A stretch of 55,592 bases of DNA, the filler included, from Jimgerdemannia flammicorona (lineage: Eukaryota): NCBI GenBank assembly GCA_003990765.1. It is 3 parts of 3 records of this genome, joined end to end, with 100 filler letters (N's around TTAATTAATTAA, not from the genome) between each part and the next. Parts side by side here need not be neighbours in the genome. Positions count along the whole stretch, not along the records: positions 18,571 to 37,038 come from RBNJ01002207.1; 2 more parts are not named here. One strand, written 5' to 3'. Positions 1 to 55,592 of this stretch are shown here, piece after piece (the first letter of the stretch is position 1; every line of letters starts with the position of its first letter). The position numbers and the translations under genes are program-made. The notes beneath the pieces are model-generated. The model was not told where the DNA came from, ran no database searches, and was given only the letters and a program-made list of their open reading frames with translations.

Positions 1-13
1 AAAAAAAAAAAAA

Positions 14-793
14 GTGATCCTTGTTTCCATTTCACAGCAGTAGAGAATATAATGATAAGGATCACTGGTACCCAGGTTGATACTAGGAGTCCTTCTTGAG
101 TGGGTCCTCATGGCTCTTCTGATATCTTGGAATATTCTTTCTTCGGCTGAGATGCCTCAGTGGTTCCTTGATCTTGAGATTTGGTGGGCAGCAGGCATTT
201 CATTTATAGTGAGTCTTTGAGCTATTTTGGAATTGGTAGGTCTTGTAGGTTACTGTTACTGCAGTTCCTTGATCCTTCTTTTATATTCCTCAAGATGCTT
301 GTACTGTGATCACAATGACTCACAGTTGGTCATCATTGCTCATCTTGTATGCCATATGATCTTCTTGTACTCTGATCTGGTGGCTTGTAAGGAAAGACTA
401 TCTCCTGTGCTGATGTCATCATTCTGGGGTTACTATTATATCTTCCTCCTGAATAAGGATCTTCTCAAGCATTCTTATTCATTAGTCCAGTCCTGAAAAA
501 TTTGCTGACCCCATAACCTCTGGAAAGGGGTTGAAAAGTGGTATTTATGGGCTGGCATCTTCTCTTTGTATTTTGGTGTGATGGTGAAGAGTTGCTCCCT
601 TCATATAGAGCAAGGGCCTAATTCTGATCTTGACCAATTAGTTGGTAGTTCAAACTCCTCTAGCTTTGAAAGTCTCATGGATGAGTAGTTGCTAGTGCCA
701 TATCTCTTAGAGAATGGTCTAGACTGATAGCTTGCTGGTTATAGGACATGCTATTATGATTCATGGACTAGAACCTTGTGGGTGGTCCTCACA
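14..793 (-). repeat. Probable 3' LTR (partial) of family G
   Basis: On the minus strand a purine-rich tract (AAGAGAAGCAAAA) follows the pol stop, then TGTGAGG starts at 793. A TATA-like CATAAATACC lies near 540-549. No second copy is available to confirm. Confidence 0.4.
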
Positions 794-804
794 TTTTGCT
801 TCTC

Positions 805-3263
805 TTATATAGGTTTGTGGTACTTCTTGAGTCTGTTCCTATATACCATGGTAGGCAGTATAGTCCCTGAGATTTTTTTAAGCCAGAAGGTAGTTTCCTT
901 GATATCTTGAACATAGAAGGGTTCTTCCAATTTGGGCTCCAGTTTTCATGACCATGAGGCTTCTACTATATTTTGATACAGTAGGACCTTTTCTCTGATT
1001 TGGATGAGTTCTAGAGTCTTGTGATTATTTTCTGCATTCTTTCTTATCAGTACTTATAACTTGATAATATAATCTTCAGCCTTCTTTCTGATTTGGTATA
1101 GCCTCTATATTTCTGCATCAACCTATCTCTAAGTGAGGTCTAGATTTGTGGCTGAGATTCCATCAGAATCTTCTTCTCCAAAGAGTAGTTCCCTTGGGGT
1201 AAAGTGTATACTCTATGACCATATGTCTGTAGGACAGAGAGGGTAGTTGGGAGATAGCTATCCCAATTCTCATATATCTCTGAGATCTTTGCCAGAATGT
1301 TCTTGAGGGTCTTATTAGTTCTCTCTGTCTGTCCATTTTCTTGAGGGTAGTATGTGGTGGTCTTGATGTGCTGGATCTTGTATTTCTGATATATTATCTC
1401 ATGGAATCTATTGACAAATTCTGTGCTGCAGTCTGTTGTGATTTGCTTCAGTGTCTTATAGCAGCAGATGATTTCTCAGTGCAGGAAGTCGGCTATAGAG
1501 AGGGCATTAGCTTCTGATAATGCTCCTGCCTCTATCTATTTGGTGAAGAGGTCTACAATAACTATAATATAGCAGTTTCCTGATAGTATTACTAGTAGTA
1601 GCCCAATGATATCCATTGCAATGTAGTGGAAGGGGATAGGCTCAATTCTTGATGACATGAGTGCCTGGTCTTGCTAATCTTGTTTCTGTTTTTAGCATTT
1701 GTCACACCCTTTGACAAATTGGCACAGGTCTTCTTCCATCTTAGACCACCACACGGTTCTTCTTGCCTTGTCGTATATATTGGTTCCTTCTAGGTATCCT
1801 TGCTCATGTACTTCCTTCATTACTTGATACTTCTTGTATTCAGGTATTACTAGCTTTCCTTCTTTTCTGAGTATAGTGTTGTCTAGTTCAAACTGTTTCT
1901 AAGTCTGGTTGATAATAGTGATTGTCCAGGGTTCGAGGTGGTTGGGCATTTTCCACTGCCCAAAGTAGCTGATTAATCCATAGTATAGCTCCTTATTCAT
2001 GTTGAATAGTCTTGATTGGGGTGTTTTAGGGTATCCTTGAGAGTGTATCAGCATTGGTGTTGGTTCTTCCTGAGCAGTGCTTGACAGTACAGTTATACTC
2101 TTGCAGTCTGTAGATCCATCTGGCATATATTTCTTTGGAGTTCAGAGTGTGGAATAGTCAGGCAAGAGCAGAATGGTCTGTTTGAATGGTGAAGTATTTC
2201 CTGGCTAGGTAGTAGTAGAACTTGTCTACTGCCCAAACTACTGCTAAGCATTTGAGCTTGCATAACTCATAGTTCTGTTCTGCTCTGCAGGTACCTTGGC
2301 TTACATAAGAGATGATATATTCATGTCCATTTTTCTTCTGAGCTAGGACTGCTCCAAGTCCTATAATACTTACATCTGTCTGCAGGATGAATTCTAGGTT
2401 CTAATCTGATCTTCTGAGGATAGGTACTTGGGTCAATCTAGTCTTAAGTTTATTGAAGATTTCTTGGCATTTCTTGGTCCATTCGAATTTGGTCTCCTTT
2501 TTCAGTAGCTTGTAGATAGGTGCTACAATGTTAGAGTATTCTTTGATGAACCTTCTGTAGTAGCTGATCAGTCCAAGGAAGGCATAGACTTCTGTAGTTG
2601 TTCTGGGTCTCAGGTAGGCTACAATAGCCTCAATCTTCATGGGGTCTGTGTGAATTCTGGTCTGGTTGATGAGGTGTCCTAGATAGGTGATTTCCTGAGC
2701 TGCAAACTTGCATTTATTGGGCTTTATGTAAAGACCATACTCCTTGAGCTTCTTGAGGGGTGGCTGTATATGATTGACATGTTCCTGTGTAGTGTTGCTG
2801 AATATGATCACATCATCAACATAGACAAAGAGCCATTTTCCAATCTCATTGCTGAAGACTCTGTTCATCATTCACTGAAAACTTGCTGGGGCATTGCACA
2901 TTCCAAATGGCATTTGCAGGTAGATATAGGTGGCATCAGATATGATGAAGGCTGATTTCTCACTGGCATCTTGAGTGAGACCAATCTGATGGAAGCCTGA
3001 GAACAGATCCAAGGTAGTGTAGTATTTGGCTTCACTTCCAAGGGTGGTAAGGATTTCTTAAATATTTGGCAAGAGCTGCCTATCCTTCTTAGTGATGGTA
3101 TTGAGCTTCCTGTAGACAATGCAGAGTTTTGGCACAAACTCTCCAGGCTTGCTTCCTTTCTTTGGAGCAAGGACAATGGGTGAGACCCATGGGCTAATAG
3201 CTTGCTTGATGATTCCAGCTTCTTCCATTTCCTTGAGTTCTGCTTACAACCATTCTCTATAGA
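805..3263 (-). mobile_element. pol: Degenerate Ty3/gypsy pol (RT, RNase H, integrase; no chromodomain seen), family G; its 5' part is cut off by element A at 3263/3264
   Basis: ORF 2401..2871 has RT motifs LFVYVDDVIIF, KCKF, YLGH and FLGLISYYRRFI. Upstream translation gives SPWVSPIVL..PKK, TLDLFSGFHQI and MPFGMCNAPASFQ. Integrase-like residues continue to RNRLKKYHKPI* at 805. Many in-frame stops. Confidence 0.9.
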
Positions 3264-3553
3264 TATAAGTGTACAACCCCTAAGCTACTGAAATCACACA
3301 TCACCCTCTGAACAAGCCACTGAAATCATATATGACCTCCAAACAAATCTGAAAATCATCTGTAAGATCACAAAGCTGAGTCAAACCAAAGTCACAGTAC
3401 ACAAAGCTGAGTCAACACAAAGTTATAGAACATAAGATTTACATAAATAGAATCTTGCCAATCAGGACTAAATACATATATACTAAGCACCAAGACATGT
3501 CAAAACAGAGAACCAAAACAAACAATAACCACAACTTCTGAACATATACAAAC

Positions 3554-4651
3554 ATGACCACTGAGATCTATAACTGCATCCATACTGACATTTGGAATGC
3601 TATTGTCAACCAAGCCACACCCCCTCTGCCTCTCATGAATATCCATAGTTTAGCACTCCTCTACTTTGTGGAAGCCTGATGGAATGCCCTAAATATGCTT
3701 AGCGAAGTCCACTGAATTGAACAAATCTCAAGTTACTACCAGATGGGCTGTCTTCTAGAAGATATAGTCGAACACCACTATAATATGAATATTACTCAGA
3801 TAATATAACACCAGAAACTCATTGTCTATAAATACTGAGAACTCTTTTATGAGTATAGCACTGTTATCCCCCATCTCTGAGTTATTACTAGCAAAATGGT
3901 TACTATTCTTTCTTACCTCCAAATTGACAACATAATATAAGAATTCAACCACAAGTACCTCAAGTAAATTCAGACCACAGACAGAACCTTCCCATACCCT
4001 GATGACTATATCCTGCGAATACCTCAAGTCAGATACACCATGAAGGATGTCAATGACATAATCCAATTTGATGAAGATAAAGCAGAAGACAATGATCCCT
4101 CTGACACCAACATGACCTCCAGTTAAGAATCTCTGCCAACTCTAATCATACTACCAATCTTACCAATGTACTTACAACAATTCATAACCATCTATGAGAC
4201 CTACTGGGACAATGACCACTGGCATAAATACTAATCTGCATTCATCCTCAATTACTTCAACTACAATGAAGAGACCAGAGAATACAATCTATACCTCCAG
4301 ACAACCCTCAATATCAAACCAACCACTTCACCACTCAAGTATAAGCAATATGAGCCACAGCCACCAGCTTACTACAACCCTATAACTCATAGCACCATAA
4401 CCTATAAAAGATATGCAGACAGTAAATCTAATGAAAGTGAAGATGATATACCCCTCCTTCACCCACTGACACCTTATCCAGCATATGAGACAGATGATAC
4501 TATCCTGTGGGATGGTGATGAAGTTCCAATATATTATTACCTCAGTGAACAAGGAGAAGTAATCTGCGAACCACTCTTCCTAGATGACTACTTCATCAGA
4601 GATGATATCATTGATAGTGATGTCATCAAAGACTACCCAGATAGCATCTAA
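3554..4651 (+). pseudogene. LTR-embedded accessory ORF (365 codons), copy A5'
   Basis: ATG ACC ACT GAG to TAA spans 1098 bp, the same span in all four LTR copies. The stops I checked are sense codons in other copies. Confidence 0.8.
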
Positions 4652-4839
4652 ACCTATAAATAGCTTAGCAGTCATAGTATAGTTAGATTAGCCTTATATG
4701 ACATAACTGTAAACTAACTCAGCAGTCAGATGATCTCTTGACATATCAGATCACACTTGTACTATGTGACCGCATTCTGACTTAGTAAGACACTAAGTGC
4801 TACATCCATATCTAGCCTAGTCTAGATAGCCCCTTACTA

Positions 4840-4852
4840 GTATAAATACCCC
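4840..4852 (+). promoter_or_regulatory. LTR TATA box GTATAAATACCCC
   Basis: Exact motif. It recurs in the other A/B LTRs (13426, 21082-21094, 29428-29440) and in families D and E. Confidence 0.7.
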
Positions 4853-5330
4853 CTCCCCTAGACCTCAGAATCTCAGGCTTGAATACTTGAATAATCTGAA
4901 CACAACTTCTGAACACTTCTCCACAATATCTCTTCACACAACTACTCCTAGTATAACAATATCATGAATAGTGAATAAACCTATTTAATAACCCACAAAC
5001 CACTCTTAAGGAAATCTGCTCCCTGTTAGGTCTCACTCCTAACCCTTTCATGAAATTTCCTAATTAGGTATTGTCTGCAGTAATATGCCAATTCAACTAA
5101 GCTGGTCTTAGTTTCTTGAACTTTCTGAAATACAGAAAATCCTGAATATCCAGAACTAGTCTGAAAAAGAACTTTGGTTGAGACATCAAACTGCAATAAG
5201 CATAGAGGACATACTCTATACAAATTGATCTTAACCTTAAGAAAATAGTCTTCCAGAATATCCAGAACTTCCAGAAAACCCTTTCAGAACTATATAATGG
5301 TTACCCTAAAAAGTAAACTCTCTTATAACT

Positions 5331-5342
5331 TGGTATTAGTGG
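5331..5342 (+). promoter_or_regulatory. Primer binding site (decayed TGGTAGCAGTGG; tRNA-iMet-like)
   Basis: TGGTATTAGTGG lies 3 nt after the LTR end. The intact form is in B (28938-28949) and C (34782-34793). The tRNA identity is inferred from resemblance to eukaryotic iMet 3' ends. Confidence 0.8.
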
Positions 5343-5439
5343 TTTATAATCCAATTCTGCTTTAAGATGCTTCCTCACTCTACTACTAAACCCCTCTGAG
5401 AATTCCTACAAGTTGGTATAAAGCCCAACCTCTGAACTG

Positions 5440-8400
5440 GAATTTATCCTGAACTATCTGACAATCTAGAGAGAATTGAACCTGATGTATAAGGACAATT
5501 TGACCTCCACACCTGCAACAAGTGGGACAAACTTCATTCAAAGAAAGAAGTACTCCAATTAAATCAGAAATAGATAAAACCCTATTCACCAAACTCCTTG
5601 CTCTACACCCAGTAAGTTAAGACAAAGAAGGTCTTATAGAAGCCTTCTTTACTCTTCTCAATAAGAGTTTTGTCAGCTCCACAAATCCAAGTGACCTAGA
5701 ACAACCATCAGCAGACTTTCTAGCCTTAGTTCCTTATGAAGCCCAAGCCTCTGTAGCCAAGTAACTTAACTCTACCAACTTTCACCATACCAGGACCAAG
5801 ACCACATTATACTACCAATTCTAGAACAGCAAGGCCTGCCATATTCTTAAAGAAGAAGTAAGAGAAACTCTTCATCAACAACCTAACCCTGAACCAGTAG
5901 CAGGTCCAGCTATAGCCCTACCTGAATCTAAAACCAATATTGAACCAGAACTTGACTTTGAATTAAGTCCATCCAAAATCAGATATATAACTGATTCTGT
6001 CTACTTTGATGCTGAGCAAACCCAATTTCATGGAGACCAAACTGAAGAGAAGGAGGAGTATCTCAGTGAATTCTATTCCAGATACACCACTAAAGGAGAT
6101 GCACTTCCATCAGGACAGAATATACCTATATAGCAACAGACAGCTATTTATTGAGCCCTCACTCCAGACCCACAACTACTACTCCAGCAACTAATACAGA
6201 CTCAAAGAACCCCATCACACTCTGCACCAGTACCTCAAGTAGTACCAGTAACACCACTACTAGCAGTCCAACCACCTCTAGTAAACAACATGGCAAATCA
6301 ACAGATTCTAGACCTCACAGCCCAGGTAGCTATAATGGCAGCAACCATTACTGCCCTAGCTGAATAGATCCAATCTACCAAAAATCTGAGCCTACCTACC
6401 TTCAATGGTACTGCACAAGAAGTCTAAAGCTTCATTAGTATAGTTGATACTAACTTTGAGGCCAATCAATGGACCAATGAGCAAGTTGCTAACTACCTTC
6501 TGACAAATAATCAAGACCACACTCTGGAACAACTCTTTGCTACCACTACAACCTATGTCCACTGAGTTGTTACATTCTTCTGAGGACCTGCCAAAGAATG
6601 GTGGCAAACCCTTCCTGAAAAACCTCTCATATAGGATACCTGACCTACAGTAGTTACTCAAAATGTAGCAAATAATACCCCAGGATATGGAGTCCATCCT
6701 GCAGCCCCTGGACTTAAACAACTCATAATTGCCCAATATTGCAGTAAAACCATGATTGCCGAATCTTGAGTAAAACTCTGCAACCTCAAATTTAATATAC
6801 ATGGCAAGGAAGAATTTGAAACCTTCTGTACAAAACTTGAGTCACTCCTGAATACTGTTGGCCTAGGATACACTACCAATGATGAAGCACAAAATGGTAC
6901 AAGAGCAGACCATCTATTCAATATACTATCTGAATGACTTATCAGAAAAATCTAAAAACAAGGACACCTAGTTGGTTGTGATCACTAACAATGGTGCCTA
7001 GCAAGAATCAAGACCATGGTCAAGCAAATCCTAACAACTGGACCAATTCTGTCCTGAAGATAATTCAACAACAAGGTAAAGACTTGGACCAAGAAAGAAG
7101 AACCCAAGCATGAAGCATCCTGAGCTCCCTCAACATCCACCTCATAGACACCCAGAAATCATGAACCCACCCAGCCAAGTACCTTCAAGAAACTCACTGA
7201 AGGTGAAAGGAATAAACTTCGAAGAAGCAGAGCATACTTCTATTGCTGAAAGACAGGACACATAGCCAGTGCCTGCCCTAACTGAAAACCCCGAACAGCA
7301 ATATGAGCAACTGTTACTACTCTGCATCACCTCAATAACCTAACTACTAGAACACTGGATTTTATTAAGTTAAGATAAACTGTTAAGGCCCCAACCAAAG
7401 GAAGTCAAAAAGCAACTGGATATGACCTGTATACACCTGAAGAAGCTACAGTTTTCAACCAAGAAGTCAAGCAAGTCTACACAGAAATCAGCATCCAAAT
7501 TCCTGAAGGATATGTTGGAAGAATATGCTATCGCAGTAGCCTAGCATTGAAAGGACTCTCAGTAAAAGGAGAAGTCATTGATGAAGATTACATAGGCGAA
7601 ATTATTGTTCTCATCCGAAACCATAGTTGGACACCTTCAAGATCTCCATAGATTTCTGTATTACCCAGATCCTATTTGAAAAAAATGAGTCAACTCTGAC
7701 AGTCAAGGAAGTCCCTGAACTACTATCTACCATCTAAGGACCCAAAGGATTTGGCTCATCAAACAAGGCCCCAGCACAACCTACTATGAGCAAAGAAGAA
7801 CAATTCTATAAGAAAATTGAAGATGGATATGTACCTAGTGGCTGATGCCCCCATGGCATTGGAATGTACTCTTCCTGAATGATTGATGATTGCTTCTCTG
7901 TGTCAACGAACTGGCCCAAAGATGAACCAACAGAAGAAAAGCTCCTACAACTGAAATCACCACCATTGGATCAGATAAACTGCTTACACTCCAAGCTTTT
8001 ATCAACTGAGCACCTGTCAAGATTATGATAGACAGCAGTGCCTCAGGCAACTTTATTAATGAAGAAACAGCCAACAGACTCAAGGTCTTCACCTCTCCAG
8101 TACAACAAACTCAAGCAGTTGCCACAGCTAATGGAACCTCATATGTCATTAGCAAGGAAGTCCACAATCTACCCTTCTGAATTGGTGACTATCGAGTATA
8201 TATTACCCTCCAAATTGTACCACTTCTTGACAACAAGATCATTCTTGGAACCCCATGGTTAAAACAAGAGAACCCCATGATTAATTGGGTAAACCATTCT
8301 CTGACCATCAAGAAAGGATACCATAACTTCAAACTGCAAGATGAAAAGGACCCACTCAACTCTAGTGACCCTGGACTAAAGATCACACATATCAATAAGC

Positions 8401-11400
8401 TACAACTCAAGAAATTGGCCAAGAAATGCTCTCTCTTTGCCATCTCCATCTGCCCATCCAAAGGAGAACCCAAGAACTCTGAAGAAGACTTTTCCAAAGT
8501 TGACAGCTGTGTCAGATCATTACTCCAGAAATTCCAAGACATATTCCCAAAGAAACTTCTGAAAGGCCTACCTTCAAAATGAGCAGTAGACCATACCATC
8601 AAGACTATTCCAGATGCCAAGCCAGCCTTCAAGTCAATCTACTACATATTTCTGAGAGAAATTGATGTACTTAAGAAAGAAATTGACAAACTCCTAGAAC
8701 AAGGATTCATTAGACCCAGTGTATCACCTTATGGTGCACCAGTCCTCTTTATTGTCAAGAAAGGAGAAGACCTACAAATGTGTATTGATTACTAAGACCT
8801 CAACAAACAGACCATCAAGAACTATTGCCCACTACTCAGAAATGATAAAATATTTGACAGGCTTACCAACTCACAATTCATGAGCTCCTTTGATCTGCAA
8901 AATGGTTACTGGCAAATTGTCATGAAAGAAGAAGATATCTACAAGACAGCCTTCTGAACTCACTATGGACATTTCAAATTCCTAGTTATGCTCTTTGGCT
9001 TAACTAATGCTCCAGCAACCTTCCAGACTCTGATGAATACTATCCTGTATCCATACCTGGACAAATTTATTGTTGTCTATATTGATGACATTCTAGTCTT
9101 CAGTAAAACTCTGGAGGAACATCTGGAACATCCTGAACTAGTACTACTGAAACTTTGAGAAAATCAACTCTTTGTAAAACTCAGTAAATGCAAATTTCTT
9201 CTGAAAGAGATTCAATTCCTTAGATACATTATTATACCAAATAGAATCAAAGTAGACTCCAGCAAAATCTCTGCAATCAAGGAATGGCCCAGACCCAAGA
9301 AGCTGAAAGACCTCCAGTCATTTCTGGGATTAGCAAACTATTACAGGCAATTTGTTGCCAACTTTGCCAAAATTGCCACTGCCCTCACCCAAATGACCAA
9401 GTACAGCAAGAAAGAAGAACAGCCCTGGACCACAAAACAGGAGAAAGACTTCAATAATTTTGTAAATTAGAGAACCAAGCAAGATACCACCTTCCAAGCA
9501 CTGAAGGATGCCTTGATAACCACTCCAGTACTTCAAGTAACAAACCCTGTCCTACCATATGAAATTACTACTGATACCTCTGACCTAGCTCTTGGAGCAG
9601 TGCTCATACAAAAAGGACACCCTGTGACCTATCATTCCCACAAGTTCAATAATGCCAAAATTAATTATACAACTCATGGGAAGAAAATGTTAGCTATTGT
9701 AGATACTCTGATCAAATAGTGACTATACCTAGAAGGAGCACACTTCACTGTATTGACTGATCACAAGTCATTAGTCAACATCAAGACCCAGGCTCCTCTT
9801 TTTCAAAAGCAAGCCAGATGGATGAAAGTCCTCACCAACTTTGACTACAAAATCCAATACCACTCTGGTAAGGAAAATATTGTTGCTGATGCAATCTCCA
9901 GACCACCAATCGAAGAAGTTATTCAAACCCTCACCTTGGTTACAAACTTCATCATAGAACAAATTATCACAGCATATACTAATGATAAGGAAGCTCAAGT
10001 ACTCTAAGAAATCCTGAGCAGTAACAATGCTGATAAGCATATCTGGTACAACCAATAACAACTCAAGGATAATGGCATCTACTACAAGGACAGATTGTAT
10101 GTTTCAAACAACTGAGATCTCTGAAGGACTATTTTATTCAAATGTCATAATACCCCTATAGTCAGACATTTAGGATTTAACAAATGCTATAAAGTTATCT
10201 TCCAGAACTTCTATTGGTCCTGCATGGCAGATCAGCTCAAGACCTACATTAATTCCTGTGATGCCTGCCAATGGAACAAATCCTCAACACTAGCAAAACC
10301 TGGTCTACTCCACCCTATCCCAGTACCATCCACTAATTGAAAACAAATATCTATAGACTTTATTGAACAACTACCCCAAACCAAGAATGGGAAAGATGTA
10401 ATTATTGTCTTTGTGGACTATCTCAGCAAACAAGCCCACTTTGTGCCAACTACTACTACCACAACAGCACCAGACATAGCTATACTCTTGTTTGACAACA
10501 TCTTCCACTATCATGATCTTCCTAAGATCATTGTCAGTAACCAAGACCCAAAATTTACCAGCCATTTTTGGAAAGCCTTCTATGCACACCTTGGAATAAA
10601 ACTTACACTACCTACAGCCTTTCATCCTGAAACTGATAACCAAACTGAAAGAATGAACCAAACTCTGGAATAAATACTAAGAAACTATATTTCCTACAGT
10701 CAAGATGATTGGTATGAATACCTCACTATAGTTGAGTTTGCCTATAATAACAGTAAGCAAGCCTCTCTTGAAATAACCCCATTCTTTGCCAATATAGAAT
10801 AAAATCCAAACACCTCTCAAACACTTATCCAAACTACTGATGAACCCTCCACAGTTGAAGCTAATGAAGAATTCCTGCTCCAAATGCATAATCTAAACCA
10901 GATTGCAATTGAGAACTTATCACAAGCTCAAGAACAACAGTCACAATATATAAACCAATACCACTGAGAAGAAACCTTTAATATTGGAGATAAAGTTCTA
11001 CTAGATATCTGAGGATACTAAGTTGATAACCTCAAGTACAGACTATTTACAAAACTGAACAGCAAATTTATTGGACTATTTGAAGTCATCTCATAAGTCT
11101 CTCTAATCTCTTACAAATTGGTGCTACCAGACACCATTAAGATTTATCCAGTCTTCAATGTTCAATATCTCAAGTGATATAATGAAAATGATGATAAGCT
11201 ATTCTCAAACTGGACTACTGAACCACCTGCACCTGTCATTATTAATGATCAAGAAGAATACAAAGTTGAACAAATCCTCAACAAATGTGGCCACAAGAAC
11301 CACTCTGAGTATCTTATTAAATGGAAAGGTTATCCAATCCATGATATGATCTGGGAACTCAAGACCAATCTCCAGAATACTACTGACTTAGTTCAGGAAT

Positions 11401-11420
11401 ATGATTCTCTGAACAACTAA
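5440..11420 (+). pseudogene. gag-pol: Gag-dUTPase-PR-RT-RNaseH-IN-chromodomain polyprotein of A (disrupted)
   Basis: dUTPase motifs GYDL (~7420) and KGFGSS (~7750), protease IMIDSSA (~8030), RT YIDD (~9080), RNase H TDTSD, integrase DYLSKQAHF, and a chromodomain ending YDSLNN* at 11420. Confidence 0.9.
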
Positions 11421-11835
11421 AACCAAATACTCTGCACCTATCAGTACATACTATATATTACCCTCCCAAACATTATAATTATTATAAACAAAAATCAAGA
11501 ACTCAGCAAGTCAAGACAAAAGAATACCAACCCTCTAGAAAAATAGCAAAACTGAAAGCCAGTCTATTCTCCCTATACTACTGGTGGGAAATGAGGTATA
11601 GATATTTAAGAAAATTCCTTAGAGGAAATTCTCCAGCAGTGAATGACATCAGAATCACTTCCAGTATATGGTATTGAACACATGACCCTTTAATATATGA
11701 ATCCAATGCATTGGGCAACTGTACTATGAGTATGCCACTTTCTGAAAAAATGGACTTTACCAGACTTTTTACCTCCCAAATGGTATAACAATACTAGAAC
11801 AAAATTAGAAGGCCCCTATGAGGATATCGAAAGCT

Positions 11836-11849
11836 AAGAAGGAGAGAGT
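11836..11849 (+). promoter_or_regulatory. Polypurine tract of A
   Basis: AAGAAGGAGAGAGT immediately precedes the TG of the 3' LTR. The B equivalent is AAGAAGGGGAGAGT. Confidence 0.85.
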
Positions 11850-13804
11850 TGTAAGTGCACAACCTCCAAGTCACTGAAATCACATATCACCCTCTGAACA
11901 AGCCACTGAAATCACATGCGAGCTCCAAACAAATCTGGAAATCACCTGCAAGATCACAAAGCTGAGTCAAACCGAAGTCACAGCATATAAAGCTGAGTTA
12001 ATATGAAGTCATAGAACACAAGATTTACATAAATGAGATCTTACTAATCAGGACTAAATATATATATACTGAGTACCAAGACACGTCAAAACAGAGAACA
12101 AAAACAAACAATAACCACAACTTCTGAATATACACAAACATGACCACTGAGATCTATAACTGTATCCATGCTGATATTTGGAATACTATTATCAACTGAG
12201 CCACACCCCCTCTGCTCCTCATGAATATCCATAGTCTAGCACCCCTCTACTTCATGGAAGCCTGATGGAATGCCCTGAATATGCTTAGCGAAGCCCACTG
12301 AATCAGACAAATCTCAAGCTACTACCAGATCGGTTGCCTCCTAAAAGATATAGTCAAACACTACTATGATATGGATATTACTCAGATGTCTCAACACTAG
12401 AAACTCATTGCCTATAAACACCGAGAACTCTTTTATAAGTATAGCACCATTATCCTCCATCTCTAAGTTACTATCAACAAAATGATTGCTACCCTTTCCT
12501 ATAGCCAAATTGATGACATAATACAAGAACTCAACCACAAGTACCTCAAGTACATTCAGACCACAGATAGAACCTTCTGATATCCTGATGACCATATTCT
12601 ACAAATGTCTTAAGTCAGATATACCATGAAGGATGTCTATGACATAATCTAATTCAATAAAGATGAAGCAGAAGATAATGATCCCTCTGACACCAACATG
12701 ACCTCCAGCCAAGAATCTCTGCCAACTCTGATCACACCACCAACCTTACCAATAAACTTACAACAGTTCATAACCACCTATGAGACCTACTGGGACAATG
12801 ATCACTGGCACAAATACCAATCCATGTTCACCCTGGATTACTTCAACTATAATGAAGAGATCAGAGAATATAACCTGTACCTCTAGACAACTCTTGATAT
12901 CAAACCAACCACTCCACTACCTGAGTATGAGCAATATGAGCTACAGCTACCAGCTTACTACAACCCTGCAACTCATAGTACTATAACCTATAGAAGATAT
13001 GCAGATAGCAAATCTAATGAAAGTAAAGATAATGCACTCCTCCTTTACCCACTGACACCTTATCCAGCATATGAGACAGATGATACTATCCTGTGGGATA
13101 GTGATGAAGTTCCAATGTATTATTACCTCAATGAACAAGAAGAAGTAATCTATGAACTACTCTTTCTAGATGACAACTTTATCAGAGATGATGCCATTAA
13201 TGGTGATATCATTAAAGACTACCCAGACAGTGTCTAAACCTATAAATAGCTTAGCAGTCATAGTATAGTTAGATTAGTCTTGTATGATATAACTGTGAAC
13301 TGACTCAGCAGTCAGATGATCTCTTGATATATCAGATCACACTTGTACTATGTAACTGTATTCTAACTCAACAAGGCACTAAGTGCTACATCCATATCTA
13401 GCCTAGTCCAGATAGCCCCTCACTAGTATAAATACTCCCTCCCCCAGACCTTAGAATCTCAGACTTAAACACTTGAACAATCTGAACACAACTCCTGAAC
13501 ACTTCTCCACAATATCCCTTTACATAACTACTCCTAGTATAGTAATATCATAAATAGTAAATAAATCTATTTAATAACCCACAAATCACTCTTAAGTAAA
13601 TCTGCTCTCTGTTAGGTCTCACTCCTAACCCCATCACGAAATTTCCTAATTGGGTATTGTCTGCAGTGATACACCAATTCAATAAAGCTGGTCTTAGTTT
13701 CTTGAACTTCCTGAAATACAGAAAATCCTAAATATCCAGAACTAGTCCAAAAAAGGACTTTGGTTGAGATGTCAATCCAATCTTGAAATCAATAAGTATA
13801 GAGG
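11850..13804 (+). repeat. 3' LTR of A (last ~120 bp missing)
   Basis: Starts TGTAAGTGCACAAC. Similarity to the other copies stops after AATAAGTATAGAGG. Confidence 0.92.
12140..13237 (+). pseudogene. LTR-embedded accessory ORF, copy A3'
   Basis: 1098 bp from ATG to TAA; includes track ORF 12698..12886. Confidence 0.8.
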
Positions 13805-15050
13805 TAATCTGTTGAAAAAACTTAGCCCATTTAGCCAAGGTAGCCTGTTGCTATTACTATTGAAGTTATTTATGATTCATAGTCAAAAAAAATTATTTTA
13901 GAGGAAGGTGAACTGCAAACTTTCAAAATGGCTAAAGGAACTCTGTAGGAGCTGAGACACTCTTTTATTACTATGTTTTACTTCTAGTTTTATATAATAT
14001 CTCACACATAAGTCTTAGATAGATGAATTTACAGTTGTATATAAAACTACTATATATATTTAAGATAAAATAAAGTATACTAATACTTTTAGGATGGTAT
14101 AAACCAACTCTGAAATAGTCTAGAATCAAGTGAAGCTTAGTTAAAAATATAATTAGATTATAAATTAGATATAGATAATTAATATATATTTACTTATATA
14201 TCTAGCTAATTATAGAGATAATTAGATTTTGTAAGTTAAGTAAGTTTGAGCTAATAGAGAGATTAGTTGAGAATAATTTATATTTTAATTAAGCTTTGAT
14301 CTATTTATTTAACTCTACATAGAGATGACAAAATTATCTAATAAGTAATAATAATATTAAAATATATTATGTATCTATATTGAAAGACTTAAAAATATAT
14401 ATAAACTACTAATGATAAATAACATATGATATATTGACTGATCATCTTATTTATTTACTTATAGAAAGTATAGAGTTGTTATCTATCTTATACTAAAAGA
14501 TATATATAGATATTAAGTCATATAATGAGAGTAAGCTACTGAAAGTCATAATTTGTATATTTGAGATATTTATAATAAGCACTATCATAGTTGTGAAACA
14601 ATTTATAGTAATGACTTCTCATTTATAATACTATAAGCAGATTATATATAGTACTAAGAATCTACTATTCTATTATGATATCTGATAGATCTAATATTGT
14701 TTAAGTTTCTAGTCCTATCACTGGACTATTCAAATAGCTAATTATCAAATAGGGTGATTTGATCAGTATGGAAAAATATCTTAATCCAAATAACTATCTC
14801 TTTCAGGATGAGTATGATGGAGAAGTTGATATCTGGCAGAAAGAGAGATAGATGGTAATATAGAAACTGAATACTATAGAAGCTCTTGATGTAATCAAGA
14901 TGATGATAGTAACTAGTACTTCTGATATATCTTATATTATTAAAAAAAATTATCTAATTATTCTGTTATATTATATATTTTGACAATTCTCATATGTGAA
15001 TATTCAGTTGAATGTTCTCTTTTCTTTTCTTTTCTGTTTCATTCATATTT
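13805..15050. other. Very AT-rich, TpA-rich relic, probably a heavily mutated repeat
   Basis: Almost no CpG, abundant TA dinucleotides and no identifiable protein motif. Confidence 0.4.
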
Positions 15051-15475
15051 ATAATATCAGCTCTTTAATTTAATTCTCTCTCTTCCTATATTAATTTCCT
15101 AGGTATTTATGTCCACTATTTGTATTTAATTCTTTCTCTTCCTATATCACTTTTTATTTTCCTTTGTATTATATTTAATTTTTCTCTTCCTATATCACTT
15201 TCTCACTTTTCTTTTGTATTCATGATGTCTACTCTTTTAATTTAATATTTCTCTTCCTTACATCACTCTTTAATTTCCTTTATATTTGTAATATCTGCTC
15301 TTTGCAATAATTCTTTCTCTTCCTACTTCACTTTTTCATTTTCCTTTGTATTTGCAATGTCTGCTATTTGCATTTAATTCTTCCTCTTTCTACATCACTT
15401 GCGGTGTCATTTGCGGTTTCCCATCACTTGCTGTTTCTCATCCCTTGCCGTTCCCCGTCACTTGTGGTTTCCCTT
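15050..15475. repeat. Degenerate pyrimidine-rich tandem repeat (~55-75-bp unit, ~6 copies), followed by short TCACTTG(C/T)GGT repeats
   Basis: Recurrent core TTTAATTCTTTCTCTTCCTA(C/T)ATCACTT. Confidence 0.7.
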
Positions 15476-15494
15476 CTGGAGTTTTCATGTCACA

Positions 15495-16940
15495 GCTGAT
15501 CGTGTTGTAACTTTGTTGCATGATTGTAGTGTTGATGTATTACGGCTTTAAATAACCTTCATTTCGATCAAGCAACGCTGACGGGCGAGTCGGACACAAT
15601 TCAGGGCTCCGTGGATGCAACGGACAACAACCTTCTAGAGACGCAGAATGAATCTCTGATGGCACATATACGGTGTCCGGGTCTGGCGTAGGGATGGTGC
15701 TATAGACGGGAGACAACACGTTATTTGGGAGAATCATCAACCTTTCTTCAGTTAAGCATACAGGGATGATGACTTTAATCATGAAATCATGCGATTCATC
15801 ATCATTAACGTCATCGCTGCCTATCGACAGGCGCCATCGTCGTGATTGTATGTGGTTCATGGGTGAACTGTGAATGCCCTGACCTCGTCGTGTCAGCGAA
15901 TCTTGTGAACATGATCTCGGTCATTGTGGCGTCCATGAGGGCCATCCAGTGGAAGGTACGCTCGCACTAACAATAAAAAGGTTATATGCAAGTCGCTGAC
16001 AATGGTCGAAACTTTGGGATCAGTGAACGGACAAGACTGGTACGTTGGCGCAGAACAGCGTGATTGTTTCCAACACCTCCATCGTGGACCATGAATTCAG
16101 CATGGCAGATGGAGCGTCATTCGACATAAAAACGCTCGACCTTTCGATGGAGGAATGCAAGATCAACGGCGATACAATCGATTCGGTGATCCTGCGATTT
16201 TCGGGACAGATTTCACCCGCCGCTCAAGAAACCGCAGGGTACGACAAGGTTTTATAATATGCCATTCAACTCCAAGAATAATTGGATGCTCAAGTTACTC
16301 AGACCTCGGACCGCTGCTGCCGTTCACCCCGAGTAATGTTCACCATGATGGAGACCCGGATGTGCTTCTGCGACGATGCACGTGAAGTCGCCGTTTTCTG
16401 ATGGGTGCTGATTGATCACGCTGAATGAATCATAATGGGAACTTATGTGTGCATACACAAAGATTGTGTCTGCGTGCATGACGCCCGAGCAGAAGCTGGG
16501 GATCATTCGCGATTTCCAATCACGCGGTAGGAAAACTCTTCTGCAGTGTTGAAGACGATGGAGTACAGGCGCCAATCTGAAAGAGGTGATCCTATTCCTA
16601 CTCCCCGCTGGTTCGAGGTCTGAGCTCTGACATTCGATCATCGATACATTTACCGGCCCACTGCAATCGTTGTCGTCGATCCATATGATCATCGTGTGTT
16701 ATTACGGACAGTTTCGCGGCGACGATGTTGGTACTTGAGGGCCCGGAGGCAGATGAGTTATTACTGCAGCCTAGAAATCCCAAATACAATGGCTGGGGAT
16801 TGGAAACTGCTTTGCCGGCGTATGGATTCATCAGGATGATTGAGATGATTTGTTAAATGGTGTTGGCATTCGGGAACTTTCTAGGAGAGGTTTTCCCTTC
16901 TCATGGGGTTCGCCGGGCGTCGATCAGAGCTCCCATGCGC
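15495..16940 (+). pseudogene. P-type (type II, Na+/K+-ATPase alpha-like) cation-transporting ATPase pseudogene with frameshifts and internal deletions
   Basis: Hand translation gives FDQATLTGES (TGES 15581-15592), TGDNTLFGRI, NMISVIVA, DKTGTLAQN (phosphorylation motif, 16030-16044), INGDTIDSVILRFS, PFNSKNNWM, GDPDVLLRRCT, TPEQKLGIIRDFQ, NLKEVILFLLPAGS and PEADELLLQPRNPK, all in canonical order. Probable GT-AG intron at 15956-16023 with a GCTGAC branch site. Confidence 0.9.
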
Positions 16941-18470
16941 AATATAATCTTAAATATATTGAATTACCTGCCTCTAAACTGTTAGTAATTTACTTGATAA
17001 CCAAATTTATATACTTTTCTCCTATTCATTTTGCGAAACCATAGCAGGTTCTCAATGGTTTCATTATAAATCGATTAAGTCAACGTTTAAATCCGCAACC
17101 CAAACCAAGGCATAATCAAACACTAACTGGACGTGCAATCCAATAGTTGTCTTAGCCTCAAGGGCAACATCGCCTCCATAATGACAGACTCAGCTTATAA
17201 TGATATACCCTGTGTCTGCGTCGATGACATTAAGCTTGGTGCATGTCTTGCTGTGCTGGTTGCCAAGTGTGTTTGAGCATTCGTTGTTGAGTTTCAAAGA
17301 TATTATCAATCTATTTCATATCTGCACCGCACCAAATCTTCACTTATTAAAAGTGGTCTCCCCAAAAGGCACGCTACCAGCGGCGTTCAAGCTTTCATTT
17401 GGAGATTTTACAAAAAAAAAAAAATGTTGACGATCGATTTCATTGCATAACAAATATTTTAATAAATATGTTACAATTCACTTAGAGTGTTCATGGCGAG
17501 GGTGGTGAGTTCAGGACGGTGTTCAAAGTGGAGTGTAGTTCGGCGAATTTCGATAGGTATTGGACGTTAAAAATAATTGTAACAACGCCCAGCTTGCGAA
17601 AGCTCGAACGACTTAAGAAAGCGTGTTGCTTGTTGGTTCCCTTAACCTCATGATTTCCAATAGTGAAATGGTGCCGCGCAGGTTAGTCATTGAACCTTCA
17701 TTGGTTGGCGATCAGTTGTGTTGTCTCGAGAGGAGCATTGTTAAGATACTCTATCAACAGGTTACTTATCGTTATCTTTGTCACTTGGTAGGTTATTTCT
17801 GTATCCTCCTTCTCGGTCGTTATTTGAGAATTCGGGCTGGGTCTTGCTATGTACGACCCTCGAAAACCTTATCCTACAAGCACATTGTTGGCATCCTATT
17901 GTGAAATCTGTGCCATACTTAGGGATATGTACATCGTTTTCCTACGGTTATTATGAACGATGCTAATGGCTCTCAATTCCTAATAATTTTTTCCATTCAT
18001 AACATAAAATCAATGCCATTCTGCCAGACCACCGGGCGGGCCAAGGCGGGAAATTAATTTCTCCGAGCTTTTCAAAAAAATAAAAATAAAATAAAAACAC
18101 TCATCACAACACCTTAACTGATTCCATTCAAGCGACGAGGCAGATATTCTTATGCCGGGCTTATCAAAATAACTATGGCTCTGGGTGGCAGTTCCGGTCG
18201 AGCGATGAACTCCGTTGGTGTAGGGATGGGAACGAATGGAGGCCCAGTGTACGACCAGCTACTATCTCTATCCGGCGCCTTTGTAGTTTATGCTTACCCC
18301 CATTCATTTCCTCCACCCAAATGCTAGTCATCCCCTATCTGTTGCCATGCCATCTTCCAATTCACCACACCGTCAATCACGACGCACCTTGCCCTAACAA
18401 CCATTCTCTATTCTATGATTTCTAAAGCTTTCGTCCATAATATCTATTACGATGAAGCACGGCGGTCGTG

Positions 18471-18570
18471 NNNNNNNNNNNNNNNNNNNNNNNNNNNNNN
18501 NNNNNNNNNNNNNNTTAATTAATTAANNNNNNNNNNNNNNNNNNNNNNNNNNNNNNNNNNNNNNNNNNNN
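18471..18570. other. Assembly gap with TTAATTAATTAA linker
   Basis: N run with a central stop-rich palindromic linker. Confidence 0.95.
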
Positions 18571-18749
18571 AAGGTGTATCTCTTAGACTAACTCAAGTTT
18601 GTTATAAGTAAGTTCTTATTGGAGTACCTTCCCAAGGTCTTATAGTCCTCAAACTTCTTATCTTTAACTGTCTTGTTATCTCTTAGATTGCTTGCAAGGA
18701 AGTGTATAAGTGAAACCAGAACTGACTTTATTTCAGAGGAAATAAGAGG

Positions 18750-19153
18750 TGTAATGGTTCTAGTTTCTAAATAAGGAAGCGACTAGTTCTGGTGGTCCTA
18801 AGTAGCTCGAAGAGATACTAAGGATTCAAGTATTCTTGAAGGATTTCTGAAAGAAAATATTCTGAGACTTTATTCATGAAAACAAAGGGGATATTTATAC
18901 AAGATCTGAAAGAAGGATCCAGAAGGATCTGAGAAATCAAAGGAAAATGCCAAGAGGAAAGTTCTCAGCAAAGATGACAAATGATGACAAATAAAGTTCT
19001 ACAAGTTTCCAGGACATTCAGTGACTAACTAAATAAGTACTAGTTAATGCTTGGTGCCAAGAAGGGGATTTCTAAGTGTGCAGAAAGTGCTGGAAGGTTA
19101 TAGAATATTCAAGAAAGACAGAGAAAAGAAATAAACTATGCAAAAATGTTACA
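18750..19153 (-). repeat. 3' LTR of C
   Basis: TGTAA...TTACA termini; direct repeat of 34796-35199. Confidence 0.95.
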
Positions 19154-19466
19154 TCTCCCCCTCCTTAAGAATCAACATCCTTATTGAATTCTCAAAGTTA
19201 CACATGATAAACAATAAGACTAAAAGAAACTTCAAATTAAATATATCGACTCATTGGCAAGGATTGGCCATCCTTGTATAAGGTGAGGGCCAAAGTATCA
19301 TCTTGATCAGATGAGAACTGGTTTGAACCTCATTGGTTACAGGATTTATAGGGTTCTCCTGTATCTCTTATTTCTGATACTGTATCCCTTAGAGAGCCCT
19401 GATGCGTAATGTGCCTGATCAGCACAGTAGGTCATCTACTATCTAAGGGGAGAACCTCATGGGCAG

Positions 19467-20606
19467 TCAATGAGTTCCTTTTTGCTCAAACTCTTGGATG
19501 AGGTCTTGAGAGTTCTTGAGATTGGCGGCAGGTTCCCAGGTAGTGTCATATTCAGGGTAATCCATCCACTTGACTAGGTATTCTGTGCGACAGTATCAGA
19601 CTTGCTTGTCTAAGATTTTCTTGACTTCATACTCAATGTGGTCTTCAACTATGACTAGTGCTGATGGTATTGGAATTTGGCCAGGGTATGGGGGTGACTG
19701 GTTCTAGGCCTTGAGTTGTGACATATGGAATACTGGGTGTATATGCATGGTTGTTGGCAAGTTGAGGCAATAAGACCAGATAGAGACTTGCTCGGTGATT
19801 TTGAAGGGTCTAAGGTACTTGGGCTGGAATTTGGCTGACTGGCGGTTGACTTGAGATTGAGCCTTGATGTTGTCAGCTTTGAGTAGAACCATATCACCAA
19901 TGTTGTATATAATATCTCGCCGCTTCTTATCTGCATACTTAGCTTGATATTGCTGAGCCTTTTGCAGGTTTGTAGTGGTGATCTTGAGAAGGGAATCCAT
20001 TTTGTCGATAAGGTTCTGGGCTGTGGGGACTTGTGTGTGACTGGATTGCTGGAATTGGACTAGACTCGCAGGGGTCTTGGGGTTTTGACTGTGAAGTAGC
20101 TAAAATGGGGAAAGACCAGTTGATGATTGGTTGGCATTGTTGTAGGCAAACTCAGCATAGGTCAGATAGTGGTCCCAATCATCTTGCTCATAAGACACAT
20201 AGTTTCTGAGCATTTGTTCAAGTGTTCTGTTCATTCGCTCGGTCTGTCCATCAGTTTGAGGATAGAAGGCAGTGGACATAGCAATTTGGGTTCCAAGGGT
20301 CTTGAAGAGTGCTTGCCAGAAGTGACTTGTGAACTTGGGGTCGCGGTTGCTGATAATTACTCAGGGAAGTCCATAATGATGGAAGACAGTCTTGAAGAAG
20401 ATTCTTGCAATTTCTGGGATAGTGGCATTGGTTGTGGTTGGCTCAGTGATTGTAATCTTGGTGAGACAGTCCACAAACACAACAATAGCATCATAGCCTG
20501 TTTTGGTTCGTGGGAGTTGTACAATGAAGTCCATTGTAACTTATTCGAACTTCTTGGTTGGAATTGGCAGAGGTTGCAGAAGACCGGCAGGTGCTTGGTT
20601 GCTTGA
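19467..20606 (-). pseudogene. pol: C integrase core, GPF/Y motif and chromodomain (3' part of pol)
   Basis: PAGLLQPLPIP, ORF 19704..20000 (KFQPKYLRPF..HPVFHMSQLK) and YLVKWMDYPEYDTTWEP. Confidence 0.92.
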
Positions 20607-22659
20607 TATAAGAGGGTTGCTTTTTAGAGTAACTGTTACATAGTTCTGAAAGGGTTTTCTAGAAGTTCTGGATTTTCTGGAAGACCATTTTCTTATGGTC
20701 AAGATCAATTTCATATGGAGTACGTCCTCTATGCTTATTGATTTCAAGATCGAGTTGATGTCTCAACCAAAGTCCTTTCTCAGACTAGTTCTGGATGTTC
20801 AGAATTTTCTGTATTTCAGGAAGTTCAAGAAACTAAGACCAGCTTAGTTGAATTGGCATATCACTGCAGACAATACCCAATTAGAAAATTTCATGATGGG
20901 GTTAGGAGTGGGACCTAACAGGGAGCGGATTTACTTAAGAGTGGTTTGTGGGTTATTAAATAAGTTTATTCACTATTCATGATATTGCTATACTAGGAGT
21001 AGTTGTGTAAAGGAATATTGTGGGGAAGTATTCAGGAATGTTCTTATGTATTCGAGTCTAAAATTCTGAGGTCTGGGGGAGGGGGTATTTATACTAGTGA
21101 GGGGCTATCTGGACTATGCTAGATATGGATGTAGCACTAAGTGCCTTTCTGAGTCATAATGCAGTCATGTAGTACAAGTGTGATCTGACATGTCAAGAGA
21201 TCGCTGAGTCAGTTCACAGTCATGTCATACAATGCTAATCTAACTATACTATGACTGCTAGGCTATTTATAGGTTTAGGTACTGTCTGAGTAGTCTTCAA
21301 TGACATCACCATCAATTGCATCATCTCTAATGAAGTAGTCATCTAGGAAAAGTGGTTTGCAGATTACTTCTCCTTGTTTGCTGAGGTAGTAATATATTGG
21401 AACTTCATCTTCATCCCACAGGATAGCATCGTCTGTCTCGTATGCTGGATAAGGTGTTGGTGGGCGAAGAATGGGTGTATTGTCTTCACTTTCATCAGAT
21501 TCGCTGTCTGCATACCTTCTATAGGTTACAGCACTATGAGTCGCGGGGTTGTAGTAAGCTGGTGGCTGTAGTTCATGTCGCTCATACTCAGGTGGCGGAG
21601 TTGTTGGTTCAATTTCGAGAGTTGTCTGAAGGTATAGGTTGTGTTCTCTGGTCTCTTTATTGTAGTTGAAATAATCAGGAGTAAATGTGGGTTGGTATTC
21701 ATATCAGTGGTTGTTGTCTCAATAAGTCTCGTATGTAGTTATGAACTATTATAAGTTTATCGGTAAGATTGGCAGAGTAATCAGAGTTGGCAGAGATCCT
21801 TGGCTAGAGGTCATATCGGCATCGGAGGGGTCATTGTCTTCTGCTTCGTCTTCATCAAAGTGGATTATATCATAGATGTCTTTCATGGCATATCCAACTT
21901 GGGGCATTTGCAGGATGTGATCATTGGGGTGTGGAAAGGTTCTGTCTGTGGTTTCGATGTACTTGAGGTACTTCTGGTTGAGTTCTTGTATCATGTCATC
22001 AATTTGACCATAGGATAAGGTAGCAACCATTTTACTGGTAGTAACTCGGAGGCAGGGAATAATGGTACTGTACTCATAGAAGAGTTCTCGATATTTGCGG
22101 GTGATGAGCTTCTGGTGTTGAGACATCTGGATAATGTCTGTATCATGGTGGTGTTCGACCATGTCTTCCAGGAGGCGGCCGATCTGGTAGTAGCTTGAGA
22201 TTTGTCTGATTCGGTGGGCCTCACTAAGCATGTTCAGAGCATTCCATTGGGCTTCCACGAAGTAGAGGGGTGCTAGGCTATGGATATTCATGAGGGGCAG
22301 AGGGGGTGTAGCTCAGTTGACAATGGCATTCCAAATGTCAGCACAGATACAGTTGTAGATCTCAGTGGTCATATTTGTGTGTTTGGAAGTTGTGGTTGTT
22401 GTTTGTTTTGGTTCTCTTGATTCGATGCATCTTGGTGCTTGGTATATATACATTTAGTCCTGATTGGTAAGATTCTGTTTATGTAAATCTTATGTTCTGT
22501 GACTTCATATTGACTTAGCTTTGTGTGCTGTGACTTCGGTTTGACTTAGCTTCATGATCAAGCAGGTGATTTCCAGATTTGTTCAGGGTTGTGTGTGATT
22601 TCAGTGGCTTGTTCAGAGGGTGACGTATAATTTCAGTGGTTTGGGGTTGTGCGCTTACA
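20607..22659 (-). repeat. 3' LTR of B (2053 bp)
   Basis: TGTAAGCGC start at 22659, preceded by PPT 22660-22673. Confidence 0.95.
21275..22372 (-). pseudogene. LTR-embedded accessory ORF, copy B3'
   Basis: 1098 bp; contains the 180-aa track ORF 21749..22291 in frame. Confidence 0.82.
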
Positions 22660-22864
22660 ACTCTCCCCTTCTTAGCTTTCGACATCCTTGTCAGGGCCTT
22701 CTAATTTAGTTCAGTAGTACTGGGAGAATAGGCTTGCTTTCAGTTTTGCCATTTCTCTAGAGAGTCAGTATTCTTGTCTTGTTTTGCTGAGTTCTTGGTC
22801 TGGTTTGCGATAATTATAATGTTCAGGAGGATAGTGTGTACTGATAGGTGCAGAGTATTTGGTT

Positions 22865-25800
22865 CTAGTTGTTCAAGGAATCATATTCCTGAACTAGATC
22901 GGTAGCATTCTGGAGATTGGTCTTGGGTTCCCAGGTTGCATCATAGATCAGGTAATCTTTCCATTTGACAAGGTACTCAGGATGGTTCTTGTTGCCACAT
23001 TTGTTGAGGATTTGTTCAACTTCATACTCTTCTTGGTCATTAATAATGACAGGTGCAGGTGGTTTGGTGGTCTGGTTTGGAAATAGCTTGTCATCATTCT
23101 CATTGTATTGCTTGAGATGTTGAACATTAAAGACTGGGTAAATCTTAATAGTGTCCAGTAGTGCCAGTTTGTAGGAGGTTGGAGAGACTTGTGCAATGAC
23201 TTCAAATGGTCCAATGAACTTGCTGTTCAGCTTTGTAGATGGTCTGTGCTTGAGGTTATCAACTCGGTATCCTCTGATGTCCAGTAGGACTTTTTCTCCA
23301 ATATCAAAGATTTCTTCTTGGCAGTGTTGATTAACATACTGTGATTGTTGTTCTTGAGCTCGTGATAAATTCTCGATTGCAATCTGGCTCAGATTGCCCA
23401 TTTGGAGTAGGAATTCTTCAACAGCTTCAACTGTGGAGGGTTCTTCAGTGGTCCGGATAAGTGTCAAAGGGATGTTTGGGTTTTGTTCAGTATTGGCGAA
23501 GAATGGGGTCATTCCGAGAGAGGCTTGCTTACTATTGTTGTAGGCAAACTCGACTGCGGTGAGGTGTTCATGCCAGTCATCTTGTCTGTAGAAAACATAG
23601 TTCCTTAGCATTTGTTCCAGAGTTCAGTTCATTCTTTTAGTTTGGCCATCAGTTTCTGGGTGAAAGGCTGTGGATAGTGCAAGTTTTGTTCCAAGGTGTG
23701 CATGGAGGGCTTTCCAAAAATGGCTGGTGAATTTCGGATCTCAGTCACTAATAATGGTCTTAGGAAGACCGTGATAGCAGAAGATCTTGTCAAACAAGAG
23801 TGTGGCTATGTCTGGTGCTGTTGCGGTGGTGGTAGTTGGTACAAAGTGGGCTTGTTTACTGAGATAGTCTACAAAGACAACAATTGCATCTTTCCCATTC
23901 TTGGTTCGGGGTAGTTGTATAATGAAGTCCATAGAGATTTGTTTTCAATTTGTGGATGGTACTGGGATAGGGTGGAGTAAGCCGGGTTTTGCTAGTGTTG
24001 AAGACTTGTTTCGTTGGCAGACATCACAGGAAGTGATGTAGGTCTTGAGTTGATCTGCCATACAGGGCCAATAGAAGTTTCGAGAGATAACTTCATAGCA
24101 TTTGTCAAATTCTAAATGTCCAGCTATAGGTGCATCATGAGATTCGAATAGGATAGTCCTTTAGAGGTCTCGGTTGTTTGGAACATACAGTCTGTCCTTG
24201 TAGTAGATAGCATTGTCCTTGAGTTGGTATTGGTTGTACCGGGTATGCTTGTCAGCATCGTCACTGTTCAGGATTTCTCGGAGTGCCTGAGCTTCCTTAT
24301 CATTAGCACATGCTGTGATAATTTGTTCCATGATGGAGTTTGTAACCAAGGTGAGAGTTTGGATAATCTCTTCAATTGGTGGTCTGGAGATTGCATCGGC
24401 AACAATATTTTCCTTGCCAGGGTGGTACTGAATTTCATAGTCAAAGTTGGTGAGGACTTTCATCCATCTGGCTTGTTTTCGAGAAAGGGTAGCCTGTGTC
24501 TTGATGTTGACTAATGACTTGTGGTCAGTCAATACAGTGAAGTGTGCTCCTTCTAGGTATGGTCGTCATTTGATCAGAGTGTCTACGATAGCTAACATTT
24601 CCTTCTCGTGGGTTGCGTAGTTAATTTCGGCATCATTGAACTTGCAGGAGTGATAGGCCACAGGGTGTCCTTCTTGCATGAGCACTGCTCCAAGGGCTAG
24701 GTCAGAGGCATCAGTAGTGACTTCATATGGTAGGACAGGATTTACTGCTTAAAGTACTGGAGTGGTTATCAGGGCATCTTTCAGTACTTGAAAGGTGGTA
24801 TCTTGTTCGGGTCCCCAATTTACAAGATTGTTGAAGTCTTTCTCTTGTTTCATGGTCCAGAGTTATTCTTGTTTCTTGCTGTGCTTGGTCATTTGGGTGA
24901 GGGCAGTAGCGATTTTAGCAAAGTTGGCAACAAATTACCTGTAATAGTTTGCTAATCCCAGAAATGACTGGAGGTCTTTCAGCTTCTTAGGTCTGGGCCA
25001 ATCCTTGATTGCAGAGATTTTGCTGGGGTCCACTTTGATTTCATTTGGAGTGACAATGTGTCTAAGGAATTGAATTTCTTTCAGAAGAAATTCACACTTG
25101 CTGAGTTTTGCAAAGAGTCAGTTTTCTCGGAGTTTCAGTAGTACTAGTTCAAGGTGTTCAAGATATTCCTCCAGGGTTTTGCTGAAGACTAGGATGTCGT
25201 CAATGTAGACAACAACGAATTTGTCCAAGTATGGATGCAGAATAGTATTCATCAGTGTCTGGAAGGTTGCTGGAGCATTAGTTAAGCCAAAGGGCATAAC
25301 CAGGAACTCGAAGTGTCTATAGCAAGTTTGGAAAGCTGTCTTGTAGATGTCTTCTTCTTTCATGGCAATTTGCCAGTAACCATTTCACAGGTCAAAAGAG
25401 CTCATGAATTGTGGGTTGGTGAGCCTATCGAATATTTCATCAATTCTTGGTAGTGGGCAACAGTTCTTGATGGTCTGTTCATTGAGATCACGGTAGTCAA
25501 TGCACATTCGTAGGTCTCCTCCTTTCTTGACAACAAAGAGAACTGGTGCACCATAGGGTGATACACTGGGTCTGATGAATTCTTGTTCTAGGAGTTCATC
25601 AATTTCTTTCTTGAGTGCATCAATTTCTCTTGGAGACATGTGGTAGATTGATTTGAAGGTGGCATCTGGGATAGTCTTGATGGCATGGTCTACTGCTCAT
25701 TTGGGAGGTAGGCCTTTTGGGAGCTTCTTCGGAAATATGTCTCAGAATTTTTGGAGTAGTGGTCTGACATGGCTGTCAACTTTGGAAAAATCTTCTTCAG

Positions 25801-28800
25801 AGTTCTTGGGTTCTCCTTTGGATGGTCGGATGGAGATGGCGAAGAGAGGGCATTTCTTGGCCAATTTCTTGAGTTGTAGCTTGTTGATGTAGGTGATCTT
25901 TGGTCTAGGGTCACTAGAGTTGAGTGAGTCCTTTTCGCCTTGTAGTTTGAAGTTGTGGCATCCTTTCTTGATGATCAGAGAATAGTTTACCCAATCAATC
26001 AAGGGGTTCTCTTGTTTTAACCATAGAGTCCCAAGGATGATTTCATTGTCAGGAAGTGGTATGATTTGGAGGGTAACATGTACTCGGTAGTCGCCAATTC
26101 GGAAGGGTAGATTGCGGACTTCTTTGCTGATGACATGTGAGGTTCCATCAGCTGTGGCAACTGCCTGGGTTTGTTGTACTAGAGAGGTGAAAACCTTGAG
26201 TCTGTTGGCTGTTTCCTCATTGATGAAGTTGCCTGAGGCACTACTGTTTATCATAATCTTGACAGGTGCTCCATTGACAAAAGCCTTAAGGGTGAGCAGT
26301 TTGTCTGATCCAATGGTGGTGATTTCAGTTGTAGGAGCCTTTCTTCTATTGGTTCTTCTTTGAGCCAGTTCGTTGACACAAGAGAAGCAATTATCAATCA
26401 TTTGAGAAGAGTACATTCCAATACCATGAGAGCATCGGCCACTTGATACATATCCATCTTTGATCTTCTTGTAGAATTGTTCTTCTTTGCTCATGGTAGG
26501 TTGGGCTGGAGCTTTGTTTGATGAGCCAAATCCTTTGGATCCTCGGATGGTGGGCAGTAGTTCGGGGACTTCCTTGACTGTCAGGGTTGACTCAATTTTT
26601 TCGAATAGGATCTGGGCAATACAGAAACCGATAGGGATCTTGAAGGGTATCCAACTGTGGTTTCGGATGAGGACAATAATTTCGCCTGTGTAATCCTTGT
26701 CAATGACTCCTCCTTCTACTGAGAGTCCTTTCAACACTAGGCTGCTGCAACAGCATATTCTTCCAACATATCCTTCAGGAATTTGGATACTGATTCCTGT
26801 ATAGACTTGCTTGACTTCTCGGTTTGAAACTGTAGCTTCTTTGGCTGCATATAGGTCATATCCAGCTGCTTTTTGACTTCCTTTGGTTGGAGCCTTGGCA
26901 GTTTGCCTTAACTTGACAAAGTCTAGTGTTCTGGTGGTCAGGTTGTTGAGGTGGTGCAGAGTGGTGACAGTTGCTCATGTTGCTGTTTGGGGTTTTTGGT
27001 TAGGGCAGGCACTGGCCATATATCCTGTCTTTCGGCAATAGAAGCATGCTTCACTTCTTCGAAGTTCATTTCTTTCGCCTTCAGTAAGTTTCTTGAAGGT
27101 ACTTGGCTGGGTAGGTTCATGATTTCTGAGTGTCCAAGAGGTGGATGTGGAGGGAGCTCGAGATGTTTCATGCTTGGGTTCTTCTTTCTTGGTTCAAGTT
27201 TTTTCCTTGTTGTTAAATTACCTTTGGGGCAGAATTGGTCCGGCTGTTAGGATTCGCTTGACCATGGTCTTGATTCTTGCCAGGTACCATTGTTGGTAAT
27301 CACAACCAACTGGGTGGCCTTGTTCTCGGATTTTTCTAGTAAGCCATTCAGGCAGGGCATCAAATAAATGGTCTGCTCTTGTACCATTTCATGCTTCATC
27401 ATTGGCAATGTATCCTAAGCCAACAGTGTTCAGGAGTGACTCGAGTTTTATATAGAAGGTTTCAAATTCTTCTTTGCCATGTATATCAAATTTGAGGTTA
27501 TGGAGTTTTACTCGAGATTCAGCGATCATGGTTTCACTGTGGTATTGAGCAATCATGAGTTGTTTGAGTCCAGGGGCTGCAGGATGGGCTCTATATTCTA
27601 GGGCATTATTTGCTGCATTCTGAGCAACTACTGCAGGTCAGGTGTCCCATGTGAGGGGTTTTTCAGGAAGGGTTTACCACCATTCTTCGGCAGGTCCTTG
27701 GAAGAATGTAACAACTCAGTGGATATAGGCTGTAGTGATAGCAAAGAGTTGTTCTAGAGTGTGGTCTTGATTGTTTGTCAGAACGTGGTCAGCAACTCAC
27801 TCATTGGTCCATTGATTGGCTTCGAAGTTGGTGTCAACTATACTAATAAAGCTTTGGACCTCTTATGCAGTACCATTGAAGGTAGATAGGCTCAGATTTT
27901 TGGTAGGTCAGGTCTGTTCGGCTAAGGCAGTAATGGTTGCTGCCATTATAGCTACCTGGGCTGTGAGGTCTAGAATCTGTTGGTTTGCCATATTGTTTAC
28001 TGGAGGTAGTTGGACTACTGGTAGTAGTATTACTGGTACTACTTGAGATACTGGTGCAGAGTGTGAGGGTGTTCTTTGGGTCTGTGTAAGTTGCTGGAGT
28101 AGTATTTGTGGGTCTGGAGTAAGGGCTTGATAGATAACTGTTTGTTGTTGTGTAGGTGTGTTCTGGCCTGATGGAGGTGCATCTTCTTCGGTGGTGTATC
28201 TAGGATCGAATTCAGTGAGATACTCCTCCTCCTCTTCAGTTTGGTCCCCATGTAATTGGGTTTGCTCAGCGTCAAAGTAGATGGAATCAGTTGTATATCT
28301 GATTTCAGATGGACTTAATTCAAAGTCAAGTTCTGGTTCAGTATTGGTTTCAGATTCAGGTAGGGCCATAGCAGGGCCAGCTTCAGGTTCGGGGTCAGGT
28401 AGTTGATGAAGGGTTTCTCTTGCTTCTTCCTTAAGAATATGGCGTGCCTTACTGTTCTGGAATCGGTAGTATAAGGCAGTCTTGGTCCTGGTGTGGTGAA
28501 AGTCGGTAGAGTTGAGCCACTTGGCTACAGAGACTTGGGCTTCATGAGGAACTAAGGCTAGAAAGACTGCTGCTAGTTGTCCTAGGTCGCTCGGATTTGT
28601 GGAGCTGACAAAACTCTTGTTGAGAAGAGTAAAGACGGCTTCTATAAGACCTTCTTCATCTTGACTTGCTGGGTGTAGTGCAAGGAGTTCGGTGAATAGG
28701 GTTTCGCCTATTTGCTCGTTTAATCGGAGTACTTCTTTCTTTGAATGAAGTTTGTCCCACTTATTGCAGGTGTGGAGATCAAATTGTCCTTGTACGTTAG

Positions 28801-28846
28801 GTTCAATTCTCTCCAGATTGTCAGATGGTTCAGGATAAATTCCAGT
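22865..28846 (-). pseudogene. gag-pol: Gag-dUTPase-PR-RT-RNaseH-IN-chromodomain polyprotein of B (in-frame stops)
   Basis: Track ORFs 27908..28369, 25742..26737 (dUTPase + PR), 25385..25639 and 25118..25363 (RT, YIDD), 24161..24532, 23741..23932, and 22865..23611 (IN + chromodomain EYEVEQIL..YLVKWK..TWEP). Zinc knuckle CFYCRKTGYMASAC at ~27005-27050. Confidence 0.94.
26519..26926 (-). CDS. dut: dUTPase domain within the B polyprotein
   Basis: Trimeric dUTPase motifs AAGYDL, TGI, (R)SSL, GGVIDKDYTGEI, IAQI and RGSKGFGSS. Confidence 0.92.
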
Positions 28847-28937
28847 TCAGAGGTTGGGCTTTATACCAACTTGTAGGAATTCTCAGAAGGGTTTGTAGTA
28901 GGTGAGAAAGTGTCTTGAAGCAGAATTGGATTATAAA

Positions 28938-28949
28938 CCACTGCTACCA
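28938..28949 (-). promoter_or_regulatory. PBS TGGTAGCAGTGG of B
   Basis: Lies 3 nt from the 5' LTR end. Confidence 0.88.
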
Positions 28950-28952
28950 AGT

Positions 28953-31014
28953 TGTAAGAGGGTTGCTTTTTAGAGTAACCATTATGTAGTTCTGAAAGGG
29001 TTTTCTGGAAGTTCTGGATTTTCTGGAAGACCGTTTTCTTATGGTCAAGATCAATTTCATATGGAGTACGTCCTCTATGCTTATTAATTTCAAGATCAGG
29101 TTGATGTCTCAACCAAAGTCCTTTCTCGGACTAGTTCTGGATGTTTAGGATTTTCCATATTTCAGGAAGTTCAAGAAACTAAGGCCAGCTTAGTTGAATT
29201 GGTGTATCGCTGCAGACAATACCCAATTAGGAAATTTCGTAACAGGGTTAGGAGTGGGACCTAACAGGGAGCAGATTTACTTAAGAGTGGTTTGTAGATT
29301 ATTAAATAGGTTTATTCGCTATTCATGATATTGCTATACTAGGAGTAGTTGTGTGAAGGGATATTGTGGGGAAGTATTCAGGAATGTTCTTTTGTGTTCG
29401 AGTCTGAAATTCTGAGGTCTGGGGGAGGGGGTATTTATACTAGTGAGGGGCTATCTGGACTATACTAGATATGGATGTAGCACTAAGTGCCTTGCTAAGT
29501 TGGAATACAGTCATATAGTACAAGTGTGATCTGACATATCAAGAGATTGTCTGACTGCTGAGTCAGTTCACAGTCATGTCATACAATGCTAATCTAACTA
29601 TACTATGACTGCTAGGCTATTTATAGGTTTAGGTGCTGTCTGGGTAGTCTTCGATGACATTACTATCAATTGCATCATCTCTAATGAAGTAGTCATCTAG
29701 GAAAAGTGGTTCACAGATTACTTCTCCTTGTTCGCTGAGGTAGTAATACATTGGAACTTCATCTCCATCCCACAGGATAGCATCGTCTGTCTCGTATGCT
29801 GGATAAGGTGTTGGTGGACGAAGGATGGGTGTATTGTCTTCGCTTTCATCAGATTCACTGTCTGCGTACCTTCTATAGGTTACAGCACTATGAGTCACGG
29901 GGTTGTAGTAAGCTGGCGGCTGTGATTCATGTCACTCATACTCAGGTGGCGGAGTTGTTGGTTTGATTTTGAGAGTTATCTGAAGGTACAGGTTGTGTTC
30001 TCTGGTCTCTTCATTGTAGTTGAAATAATCAGGGGTGAACGCAGGTTGGTATTCATGCCAGTGGTCATTGTCCCAATAAGTCTCGTATGTAGTTATGAAC
30101 TGTTATAAGTTCATTGGTAAGGTTGGCGGAGTAATCAGGGTTGGCAGAGATCCTTGGCTAGAGGTCATGTCAGCATCGGAGGGGTCATTGTCTTCTGCTT
30201 CATCTTCATCGAAGTGGATTATATTGTAGATGTCTTTCATAGCATATCCAACTTGGGGCATTTGCAGGATGTGATCATTGGGGTATGGGAAGGTTCTGTC
30301 TGTGGTTTTGACGTACTCGAGGTACTTCTGGTTGAGTTCTTGTATCATGTCATCAATTTGACCGTAGGACAAGGTAGCAACCATTTCACTGATAGTAACT
30401 TGGAGGCGGGGAATAATGGTACTATACTCGTAGAAGAGTTCTTGATGTTTGCGGGCGATGAGCTTCTGGTGTTAAGACATCTGGGTAATATCTGTATCAT
30501 GGTGGTGTTTGACCATGTCTTCCAGGAGGTGGCTGATCTGGTAGTAGCTTGAGATTTGTCTGATTCAGTGGGCCTCACTAAGCATGTTCAGAGCATTTCA
30601 TCAGGCTTCCATGAAGTAGAGGGGTGCTAGGCTATGGATATTCATGAGGGGCAGAGGGGGTGTAGCTCGGTTGACAATAGCATTCCAAATGTCAGCACGG
30701 ATATAGTTGTAGATCTCAGTGGTCATGTTTGTGTGTTTGGAAGTTATGGTTGTTGTTTGTTTTGGTTCTCTTGATTCGATGCATCTCGGTGCTCAGTATA
30801 TATGCATTTAGTCCTGATTGGTAAGATTCCGTTTGTGTAAATCTTGTATTCTGTGACTTCATATTGACTCAGCTTTGTGTGCTGTGACTTTGGTTTGACT
30901 CAGCTTTGTGATCAAGTAGGTGATTTCCAGATTTGTTCAGGGTCACATGTGATTTCAGTGACTTATTCAGAGGGTGACGTATAATTTCGGTAGCTTGGGG
31001 GTTGTGCGCTTACA
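28953..31014 (-). repeat. 5' LTR of B (2062 bp)
   Basis: Intact TGTAAG...CTTACA inverted termini. Confidence 0.95.
29629..30726 (-). pseudogene. LTR-embedded accessory ORF, copy B5'
   Basis: 1098 bp; track ORFs 30103..30384 and 29629..29898 are in frame with the ATG at 30726. Confidence 0.82.
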
Positions 31015-34000
31015 CTTGACTTGTTTCTTTGGCAAAGATCATAGCTTTGGACATACTCCTTGATTTCCTTGAGCATGTTTGGCCAGTAGTAGTCTCATTG
31101 GATATTCTTGATGGTCTTCTCAGTTCCAAGATGGCCAGCTAGTGGGGAGTCATGATGTTCATGAAGAATCTTGTACCATAGTTCAGGGTTGGCAGGAATA
31201 TATACTTTGTCTTGATAGTACATGAGGTTGTCCTTGATGGTGTACTTTTCCTTGAATTCCTTGGTATTCCTTTATAGAACCAGAGGGTCTTGTTCATATG
31301 CCTTCTTGATCTGGTTGAGGAATTCAGGTGCCATGGTGACTTGTAAAATCACAGCAAGGTCAGGTCTTCTTGACAGTGCATCTGGTACAACTAGAGTTTT
31401 GCCAGGCTTGTAGATGATGTTTGGGGTAAAGGTCTGAAGTAATTGGCTCCACTTGGCTTGTTGGTGAGAAAGGGTTGGTTGAGTGCTGATGTACTGAAGG
31501 GACCTGTGATCAGTGATCACATCGAACTCAACTCCTTCTAGATAGTGTTGCCAGGTCTTGAGGGTATGCATAATTGCCAGGAGTTCCTTTTCATGAGTAG
31601 CCAGCTTTTGTTCTGCTGGGGACAGTTTTCTTGACTCAAAGGCAATAGGTCGGTGTCCTTGACCATCATCTTGAGAAATAACTGCACCAATGGCAAAGTT
31701 AGATGCATCTGTAGTGACCATGAACTTCAAGTTTGGGTCCATGTTTCTAAGGACAGGTGCATGGGTCAGGTGGTTCTTGAGTTCTTGAAAGGCTTGTTGA
31801 CAGAAAGCATCCCAGATATAGGGGACATAGAGGTCAGAGTTGGGTTCCTTTTGCAGGAGGTTTATCAAAGATTCTGTGATGCCAGAGAAGTTCTTAATAA
31901 ATCGACAGTAGTATCCAGCCAGACCAAGGAAGGATCTGAGTTCAGTGAGGTTTGCTGGTATAGGCCACTGTTCAATGGCTTGTATTTTCCTTGGGTCTAC
32001 TTGAATTCCTTTGGCTGATACAATGTGTCCAAGGTATTCAACTTGATCCTTGAAAAATTTACATTTCTTGAGCTTTGCATAGAGCTTGTTCTTGCAGAGG
32101 ATCTTGAGGACTTGTTCAATATGCTTGAGGTATTCTTCTTCAGTACTACTGAAGATAAGGATATCATCAATATATACCAGTATGAAGATATACAGCTGAT
32201 CCTTGAAGACAGTTTGCATGAGGTCTTGAAAGGTTGCTGGCACATTGATGAGACCAAAGGCCATGACTAGGAATTCATAGAGTCTAAAGGGTGTCATGAA
32301 GGCAGTCTTGGGTATGTCTTCTGGCTTGATTCGAATTTGGTGATACCCAGAGGTGAGATCAATCTTGGTGAAGTACTTTGCATTCTTGAGGGCATCAAAG
32401 ATTTGGTCTATGAGTGGTAGCAGATAATGGTTTTTGACTGTGATCTTGTTGAGTGCTCGGTAGTCTATACACATTCACAGAGTATCATCTTTTTTCTTGA
32501 CAAATAGGACTGGGGAGCCAAAGGGTGACTTGCTTGGCTGAATGGCTCCTCGCTCAATAAGTTCATTGAGTTCCTTCTTGACTGCTTCAATTTCGAGTGG
32601 AGATATGCAGTATATTTTCTTCTTAGGTATAGCTGTATCAGGTACCAACTTGATTTTGTGGTCATGGTCTCTTGAAGGTGGTAGACCAGGTAGTTTGTCT
32701 GGGAAGACATCCTTGTACTTGTTCAGCAGTAACTTGATGCTTTCACTAATTGATAGCTTCTTGTCTTCTTTCTTGGGTCAGATCAGTACTACAAAGGCAC
32801 AGGTAGCTTTCTTGAGGGCCTTCTTGAACTGAATTGCCAAAATAGTAGCAATTGGAGTTCTCGTCTGAGTCTTGTCTGGCTTGATGGTAATATTGGCTCC
32901 ATCCTGGATCAAGGTGACTTCATTCTTGATCCAATCTATCTGAGGGTTGTGCCATGTAAGCCAGGGTTTGCCTAGGATCAGGTCATGGTCTCCTAGAGGT
33001 GCTACCTCAAAATCTAAATGTTCCCAGTACTTCTGGATCTTGAGGGGAAGTTTAGTGGCAATTGAGTCAATTGGTAAGGTGGTGCCATCTGTGGTGACAA
33101 CTCCACCATTCTTGCCAGCTGGTTTGGTGAGAATCTTGAGCTTGTCGATGAGGTTCTTGTTGATGAAGTTCCCAACAGCTCCACTGTCTATGAGAACATC
33201 TAGTTCTTGTCCCTTGACTAGACCTTTGAAAATGAGTATTGAGTTGGCTCAGTTCTCGGCTATGCTTGCAACTTTGTCAGTGCTGCCAAAGCCTTTCTGA
33301 TCTTGTTTGGTTGAGAGCAGCTTGGTGACTTCTTTGATGACTGGTAGGGTGGCTCACTCCAGAATGAGCTGTGCAATTCTGTCTCCTTCATTGATGGTAT
33401 ATGGTTGGTTCTTGTAGTTGACTAGCAGGACTTGCATTTCGCCTCAGAAGTCAGGGTCAATGACTCCAGCACCAACATCCAATGAGTGCTTGAAACTGAG
33501 GCCAGATCTTGGTGCAATTCTTGCATAATGTTCCTTGGGAATTTCGACTGAAAGGCCAGTTGGAATGAACCTTCTCTCATATGCCAGAATAGTGACTTGC
33601 TGTACTGCTTGAAGGTCCAAACCAATGGCTCCTTCTGACTGTGCTTGAGGGATCTGGGCCTTGGAGTTGACTTGCATGAAATTGAGTACAACTTCTTGTT
33701 CAACTGGTTGACCTTGGGTGTCTTTGGACAGGACCAGAATCCTCTTTGGTTCAGCAGTTTTCTTGGGACATTTAGTTGCAATGTGGCCAGGCTGATGGCA
33801 AAAGAAGCAGGCTCCAGCCTTCTTGAGATGCTCCTTTTCCTCAGGTGTAAGCTTGCCTTTCTTGTTCTTGTCAATGGTGTCTAGGTCCATGGGGGCAGGT
33901 CCAACAGTTCTGACTTTGGGTTCCTCCCTTCTGTGGTGGTTGTTGTTGAAAGGTGGTCTCTTTTGTTCAAAGCAGTGACCATAGGTGATGACATCAAATC

Positions 34001-34727
34001 TATCAGCAATTTTCATTGCTGTATCTAGGTCCTTGGGTTCTTCTAGTTTGACACAAACTCGGGTTTGACCTTTCAGGCCTCAGATGTACTTGTCGACCTT
34101 CTCGTCTTCAGTGACATATGGTAATTCTAGTAGGATTGACAGGAATTGTGCATTGTATGCTTGCACAGACTTGAGTTGTTTGACGTTTGCCAGATGGTCT
34201 CGTGTGGCCTTGGTGCTGTTGACTGGTTTGAATTGGCCTTGAATAGCATCAGAGAATTCACCCCAGGTCTTGATTCGGCCAGAGAATCTGGTGTTCTGGA
34301 CATGATTTTGCCACCAGATTGTAGTATTCCCTTGAAGGAGTGTGGTAGCAAATTGGACTAGTGTTGCTTTTTCCAAATTGGTCAGTTCTCCATATTGCTC
34401 CAATTGGAAAAGCCAGGTGTCAGTAGACAGTCCTCCTCTTTGACGATCAAAGGTGTTGGGCTTCTGAGGCTTGATAGTGACTGCTGTCAGATGTATTGAT
34501 GTCAGTAGAGGTGCGGAGGTATGAGCAGGGGCCTTGCTTTCCTTTCTTTCTATGCATTCTTGAAGTTGAGCAATCTGAGCTAGTGCATTCTGCAAAAGAC
34601 TCTCGATGGCCCTGTTTGACTGAGTAGGGTTTTGCTATTCCTCTTCTTCTTGCTAATTGTACTGATTGTATGAGGTATTGCCTGGACCATAGGTACTATA
34701 TGAAGGATTCCACCCATTGTCCTCCAT
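31015..34727 (-). pseudogene. gag-pol: C gag-dUTPase-PR-RT-RNaseH and N-terminal integrase
   Basis: ORF 34080..34595 (retrotransposon Gag), ORF 33444..34016 (PMDLD, CFFCHQPGHIATKC, dUTPase), protease LIDSGA (~33190), and ORF 31272..32474 (RT YIDD, RNase H TDAS). Confidence 0.94.
33275..33690 (-). CDS. dut: dUTPase domain within the C polyprotein
   Basis: GAIGLDL, PTGL, IAPRSGL, GAGVIDPDF*GE, GDRIAQL and KGFGSTD. Confidence 0.92.
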
Positions 34728-34781
34728 AGTGTTGTAACTAATATCTTGAAAGGTGTCTTGATAAGGCTAGGTGTAACTTCA

Positions 34782-34793
34782 CCACTGCTACCA
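34782..34793 (-). promoter_or_regulatory. PBS TGGTAGCAGTGG of C
   Basis: Same 12-mer as B's PBS, 2 nt from the LTR. Confidence 0.88.
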
Positions 34794-34795
34794 AG

Positions 34796-35199
34796 TATAA
34801 TGGTTCTAGTTTCTAAATGAGGAAGCGACTAGTTCTGGTGGTCCTAAGTAGCTCAAAGAGATACTAAGGATTCAAGTGTTCTCGAAGGATTTCTGAGAGA
34901 AAATATTCTGAGACTTTATTCATAAGAACAAAGAGGATATTTATACAAGATCTGAAAGAAGGATCCGGAAGGATCTGAGAAATCAAAGGAAAATGCCAAG
35001 AGGAAAGTTCTTGGCAAAGATGACAAATGATGACAAATAAAGTTCTACAAGTTTCCAGGACATTCAGTGACTAACTAAATAAGTACTAGTTAATGCTCGG
35101 CACCAAGAAGGGGATTTCTAAGTGTGCGGAAAGTGCCGGAAGGTTATAGAATATTCAAAAAAGACAGAGAAAAGAAATAAACTATGCTAAAATGTTACA
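34796..35199 (-). repeat. 5' LTR of C
   Basis: Direct repeat of 18750-19153. Confidence 0.95.
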
Positions 35200-37038
35200 A
35201 GAGGGGTATTTATACAAAATATAATTCAATGGTTGCTAAGATATAAAGCTAAATATAAATTCCAATAACTAAAACTACTAAGTTCCAGGGTCGGCACTGA
35301 TAGTTGTACAGGTTCAGGATGCTGGTATTATTTAGTGTCACATCAAAATGCCAGTGCTGGAACAATTTCGCATCACCTCAGAATACCAGTGCTGGCATTA
35401 TCCAGTGTTATATGAGAATACTGGCGCTGGCATTATCCAGTGTAACAAAGAACTTAGAGCAGAAAGTTCAGGATCATGGGGGCTTCATCATCATCATCAT
35501 CATCATCACTGAAGGAGATGAGATCCGCGAATTCATCATACAGGTCGCATGTTTCATATACTTTGCGTGCTTCGGGTATATCGCGCGGGATGACGTCATT
35601 GCCGATGACATCATCACGTTCGGCTGTGGTGGGGAAATTGGGAACAAGATCTGGAGCTCTCCAGTCTATGAGGTTCTCTTCTACAAAATAGGGGACAAAT
35701 ATGGGGTCTTGGGGAGATCTAACCCAGATGCTTGGGCCTTGGAATACTGAGATCAATCCTTGTAGGAATTGGTCTGGGTTGTCCTGGAGGATGGGATGCT
35801 AGAAGTCTTCTACTTTATTGCTGTTGAGAGTGATAGTGGACTGAGCTTCTGTGACCGATCAGCTCCTTTCTCTGCTACCTTACCAGTCACAAGGTTTGGT
35901 AGATGACCTTCCGAGTCCCCTTTCCCCTATTATTACCCCCTCTACCTCGGGTTGGTTTGCTGTGCCTGCAGGGGCATGGTGGGAGGAGGGCAATGGTGAT
36001 GAGTTGCCCCTTTATCGGTGTCAGATCGGTGCTTCCTCCACTTTTTCGCGGATTCTGGTGCCTTCGGCTGCGTCTGAGGTATACCCATTTTGGTGCGGCA
36101 CCTTCTTCCTTTTGCCGTCGCCAACAAGGAGTTGTCTCGGTGTGTCTTGGGCTATGTAGGGAGTCGGCTGACCTTGGGCGTCAAGTGCTCAGTGTAGGTT
36201 ACCTGCAGGTCTTCAGTGCCTATAGTGGGGCTCTCTGGCTTTGGCGAGCTTCCTGGTGAGCGCAGTTCTGGCGTAGGTGACTGTTTTTCGGGTGTTGTCG
36301 GGATGGGAGAGGAGATGGCCATCACAGATAGGAGGAAGGGCGATTATGGTGAATCAGTAGGGTGCCAGGCTGGGGGTGGTCATCAGGGCTGGGGCAGGTG
36401 CTGCTTCAGTGGGGCCTTTTGATTGATGCGGCGCGGTTAGGTAGTAGGTGTCACTATCGGCTTCTTTTGGCAGTTAGTGGAGTTGGGCCCCAGTCATCAG
36501 GAGGGGTCAGGAGGCCTGAGGCTACCCATTTCAGGCATCTTGGCTGCACTCAACTAGAACTGGGAGCTGACACGGCAATGTGATCAAGGCCTGTAGGCTT
36601 GAGTAGTGGGGTATTGGGGATTTCCTCCCACCTCACGTATAAGTCCTTTACTCACCTCAACTGGGAGAACCAGGCCCTACCCACCGTATTGTGCTTTGAG
36701 GAGGGTTTTTTCTTTGCCTGTCATTCTCTTTGGGGTGGCAGGGGCTATTCTATTCAGCTCGGGCATGGCCTTGTACATATGTTGGGTTCTCGAGTATGCG
36801 CTTTCAGTTGTTGGCATATGGTTGGGTTTCCCCTGGTGGTAGGGAGAGCATGGTGCACAGAATGAGGTGCGGGCACATAACAGTCCTGCTGCGCCTGGCA
36901 CAGTCAAGCTGCTGGACAATAGCTAGCCTAGGTTAATGGGAGGGCAGTGCTTGGTGGGTGGTGGGGGAGGGTTTTGGCCTATATAGTCTAGGTTCCCTTC
37001 CAATAAAATTCTGCGGGACATGAGTCCGTTAAAAAAAA
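35200..37038 (-). mobile_element. LTR-like region of family D (continues at 18571-18749), with TATA box, short tandem repeats and an accessory ORF
   Basis: GTATAAATACCCC on minus at 35203-35215. GTGCTGGCATTATCCAGTGT-type repeats at ~35290-35445. Upstream ORF homologous to the family E LTR ORF. Termini are not visible because of the gaps. Confidence 0.65.
35454..36930 (-). pseudogene. Family D accessory ORF (stop-interrupted; C-terminal 100 aa = track ORF 35454..35756)
   Basis: C-terminus PILQDNPDQFLQGLISVFQG..VPY..NLIDWRAPDL..FADLISFS..PMILNF aligns with the family E LTR ORF. The 5' limit is uncertain. Confidence 0.6.
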
Positions 37039-37138
37039 NNNNNNNNNNNNNNNNNNNNNNNNNNNNNNNNNNNNNNNNNNNNTTAATTAATTAANNNNNN
37101 NNNNNNNNNNNNNNNNNNNNNNNNNNNNNNNNNNNNNN
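37039..37138. other. Assembly gap with TTAATTAATTAA linker
   Basis: N run. Confidence 0.95.
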
Positions 37139-37375
37139 CCCACCAGTGCCACTTCCACTGCCTGAGCCACTCTGCCCACTCGAGCCACCGAAGGACCCCA
37201 TCCCCAAACCATACCCTCTCCCGACAGTCTGCCAGTCGAAGGCCCCAGGTCCACCCGACCTAGGACGCACGTCGGCTTGCTTGCTGGTTGACATTGCCTT
37301 AGTATCTTTTCTCCAATAAATGCTTCGAAAGTGTGTTGAAAAGTGTGTGTAACGTGAATTGTAGTGGAGAGAGAT
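37139..37375 (-). mobile_element. Probable 5' end (UTR and start of Gly/Ser-rich ORF1) of a LINE inserted in E1 integrase
   Basis: ATG at 37294 opens MSTSKQADVRPRSGG..GSGSGTGG into the gap. G-rich sense strand like the LINE at 51209; abrupt junction with E1 integrase. Confidence 0.4.
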
Positions 37376-37377
37376 GT

Positions 37378-40263
37378 TTCTAAATCATGGTTAATACTCT
37401 AGAACCCTGAGCACTACTGTAAAACCAGTAGTCTCAGTAGTCCAAGATTTGGCTGAGACTATTTCTGATCATATCCAAATGACAAGGAATGCTCTCATAG
37501 AAGTACAAGACTACCAGACTAAGTATGCCAACTTGAAGTAAAGAGAAGCCTCCTATAATATTGGTGATATGGTCATACTCAGAATAGACTATCTTCACTC
37601 TAATACTCTAGCCCAGCAACCATCTAAGAAGCTTCATGCCAGAAGGATTGGACCATATAAGATTGTGAAAAAAGTCAGTAAAATCAACTATAAGCTGTAA
37701 CTCCCTACTAATATCTAAGTTCACCTAGTATTCCATATCAGTCAACTGGTAGACTACCATGTGAATCTATTTCCTGAGCATATAGTTTCATCACTACTCC
37801 TAATTAGGATCAATGATCACAAGGAATTTGAAATTGAGAAAATACTTGACCACAAGATCTGCAAATATACTAGAATAGCTAAGTAGTATTATCTTATCAA
37901 GTAGAAGGATTACTCTACTCATGATGCCACCTGGGAAAAAGAAGAAGTACTGGAGAATATATATGAAGCTCTTCAGAACTATATGGAAACACTCACTCCT
38001 CAGTAAAGAAGGGAACTACAGCTCTAAAAATAGTGAGTATATAGCAAATATAGTGATAATACATATTTATCTAGGATATATAATATCAAATATTATGAAG
38101 AAAAAGAATACTATAATTAGCCAATAAGACAAAAGAATGTTCAGATGAAGAACTCTCCTGAACTAACCCAGCAGAGTTTAGCAAAATATATTTGAACAAC
38201 TCTATTTATGCCATCTGTATCATCTTTATTGAAGAATGATAGATGTTTTATATGGAACTCAAGAAAGCCAACAATCTTAGAACCAGACTCAAGTTCATCT
38301 ACATAATAGATATTATTACTAGAAATTGCCTCAGATTACAAGAAAGTCTATTTTCAAGAGGTTCAAACCCCCAGCTATAATATTGAGAGCCCTTGCCCTA
38401 GATAAGAATAGCCAGTCCTTGGAATATACATCAATGAAACAAAAAAAAAAAAAAACTAAGACCTGTTAACTCTGTGTAACCATAACTGCAAAGTGATAAT
38501 ATCTGTAAAATCAGTAATCTTCATATGACTAGCACATGCTCTGCTTATAGTAACAGATCATATATACCCCTAGGAATGTGATCAAAATGAAGTTATACCA
38601 GACAGGTGAATAAGCATATATATCCAGAGAAGAAACACCTTGTAACCCTCTTCCTCCTTTCCTCTACACAAAGAAAAAATAATATAAAAATACCTATCAT
38701 CTGCCACCAATCTACCCACTACAGCCAGCTCCTGTGAAGCCAAGTGGACAGCCTTTTTGGACATATCCAAATCACTATCTAGAGAAGGAACTGCTGCTCT
38801 AAGGCCCTTAATCTCACCAGCTAGGACCTAGGACACTATGTTCTCAACTGCCACAAAATTATAGAAAGGTCCTACCTTGCTACTAGCTGTCTAGATATCT
38901 GGTATGAATATGAAATTGGACACCAACTCTGCCAGCAGACATAAGACCAAACTGCTGAACAGATCATAGACTGAGTCCACTAAGACAGATATAAGCAAAG
39001 ACTAGTCAAGAAGGTCTACCAAATCATGAAGTATGCACCCTTTGCAATCTCTAACCTTATCTATGTATAACTGAAGGATTTTTAGAACCTCTCCTACTCT
39101 GAGATTAATGCTTTGGAAATTAAGATCATACAAGAAGTTCACTCTTGAATCTCTCTCCTAAATAACAACTCAGACCAATAAATCTAAGGTCTCTCTGACC
39201 TCTTTAAAGGACTGTCCATCTGAATAGATATCCCCTGTATAATGAGCAAGTACCCTATATAGATGGCCTCAACCACATTAGATAGAGAACTCCTACCCTA
39301 CTATCTGCCTCAGCTCAAGAATCATTTGGAGACCTAATTGACTTCTCCTCTCTTAACATCAAGCCATCATCAATTATCCCTCCTATTCTTGGTATAAAAG
39401 ACTATAATAAGAGAGATAAAGTGGAGAATTTCCCAATTTCTCCCTTAGTTCTTAATTTCCAGATCAATAAGAATAGTGATCTCTTTTAAGGGTAGAAGAA
39501 TATAATAAAGTGAATAGATGAGATGTGACAATGAATAAAGATACAATGAGTGATCATATGACTCTATAATAATAATATTACAATCAAGCAATATATAACA
39601 AATAACATATAAATATAACAAATAAGTAGGATGTGAATGATGCAAATAATGTAAATGATGAGATAAATAATATCTAGCTTATCCCCAGCAATCAGTCTGT
39701 AGTAAATTACTGTAGTAACTAATTATTACATAATAAAGATCTTGATCACAAAGGTCATGATCACAAACTCACCATAGTCACCCAAATTAGTCATTTATAC
39801 TTAGTCGGAAATCATGAACCAATCTGTATAAATACCCCCCATATTTTTATCTAAAATAAAGATAGTTTTAGTTTAGTCCTTAATATAAGAATGAAGTCCT
39901 CTTTTCATATATACATTCTCCTGAGTCTTAGTAATGACATCTAAGTGACTCTAGTATTTCTGACTAAACTCTAGAAGTCTAGCTAACTTCTGCCAGAACT
40001 AAGACTGGTATATAATTACAAAGACTTAAGGAAAACTCCTTATTGAATCTGAATTCCAAGGCAAATTCAGTCTATATATAGCAAAGAACAAGTCTCTTAC
40101 AACTATGATTGATAAGAAGAGTACTACCACTATAACTATTTTCAAGCAAGCACTTCCTCAAACTGAAGACTTCTTGGTATACTTATGTACTAAGTCCCTA
40201 AGTAATATCTTATTTTTCTAATTATTTAAGGATAAGAGAGGGGTAGAAATAACAATTATTATA
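37378..40263 (+). mobile_element. Chromovirus family E copy E1: integrase C-terminus and chromodomain, plus ~2.2-kb 3' LTR (38040-40263)
   Basis: GPY motif and chromodomain (EFEIEKILDHK..HDATWEK). Duplicate of 41770-44390. LTR bounded by TATAGC and ATTATA (decayed TGTAGC/GCTACA); TATA at 39826-39838. Confidence 0.8.
38140..39489 (+). pseudogene. Family E LTR-embedded accessory ORF, copy E1 (5' limit approximate)
   Basis: Hand translation: ..IWYEYEIGHQL..KQRLVKKVYQIMKYAPFAISNL..NLSYSEINAL..FGDLIDFS..PLVLNFQ..DLF*. Confidence 0.7.
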
Positions 40264-40505
40264 CTGACCCTACTAGGCTATTTACTTTGACCACAGATAC
40301 CTCTGATATTACTATTGGGGCAGTTCCTAGCTAAGAAGATTGCCCAGTAGCCTACCTGTCCCAAAAGCTCAAGCTAGCTGAGATCTGATATACTATCCAT
40401 ATGAAGAAACTTCTGGTCATTATCATTGCACTTTAGGAATAGTGTTATTTCCTCTTAAGATAATTATTCATGGCCTACACTGATCATCATACTCTATAGT
40501 ATATC

Positions 40506-40748
40506 AAAAAGCAAAAACTTTTTAGATGAGTCCTACATATATTACAATATGGGTCCTCAATTTATTTTCTTCCAAGTGTGTCAGTACTGTTTCACAGACC
40601 ATCTCACCCATGGAGCCCACCTCACACATACCACCTCACCAAGCTCATCTGAGCCTTTTTTCAGTCATACTATTGGTTGATCTTGTAATCCAGCTATCAC
40701 ACCTCAGTCAGCAGCACCTGATGGGTTTCATCCTCTGAGTTATGGTCC
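40506..40748 (-). mobile_element. 243-bp insertion with a 16-bp TSD (TPRT-type retroposon fragment)
   Basis: TACTCTATAGTATATC occurs at 40490-40505 and 40749-40764. Removing the insert restores the RNase H TDH..LxYI..Q.M. segment. AATAAA on minus near its 3' end. Confidence 0.75.
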
Positions 40749-42559
40749 TACTCTATAGTATATCTATACTCAGCCCATGCTGATCTATAAACAAGCCCAT
40801 TGGATGGAAATCATTACTAACTTCAATATGGAAATTAAGTATATCTCAGGCAAAACCAACCATATAGCTGATGGTTTCTCCAGATATATAGAAGATAAAC
40901 TTACCATTATGGTCAAGATTATTGGAGACCTCACTCAGATAATCAAAGATAGCTACCAAAAGGACAGTCCTCTGATAAAATTCCTTCAATTCTGCTAAGA
41001 CCCAGAGGCTGAGGTCCCAGAAGCTATAAAAAGAATATCTAAGAGATTTACATACTATGATGAACTCATCTATATGGACTATGATAGAGTGGTAGTATCT
41101 AATGATAATACTCTGTAGCTCAAGATCATGCAGAAACTTCATAATACTCCGATAGCAGGATACTTTGGTTTTGAAAAGACCTACAATCTCCTCTCAAGAG
41201 AGTTTTACTGACCAAAGATGATCAAGGATATCAAAGACTTTGTGGCCTCATGTGAAATATGTCAAAGATTCAGATAACAAACTACCTGCAGGACTTCTAC
41301 AATCTCTGTTCATTACTAGTCATAACTGGGATTAGATTGTAATGGACTTCATGTCCAGCTCTCCAAAACCAAGGCAGAATGGGATACCATTGTAGTATTT
41401 GTGGACTGCCTGAGTAAGTAAGCTCATTTTGCACCCACTAAGACCACTTTGACAGCCCCTGAGATTGTCGAGATCTTTCTTAACCAAGTATTCAGACTAT
41501 ATAGTATGTCTAGCACTATTATATCTGACTGAGATGCTAAGTTTACAAGCAACTTCTGGAAGATATTCTTTTCTCTCTATGATACCAAGTTGAAGTTCTC
41601 TATAGCCTACTATCTCCAGACTGACAGTCAGACTAAGTGAACTAATAGGACTCTCAAGCAGATACTTAGCATCTTTTGCTATTATAAGTAAAATGATTGG
41701 GACAAGTACCTAGCCTATACCAAGTTTGCCTATAATAATAGTCAGCAAATCTTTACAAAGAAGACTTCATTCTTCCTGAACCATAGATAACACCCAAGGA
41801 CCCCAAGTACTACTGTAAAATCAGCAGTCCCAGCAGCATAATATTTGGCTAAGACCATTTCTGATCTTATCCAAATGATAAGAGATACTCTCATAGAAGT
41901 ACAGGACTATCAGACCAAGTATACCAACTTGAAGTGAAGAGAAGCCTCCTATAATATCAGTGACATAGTCATACTCAGAACAGACTATCTTCACTCTAAT
42001 ATCCTGGCCCAGCAATTATCCAAAAAGCTTTATGCCAGAAGAATTGGATCATATAAGATTGTGGAAAAAGTCAGTAAAGTCAACTACAAGTTGCAACTCT
42101 CTGCCAATATCCAAGTTCACCCAGTATTCCATATTAGTCAACTGGTGGACTACTATGTGAATCTATTTTCTGAGCATATAGTTCCACCACTATACCTAAT
42201 TAGGATCAATGATTATGAGAAATTCAAAATTGAGAAAGTACTTAATCACAAGGTCTGCAAATATACTAGAATAGCTAAGTAGTTTTTTCTCATCAAGTGG
42301 AAGGGTTATCCCACCCATGATGCCATCTGGGAAAAGAAAGAAGTACTAGAGAATATATGTAAAGCTCTTCAGAACTATATGGAAACACTCACTTCTCAGT
42401 AAAGAAAGGAACTATAGCTCTAAAAAATGGTGAGCATATAGCAAATATAGTAATAATATATATCTATCTAAGATATATAATATCAAATATTATAAAGAAT
42501 AGAAATACTATAATTAACCAACAGAAGAACTCCTCTGAACTAACTTAGTAAGGTTTAGC

Positions 42560-43654
42560 AAAATACATTTGAACAACTCTATTTATACCATCTGTATCAT
42601 CTCTATTGGTGAATGATGGATACTTCATATAAAATTCAAGAAAGCCAACTATGTTAGCATATGCTCTGCTTACAGCAACAGATCATATGTGCCTCTAGGA
42701 ATGTGATTAAAATGAAGTTACACCAGATAGGTGAATAAGTATAAATACTCAGAGAAGAAATACTTTGTAACCCTCATCTCCTTTTCCTCTCTACAAAGAA
42801 AAAGCAATATAAGAATGCCTGCTACTTACTGCCAAACTGCCTGCCACAGCTAGCCCCTACTAAGACAAGTAAACTGCCTTTTTGAATATATTCAGATTAC
42901 TATTCAAGGAAGGAACTACTGCTCTGAGGCCCTTAATCTCACCAGTCAGAACCTAGGACACTATGTTCTCAATCACTATAAAGTCATTAAAAGGGCTTAC
43001 TGTACTACCAGCTACCTAGAAATCTAATATAAATATGAAATTAGATACTAACTCTACCAGTGAACATAAGACTAAACTGCCAAACAGATTATGGACTAGG
43101 CTTATTTAGATAGGCATAAGCAAAAACTAGCTAGGAAGTTTCACTAAATTATGAAGTATACACCCTTTAAAATTCCCAATCTTACTTATATATAACTAAA
43201 GAATTTCCAGAACCTCTCCTATTCTGAGATTGATGCATTGAAAATCAAGATCACACAAGAAGTCTACTCTTAGATTCCTCTCAAGTTTACTGACTGCAAA
43301 CTCTACTAGAGTCTCCTCCTGAATGATAACTCCGACCAACAGATCCAAGACCTCTCTGACCTCTTTGAAGGACTACCTATCTGAATGGATATCCTTCTGC
43401 ATAATGAACAAGAACTCTATATAGATAGCCCTAATTACATTAGATGGTGAACTCCTATCCTATAGTCTGCCCTAATTTAAGAATTATTTGAAGATCTCAT
43501 TGACTTCTCCACCCTTGATATTGAGCCATCAATAACTACCTCTCTCACTATTGACATGAAAGACTATAATGAAGTAGAGGATGAAGTAGAGAATTCTCCA
43601 ATCCCTCTCTTGGTTCTTAATTTTTAGATCAATAAGGATAGTGATCTCTTTTAA
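42560..43654 (+). pseudogene. Family E LTR-embedded accessory ORF, copy E2 (internal deletion relative to E1)
   Basis: ..LDRHKQKLARK..IPNL..NLSYSEIDAL..LLNDNSDQQIQDLSDLFEG..FEDLIDFS..PLLVLNF..DLF*. Confidence 0.7.
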
Positions 43655-44390
43655 GAGGAGAAGGATGTAACAGAATGATATAAATAAGTAAATAGACAAG
43701 ATATAATAATGAAGAATAATATAATAAACAATCACATGACCCAGCAGTGATGATATTATAATTGAGTGATATATGATGAATAATATATAAATAATGAATA
43801 TAACAAATGAACAGAATATAAATGATATAATAAATAATATCTAGCTTATCTCTAGCAACTGGTACCACAGTAAATCACTGCAGTAACTAATTATTACCTA
43901 ATAACCCATATTATAAAGGTTCTGATCACAAAGGTCCTGATCACAAAGATCATAATCACAAACTCACCATAGTTACTAAATTAGTTACTTATACTTAACA
44001 AGAAATCATAAACCAACTTATATAAATACCCCCCATATTTCCATCCAAAATAAAGATAGTTTTAGTTCAGTCCTTGATATAAGAATCAAGTTTCTCCTCT
44101 ATATACACATTCTTCTAAGTCTTAGTAATGATACCTAAGTAACTCTAGTATTTCCAACTAAACTCTAAAAGTCTAGCTAACTTTTACCAGAACTAAGGCC
44201 AGTATATAAATCACAAAGACTTAAGGAAACTTCTTATTGAACCTGAATTCCAAGGTGAATTCAGTCTGTGCACAGCAAGAACAAGTCTCTTACAACTATG
44301 GTTGATAAGAAGGATACTACCACTACAACTACTTTTAAGCAAGCACTTCTTTATACTGAAGACTTCTTGGTATACTTATATACTAAGTTC

Positions 44391-47065
44391 CAGTAGAGGA
44401 AGAGGGCTCAGTAGGAGCCAGGAGAGTGAACCCAGAGCTAGTGTCAAAGTGAACAGAAGATATGTAGGAGAGCATATATAAGAGGGATGAATAAAGAATG
44501 TAATCAAAAATGCATCAGCCATTTATTGCTATGTAAAAATGCAGTCCTCATATACAAAATATGATATCCCAAAAGAGAGAATATGCCACAACTTGGGGTG
44601 AACTAAATTAGAAACCACATAACTACCAGAGATAAGTAGAGATAAAGAGAGAGCCAATCCTAGTTGTAAGATAAAAATCACAAACAAACACAAATAAAAC
44701 AAATCCAAATCAAGATTAAAAAACATCCACAGACTCTAGAGAGATGAGTATGAACAAGGAATAAGGCCAAAACAGAACAAACTATAGTGAGCTTGAGTGA
44801 AGCAAGGGGCTGAAGGTAGTGGAGGGGAGTAGAGTGAAGGCTGAGACTCCAGAGCAAGCATGAGAGGGAGCAAGGATGTTTTTTAATTCTCTTTAGAAGA
44901 ACTGAAGGCACCAGAAGGTGATGAAAATACAAAATGAGAGTGATAGATTAGAGAAGAAATAGAAGAAAGATATAAATATTAATCAGAGGGCATTAGGATA
45001 GAGATGAAAGTCCATAGCATAAATACTCAGAGTACATCAGAAGTGATGATGGAATCCAAGATGGGATGAGGACACTGGGGGAGAACCATACCAGAGAGAA
45101 GTTTAAGAATGAGAGACCTTCTCCTTCCCTCTGACTTTTTTTGAAGGTAGTGAGCCTGACAAGTGAGAGCATACTCCATCAGAGTGCCAGACCTTGTAGC
45201 CATAGGCTTTCATGCAGCCCTTACACTTGGGGGCATGAGTAGAGGAGACAGAGGAAGAATCAGCAGAAGAAGCAGAGAGAGAGTAAGCAGTCAAAGGGGC
45301 AGCAGTGCAAGGGACACCACTATGGGGGCAGACAGACTTAACTGGGTGCCAATAGATATAGTGAAAGTGACTAGAGCAGACAGCACAGAGCCAAGCCCCA
45401 ACAGAGTGAGAACCAAGTTGGCTGCCATACTTGGGGGCAGGGGGAATGGAGGAGGAGGCCTTGGCAGGGGAGAGAGACCAGGAAGAGGCTGACAAAGCCT
45501 TATTGAGCTTAGTGGGGGTCTTGACAGAGACCTTGGCAGTGGCAGTGGCAAAAGAATGAACCTTGATATGAGCAGCAGTATGAGCTTTAGTATAGATGGT
45601 CTCAGAGACTGAAACCTCAGAAGAGGTGAGCAGGGGAGCAGTGGTGGTAGTACAAGCAGCAGTAGTAGTATGTGACATTTCCTGCTCATGAAGATAAGTG
45701 ACAAAGGAGGTATCAGCAAGGAGGAAGCAACAAACTGCATCAATATCAGTGGTGACAGAGAGAATATCTTGGATAGTAAAGCTATAAAAAGAGACAGAAT
45801 CTACAAAGCAGGAGAAGGTGAGGGCTATGAAAGAGGCACAAGTATAGTGGAAGAAGATAGAAGCAGTGGTAGCAGTAGCAGTGGCAGCATCAGCAGTAGC
45901 AAGCTTGGCAGTGATAGAGGCAGTGTGAACCTCTTCAAAGAGGGCTTGATGGCAGACCTTGGGGAGAATGGAATAGTAAATGGCAGGTATAGTAATAATG
46001 TTGACATTATAGCAGAGATAAGCCTCCTTAGCAGAGAGGGCAAGGACTGACCAAAACTGAGAGAGGAGCAGATGACCAGATGGATAAAGGTCCAGAGAGA
46101 GTGAAAGAATGGTGGATGAGACATAGGTCTTGAATGAGATAGTAGCAGAGATGAAAGTGGGGGGAGGGGGAGAAGGAAAAACCTCATCCATAACCTTGTT
46201 AATGGAGATAGAGGCCCTGAGGGCAGACAGTATAACAGTAGAGGAAGAGGGCCCAGCAGTAGCCAGAGGAGTAAATCCAGAGCCAGTGTCAAAGTGAATA
46301 GAAGATATATAGAAGAGTATGTATAAGAAAGATAAATAAAGAATATAACTGAAAATATATCAGCCATTTATTGCTATATAAAAATACAGTCCTTATATAT
46401 AAAATATGACATTCCAAAAGAGAGAATGTACCACAACTTAGGAAAAACTGAATTAGGAACTATATGACTGTCAGAGATAAGTAGAGATAAAGAGAGAGTC
46501 AATTTCAGTTGCAGGATAAAAATCACAAACAAATATAAATAAAACAAATCTAAATTGAGATTAAAAAATATCCACAGACTCTGGAGAGATGAGTGTGAGC
46601 AAGGGGTGAGGCTGAAACAGAGCAAGTCACAGCAAGCCTGAGTGAAGCAAGGGACTGAAGACAATAGAGGGGAGCAGAGTGAAGACTGAGACCCCAGAGC
46701 AAGTATGAGACCCTGGAGAGGACAAGAATGTTTTTTAATCTTGATTTGGATTTGTTTTATTTGTATTTGTTTGTAATTTTTATCCTGCAACTGGGATTGG
46801 TACTCTCTCTTTATCTCTGCTTATCTCTGATAGTCATGTGGTTCCTAATTTGGTTCACTTTAAGTTGTGATGCATCCTTCCTTTTAGGATATCATATTTT
46901 ATATATAAGGACTGTGTTTTTATATAGCAATAAATGGCTGATGCATTTTTAGTTCCATTCTTTATTCATCCCCCTTATATATACTCTTTCACATATCTTC
47001 TGTTCCCTTTGACACTAGCTCTGGGTTCACTCCCCTGGCTCCCACTGGGCCCTCTTCTTCTATTG
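44391..47065 (-). mobile_element. Unclassified element with ~340-bp terminal inverted repeats, an internal ~500-bp direct repeat and one zinc-finger ORF
   Basis: X at 44391-44728 and 46236-46573; inverted X at 46726-47065; spacer S at 44729-44873 and 46574-46725. Confidence 0.7.
45103..46191 (-). CDS. 362-aa Ser/Ala/Thr-rich protein with two C-x2-C-x9-H-x4/5-C motifs (Gag/ORF1-like)
   Basis: Uninterrupted ORF containing CAVCSSHFHYIYWHPVKSVC and CKGCMKAYGYKVWHSDGVC. Confidence 0.6.
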   Translation of the reverse strand: MDEVFPSPPPPTFISATISFKTYVSSTILSLSLDLYPSGHLLLSQFWSVLALSAKEAYLCYNVNIITIPAIYYSILPKVCHQALFEEVHTASITAKLATADAATATATTASIFFHYTCASFIALTFSCFVDSVSFYSFTIQDILSVTTDIDAVCCFLLADTSFVTYLHEQEMSHTTTAACTTTTAPLLTSSEVSVSETIYTKAHTAAHIKVHSFATATAKVSVKTPTKLNKALSASSWSLSPAKASSSIPPAPKYGSQLGSHSVGAWLCAVCSSHFHYIYWHPVKSVCPHSGVPCTAAPLTAYSLSASSADSSSVSSTHAPKCKGCMKAYGYKVWHSDGVCSHLSGSLPSKKVRGKEKVSHS

Positions 47066-47396
47066 TTTTTTCTCATCAAGTAGAAGAGTTATCCTATATA
47101 TAATACTATCTGGAAAAAGAAAGAAGCACTGGAGAATATATATGAAGCTCTTTAGGACTACATAAAAATACTTACTTTATAGCAGAAAAAGGAACTATAG
47201 CTCTAAAAATAGCAAATATAAAGATAATATATATTTACCTAGAATATATATAATACTGAATATTGTAAGAAAAGAAATACTATAACTAGTCAATGAGGTA
47301 AAAAGGTTATTCTGTTAAAGAACTCCTCTGGATCTCTAATATATAGTTAAACCAGAAAGATTATACAGAATCAATACAATATATAGTATATACTAG

Positions 47397-48850
47397 TGTG
47401 ACAAGCCAAGACGTACCACCCAAATCATATCTTAACCAGATGACGCGAACAAAATGATGTGAACACTCAGCTTAGTAACCAGCAACTCTTGCTGTGGAAA
47501 ACTGTATAAATAGCCAGACATACCAGAAAGGGTCTGTTTACCCATACAGACTCTGTATACTGTACAGACTCTGTATACTGTACAGGTCCTGTACACCATA
47601 CAGACTCTGTACACCTGCTATAAGTAGCAAATCTATAGTTAGCCACATAGTAACCAGATAGCAACCAACTTGTATAAATTACCCCAGAGGCAAGAGTGAA
47701 TAAAACCTCAGTCCGAAATTGAAGCAAAAAGACAAGTCTGCCTACCACACTTCGAGAGGAACTCTACAGCTACTGCTAGGAGATTGTGAGCTTATTTCCC
47801 CACTCCGGTCCACTTTCCGATATAAAGAACAAGTCCGAATTGAAGTGCAAACCAAAGAAGCCTCTAAAGATTGAGCAATTGGTCCCCTTATTCTCACTCC
47901 AGTCTACTTTCCAATATAAAGCTGAAGATTCGCCACCTAAGTTCAAGAAGAACTTCACCACCTTTGAAGAGAAACCCTTGGTTCACTTGCCAGATAAGCC
48001 TGAAGATTTCCGCCTTTTCTGCCACATTAGAAAGCTGCCTTGCTCAAGCCAGTTTCTGACACAACTTCGCAGTGGAGCCAGTCTATGACATAACCCCGCA
48101 CAAACGAAGCCAGTCTTTGACGTAACTTGCCAAGAATCTGAGTAGTATTCCCAGTTGAAGCCGATTCAGAAAGAATCCATGCCACCCGAGTTATTCAAGT
48201 TATCCACTGCCTTTTGAATTATCTGCCATATTCCCAGTTAAGCTGCTGTTTTCAAGAAGTCCGCCGATTCAGAAAGAATCTGCATTGTCTGCCATTTTCA
48301 AGTTACCCGTATTCTCAGAAGAACCATCTGAGTTATTCGTCATTCCCAGTGAGCCCGAGTTAGCGAGTTATCCACCTCCCAAGATAATTCCCAATGAACC
48401 CGGTATAGAAGAAACTGCGCCAAATATTCCCAGTAAGCCAAATCGAGTTATCCGTCAAATCTGCATAAGGAGAACCGCTAAATTGCCAGACCGTCATGCA
48501 TAAGGAGATCGTCGCGCCACACAGAGATTATCACGCAGAAATCGCATAAGGAGAACCACTAGATTGCCAGACCGTCACACCCAGAGATCGCATACTTTTA
48601 GAGATCGTCGTGCTACACAAATTATTGTGGCATTCCCAGTTGACCCAAGAAGAAAAAGACACACAAATCACCGCTATATCCAGAGAACTGTCCCAATAAG
48701 GAAATCGCTTGCACAGTATCCAGATCTTGACTATTATTCCACTAAACACCAAGAACATTTTGTTGCTTTTAACAAAGTAACTGGGGGCTCAAGCCAAACT
48801 ACATCAACCCCCAACCTTGTAATTTGCCTCCATTGAGCCAGCACGTTACA
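47397..48850 (+). mobile_element. Solo LTR (or non-autonomous element) F, 1454 bp, 4-bp TSD CTAG
   Basis: TGTGAC...GTTACA termini. CTAG at 47393-47396 and 48851-48854. GTATAAAT boxes near 47504 and 47672; internal tandem repeats. Confidence 0.75.
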
Positions 48851-49501
48851 CTAGTATGATATAGTACTTATCAGTAGTCACAAAAAGTCATCTGATTGGA
48901 TTTGAACCCCCAGTCTGCAACCTGGAGGACAATGTCTTAACAGAGTGATCAACTTTCCATCTAAAGTCAAAAGAAGAAAATTTCAAGCTAATAAAACTCC
49001 ATATTTTTCCATATGATCAGTACATACTCTGCTTATAGTAACAGGTCATGTATTTCTCAGAAATGTGATCAAAATAAAGTTACACTAGCCAGATGAATAA
49101 GTATTAATACTCAGGTCAAGGATACTCTACAACCTCTATCTCTTTTCTCCTCTTCAAAAAAAAAACAATATAAAGAATTCCTACTGCCTACTGCCAAACT
49201 GCTTATCAAAACCAGTCTCTTCTAAGCTAGATTGATCACCTTTTTAGATATATATATTCAGATCACTATCCAAGGAAGGAACTGCTGCTCTGAGGCTCTT
49301 AACCTCACTAGTTAAGACCTAAGACACTATGTTCTCAACTATAAAGTTAAAGATAGGGCTTATCTTGCTACTAGCTGTCTTAAAATCTGGTATGAATATG
49401 AAATTAGATACCAACTTCTCCAATAAGTACAAGACCTAACTACTAACCAAGTTACAGACTAGGCTCACCTGGACAGATATGAGTAAAGACTTACTATAAA
49501 G

Positions 49502-50217
49502 AGCCTGGAGTGCTGAGGTATGATAGTGGATACTGCTAAAGAACTGGGTGGTCTAGTGGTATACGCTATAGAGAAATATTATGCTCAACTTCCACTCAGG
49601 ACACCTTGTCAAGGGGAGAAGCTTTGACTGTAAAGAGTGCCACAATGTGGGACAAGAGGGGAGATTTATACAGATATCAGAATATTGGCTAGGAGAGTGT
49701 GAGGTACTTGGTGACTTTTGGCTAATAGTTGGAGATTGATTGGATATCATATATAGGAAAGATAGTAAGCAGGGTCAGTGGGAGGATTTGAGGGATAGAC
49801 TGGTGGGGGGGGTGGGAAAGGAGTGGCTTACTTTAGATTAGATATTGGCAGTTTGGGTAGGGTTGGTAGATCACTAGTTGTTTGTTTTTGAGGAAGAGAG
49901 AAGCCTGGGTTTGGGGATGAGACTGTTGAGATGAAAAGGGATAATAGAGGACATTATGGTAGGCTGGTGGCTTGGCTGGGGTCTGCAGAGTGGTCAGAGG
50001 TGTTATTTGGTAGAGAATATCTATAGACAGAGTAGAGGGAGAATTGGAGTTGTAGATGATAAGATAGTCTTCAAATATGAAAGTATGGGGGGGAGACTCT
50101 TTTATGAGGATTGAGTAGTGGGAGAAAATCCTATAACTATAACTATAACAATAGACTGGTAATAAATTGCAAAGTCCAAGTAACTATAAAAAGAAAAAAA
50201 AGAAAAAAAAAAAAAAA
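49502..50217 (+). mobile_element. 5'-truncated LINE (same family as 51209-55592) with poly(A) tail and a TSD of at least 14 bp
   Basis: Aligns with ~54910-55592. AATAAA then an A-rich tail. TSD GACTT(A/G)CTATAAAG at 49488-49501 and 50218-50231. Confidence 0.92.
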
Positions 50218-51208
50218 GACTTGCTATAAAGGTTTATCAAATTATATAGCATATATCTTTTACAATCTCCAATCTCACCTATGTATAACTGAAGGACTTC
50301 CAGAGTCTCTTCTTCTCTAAAATTAATATATTTAAGATCAAGTTACCAAAGAAGCTCATTCCTGGATCATCCTCAAGTCTACTAACTGTGAACTCTACTG
50401 AAGCCCTCTCTTAAATGACAATCTAGACCAATGGCTTCAAGGTCTTTCTGATCTCTATAAAAGACTACATATCCAAATAATATCCCCAGGTATGATTAGC
50501 AAGTTATCTATCTAGATGACCCTAACTATATTAGATAGAGGACCTCTATATTATTATCTACAGATACTCAACAACCATTTGCAGACCTCATTGACTTCTC
50601 TATATTTAATACTAAGCTATAGCAACTACTCTTCTAATTACTAGTAGAGAAGATAACAATAATGAGATAAATAAGATAGAGAATGTCTCAACCTCTCTCT
50701 TAGTTCTCAATTTTCAAATCAATATAGACATTGACTTTTAAGAGAGAAAAGATATAATAGAATAAGTGCAAGCAAACAGATGAGATATAATAAATGATCA
50801 TATGACTAATAATGATATTATAATTGAGTATAATATATAATGATGAATATAATGAATAAAATATAAATAATATGAATAATCCAGATAAAACAATATCTAG
50901 CTTATACCCAATAATCAGTGCTACAGTGTAATAGAACGAACGAGCAAGCGAACAGATGAGATGTGATGAGCAATCATGTGACCCAGCGATGATGTCATCA
51001 TACGATCGAGCACGACATATGACGAACGAACGAACAATGTGAAAAACGATATCCAGTTTATCTCTGACAACCGGTGCTGCAGCAATTGTTACCACAGTAG
51101 CTGATCATTGCCTAGTAATTGAGATCCTGATCACAAAGTTGTTTTTGCCAAAAACCACCTGACAAAGGTCACAATCACAAACCTCATTATAGATACCAAA
51201 TTAGTCAC

Positions 51209-51832
51209 GAAGATGTGCCAATGCGAGGGGCCCAGAGGGTGTAATTCGGAGTTCCAGAGGTGGCATATGGGGGATAGGTGGAGGCGGATGGCGAGGAGGA
51301 ACTGGTGGATGTCCCGGAAGTATGAGATGAGTCTGCAAGTGCTGGAGCTGACACCACAATGTTGGATGGAGGGAGGCCGGCGACTCCGGGAGGGAAAGAG
51401 GTGGGGAACTTACTTTGGATATGCCGGATGATAAATAACCTGGCGGCAGAAGAGTTGGGGGAAGTGGACTTGTGAGTGATGAGTGATGAGCATTGGGTGG
51501 GAATACTGCAGGGGGATGGTGTGATGAAGGCATTGAAGGCGGAAATTCTTGCGGTGTACCTGGAGGAGGAAGGATATGAGATGGATAAGGAGAGGGAGGA
51601 GGAGATGGTGGTTGTTGCTGGAGAAAGGGCTGAATACTGCTGGAACAAGTGACATGGACTATAGCTCTGGCAGGAAGTGTGCATCGAATACCAAGAGGAG
51701 TTTGAGGAGAAGGCTGATGGCGAGATGAATGAACTGCTGGCTGGATTGGAGGCTCAGAGGGCTGAAGAGGAGGAGGTGGCTGCAGAACATAATTTGGACA
51801 GGGCACAGGAGGAGATGAGCATAGAGCAGTAG
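51209..51832 (+). pseudogene. 3' part of LINE ORF1 (acidic, Glu-rich)
   Basis: Mostly open frame (..LAAEELGEVDL..KALKAEILAVYLEEEGYE..EQ*) directly upstream of ORF2 and in the same frame. Confidence 0.55.
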
Positions 51833-51865
51833 AGGCAGATTGATGACATCACATATATCATCAAT

Positions 51866-54800
51866 ATGAACAGTACAACCAATATTTTCTCTTTGAATGT
51901 GAATAGGTTACGGGGTGCTTCTCGACGTAGGAACATTTTTACTTAGATGAAGGGACTGGAGGCCGATCTCTTCCTCTTGCAGGATGTCCAGTGCGAAGAT
52001 TACTCTGATAGGTTAGAATGGATGAAGGAATGGAGAGGTGCGGCAATTTGGAAGGGCAAGGTTGGGATTTTGGTTAGGAAAGGCAGAGGGGAGATACAGA
52101 ATACACAGTGCTGGGGGGAGAGACTGGTCTGGGGAGAGTGGATTCGGGCAGGCTGAGAGCCAGTTATGGTTGGTTCATGCTACTGCCCTGCAGTACGGGG
52201 TGAGAGGGTCGATTGGGTGAAAGGCTTACAGGAGAGTGGATTACTTGCAAAGGCCAGGGTGGATGTGCTAGGGGGAGATTTCAATATGGTTAGGGATATA
52301 CTGCTGGATAGATCAGATGGAGGACGAGGTGCTGAGAGCAGGAGTGGAGGGCTGGTGGCATGGGAGGAAGTAGAGAGGCTGAGTGTGCTATTGGATACTG
52401 GAAGGGAGTGCTGGGGGAGTAGGAGGGTCTATACACATTGGGCAGGGGGTCTGGGGACTAGAATCGATTGGATTTTGACAGCCTGCTGCTGGAGACTAGA
52501 TGTTTGGAAATCATTGGAGGTGGAATGGTGTCCATGGTCGGATCACTGAGGGCTTTTGGGACAGGGGTGCTTTGGGAGAAGTGGGGATGGGCCTGGACAT
52601 TGGCGCCTCAATTCCTCTTTGTTAGATGACAAGACTCAGTGGGATGAGTGGGCTAAAGACATTCAGCTGAGGGTGGAGAACTGGAGGCAGGAAGGGGCTG
52701 CAGTTGGGACTCGGTGGTTGAGGATGAAGGAAATGGCCAGGATTTACTGGAAGGAGGCTGGCAAGGAGGCAGGGAAGTAGCGAAAACAAAGAGTGCGCTG
52801 GGCCTCTGCTAGATTGATGAGGCTCCTGGAGGAGTGGGCAAGGCTGACGATGTTGGAGGGAGAAGAGGATTGGAGATTAATGAGGGCAAAAATGGAGGTT
52901 GGGGAACTTCAACAGGTGCTGTGGGAGGAGGAAGAGACAAGGGTACAGAGCTTGGCAGCACGGCTTCGTTGGCAGAATCTGGAGGAAGGAGAGAGGCCTT
53001 CCAAGCTTCTTACAAGGGCCCTTAGGGCAAGGCGGGTCCAGCAATGGTGGGAAGGGGTATTGGACTCTGATGGTGTACTGGTGCATGGTGTACAGGACAT
53101 TCTTGGATCGCTGAAGGAGAGATGGAGTGGATTGTGGAGTGAGGAGGAAGGTGGGGCAGATGCCGCTACAATTGAACAAACATTGGAGGATTGGCACCCA
53201 CCACAAGTTGAAGGGCTAGGGGACCTGATGTTGCCTGTACAGGAGGATGAGATCCACCAGGTTCTTGCCATGACAATGTCTGGTATGGCACCTGGGGAGG
53301 ATGGGCTGCCCTGGGACTTTTGGAAGCGAATGGTTGAAGTCCCAGGGGTGACGGGAGAGATAACAGCATTGTGTGACCTTATTCTACAGACAGGTAGATG
53401 GGTGGGGGAGCAGGACCTTGGGCTGGTGATGCTGCTCTACAAAAACAAAGGAAGGCGGGAGGATTGGAAGAATTGGTGGCTGATAATGCTGCTAGATATG
53501 GACAGAAAGTTGGTAACTAAGGTGGTGGTGGTGAGACTACAGAAGGTGGCCCAGCAAGTCATGGGTGTTGAGCAGAGGGGATTTGTGGGGGGTCAGCTCA
53601 TCAGGGATGGCACTGCCTGGGTGTATGGCATCATTGAAGGGGCGAGGGCATGTGGACTGGATGGGTGTCTCGTTTTCTTGGACCAGGAGAAGGCTTACGA
53701 CCGGGTGCGGAGAGTCTGGCTGGAGAAAGTTTTGGATAGAATGGGGGTACCACGTCAATTCTGGTCGACAATGGTCAGCCTACTGGAGGGGAGTAGGGCT
53801 GCTCTCATGTGTAATGGACATAGAGGGGTAGTATTCCCCTTGGGAAGGGGAGTGCCCCAGGGGGATCCATTGTCCCCCATTTTGTATACTCTTTCCCTGG
53901 AACTGCTCATGGACTGGATTAGGCGGAGGATAGTGGGGCTCTCTGTCTTTGGCATAGGTTGGAAGGTTGGGGCCTTTGCTAATGACATGGTGGTGGGCTT
54001 GGGTTCGATTGCTGATGTTGAGGAGCTCAAGAGGACTGTGGAGTGGTATGAGGAGCATTCTGGAGCTAAGCTGAATTGGCATAAGTGTGAGACAATGGTG
54101 CATGGTAATGGCCTGGTGGGAGGAGAGGTTATAGGAACAATTGTCCCCACCGGTGAAGCAGTGCAGTACTTAGGTATCTACTTGTCAGTCTATGGGTCAG
54201 TTCTGCCCAAGCTTTGGTGGAAACAGAGGATTGGAATCTGGGAGGAGGCTCTGCAGAGTTGGGGAGGAAGACATTTCTCTCTGGCAGGGCAGGTCTTGAT
54301 TTTGAATGTCTACTGGCTGCCAAAATTGTGGTACCTGGTGTATCATCTGGACTTCCCAGCCTGGGTAGTGAAGAGATTGATGAAGTTGGCGAAGGGATGG
54401 ATTTGGGCTGGCAGGCAGAGTCAGATTAGTTGGGAGACCTTGTCCCTACCAGTGGCAAGAGGCGGTCTTGGGCTGGTTGACTTCCCAAAATGGTTACACT
54501 GCTTGAGAGCATGGTGGCTGAAGAGGGCGGTGGAGTTGAGAGGAGGTGGATGGGTTCCTCTGTTACAGAAGATATGGGAGAGGCAGGCATCGCCAAGGGG
54601 CTCAACTGGTGATCTCCTCTCCTTGGTTGAGCTTCAGAACACTGCCCAACTATGATATAACAGATTTTGGTGGGGAATTGCAGAAGGAGTGCACCGCATT
54701 GGCATTCGTTGGCAGGGGAATGAAGGTGAGGAGGATTGGGACCCGGCAATGTGGAGATGGGACCGTATACTGCTGGGTGGTGCTCCTTTAGTTGAGTTCG

Positions 54801-55522
54801 ACATTGGTAATGGAATGGAATGCCAAAGGGGACCAGGCCAGGATCTGTGGCCTAGCAGTTGGCAAGGAGTTGGAATTGGTGAAGAATGGAACTGGCACAG
54901 TATTTGGACCTGGAGCGCTGCAGTGAGAGCATGGCTGCCACCAAAGTACTGGGTGGTCTGGTGGCACATGCTGCAGAGGAACGTTATGCTCAATTTTTGC
55001 TCAGGGCACCTGGTTGTAGGGGGTTGCTTCGACTGTGAGGAGTGCCATAATGTAGGGCAGGAGGGGGGTTATGTACAGATGCCGGAACATTGGCTAGGAG
55101 AGTGTGAGGTGTTGGGGGATTTTTGGCAGACAATTGGGGATCACTTAGGGGTATAGGGTAGGAGTGATGAAGTACAGGGGCGATGGGAGGACTTGAGGGT
55201 TAGATTGGTAGGGGGGATAGGGAAGAAGTGGCTTACTTTAGGTTGGGCTTTGGCAATTTGGGTGGGGTTGGCCAGTCATTGGCTATTTGTTTTTGAGGAT
55301 GGGAGAAGGCAGAGCTTGGGGGACCAGCTGCTGCGATGGCATAGGCTTATGGAAGATACCTTAACTGGCTGGTGGCTGGGTTGGGGGATGCGGGGTGGTC
55401 GGAGGCACCACTTGATGGAGAAGATCTGTGGGCAAAGTGGGGGGAGAGTGGGGGTAGTTGGTGAAAGGGTGATTTTCATTCATGAGAAAGTAGGGAGGGG
55501 CCCCCCAGTGGGGATTGGATAG
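51866..55522 (+). pseudogene. LINE ORF2 (1218 codons; APE endonuclease, RT, C-terminal Cys/His motif), with in-frame stops but no frameshifts
   Basis: FSLNVN, LLQD, GGDFN, RIDW, SDH, GPGHWRLNSSL, APGEDG, DQEKAYDRV, GVPQGDPLSP, FAND (FADD), YLG and C..C..H..EC. Track ORFs 51947, 52166, 52556, 52793, 54689 and 55193 all share the frame of ATG 51866. Confidence 0.95.
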
Positions 55523-55592
55523 TGGGTCGGAATGATGTATATTTACTCATAGACTGGTAATAAAGGTGGAGTCCAAGTGACTATAAAAAAAA

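Follow-up and report, generated by a model that had tools for sequence, protein, structure and literature searches.

Can the LTR of a retrotransposon carry a protein-coding gene of its own? The question is raised by a genomic window of Jimgerdemannia flammicorona, the whole stretch of 55,592 nucleotides (filler included) analysed here, in which an ATG-to-TAA span recurs within the long LTRs of one retrotransposon family. A preliminary description of this DNA had interpreted the span as a 365-codon accessory gene in the U3 region, present in four copies. In our analysis, the span is very probably what is left, after decay, of a real accessory gene that belonged to a chromovirus (Ty3/gypsy) family with a dUTPase. 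This gene lies wholly within the LTR.

Overall organization of the carrier elements

A single family of dUTPase-bearing chromoviruses accounts for two insertions in a nested region of the window, element A on the plus strand and element B on the minus strand, each of which possesses two ~2.06-kb LTRs. The 5' LTR of element B (28953..31014, minus strand) is 2062 bp in length with TG..CA ends, and shares 92.4% identity with the 3' LTR of 2053 bp (20607..22659, minus strand). The element is flanked by a 5-bp target duplication, TCAAG (20602-20606 and 31015-31019). Within its internal region (22660..28952, minus strand), a PBS-like TGGTAGCAGTGG is located 3 nt past the 5' LTR (28938..28949), and a polypurine tract AAGAAGGGGAGAG sits directly before the 3' LTR (22661..22673). 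Between these two sites lie, all on the minus strand, a gag-side ORF with no Pfam match (27908-28846), the dUTPase and aspartic protease assigned by Pfam (25742-26974), and an integrase SH3 and chromodomain segment (22865-23623; SH3_Tf2-1 E 7e-16, Chromo E 1e-14). The TG..CA LTRs, the target duplication, the PBS and the polypurine tract, together with an integrase followed by a chromodomain at the end of pol, identify element B as a chromovirus. Its reverse transcriptase (RT) stretch is broken; RT and RNase H were scored in the neighboring relative, element C (31272-32474). Element C is a short-LTR relative that matches the long LTR only in a promoter motif and the PBS, as the same TGGTAGCAGTGG follows its LTR; the long LTR may conceivably have arisen from a short one of the element C type.

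Element A has a 5' LTR of 2064 bp (3264..5327, plus strand) and a truncated 3' LTR (11850..13806, plus strand), the end of which is approximate since its likeness to the other LTRs stops ~110 bp before the expected end. Self-BLAST and LTR alignment returned the same LTR lengths as the preliminary description (2064, 2062 and 2053 bp). No solo LTR was detected in the window by self-BLAST or tblastn. In addition, we found no RNA family within the window, and no non-TE gene among 38 further ORFs.

A common reading frame inside four LTRs

Translation revealed the 1098-bp span, equivalent to 366 codons including the stop, in all four LTRs of elements A and B. It occupies LTR positions 291-1388 in element A and 289-1386 (of 2062) in element B. 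The two copies of element A are located at 3554..4651 (5' LTR, plus strand) and 12140..13237 (3' LTR, plus strand), and those of element B at 29629..30726 (5' LTR, minus strand; 365 codons plus TAA) and 21275..22372 (3' LTR, minus strand). As described previously, all four run from ATG to TAA with no indel; the ORF columns are gap-free in the LTR alignment, which has nine indel events elsewhere. The count of four copies holds for the LTRs, but these copies derive from only two independent insertions, and the LTRs of one element were identical at the outset. Moreover, tblastn matched only the four LTR copies, and thus no paralogue of the ORF exists elsewhere in the window.

Each copy has five to nine premature stops. 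Both copies in element A have nine internal stops, whereas the 5' copy of element B has six (codons 42, 43, 54, 85, 208 and 265) and its 3' copy has five (codons 20, 208, 209, 218 and 223). The latter is the least damaged copy, with codons 21-207 open. None of the premature stops is common to all four copies: stops occur at 21 codon sites in total, and each of these sites is occupied by a sense codon in at least one other copy, mostly CGA, CAA, CAG or TGG, each one transition away from a stop. Codon 20 reads CAA/TGA/CGA/TGA across the copies; at codon 208, element A has CAA and the two LTRs of element B have TAA. The codons quoted in the preliminary description are therefore correct. The other five frames contain 5, 13, 18, 21 and 19 stops common to all four copies, compared to zero in the sense frame. 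With neither fixed stops nor frameshifts among the four copies, the proposed open ancestral frame is upheld, as is the proposal that the span once encoded a protein of the element, with the gene oriented in sense and contained wholly inside the LTR. Decay followed insertion in all four copies, through C-to-T and G-to-A transitions. The TAA at codon 208 in both LTRs of element B indicates either that the element moved with a truncated gene or that the change arose twice. In the former case, the gene would be dispensable in cis, because element B would have transposed with a truncated copy.

Purifying selection on the LTR gene

The 99 differences fixed between elements A and B are distributed as 23/10/66 over codon positions 1/2/3 (chi-square p = 5e-12). 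By contrast, the other variable sites (n=202), which differ between the LTRs of one element, are distributed as 79/43/80 (contingency p = 5e-5 for fixed versus within-element differences). Likewise, the ratio of synonymous to non-synonymous differences is 42:20 for the fixed class versus 81:121 within elements (Fisher p = 1.5e-4). Between A and B, the LTR gene has a Nei-Gojobori omega (dN/dS) of 0.167, close to the values of the dUTPase-protease (0.169) and the integrase-chromodomain (0.192), while the gag-side ORF has 0.323. A test restricted to transversions, which the preliminary description had put forward, points the same way: five of the nine fixed transversions are synonymous versus 14% expected, giving a dN/dS of roughly 0.13 on small numbers. 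The LTR gene was under purifying selection while the A and B lineages diverged, with a strength equal to that on the element's own pol domains. The within-element differences are themselves already uneven by codon position, and mutation context therefore adds to the periodicity.

The lack of indels had also been taken as a sign of a gene. From the four copies alone this argument is weak, because the four indels private to one LTR also lie outside the ORF without exception, which selection cannot account for. It was strengthened by a comparison with 5274 contig pieces from 4 runs, aligned on 28700-31100. Among the small indels listed in these contigs (n=12), one falls inside the ORF (binomial p = 0.007), although the ORF accounts for 46% of the aligned region; none of the five deletion joints listed does so. 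The base make-up of the ORF (A.33, C.28, G.17, T.23) is the same as that of gag-pol.

Relatives and predicted properties of the product

Only two relatives, P0005 and P0006, were found among 1.84 billion representative proteins of any length. Both are partial protein sequences from other public assemblies. P0006 is an open stretch of 128 aa with 88% identity to the LTR-gene product, and has Arg at codons 20, 42 and 54, the positions of TGA in the window copies. P0005 is open over 247 aa with 65% identity, and differs by two 2-residue in-frame gaps; its C-terminus coincides with that of the LTR gene, and its start is an internal Met. The remaining matches of this search, P0007 and P0008, are repeat proteins aligned over short stretches only, and were judged spurious. 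Among the same representatives, there is no host-like relative outside the element family. Furthermore, no related DNA was confirmed in metagenome_contigs or viral_contigs, and the ESM Atlas gave no usable match for P0005 or for the gag-side ORF. The expectation that the product belongs to no described family was borne out by the Pfam and PDB sequence searches, which gave no match even at E up to 10, barring a chance-level hit to Paf1 (E = 0.044 in one of six members). Because the A/B dN/dS matches that of pol, no stop is common to all copies and open relatives exist, we regard the span as a real, selected gene that has now decayed in the window.

The predicted product of the LTR gene is acidic, with a net charge of about -40, and rich in Tyr and Pro. 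The claimed acidic, Tyr-rich tail is evident from the composition: residues 173-365 have 43 Asp/Glu versus 9 Lys/Arg in addition to 19 Tyr, and the C-terminal 190 residues possess a net charge of about -34. As there is no membrane or hydrophobic segment (maximum 19-residue hydropathy of 0.8-1.55), the composition suggests a soluble protein. AlphaFold2 yielded models of low confidence, with a mean pLDDT of 32.9 for the full alignment and 41.5 for residues 1-172. The N-terminal ~140 residues are weakly predicted to be helical, whereas the tail is probably disordered yet conserved in sequence. Our best guess for the role of the product is a trans-acting regulator of the element. It might tentatively serve to activate transcription from the LTR or, more doubtfully, to block silencing by the host, the two functions also suggested in the preliminary description; roles in particle assembly or chromatin targeting may likewise be envisaged.

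Promoter-like and polyadenylation motifs in the LTR

A promoter-like block precedes the LTR gene and another set of motifs follows it, described here, all on the minus strand, for the 5' LTR of element B. Upstream of the gene is a 31-bp tandem repeat of 2.2 copies (30844..30910), which contains two TGAGTCA sites (30896-30902 and 30865-30871) that we take to be AP-1/Gcn4-type bZIP sites. It is followed by a CCAAT motif (30817-30821), present in three of the four LTR copies, and by a TATA-like ATATATAC (30796-30803), which is found in all four copies ~75 nt before the ATG (30724-30726). Past the gene, one TATAAATA sits right after the stop (29618-29625), followed by a TGACTCA (29559-29565) and a further TATAAATA (29432..29439), which is taken as the main element promoter. 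The latter resembles the GTATAAATAyCC of the element C LTR, and lies 190 bp past the stop (LTR positions 1386 and 1576), in line with the ~190 bp given previously for the distance to the TATA box. The sole AATAAA of this LTR (29311..29316) is a candidate polyadenylation signal, and may mark the end of R.

We propose that the LTR gene sits in U3, because the genomic RNA of the element would start at the TATAAATA downstream of the stop. The U3 placement claimed earlier gains support from motifs, namely the position of TATAAATA 190 bp downstream and its resemblance to the element C promoter motif, and it stands as a motif-based assignment. On balance, we slightly favor the reading that each LTR was a self-contained transcription unit. 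The promoter-like block at the 5' end of the LTR, consisting of the tandem repeat, CCAAT and TATA-like box, would drive an mRNA of ~1.45 kb that ends at the single AATAAA of the LTR.

Alternative explanations

It is very improbable that the span is no gene at all, and that its open-looking frame arose by chance in a non-coding LTR, from base composition and from the scarcity of indels. The private indels that avoid the span would fit such an origin, as would the exact antisense frame, which is also low in stops (6-11 per copy). However, five antisense stops are common to all four copies, which also rules out antisense coding of the span, whereas the sense frame has none. Moreover, the excess of fixed differences at third positions (p = 5e-12), an omega equal to that of pol, and two relatives (65% and 88% identity) that are open and show no gaps other than in-frame ones all argue for a gene. 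Such a gene could have been captured from a host, whole or as a fragment, and merely carried, with its signs of selection inherited from the host gene or owed to a benefit unrelated to the element. ORF capture is indeed known for LTR retrotransposons, e.g. those of bdelloid rotifers (PMC5408684); yet we consider it quite unlikely here, given that no host-like relative exists outside the element family among the 1.84 billion representatives, that base composition and codon-position pattern equal those of the element's own genes, and that purifying selection acted during the divergence of two element lineages, i.e. while the ORF resided in the LTR.

A gene of the element might also be expressed by a route other than the one proposed above. 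Retroviral U3 genes such as MMTV sag and HIV nef are expressed through spliced subgenomic RNA. The LTR gene could be transcribed in the same manner, from its copy in the 3' LTR and via a spliced RNA of the 5' LTR promoter, with no promoter of its own. Although the U3 of the 3' LTR is present in genomic RNA, this route is unlikely, as it needs an intron of ~8 kb, unusual if the host is fungal, and leaves aside the promoter-like block, the TATA-like box of which lies ~75 nt from the ATG in each of the four copies. An R-U5 location, in which the genomic RNA starts at the upstream block and the ORF is the first cistron (an "ORF0" before gag) in a very long R, appears improbable as well. The best-formed activating architecture of the LTR, with the tandem repeat and its two TGAGTCA sites, the CCAAT and the TATA-like box, does precede the ORF, but R plus U5 of ~1.8 kb would need strong-stop DNA far longer than usual. 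Extra ORFs before gag have precedents in plant elements, e.g. Retrosat2 ORF0 (PMC3485330). The downstream GTATAAATACCCC, on the other hand, resembles the promoter motif of element C, which has the same PBS; this 18-nt match (83-89%, E = 0.044 to 1.9) is modest evidence against an R-U5 gene. Compared to these alternatives, a gene in U3 with its own promoter is the reading we retain.

Comparison with known systems

A close parallel in layout is the sag gene of MMTV, a sense ORF of some 300 codons in an unusually long U3, which is duplicated in both LTRs and ends upstream of the LTR promoter. The LTR gene is similarly a sense ORF inside a long LTR and is consequently present in both LTRs, with a U3 placement suggested by motifs. 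Sag belongs to a vertebrate retrovirus and is a type II membrane glycoprotein; by contrast, the LTR-gene product lacks a hydrophobic segment, is strongly acidic, shows no sequence match, and is carried by a chromovirus without env. Foamy viruses possess the 3' accessory genes tas/bel1 (and bet), which extend into U3 and are transcribed from an internal promoter; the regulator encoded by tas has an acidic C-terminal part. In motifs and composition, the LTR gene resembles tas in the promoter-like block before the ATG and the acidic C-terminal 190 residues, but it lies entirely inside the LTR and shares neither sequence likeness nor family membership with tas. The VANC proteins of VANDAL (Mutator-like) DNA transposons are transposon-encoded, family-specific anti-silencing trans factors. 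Here the likeness is one of concept, in that a family-specific factor encoded by the element could act in trans against silencing by the host; VANC belongs to another transposon class and has no sequence likeness to the LTR-gene product.

Among LTR retrotransposons, plant elements with long LTRs possess additional ORFs (aORFs), including ORF0 of Retrosat2, RIRE3 and RIRE8, ORF1 of Ogre, and the 3' ORFs of Retand and Athila, which are described in PMC7264820 and PMC3485330 as lineage-specific, of unknown function, and evolving faster than pol while still selected. The LTR gene is likewise an ORF besides gag-pol, common to the copies of a family and under selection. The aORFs, however, occupy the internal part of the element, either 5' of gag or in the segment that separates pol from the 3' LTR, and the phrases "in/within/inside the LTR" have no occurrence in the review (PMC7264820), whereas the LTR gene is inside the LTR itself (positions 289-1386 of 2062) and has no sequence likeness to them. 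The carrier, with its gag, dUTPase, protease, integrase and chromodomain, and with RT and RNase H scored in element C, resembles the dUTPase-bearing chromoviruses of fungi, such as PosPlaTy3 of Postia placenta, elements of Phanerochaete chrysosporium, and Tmt1 of Tuber (PMC2864245). The passages of that article consulted here make no mention of a gene within the LTR, and one figure legend names an "add. ORF" (PMC2864245).

Implications for LTR retrotransposons

A search of part of the main-text literature revealed no case of a gene located within the LTR of an LTR retrotransposon; an earlier description is possible. Genes inside an LTR are, to our knowledge, known only from a few vertebrate retroviruses, and such a position is apparently new to chromovirus-type elements. 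Accessory genes set "complex" retroviruses apart from simple retrotransposons. If the present reading is true, an env-less retrotransposon can also evolve the layout of a selected gene borne by the LTR, and its product would represent a new orphan protein family, a candidate for controlling transcription of the element or silencing by the host. LTR annotation pipelines presume that LTRs are non-coding, and would therefore miss or mask such genes.

The most far-reaching version of this reading, which we put forward as no better than a tentative possibility, is that each LTR amounts to an entire gene, in which a dedicated promoter, the 365-codon ORF and a polyadenylation signal are all present, for a new acidic, Tyr-rich trans-factor of the activator or anti-silencing type. 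Each insertion would then add two copies of the gene, and a solo LTR would keep one. If true, solo LTRs, usually regarded as regulatory debris, can be protein-coding, and the element would have seeded a dispersed multigene family in the host genome, the dosage of which would track the element copy number.

Elements carrying the LTR gene

The window is eukaryotic repeat DNA with a GC content of ~40% and a CpG observed/expected ratio of 0.25. Self-comparison and repeat alignment revealed one LTR-retrotransposon family with two insertions, elements A (+ strand) and B (− strand). Element A has a 5′ LTR (3264-5327, +) and a truncated 3′ LTR (11850 to ~13806, +), the latter losing its likeness to the other LTRs from 13806 onward, ~110 bp short of the expected end. 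The 5′ and 3′ LTRs of element B lie at 28953-31014 (−) and 20607-22659 (−), respectively. LTR identity is 92.4% within B, 88.1% within A and 83-86% between them. In element B, the LTRs end in TG..CA, a 5-bp target duplication (TCAAG) is present, the 5′ LTR is followed after 3 nt by a PBS-like TGGTAGCAGTGG, and a polypurine tract precedes the 3′ LTR. Pfam assigned a dUTPase with an aspartic protease, and an integrase SH3 domain with a chromodomain, to the internal region of B, the RT and RNase H matches being located in a neighbouring relative, element C; a Pfam search with the gag-side ORF of B (27908-28846) gave no match. By its Pfam domains, the carrier is classed as a dUTPase-bearing chromovirus.

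Element B sits within a relative that is likewise a dUTPase chromovirus, element C, which shares the PBS of A and B. The LTRs of C have an ordinary length of 405 bp (18749-19153 and 34795-35199, −) and are 95% identical to each other; C provides a natural comparison with short LTRs. It comprises gag (34083-34634, −), a zinc knuckle plus dUTPase (33447-34079, −) and RT-RNase H (31275-32474, −). The dUTPase domain (Pfam E = 4e-32) is placed between gag and protease in both A/B (25742-26974, −) and C (33447-34079, −). Such chromoviruses have been reported from Postia, Phanerochaete and Tuber, and the part of that source covered here places the Postia dUTPase at either end of Pol (N- or C-terminal) or between PR and RT, three positions that all differ from the present one (PMC2864245).

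Elsewhere, a LINE-like non-LTR element (52157-54652, +) consists of an endonuclease/exonuclease/phosphatase fragment and, after it, an open frame of 624 codons with RVT_1; the GC content of the stretch around it is 53.6%, well over the window mean. Further old repeats at 37377-44388 and 44391-47067, with pairs 75-88% identical, include an integrase SH3 fragment (41938-42279); a 418-codon open frame (45106-46359, −) had no match in a Pfam search.

The 279 singleton changes in the aligned LTRs of A and B include 134 C-to-T and 76 G-to-A changes (together 210/279). Decay affects 0.33-0.46 of CpA and 0.24-0.44 of CpC sites, CpT rarely (0.03-0.16), and CpG is nearly gone, a context that is neither plain CpG nor the plant-like CHG pattern.

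Coding selection on the LTR gene

All four LTRs carry the same 1098-bp span from ATG to TAA (3554-4651 and 12140-13237 in A; 21275-22372 and 29629-30726 in B), at LTR positions 291-1388 in A and 289-1386 in B. It is free of gaps in every copy of the LTR alignment, and each copy has 5-9 internal stops. The LTR lengths of the preliminary description (2064, 2062 and 2053 bp), its codon readings (codon 20 as CGA/TGA/CAA/TGA) and its 190-bp distance from the ORF stop to TATAAATA were all confirmed; its four copies do exist as spans, but represent only two independent insertions.

In line with the open consensus that had been proposed, stops common to all four copies number 0 in the sense frame, against 5, 13, 18, 21 and 19 in the other five. 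Each of the 21 stop-bearing codon sites is a sense codon in at least one other copy, mostly CGA, CAA, CAG or TGG. Codon 208 (30103-30105 and 21749-21751) is TAA in both B LTRs and Gln in A and in P0005, an open relative from public assemblies. Element B may thus have transposed with a truncated gene, perhaps copied from a parent whose gene was cut short after 207 codons; either that, or the same CpA change arose twice. The shared TAA weighs against the gene.

Pre-insertion differences, identical in both LTRs of one element and differing between A and B (n = 99), are distributed over codon positions 1/2/3 as 23/10/66 (p = 5e-12). The other 202 variable sites, mostly post-insertion decay, are distributed as 79/43/80, and this unevenness after insertion counts against the gene. 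Synonymous to non-synonymous changes stand at 42:20 for fixed A/B sites versus 81:121 for the remaining sites (Fisher p = 1.5e-4). As decay is almost purely transitional, the neutral Nei-Gojobori ratio falls below 1, which makes LTR pairs within one element the right baseline; these gave 0.29-0.37, compared to 0.087 for the A-B lineage (only codons identical within each element). The A-B omega of the LTR gene, 0.167, was set against other genes of the same two elements as internal positive control: dUTPase-protease gave 0.169, integrase-chromodomain 0.192 and the gag-side ORF 0.323. The transversion-only test suggested earlier pointed the same way, with five of nine fixed transversions synonymous, versus 14% of possible ones, and eight of the nine at third codon positions. 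Base composition and codon-position pattern are those of gag-pol, which speaks for a long stay in the element and against recent capture.

A search of 1.84 billion representative proteins, without length limits, with a profile of the four copies (X at stops) retrieved two true relatives plus two spurious repeat proteins. P0006 (128 residues, open, 88% identical) carries Arg instead of the TGA that window copies show at codons 20, 42 and 54. P0005 (247 residues, open, 65% identical) has the same C-terminus and two 2-residue gaps. That both are partial weighs against the gene. The A/B family occurs at very high abundance in soil-metagenome contigs and in those of one organism. This abundance in soil, together with the fungal reports of dUTPase-bearing chromoviruses, makes a soil fungus the likely host. 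When 5274 contig pieces from 4 runs were aligned on 28700-31100 at a likeness of at least 80%, only one of the 12 small indels listed, out of 16, fell inside the ORF, which makes up 46% of the stretch (p = 0.007), and none of the five deletion joints listed did. The expected indel depletion is seen among these listed contig indels, but in the alignment of the window LTRs the four indels present in just one LTR avoid the ORF too, which selection cannot explain and which weighs against the gene. Summed contig depth (X1, X2, X6, X4; 28700-31100) rises several-fold from the adjoining internal region and flank to the LTR, and within the LTR it is higher past the gene than over it; this could reflect solo LTRs or gene-less LTR variants, although contig depth is not copy number.

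The encoded protein

As anticipated, the protein fits no described family: Pfam up to E = 10 gave no family, a PDB sequence search no match, and an Atlas search no neighbour. A Paf1 match (E = 0.044), seen with one of six members, is at chance level. AlphaFold2 predicted long helices at residues 2-18, 34-74, 80-118 and 121-141 and coil or short strands elsewhere, at low confidence (mean pLDDT 32.9 overall and 41.5 for residues 1-172). Composition analysis revealed no hydrophobic segment; Tyr makes up 8.5% and the net charge is about −40, with residues 1-120 almost neutral and 43 Asp/Glu versus 9 Lys/Arg from residue 173 onward. Tail blocks such as FITTYETYW, DYFNYNE, AYYNPAT, PTPYPAY and YFIRDD are kept in P0005, a conservation by which the acidic tail is more than filler.

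Comparison with known systems and putative expression

In position, the gene is most like MMTV sag and the foamy-virus 3′ genes. Sag is a membrane protein, a feature that the LTR-gene protein lacks. By kind, the gene comes closest to the additional ORFs known from plant LTR retrotransposons; the parts of the sources covered here place these in the internal region, in contrast to the location of the present gene inside an LTR (PMC7264820, PMC3485330). Sequence membership in sag, the foamy-virus 3′ genes or the plant additional ORFs was not found. The literature searched, in the running text covered here, describes no LTR retrotransposon with a gene inside its LTR; one figure lists an 'add. ORF', whose location the text covered here does not give (PMC2864245).

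Motif search located a 31-bp tandem repeat with two TGAGTCA sites 5′ of the ATG (30844-30910, −), and CCAAT and ATATATAC also lie upstream, the latter ~75 nt before the ATG. TGAGTCA and CCAAT are missing in some copies through G-to-A or C-to-T changes. Past the ORF stop follow TATAAATA, TGACTCA, a second TATAAATA (29432-29439) and AATAAA (29311-29316), the only AATAAA in the B 5′ LTR. Together with the C-rich sequence beside it, the second TATAAATA is similar to the promoter motif of the short LTR of element C, a likeness that supports the proposed placement of the gene in U3. Fixed A/B sites make up 7.0% of the 288 bp 5′ of the gene and 3.9% of the LTR 3′ of it, fewer than at third codon positions (18%, 66/366), so both non-coding parts look constrained too, although third positions are C-rich and hence more mutable.

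From these motifs, we favour a model in which each LTR would make an LTR-internal mRNA of ~1.45 kb. Rival readings would be a very long R with the LTR gene as first cistron, or expression by sag-like splicing. Whichever the route, five lines of evidence, namely the lack of shared stops, the timing of the differences, omega, the transversions and the relatives, indicate that the span was a gene, most probably a real accessory gene inside a chromovirus LTR that is dead in the window.

Follow-up and report, generated by a model that had tools for sequence, protein, structure and literature searches.

The broken tail of what is probably one conserved accessory gene, not a swapped module, in related gypsy retrotransposons of Jimgerdemannia flammicorona

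The 55,592-nucleotide stretch of Jimgerdemannia flammicorona DNA analysed here (hereafter, the window) contains a short open reading frame, at positions 35454–35798, that resembles part of a longer frame found in a different family of LTR retrotransposons. The question raised by this locus is whether accessory genes of these elements are assembled from exchangeable parts. According to the initial annotation, independent LTR families would combine separate modules in a mix-and-match system, with module 1 plus an acidic tail in family A/B, modules 1 and 2 in family E, and module 2 alone in family D. We consider it highly probable that the frame is instead the broken tail of one conserved accessory gene carried by related gypsy elements. 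It should be noted that the window includes two linker gaps (N44-TTAATTAATTAA-N44), and that adjacency across them is therefore uncertain.

The minus-strand frame at 35454–35798 encodes 114 amino acids, from HPILQDNPDQFLQGL to DDDDDDDEAPMILNFLL followed by the stop codon, and its translation is identical to the earlier reading. The gapless alignment with the E copy named E2, previously reported over about 50 residues, was reproduced over the first 51 (16 identities by our own count), and the distance from the stop codon to the GTATAAATACCCC motif, given as about 240 bp, is 238 nt. The features of this region are as follows.

35454–35798, minus strand: D copy, last 114 codons and stop codon of the accessory ORF (about residues 145–247 of P0004)
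35799–35801, minus strand: in-frame stop codon private to the window D copy, by comparison with contigs of other samples
35802–35852, minus strand: 17 more codons of the D ORF upstream of the private stop, from profile and alignment
35862–37038, unstranded: abundant unrelated repeat Y, in place of the 5' half of the D ORF, up to a linker gap (contig depth, loose ends at 35860–35862, N runs)
35216–35453, minus strand: spacer from the D ORF stop to the TATA motif, with two direct copies of ACACTGGATAATGCCAGC
35203–35215, minus strand: TATA motif GTATAAATACCCC of D, from a motif search
18750–35199, minus strand: element X, a chromovirus that encodes a dUTPase, has 405-bp LTRs, lacks an accessory ORF and contains the A/B element AB2
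18571–18744, minus strand: continuation of the D LTR past element X, with AATAAA, ended by a linker gap

A single accessory gene, about 250–340 codons long, accounts for this frame, which is the 3' part of a dead copy. Its identity to residues 127–247 of the D-type protein P0004 is 82.6% over 132 aligned positions. At position 35800, nearly all contigs of other samples carry the other pyrimidine, which gives a Trp codon as in P0004 (depth with the sense base in the sample contigs: 638.2 of 647.8 for X1, 56 of 56 for X2 and 45.4 of 45.4 for X4). Homology to the family ends at 35852/35853, and two contig records of other samples cease to match at 35853; a Pfam search with the adjoining repeat Y gave no match. 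Module 1 is thus missing from the window D copy because another repeat joins at 35853, the private stop codon being present in addition.

The downstream side of the D copy is interrupted by element X, inserted between the TATA motif and AATAAA and flanked by the target site duplication (TSD) CCTCT at 35200–35204 and 18745–18749; empty-site contigs of the other samples X1, X2 and X4 join 35200 straight to 18744, with loose ends at 35199. Element X encodes gag, dUTPase, protease, RT/RNase H and SH3 domains, the dUTPase lying between gag and protease, while AB2 gave Pfam matches to protease, RT_RNaseH, SH3_Tf2-1 and Chromo. AB2 and X are accordingly classed as Ty3/gypsy chromoviruses, which are defined by gag, aspartic protease, RT, RNase H, integrase and a C-terminal chromodomain in this order between LTRs with TG..CA ends and a 5-bp TSD. 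A signature of repeat-induced point mutation was considered as well and rejected, with (CpA+TpG)/(ApC+GpT) = 1.2–1.6.

A further part of a D-type gene is present near position 1 of the window, downstream of a D-type pol.

13–198, minus strand: D-type fragment, first 62 codons of the ORF (MPAAHQ...), 75.8% identical to residues 1–62 of P0005
433–478, minus strand: polypurine tract and LTR-start module AGGAGGAAGA/TATAATAG, whose likeness to the X and A/B LTR starts was judged by eye and is unscored

Residues 1–41 of P0004 align to this fragment (window 135→13). The two D fragments have no overlap and are located in different contigs of the scaffold. The full-length D-type proteins P0004 (247 aa) and P0005 (271 aa) carry module 1 and then module 2, and the description of D as module 2 only has to be abandoned; as the window copy is broken at 35853, D and E therefore share one architecture. 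Both halves are present in all the intact copies from other sources (P0004, P0005, P0009, L001 and L002). A word search found seven relatives (3 of 10 and 4 of 159 candidates); in all seven the D sequence forms the C-terminal end, and in the long ones module 1 precedes it.

That the likeness between D and E is true homology was confirmed with a profile (A1) built from D-type proteins only. It matched E1 at positions 5–138 and E2 at positions 5–165, with 78.2 bits each (iE 1.8e-25), against a best score of -0.6 in the control, 20 shuffles of the six-frame translation; the 114 aa of D alone gave only E = 0.001–0.2 against the three window E copies. The full-length D-type proteins align to E1 over residues 1–173 and to E2 over residues 1–245. 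A profile search and a structure prediction had both been put forward as checks on module 2: the former recovered E1 and E2, while the latter, an AlphaFold2 model from nine sequences (alignment A2), was poor, with a mean pLDDT of 39.5.

For D and E the window holds pol pieces only. Between the D-type element (window 1–3265) and E2, identity is 34% in RNase H and 32.5% in the integrase core. D is therefore not a subfamily of E, the possibility raised earlier, but one of two separate families that inherited the gene. The ORF (25–41%) has diverged to about the same degree as the RNase H and integrase pieces (32–34%), as expected if both families inherited it from a common ancestor. A search for a gag/protease partner of the D-type pol at 13805–18470 found none.

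The E copies in the window are the following.

42815–43654, plus strand: E2, entire ORF with the ATG retained, several internal stops and no frameshift, followed directly by AAGAGGAGAAGGA/TGTAACAG
38690–39489, plus strand: E1 copy of the ORF, start codon gone, with stops and frameshifts, from alignment
49177–50744, plus strand: E3 copy of the ORF, split by an insertion of about 0.8 kb (end coordinate approximate)

In E2, positions 43310–43654 are read in a single frame with internal stops, SLLLNDNSDQQIQDLSDLFEGLPI-stop-MDI...PLLVLNF-stop-INKDSDLF-stop, and in E1 the piece at 39150–39489 is readable only with frameshifts. The earlier assignment of both modules to E was borne out, since both halves occur in the same order in the window E copies and in intact E-type copies elsewhere.

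In A/B elements the ORF lies within the LTRs themselves.

21275–22372, minus strand: A/B-type ORF of about 365 codons, split in this copy into pieces of 187 and 142 aa, in the 3' LTR of AB2 (20609–22659)
29629–30726, minus strand: further A/B-type ORF copy
3554–4651, plus strand: further A/B-type ORF copy
12140–13237, plus strand: further A/B-type ORF copy

The two pieces (a and b) form a single frame, as judged from P0012. Both LTRs of the two A/B elements contain the ORF (4 of 4 LTRs), which starts 287–290 nt inside. The two LTRs of AB2 are 92% identical, and its polypurine tract, primer-binding site, TG..CA ends and TSD (TCAAG) are defined. Within the AB2 LTR (22659→20609) the ORF runs 22372→21275, and its stop codon is 180 nt before the TATA at 21094. 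We infer that the gene is in the U3 of the 2-kb LTR, upstream of the LTR TATA, which is taken as the U3/R border.

Comparison by hhalign of the N-terminal region of about 120 residues of A/B with D/E gave E = 3e-4 and a probability of 40%, which weakly suggests homology, while the C-terminal 247 residues gave nothing significant against D/E (E = 0.45). A/B scored 4.4 and 1.7 bits against profile A2, and -1.5 and -2.6 bits, inside the shuffle range, against profile A1. Of the formula 'module 1 plus acidic tail' for A/B, the first part therefore survives in weak form, and homology of the C-terminal part is not demonstrable.

The module reading draws on the window D copy, which displays module 2 alone, and on A/B, which shares its N-terminal region only with D/E and in which short motifs appear reordered (RDDVIGNDVIP in D against RDDAIDGDVI at the end of the A/B ORF; an acidic run with LPINL in the middle of the A/B ORF). 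However, a physical break at 35853 cuts the D copy short and the D N-terminal part is found at 198→13, module 1 is present in full-length D-type proteins, and D and E are colinear across the whole ORF with the same architecture. A/B is the only departing lineage, and its C-terminal region is accounted for by one replacement or strong divergence in that lineage, with no modular system. 'Module 1' and 'module 2' are the N-terminal and central parts of a single gene, and a system of exchangeable modules appears very unlikely. For annotation this is a caution: where elements are nested and decayed, the fragments of a single gene can mimic shuffled modules.

Pairwise differences at codon positions 1/2/3 between AB2 and AB1 are 35/16/70 in ORF part a (187 codons, i.e. 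187 of each position) and 28/13/34 of 142 in part b, while the flanking LTR is flat (23/17/16 and 14/21/15). The corresponding counts are 55/38/73 of 130 and 15/12/29 of 62 for L002 against D, and 104/68/124 of about 250 for L001 against E1. Third positions hold most of the differences, and the gene therefore is, or was, protein-coding; the substitution pattern indicates that it has evolved under constraint at the protein level. When the two LTRs of AB2 itself are compared, the fewest changes are again at position 2 (15/8/16 and 12/4/16), so that codon periodicity is partly mutation bias. The third-position excess, in contrast, is found inside the ORF only and between elements only.

Conversely, the frames might be homologous non-coding LTR sequence that happens to be open in places. 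All nine window copies or fragments (two D, three E, four A/B) are broken by stops or truncation, the predicted structure is poor and no known domain was recognized. Against this, the third-position excess was repeated in D-type and E-type comparisons. Frames of 247–342 codons with conserved start and stop are intact in sequences merely 36–56% identical to P0009; those of L001 and L002 (291 and 323 codons) have in-frame stops 19–21 codons before the conserved MPA start. Furthermore, the ORF can be aligned between D and L002 where the spacer past the stop cannot, apart from the TATA motif. Chance openness is accordingly given next to no weight, and the frames are read here as copies of a gene; the window itself, with 9 of 9 copies broken, gives no sign of present-day function.

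The encoded protein has few relatives. A profile search of 1.84 billion representatives returned five clusters only, all unnamed or annotated as 'hypothetical protein' and all of the same short ORF type; a scan of metagenome contigs returned two short loci only, and one of viral contigs with alignment A2 gave 91 pattern matches and no relatives. Among Pfam families the ORFs matched none at E ≤ 1 besides chance-level matches, among PDB sequences there was no match at E ≤ 10, and the nearest clusters of the ESM Atlas (≤ 0.83; Atlas model pLDDT 0.35) provided no lead.

In five of five full-length proteins examined, the tail past the core has 2–4 K/R against 18–26 D/E, and in the segment before the core K/R exceed D/E, from 13 against 6 (P0005) to 8 against 7 (P0009). 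Two hydrophobic motifs, F-x-[DN]-L-I-x-F and P-x-x-L-N-F, are conserved in the acidic tail, which is probably disordered. Resemblances to SUMO-interaction, Atg8-interaction and clathrin-box motifs were seen in this tail by eye and are not relied on. With a net-basic N-terminus, a helical core (about residues 55–225 of P0009) and an acidic tail resembling an activation domain or adaptor, the protein might be a trans-acting regulator of the element; this suggestion is a guess of low confidence, drawn from composition and position, as Pfam and PDB gave no match.

The gene could also be a fragment captured from a host and then propagated by one retrotransposon lineage. Transduction of host sequence is the source of some extra ORFs of LTR elements (PMC7264820), and no known retroelement protein is related to this one. 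The five clusters in 1.84 billion representatives are, however, all of the same short ORF type (in a library poor in annotated eukaryotic genes), and the same retroelement context recurs at L002 (TATA after the ORF) and at L001 (purine tract and TGTAAT). Capture of a host fragment is thus considered improbable.

The ORF belongs to LTR elements, contrary to the possibility raised earlier that it might lie outside any. At least three window families (A/B, D and E) have a related ORF upstream of one shared TATA motif, as originally proposed. The GTATAAATACCCC TATA motif is common to the A/B, D, E and X LTRs and to L002, and with up to two mismatches allowed the window contains 14 occurrences, where 1.2 would be expected. 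The layout of ORF, spacer and TATA attributed to all three families was found again, the spacer being 238 nt in D, about 180–190 nt in A/B and 336–365 nt in E; it is also present in the unrelated contig L002 (176 nt). AATAAA follows the main TATA by 12–16 nt in X, D, E and L002, but not in A/B. Upstream of the ATG, a TATA-like TATAAAAG is found at -87 in the D element, -80 in L001 and -65 in L002, TATAAATA at -75 in E2, and TATATATA at about -80 in two of four A/B copies. Together with the AATAAA, this box ahead of the ATG suggests that the gene could be transcribed from an LTR as a unit of its own.

Where the gene lies relative to the LTR is clear in A/B. In the D-type element, the module at 433–478 is about 230 nt upstream of the ATG, and the ORF is therefore probably within the LTR, the LTR start being placed from this one module compared by eye. 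A putative relic of an ORF start (MPAHKY...IFQD) was also read by eye before the D-element module.

Alternatively, D and E could carry an ordinary internal ORF between integrase and polypurine tract, as many plant elements do, only that of A/B being embedded in the LTR. In E1, E2, E3 and L001 the stop codon is immediately followed by a purine tract and TGTAAC/TATAAT, in agreement with the LTR start established for X (AAGGAGGGGGAGA/TGTAACATT), and a TAAG...TGTTACAC-like sequence is found past the D stop. On the other hand, the tract past the D stop is no longer purine-rich, and the best copy of the module in the D-type element is the upstream one. The E copies point both ways: an internal position is favoured by the module that follows the ORF, and the homology of E1, E2 and E3, which in all three starts near 42650, upstream of the ORF, argues for a position in the LTR; in addition, integrase is not directly before the ORF in E3. 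No alignment was obtained between the sequence upstream of L001 and E1–E3. An ordinary internal location in D and E is thus possible, if on balance rather unlikely.

A speculative scenario, to which we attach somewhat less probability still, is that an internal accessory gene was engulfed by the LTR through shifted plus-strand priming. The polypurine tract behind the gene would have given way, as the priming site, to a duplicate in front of it. Both tracts would survive in E, only the upstream one in D, and the 2-kb LTR of A/B would represent the completed process. The result would be a self-contained cassette of TATA-like box, ORF, main TATA and AATAAA, expressible from every LTR. Every LTR, including 5' and solo LTRs, could then express a trans-acting regulator or adaptor for the whole family, and short-LTR relatives without the gene, such as X, might also use the product.

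Should LTRs be able to express a protein by themselves, solo LTRs and dead elements could still supply the family, and LTR length would mirror gene content and not just regulatory sequence. Extra genes of LTR retrotransposons are common, and to our knowledge a role is known for almost none of them. The present one is conserved across families whose RNase H/integrase are only 32–34% identical, has no recognizable domain and, in at least one family, is located inside the LTR with an apparent promoter of its own.

Among the closest known systems are the aORF-3S of LTR retrotransposons, which are extra frames in sense orientation 3' of pol, present in most copies and without an assigned function. 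The gene described here likewise follows pol in the sense direction, in a group of related Ty3/gypsy chromoviruses with a dUTPase gene, and occurs in 3 of 3 E copies, both D fragments, 4 of 4 A/B LTRs and loci L001 and L002. The aORF review assigns aORF-3S to the internal region, upstream of the polypurine tract and 3' LTR, and the phrases 'within the LTR', 'in the LTR' and 'inside the LTR' do not occur in it; the A/B ORF differs in being inside the LTR. Likewise, a literature search for phrases on an ORF in or within an LTR gave no occurrence among the matches listed. The elements described here are chromoviruses with dUTPase.

The env-like ORF3 of other elements has a signal peptide or a transmembrane segment. 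In 13 of 14 family proteins the top 19-residue Kyte–Doolittle mean is ≤ 1.05, with no membrane segment, and in P0002 it reaches 1.78 in a non-conserved stretch; the accessory proteins are therefore not env-like.

Mouse mammary tumour virus (MMTV) has an ORF, sag, inside the U3 of its LTR, and Sag is a membrane glycoprotein. The A/B gene, and only this one, is alike in that its coding frame lies entirely within the LTR and precedes the main promoter. However, the accessory family has no sequence relation to sag (no Pfam or PDB match) and no hydrophobic segment, and host and element class are different. The tas and bet genes of foamy viruses are 3' accessory genes with an internal promoter, and Tas has an acidic activation domain. 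By analogy only, as no sequence similarity was found, the gene described here might compare with them in its 3'-terminal position, its possible own promoter and its acidic C-terminal region.

Fungal chromoviruses bearing dUTPase have been described, and for some of them an 'add. ORF' without a known function is drawn (PMC2864245). Compared by description only, they are alike in being Ty3/gypsy elements with chromodomain, dUTPase and, in some, an extra ORF. The LTR retrotransposons of bdelloid rotifers are reported to have captured extra ORFs common to diverse elements (PMC5408684), and they are a precedent for one extra ORF across retroelement families; sharing here is explained by common descent of related families and not by capture across unrelated elements.

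The initial annotation had divided the accessory ORFs of these LTR families into two exchangeable modules, but these modules are the halves of one gene. The D copy, the minus-strand frame at 35454-35798, reads HPILQDNPDQFLQGL...DDDDDDDEAPMILNFLL* over 114 codons, exactly as first described, and word searches returned seven relatives of it. In the longer relatives P0004 (247 aa), P0005 (271 aa), P0006 and P0007, the D sequence forms the C-terminal end, and N-terminal to it stands the proposed module 1, a region containing W-EYEIG and KKIHQ-FRHAPWSIPNL. Their alignments to the window, together with a further copy of the E family, are as follows.

Alignments of D-type proteins, and an additional E copy
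P0004 residues 127-247: the D copy (82.6%)
P0004 residues 1-173: E1, an E-family copy
P0004 residues 1-245: E2, a second E-family copy
P0004 residues 1-41: 135->13
P0005 residues 1-62: 198->13
Near 49177-50744: E3, a third E-family copy

The E sequence quoted earlier was recovered from E2 (43310-43654) in a single frame with internal stops, while E1 is readable only with frameshifts. A profile built from D-type proteins only scored 78.2 bits on E1 and E2, spanning both halves (best of 20 shuffles, -0.6). Across 1.84 billion representatives, the exhaustive profile search yielded only 5 clusters; these include the E-type proteins P0008 and P0009 (342 aa), with the parts in the same order. Two metagenome loci have intact frames, L001 (E-type, 291 codons) and L002 (D-like, 323 codons, with GTATAAATACCCC 176 nt past the stop). 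In the window, GTATAAATACCCC lies at 35215-35203, on the strand of the D frame and 238 nt past its stop; with up to 2 mismatches it occurs 14 times, against 1.2 expected.

That D had seemed to hold module 2 by itself reflects a truncation, since the window's copy displays only the second half of the gene. Family homology ends at 35852/35853, and an unrelated repeat of very high abundance takes over from about 35862, where the contigs fitting that repeat diverge; two contigs fitting the D ORF cease to fit at 35853, though their records run on. Only this copy carries the stop codon at 35799-35801: in nearly all compared contigs, position 35800 is the other pyrimidine and the codon encodes the Trp seen in P0004. 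The modular reading is thus replaced by one conserved accessory gene, present here as broken copies. The repeat that cuts the D ORF (35862-37038) is GC-rich (54% GC) and without a Pfam match. Soil-metagenome contigs contain it in great abundance, with a summed depth mostly of 1100-2900 per bin in run X1, a set of contigs from another sample.

Self-comparison and Pfam searches showed a nest of Ty3/gypsy elements in the window.

Elements and domains of the window
1-3265: D-type element; RT 3126->2029, integrase 1898->1140
3266-13804, plus strand: AB1, an element of family A/B (self-comparison, Pfam)
20607-31014, minus strand: AB2, a second A/B element, within element X
18750-35199, minus strand: element X; 405-bp LTRs, 95% identical, target duplication CCTCT
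26519-26899, minus strand: dUTPase domain of AB2 (Pfam E 4e-32)
33447-33662, minus strand: dUTPase domain of X (Pfam E 2e-16)
7379-7648, plus strand: dUTPase domain of AB1 (Pfam E 7e-21)

AB2 has LTRs of 2.05 kb (92% identical), the polypurine tract AAGAAGGGGAGAG, TG..CA ends, the target duplication TCAAG and a Pfam chromodomain. Element X is inserted in the D sequence directly past the TATA box of D, as confirmed by contigs of three other runs that join 35200 straight to sequence continuing at 18744; the gag frame at 34083-34634 is therefore that of X, not of D. X is a close structural relative that lacks the accessory gene; about 320 nt separate its chromodomain from its polypurine tract (19154-19485, minus strand), and the ORF profile had no match there. 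The dUTPase domain lies between gag and protease in AB2 and X, where the order is clear. Passages of PMC2864245 describe fungal chromoviruses bearing a dUTPase, some of them with an additional ORF left unexplained; the three placements listed there for Postia elements do not include this one. Both gaps (18471-18570 and 37039-37138) read N44-TTAATTAATTAA-N44, a six-frame stop linker, so that order and adjacency across them are uncertain; the window is probably three contigs artificially joined.

If D were merely a diverged subfamily of E, its sharing of the gene would be less informative. However, the D-type element and E2 are only 34% identical in RNase H and 32.5% in the integrase core, so that D is no subfamily of E. 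The D-type RT is 36-41% identical to those of X and A/B. The accessory ORFs themselves are 25-41% identical, a divergence similar in degree to that of the compared pol pieces. In A/B, the ORF starts with MTTEIY, as shown by P0011, and P0012 shows that frames of 187 and 142 aa belong to a single ORF of about 365 codons. Over its N-terminal 117 columns, P0011 is colinear with the profile of D/E (hhalign E=3e-4, probability 40%), while the rest did not align to it (E=0.45); A/B hits with HMMER were marginal. All four A/B LTR copies have a stop at one shared codon (N*A; 22315-22313, minus strand, and the matching codon of the other three LTRs), where the intact P0011 has Arg (NRA). The pattern looks like repeated loss at a single mutable position or like a change predating the divergence of the copies.

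Codon-position differences were counted in pairwise comparisons only.

Differences at codon positions 1/2/3
AB2 3' LTR v AB1 5' LTR, ORF part a: 35/16/70 (187 sites each)
AB2 3' LTR v AB1 5' LTR, ORF part b: 28/13/34 (142 sites each)
AB2 3' LTR v AB1 5' LTR, LTR before ORF: 23/17/16 (~115 sites each)
AB2 3' LTR v AB1 5' LTR, LTR after ORF: 14/21/15 (~172 sites each)
AB2 5' LTR v 3' LTR, ORF part a: 15/8/16 (187 sites each)
L002 v D, C-terminal part: 55/38/73 (~130 sites each)
L002 v D, N-terminal part: 15/12/29 (62 sites each)
L001 v E1: 104/68/124 (~250 sites each)

The D-type and E-type comparisons likewise have an excess of differences at the third position. The two LTRs of one element differ without such an excess, yet position 2 is low, so the codon periodicity is partly mutation bias. 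The third-position excess, a stop-to-TATA spacer that cannot be aligned between D and L002, and intact frames in diverged copies together show a protein-coding gene. All the copies or fragments in the window (9/9) are dead.

The A/B ORF begins 287-290 nt into each of four LTRs, and about 180 nt lie between its end and the TATA of the LTR. The D-type element has a purine tract with an LTR-start module, AGGAGGAAGA|TATAATAG (478->433), which resembles the proven LTR starts of X and A/B and precedes the ATG at 198 by about 230 nt; only a decayed look-alike is found past the D stop. E1, E2, E3 and L001 have a good copy of the module directly past the stop codon, yet E1/E2/E3 homology begins jointly near 42650, before the ORF. 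We infer that the gene is flanked by two similar priming tracts, the families differing in which of them defines the LTR. Just before the D-type module, a short minus-strand frame (478-558, MPAHKYHFSTPFQRLWGQQIFQDWTNE*) echoes the true ORF start (MPA...IFQD) at similar spacing, as read by eye and unresolved by the alignment tool; perhaps it is what remains of an older, internal gene copy. At the very start of the window, the D-type ORF is interrupted past about codon 62 by a run of A (1-12, plus strand; T on the minus strand), which may represent either a contig end or the tail of a further insertion. Sequence resembling a primer-binding site (CTTGGTATAC..., CTTTGGTTGAGA...) follows the LTRs of E1, E2 and AB1 (40150-40200, 44340-44390, 5183-5240, 13769-13825), even apparent 3' LTRs, as might be expected of recombinant copies or of LTR-internal-LTR units in tandem.

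The D element, L001 and L002 (TATAAAAG), E2 (TATAAATA) and two of the four A/B copies (TATATATA) have a TATA-like box 65-87 nt upstream of the ATG. AATAAA follows the main TATA by 12-16 nt in X, D, E1, E2 and L002, and is absent in A/B. Judged from sequence, these would be expression signals of the accessory gene. The protein has no Pfam or PDB match and no membrane segment; AlphaFold2 predicted helices in the first half and the second half poorly (mean pLDDT 39.5). The N-terminal segment is net basic, with K/R versus D/E from 13 versus 6 (P0005) to 8 versus 7 (P0009), and the tail has 2-4 K/R versus 18-26 D/E, with recurrent F-x-[DN]-L-I-x-F and P-x-x-L-N-F motifs, read by eye. A role as a trans-acting regulator or adaptor is a rather doubtful guess, based solely on composition and position; MMTV sag and foamy-virus tas would be possible analogies. 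Extra ORFs in sense orientation, placed between pol and the 3' LTR, are a familiar feature (PMC7264820); that review contains none of the phrases 'in the LTR', 'within the LTR' or 'inside the LTR'.

CpG observed/expected is 0.01-0.5 in the retroelements versus 0.98 in 14000-18470, which points to methylation-driven decay limited to repeats; no RIP-type dinucleotide signature was found. A non-LTR retrotransposon at 52157-54652 (plus strand), within a block of 53% GC, comprises an RT frame of 624 aa and an endonuclease/exonuclease/phosphatase piece. Direct and inverted repeats (44391-44887, 46236-46739, 47062-46728) flank a 418-aa open frame with no Pfam match at 45106-46359 (minus strand).

Follow-up and report, generated by a model that had tools for sequence, protein, structure and literature searches.

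Extra genes are rare in LTR retrotransposons and are mostly unexplained. In retroviruses, some accessory genes are located in U3 or overlap it (the LTR ORF (sag) of MMTV, nef of HIV, and tas/bet of the foamy viruses), and the foamy-virus Tas protein has a binding part and an acidic activation part. Additional ORFs (aORFs) carried beside gag and pol by LTR retrotransposons are treated in a review (PMC7264820); ‘brtn’ of the Botrytis element BcGypsy1 is one example (10.1101/2021.04.13.439636), and an ‘add. ORF’ of an LTR retrotransposon appears in a figure legend (PMC2864245). A word search of the main text of PMC7264820 gave no occurrence of ‘within the LTR’, ‘in the LTR’ or ‘inside the LTR’, and the phrases ‘ORF within the LTR’ and ‘ORF in the LTR’ were not found in the literature searched.

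Here we analysed a stretch of 55,592 nucleotides, filler included, of the Jimgerdemannia flammicorona assembly GCA_003990765.1 (the window), in which reading frames had been annotated inside the LTRs of two element families, A/B and E (Table 1). Family E had been described in the first-pass annotation as unrelated to A/B. This description was wrong: the RNase H and integrase of E have 40-47% identity to their A/B counterparts (tblastx) and match family C over the same 40-47% range, the 3′ end of the E pol shows 29-48% identity to A/B and C, and E and A/B have a TATA-like word and a primer-binding word in common. Pfam detected RVT_1, RT_RNaseH, SH3_Tf2-1, Chromo and dUTPase in A/B and C, and the nearest named RT relatives were from streptophytes, so that the comparison does not establish a fungal host. 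By sequence, the carrier of the E LTR is classed as a chromovirus (Ty3/gypsy with chromodomain), the chromodomain scan having covered A/B and C. The TATA-like word TATAAATACCCCC has 8 matches in the window vs. 0.10 expected and follows the frame in both families, as had been annotated, at a distance from the frame end of 338 bases in E1 vs. 190 bases in A/B. In element A, the LTR extends from 3266 to about 5325, with the ORF at 3554-4651 and the TATA-like word at 4841; in E1, the frame is wholly within the LTR and upstream of the TATA-like word.

Table 1. Positions of the LTRs, reading frames, TATA-like words and best profile match in the window.
Feature	Positions	Strand	Remarks
A/B LTR ORF, 5′ LTR of element A	3554..4651	+	365 codons, 9 stops
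A/B LTR ORF, 3′ LTR of element A	12140..13237	+	
A/B LTR ORF, 3′ LTR of element B	21275..22372	-	365 codons, 5 stops; open over at most 187 aa
A/B LTR ORF, 5′ LTR of element B	29629..30726	-	6 stops
E1 LTR, chromovirus family E	38040..40263	+	~2.2 kb; self-blast and copy alignment; heavy transition decay
E1 remnant of the LTR-borne ORF	38690..39489	+	13 stops in E2-based codon columns; frameshifting 1-base deletion near 39215
Module part of the E1 remnant	38895..39140	+	82 codons, 5 stops; frame translation
TATA-like word TATAAATACCCCC in E1	39827..39839	+	338 bases past frame end
E2, second family E LTR copy	42440..44391	+	self-blast, alignment; 3′ end cut by another repeat
E2 ORF remnant	42815..43654	+	279 codons, one frame, 16 stops; begins with ATG in E2
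Best A/B LTR-ORF profile match outside A/B (E2)	43088..43261	+	profile positions 77-134; 6.1 bits, window-wide E 0.16
TATA-like word TATAAATACCCCC in E2	44021..44033	+	
E3a, first piece of the third family E LTR copy	49010..49491	+	has module start; insertion breaks it off
E3b, continuation of the third family E LTR copy	50215..50919	+	three 1-base indels

In A/B, one frame was kept in 4/4 LTR copies, and two open database proteins (P0001 and P0002, both ‘hypothetical protein’) matched this ORF with 89% identity in its N-terminal and 63% in its C-terminal part. On the basis of the frame retained in the four copies and the two open database matches, we read the A/B LTR ORF as a real gene. With open relatives elsewhere, it is also the better-supported and more useful object of the two, compared to the E remnant. 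The tail of A/B also has a PPxY motif, which was dropped since it is missing from P0002.

The ~2.2-kb LTR annotated for family E was confirmed, and diverged copies (E2 and E3) were found as well. In the alignment, E1 and E2 are separated by 334 transitions vs. 49 transversions. At the 3′ edge of the E1 LTR, public contigs depart from the window at 40261 and continue into a primer-binding-like word. Contigs from soil-metagenome runs contained short relatives of the E LTR that were 80-95% alike, and in these relatives G/C was commoner at places where the window has A/T (X1: 502 vs. 221 places). No sequencing run registered as RNA came up; short contigs on the E LTR were present in one run that was guessed to be RNA, but these do not amount to a demonstration of transcription.

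Every E copy of the LTR ORF in the window is dead. Each copy had 10-16 stops over the 279 codon columns, with frameshifts in addition in E1 and E3, so that an uninterrupted frame was absent. The module frame reads as it had been quoted in the first-pass annotation, but the 82-codon module stretch has 5 stops in E1 and 8 in E2, one stop being common to all three copies; of the long ORF that had been reported, a former one is likely and no open one is left.

The comparison of the three copies (E1-E3) supports the likely former presence of an ORF of about 279 codons in the claimed frame. A stop was present in 28/279 codon columns of this frame. In 19 of these 28 columns another copy had a sense codon differing by transitions only, 3 were common to all copies and 6 were other cases. 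Stop columns without a transition link numbered 9 in the claimed frame vs. 14-31 in the other five frames, and when C was chosen over T and G over A at the differing columns, one stop was left in the claimed frame vs. 8-22 in the other five. Inside the frame, G/C content and transitions showed a period of three (62/39/67, p = 0.019), which was not seen in either flank (p = 0.16 and 0.71). When the copies were read raw, however, frame +1 was nearly as stop-poor as the claimed one (27 vs. 28 columns; shared stops 4 vs. 3). Transversions showed no pattern by codon position in the E ORF. Four of its nine indels were multiples of three (36, 3, 3 and 3 vs. 4, 1, 1, 1 and 1), but multiples of three were not clearly rarer outside the ORF; consequently, no conclusion can be drawn from indel lengths. 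There was no sign of purifying selection between the E copies: the E1-E2 differences at G/C sites were about equal over the three codon positions, and the annotation of the module as being under selection is thus not supported.

The E peptide that had been aligned to A/B by eye is a composite of E1 and E2, and the full set of motif residues occurs in no single copy. Between H and D of the motif, no gap is needed to align the frames of A/B and E, as had been claimed, but the ten-residue spacer given before I-P is actually one of eleven residues in both families. With the letters of E1 alone, the likeness does not rise above noise: BLASTP with E1 reported no A/B alignment, and the A/B profile scored -2.3 bits on the E1 module (38895-39140), so that E1 has no signal of its own. 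E2 gave a better result. BLASTP of B3 vs. E2 aligned 14/56 identical residues (25%) ungapped (E = 0.019), and hhalign of E vs. A/B gave P = 0.0048 and P = 0.003 in two runs, with a probability of 7-10%. Shuffled controls had been proposed for this alignment, and it withstood them: the hhalign score of 29.0 was reached by 0/180 column shuffles (maximum 25.2; reversed control 14.1), and the Smith-Waterman score of raw E2 vs. A/B by 5/1000 residue shuffles. The targeted comparison between E and A/B exceeds chance weakly, at about 1e-3 to 5e-3 by the Smith-Waterman, profile and hhalign scorings; with BLASTP included, the four scorings span about 1e-3 to 2e-2.

When the six frames of the window were searched with the A/B profile, the top non-self match was E2, in the right frame and register, and the next match scored 2.2 bits. 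The score dropped to -2.6 bits when a plain majority rule was applied across the E copies. Reciprocally, with the E profile as the query, the second non-self match was the A/B ORF (window-wide E 0.55), after an unrelated place on the minus strand (35640-35795, 7.0 bits). Taken as a blind search of the window, the A/B profile search does not place the likeness between E and A/B above chance (E = 0.16). Within the aligned block, nucleotide identity by codon position was 0.38/0.54/0.31, vs. about 0.3 in shifted registers. In a sign test, the C/G-side residue was the better fit to A/B in 20 columns and the worse fit in 7, with 5 columns undecided; this result is weak and alignment-dependent, and 7/251 shifted registers did equally well. 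Taken as a whole, the sequence comparison points to a likeness that is real but weak and below database significance.

Both ORFs share one layout, namely an N-terminal stretch, the module and then an acidic aromatic-rich tail. After the module, D+E is 21% and K+R 4% in E2, compared to 22% and 4-5% in A/B, with a pI of 4.05 in both tails. Both ORFs are wholly in U3 of a ~2-kb LTR, and their modules align ungapped over 50-56 residues with about 25% identity. By contrast, the E ORF is shorter (about 279 vs. 365 codons), its tail cannot be confidently aligned and all of its copies are broken. The mean pLDDT of the AlphaFold models was low (42.4 for the A/B protein and 30.6 for the E2 protein).

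The first-pass annotation had expected a wider protein family, and the database searches did not reveal one. A word-indexed search of 5.8 billion proteins with the E alignment gave 5793 candidates, 0 of them at E≤0.1. The A/B profile gave 4 matches at E≤0.001 among 1.84 billion representatives, only 2 of which are true relatives. P0006, a repeat protein, also ‘matches’ 24 unrelated Pfam families without a single significant stretch and was consequently set aside as spurious; P0007 was rejected because, judged from its sequence, it is made of long tandem repeats. Pfam-A profiles, including those of retroviral accessory families, gave 0 matches at E≤1 for P0001, P0002, P0004 and P0005, and the A/B profile gave 0 PDB chains at E≤5 by sequence. 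In the ESM Atlas, recognition was under the threshold and the matches were unrelated. Metagenome contig scans with E and with A/B produced pattern matches but 0 tblastn relatives. The RKxYxLF-type domain of fungal proteins, to which the first-pass annotation had likened the module, was not found.

The E stretch, which is dead in the window, is in our view a reasonably probable remote homologue of an accessory gene embedded in U3. The stretch would be a dead protein-coding frame wholly within U3 of the long family E LTR, once of ~279 codons and most likely remotely homologous to the 365-codon ORF at the same LTR place in A/B. The two would share a module of ~55-80 residues, predicted with low confidence to be helical, followed by a strongly acidic aromatic-rich tail. 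Where the frame lies, how it has decayed, its weak likeness to A/B and the layout common to both were observed directly, while we infer homology, mode of expression and function of the E ORF. The basis of the homology claim is one weak alignment, from a window in which all of the E copies are dead, and the claim should be taken as a lead, not as a result.

Chance likeness is the alternative that deserves most weight, although we think it unlikely. The E frame would then be no gene, or an unrelated former ORF, and the motif a composite drawn from decayed, A/T-rich, helix-like copies. The window-wide values of both searches, the hhalign probability, the silence of E1 on its own and the composite nature of the motif are as expected from chance, as are the raw stop counts, by which the claimed frame barely stands apart from frame +1, and the absence of relatives of the E protein among 5.8 billion proteins. 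However, chance would have to produce the values of the four targeted scorings in a frame that had been picked independently by copy comparison and 3-periodicity, and to place the match collinear with A/B and ahead of the same kind of acidic tail, in families that are related and have their LTR layout in common.

Movement of the module between E and A/B by recombination or capture, rather than inheritance with the LTR, had been raised in the first-pass annotation and is improbable. In family C, which has short LTRs, the integrase is just as similar but there is no such ORF; this is compatible with transfer but gives it no direct support. Transfer is at odds with the absence of evident DNA similarity between E and A/B, which the first-pass annotation had pointed out and which holds (blastn, nothing at E≤1e-10; 41% nucleotide identity in the block), with third codon positions at background identity, and with a module likeness far weaker than that of pol. 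This last difference would fit old vertical descent of a fast-evolving gene. Hardly credible is a conserved DNA or RNA signal of U3 (enhancer, packaging signal) with the peptide likeness as its by-product: cis-acting signals are known in U3 and the TATA-like word is one shared DNA word, but identity peaks at second codon positions (0.54-0.57) with third positions at background (0.28-0.32), overall nucleotide identity in the block is 41%, and blastn returned nothing.

If the E stretch is the remnant of a U3-embedded accessory gene, its position has consequences for expression. As an ORF entirely inside the LTR, it would be present in two copies per element; as an ORF within U3, only its 3′-LTR copy would belong to the full-length RNA of the element. 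This copy follows pol, at the place of retroviral accessory genes, and its transcript would have been a subgenomic or spliced RNA, or one started at its own promoter. Our preferred guess, made with low confidence, is a regulator acting for the element; one possibility is a transcriptional activator or a silencing antagonist whose effector part would be the acidic tail. If two long-diverged families kept the same gene, it would long have been useful to the element, and it would offer a starting point for understanding how such elements regulate themselves or escape silencing. A broader and rather doubtful proposal is that, in a chromovirus lineage of a soil eukaryote (possibly streptophyte, not fungal), an accessory U3 gene older than the split of families with only ~45% integrase identity encodes a helical module with an acidic effector tail, unlike known proteins, and, from a nef- or sag-like position, acts on element transcription or host silencing.

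Like the aORFs, the E and A/B ORFs are extra to gag and pol, and in neither case is a function assigned; unlike the aORFs as worded in PMC7264820, they are entirely inside the repeat. They differ from the retroviral accessory genes in having no Pfam likeness (E≤1), a host that is not an animal and no env beside them. By analogy, the module and its acidic tail may be likened to the binding and acidic activation parts of Tas. A gene wholly inside the repeat is duplicated by each insertion, and the LTR ORF of E and A/B would stand at the place of the regulators nef, sag and tas: its position resembles that of sag, nef and tas/bet, which follow pol, are inside the 3′-LTR U3 or overlap it, and so belong to the 3′ end of the genomic RNA.

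Pfam and self-comparison identified the window as a nest of decayed Ty3/gypsy chromoviruses, with Pfam domains of gag, dUTPase, protease, RT, RNase H, the integrase SH3-like domain and the chromodomain. In families A/B and C, gag and protease are separated by a dUTPase domain (E = 4e-32 and 2e-16 respectively); part of PMC2864245 describes dUTPase-bearing chromoviruses from fungi. The 120 best-scoring relatives listed for the RT of family C included no fungi: the named eukaryotes were all streptophytes (Vitis, Chara, Closterium, Apium, Iris, Juncus, Striga and Rhynchospora; 46-50% identity), four other names were prokaryote or metagenome-bin labels, and the best full-length unnamed matches reached 55-57% identity. 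Consequently, the fungal setting adopted by the first-pass annotation is open to doubt.

Features of the window, with positions along the whole stretch
Feature	Position	Strand	Details	Basis
Element A, family A/B	3266-13804	+	LTRs about 2.06 kb	self-comparison
Element B, family A/B	20607-31014	-	LTRs about 2.06 kb	self-comparison
Family C element	18749-35199		LTRs 405 bases; B nested inside	self-comparison
E1 LTR, family E	38040-40263		about 2.2 kb; ORF about 650-1450 and TATA word at 1787 within LTR	self-comparison
E2 LTR, family E	about 42440-44391			self-comparison
E3 LTR, family E	49010-49491 and 50215-50919		two pieces	self-comparison
A/B LTR layout			about 2.06 kb; ORF 288-1385 and TATA word at 1575 within LTR	
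A/B LTR ORF copies	3554-4651, 12140-13237	+	wholly in U3	
A/B LTR ORF copies	21275-22372, 29629-30726	-	wholly in U3	
Frame under study, in E1	38895-39140	+		
Likely former E ORF, in E1	38690-39489		frameshift near 39215	
Likely former E ORF, in E2	42815-43654			
TATAAATACCCCC (TATA word)	4841, 13427, 18887, 21081, 29427, 35202, 39827, 44021		<=1 mismatch	
Primer-binding-like word after A/B LTRs	5325-5340			
Primer-binding-like word after A/B LTRs	28940-28955	-		
dUTPase domain, A/B	25745-26974	-		Pfam
dUTPase domain, C	33447-34079	-		Pfam
Family C RT	31275-32474	-		
RNase H-integrase part after E1	40264-42440	+		
418-codon frame	45106-46359	-		
Direct repeats	44391-44887, 46236-46739		83% alike	
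Third repeat copy	46728-47065	inverted		
Non-LTR retrotransposon	52157-54652	+	53% G+C	

Several other features were observed in the nest. Directly after the E1 LTR comes an RNase H-integrase part, with primer site, gag, protease and RT all missing; this arrangement reflects either a deletion within one element or recombination between two. An uninterrupted 418-codon frame, for which Pfam gave no match, is flanked by direct repeats, enters the second of them and may, with these repeats, constitute another small repeat-flanked element. Decay is far less advanced in the non-LTR retrotransposon, which comprises the remnant of an endonuclease/exonuclease/phosphatase and a 624-codon RT frame that is still open, than in the surrounding LTR elements. 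Pieces related to it break up E3; 49504-50195 resembles 54909-55592 at about 70%. Four runs of 44 N, in two pairs, occupy 18471-18570 and 37039-37138, the filler between the joined records.

Judged from its sequence, the A/B LTR ORF is a real gene. One 365-codon frame, starting 288 bases into the LTR and ending 190 bases ahead of the TATA word, was kept in all four A/B LTR copies (stops, counted in three of these, numbered 5-9), and it matched no known family. Two open database proteins, both annotated as hypothetical, correspond to its N-terminal part (P0001, 128 aa, 89% identity) and its C-terminal part (P0002, 247 aa, 63% identity). They were the only true relatives of the A/B profile among 1.84 billion representatives, where two further matches were repeat artefacts. 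The E alignment retrieved nothing from 5.8 billion proteins, the metagenome scans for relatives nothing, Pfam no family at E<=1, PDB no match and the Atlas nothing usable. The wider family of LTR-borne accessory proteins that had been proposed did not appear in these profile searches, nor did the domain of early-diverging fungal hypothetical proteins named in the first-pass annotation in the database searches. AlphaFold predicted three long helices in the open part of the A/B ORF (187 residues, mean pLDDT 42.4); mean pLDDT was 30.6 for E2. With its open public relatives, the A/B LTR ORF is a better study object than the E remnant.

All of the E copies in the window are dead. The frame in E1 agrees with the reading quoted in the first-pass annotation, and the peptide presented there as one consensus is a composite of copies. 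Its 82 codons contain 5 stops in E1 and 8 in the corresponding stretch of E2. Between E1 and E2 there are 334 transitions and 49 transversions. Soil-metagenome contigs 80-95% alike to the E LTR more often carried G or C at positions that are A or T in the window; the public run X1 compared to the window gave 227 A>G and 275 T>C places, against 123 C>T and 98 G>A. The E copies of the window have therefore been depleted of C and G through deamination-type change.

Comparison of the copies provides moderate evidence that the E LTR likely contained an ORF of about 279 codons. Raw copies had a stop in 28 of the 279 columns (3 common to all copies, one of these within the part likened to A/B; 19 where another copy has a sense codon separated by transitions alone; 6 other), a count that did not set this frame apart from frame +1 (27 columns). 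Stop columns not linked by transitions numbered 9; the other five frames had 17, 31, 14, 14 and 29. When differences between the E copies were settled in favour of C over T and of G over A, one stop was left, vs. 9, 20, 8, 8 and 22 in the other frames; deciding them by simple majority left 9 vs. 15-35. Transitions (62/39/67 by codon position, p = 0.019) and identical G/C (81/53/79) were 3-periodic in the frame, a pattern not found in the flanking LTR parts (p = 0.16 and 0.71). Four of nine indels within the frame were multiples of three. The E1-E2 change rate per G/C site was about equal across the three codon positions, which makes the divergence of these two copies neutral decay and not a product of selection. 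The long ORF described in the E LTR is a probable past state of a frame now interrupted by stops.

Family E had also been considered unrelated to A/B, but its RNase H-integrase part was 40-47% identical to A/B and to C (tblastx). The word TATAAATACCCCC (<=1 mismatch) occurred 8 times in the window vs. 0.10 expected: in all four A/B LTRs, in E1, E2 and one C LTR, and 3 bases past the point where the alignment of the second C LTR stops. It is probably a core-promoter word common to this lineage or host. Public contigs leaving the window at the E1 end (40261) continue into the primer-site word present behind the A/B LTRs; both families therefore probably use the same tRNA primer. Both have a long LTR with an internal ORF and then the TATA word, and both ORFs have an acidic C-terminal tail (D+E 21-22%, K+R 4-5%, pI 4.05). 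Family relatedness and these common words, layout and tail raise the prior for a likeness between the two ORFs.

Profile-profile comparison of E and A/B gave P = 0.0048 (probability 7.4%), and with the trimmed E alignment a score of 29.0 (P = 0.003, probability 10.4%). None of the 180 column shuffles, the control suggested beforehand, reached 29.0 (mean 14.6, maximum 25.2; reversed control 14.1). BLASTP aligned the ORF of the 3' LTR of element B (B3) to E2 (14/56 identical, ungapped, 22.3 bits, E = 0.019 for the pair), with no corresponding alignment of the A/B ORF to E1. Smith-Waterman scores were 57 for raw E2 (matched by 5 of 1000 shuffles) and 34 for raw E1 (422 of 1000). A six-frame translation of the window, with X for each stop, was searched with the A/B profile; the best non-self match was E2 43088-43261 in the claimed frame and register (6.1 bits, E = 0.16 window-wide), followed by 2.2 bits, with E1 at -2.3. 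In the reciprocal search, B3 was the second non-self match (5.0 bits, E = 0.55), behind an unrelated place (7.0 bits). The C/G-preferring E sequence scored 6.6-7.4 bits against the A/B profile (other scored frames <= -4; reached by 1 of 3000 global and 2 of 3000 local shuffles), and the majority-rule sequence only -2.6.

In sum, the targeted comparison suggests a likeness at about 1e-3 to 2e-2 across scorings, but the blind search of the window gave no significance, and the E1 coordinates carried no A/B signal without the help of E2. The protein-level conservation claimed between the families is upheld to that extent. Chance is the strongest alternative, favoured by the blind search and countered by the shuffles, and we consider it rather unlikely. 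A module swapped between the families, which are themselves related, is highly improbable. A conserved DNA signal is more improbable still: nucleotide identity in the aligned block was 0.38/0.54/0.31 by codon position (about 0.3 in shifted registers), which places the likeness in the protein and not in the DNA.

Parts of PMC7264820 and 10.1101/2021.04.13.439636 already report additional ORFs in LTR retrotransposons; a narrow literature search found no description of an ORF wholly inside a chromovirus LTR. Support for the E frame is modest. Being upstream of the TATA word, the E ORF would lie in U3, and its 3' LTR copy would therefore be within the full-length RNA, behind pol. Its product may be an accessory protein serving the element, translated from an RNA that is subgenomic, spliced or transcribed from a promoter of its own; more tentatively, it could be regulatory, with the acidic tail as effector. 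The retroviral accessory genes located in U3 or overlapping it, such as MMTV sag, HIV nef and foamy-virus tas, have the same position behind pol as the one proposed here for the LTR ORF.
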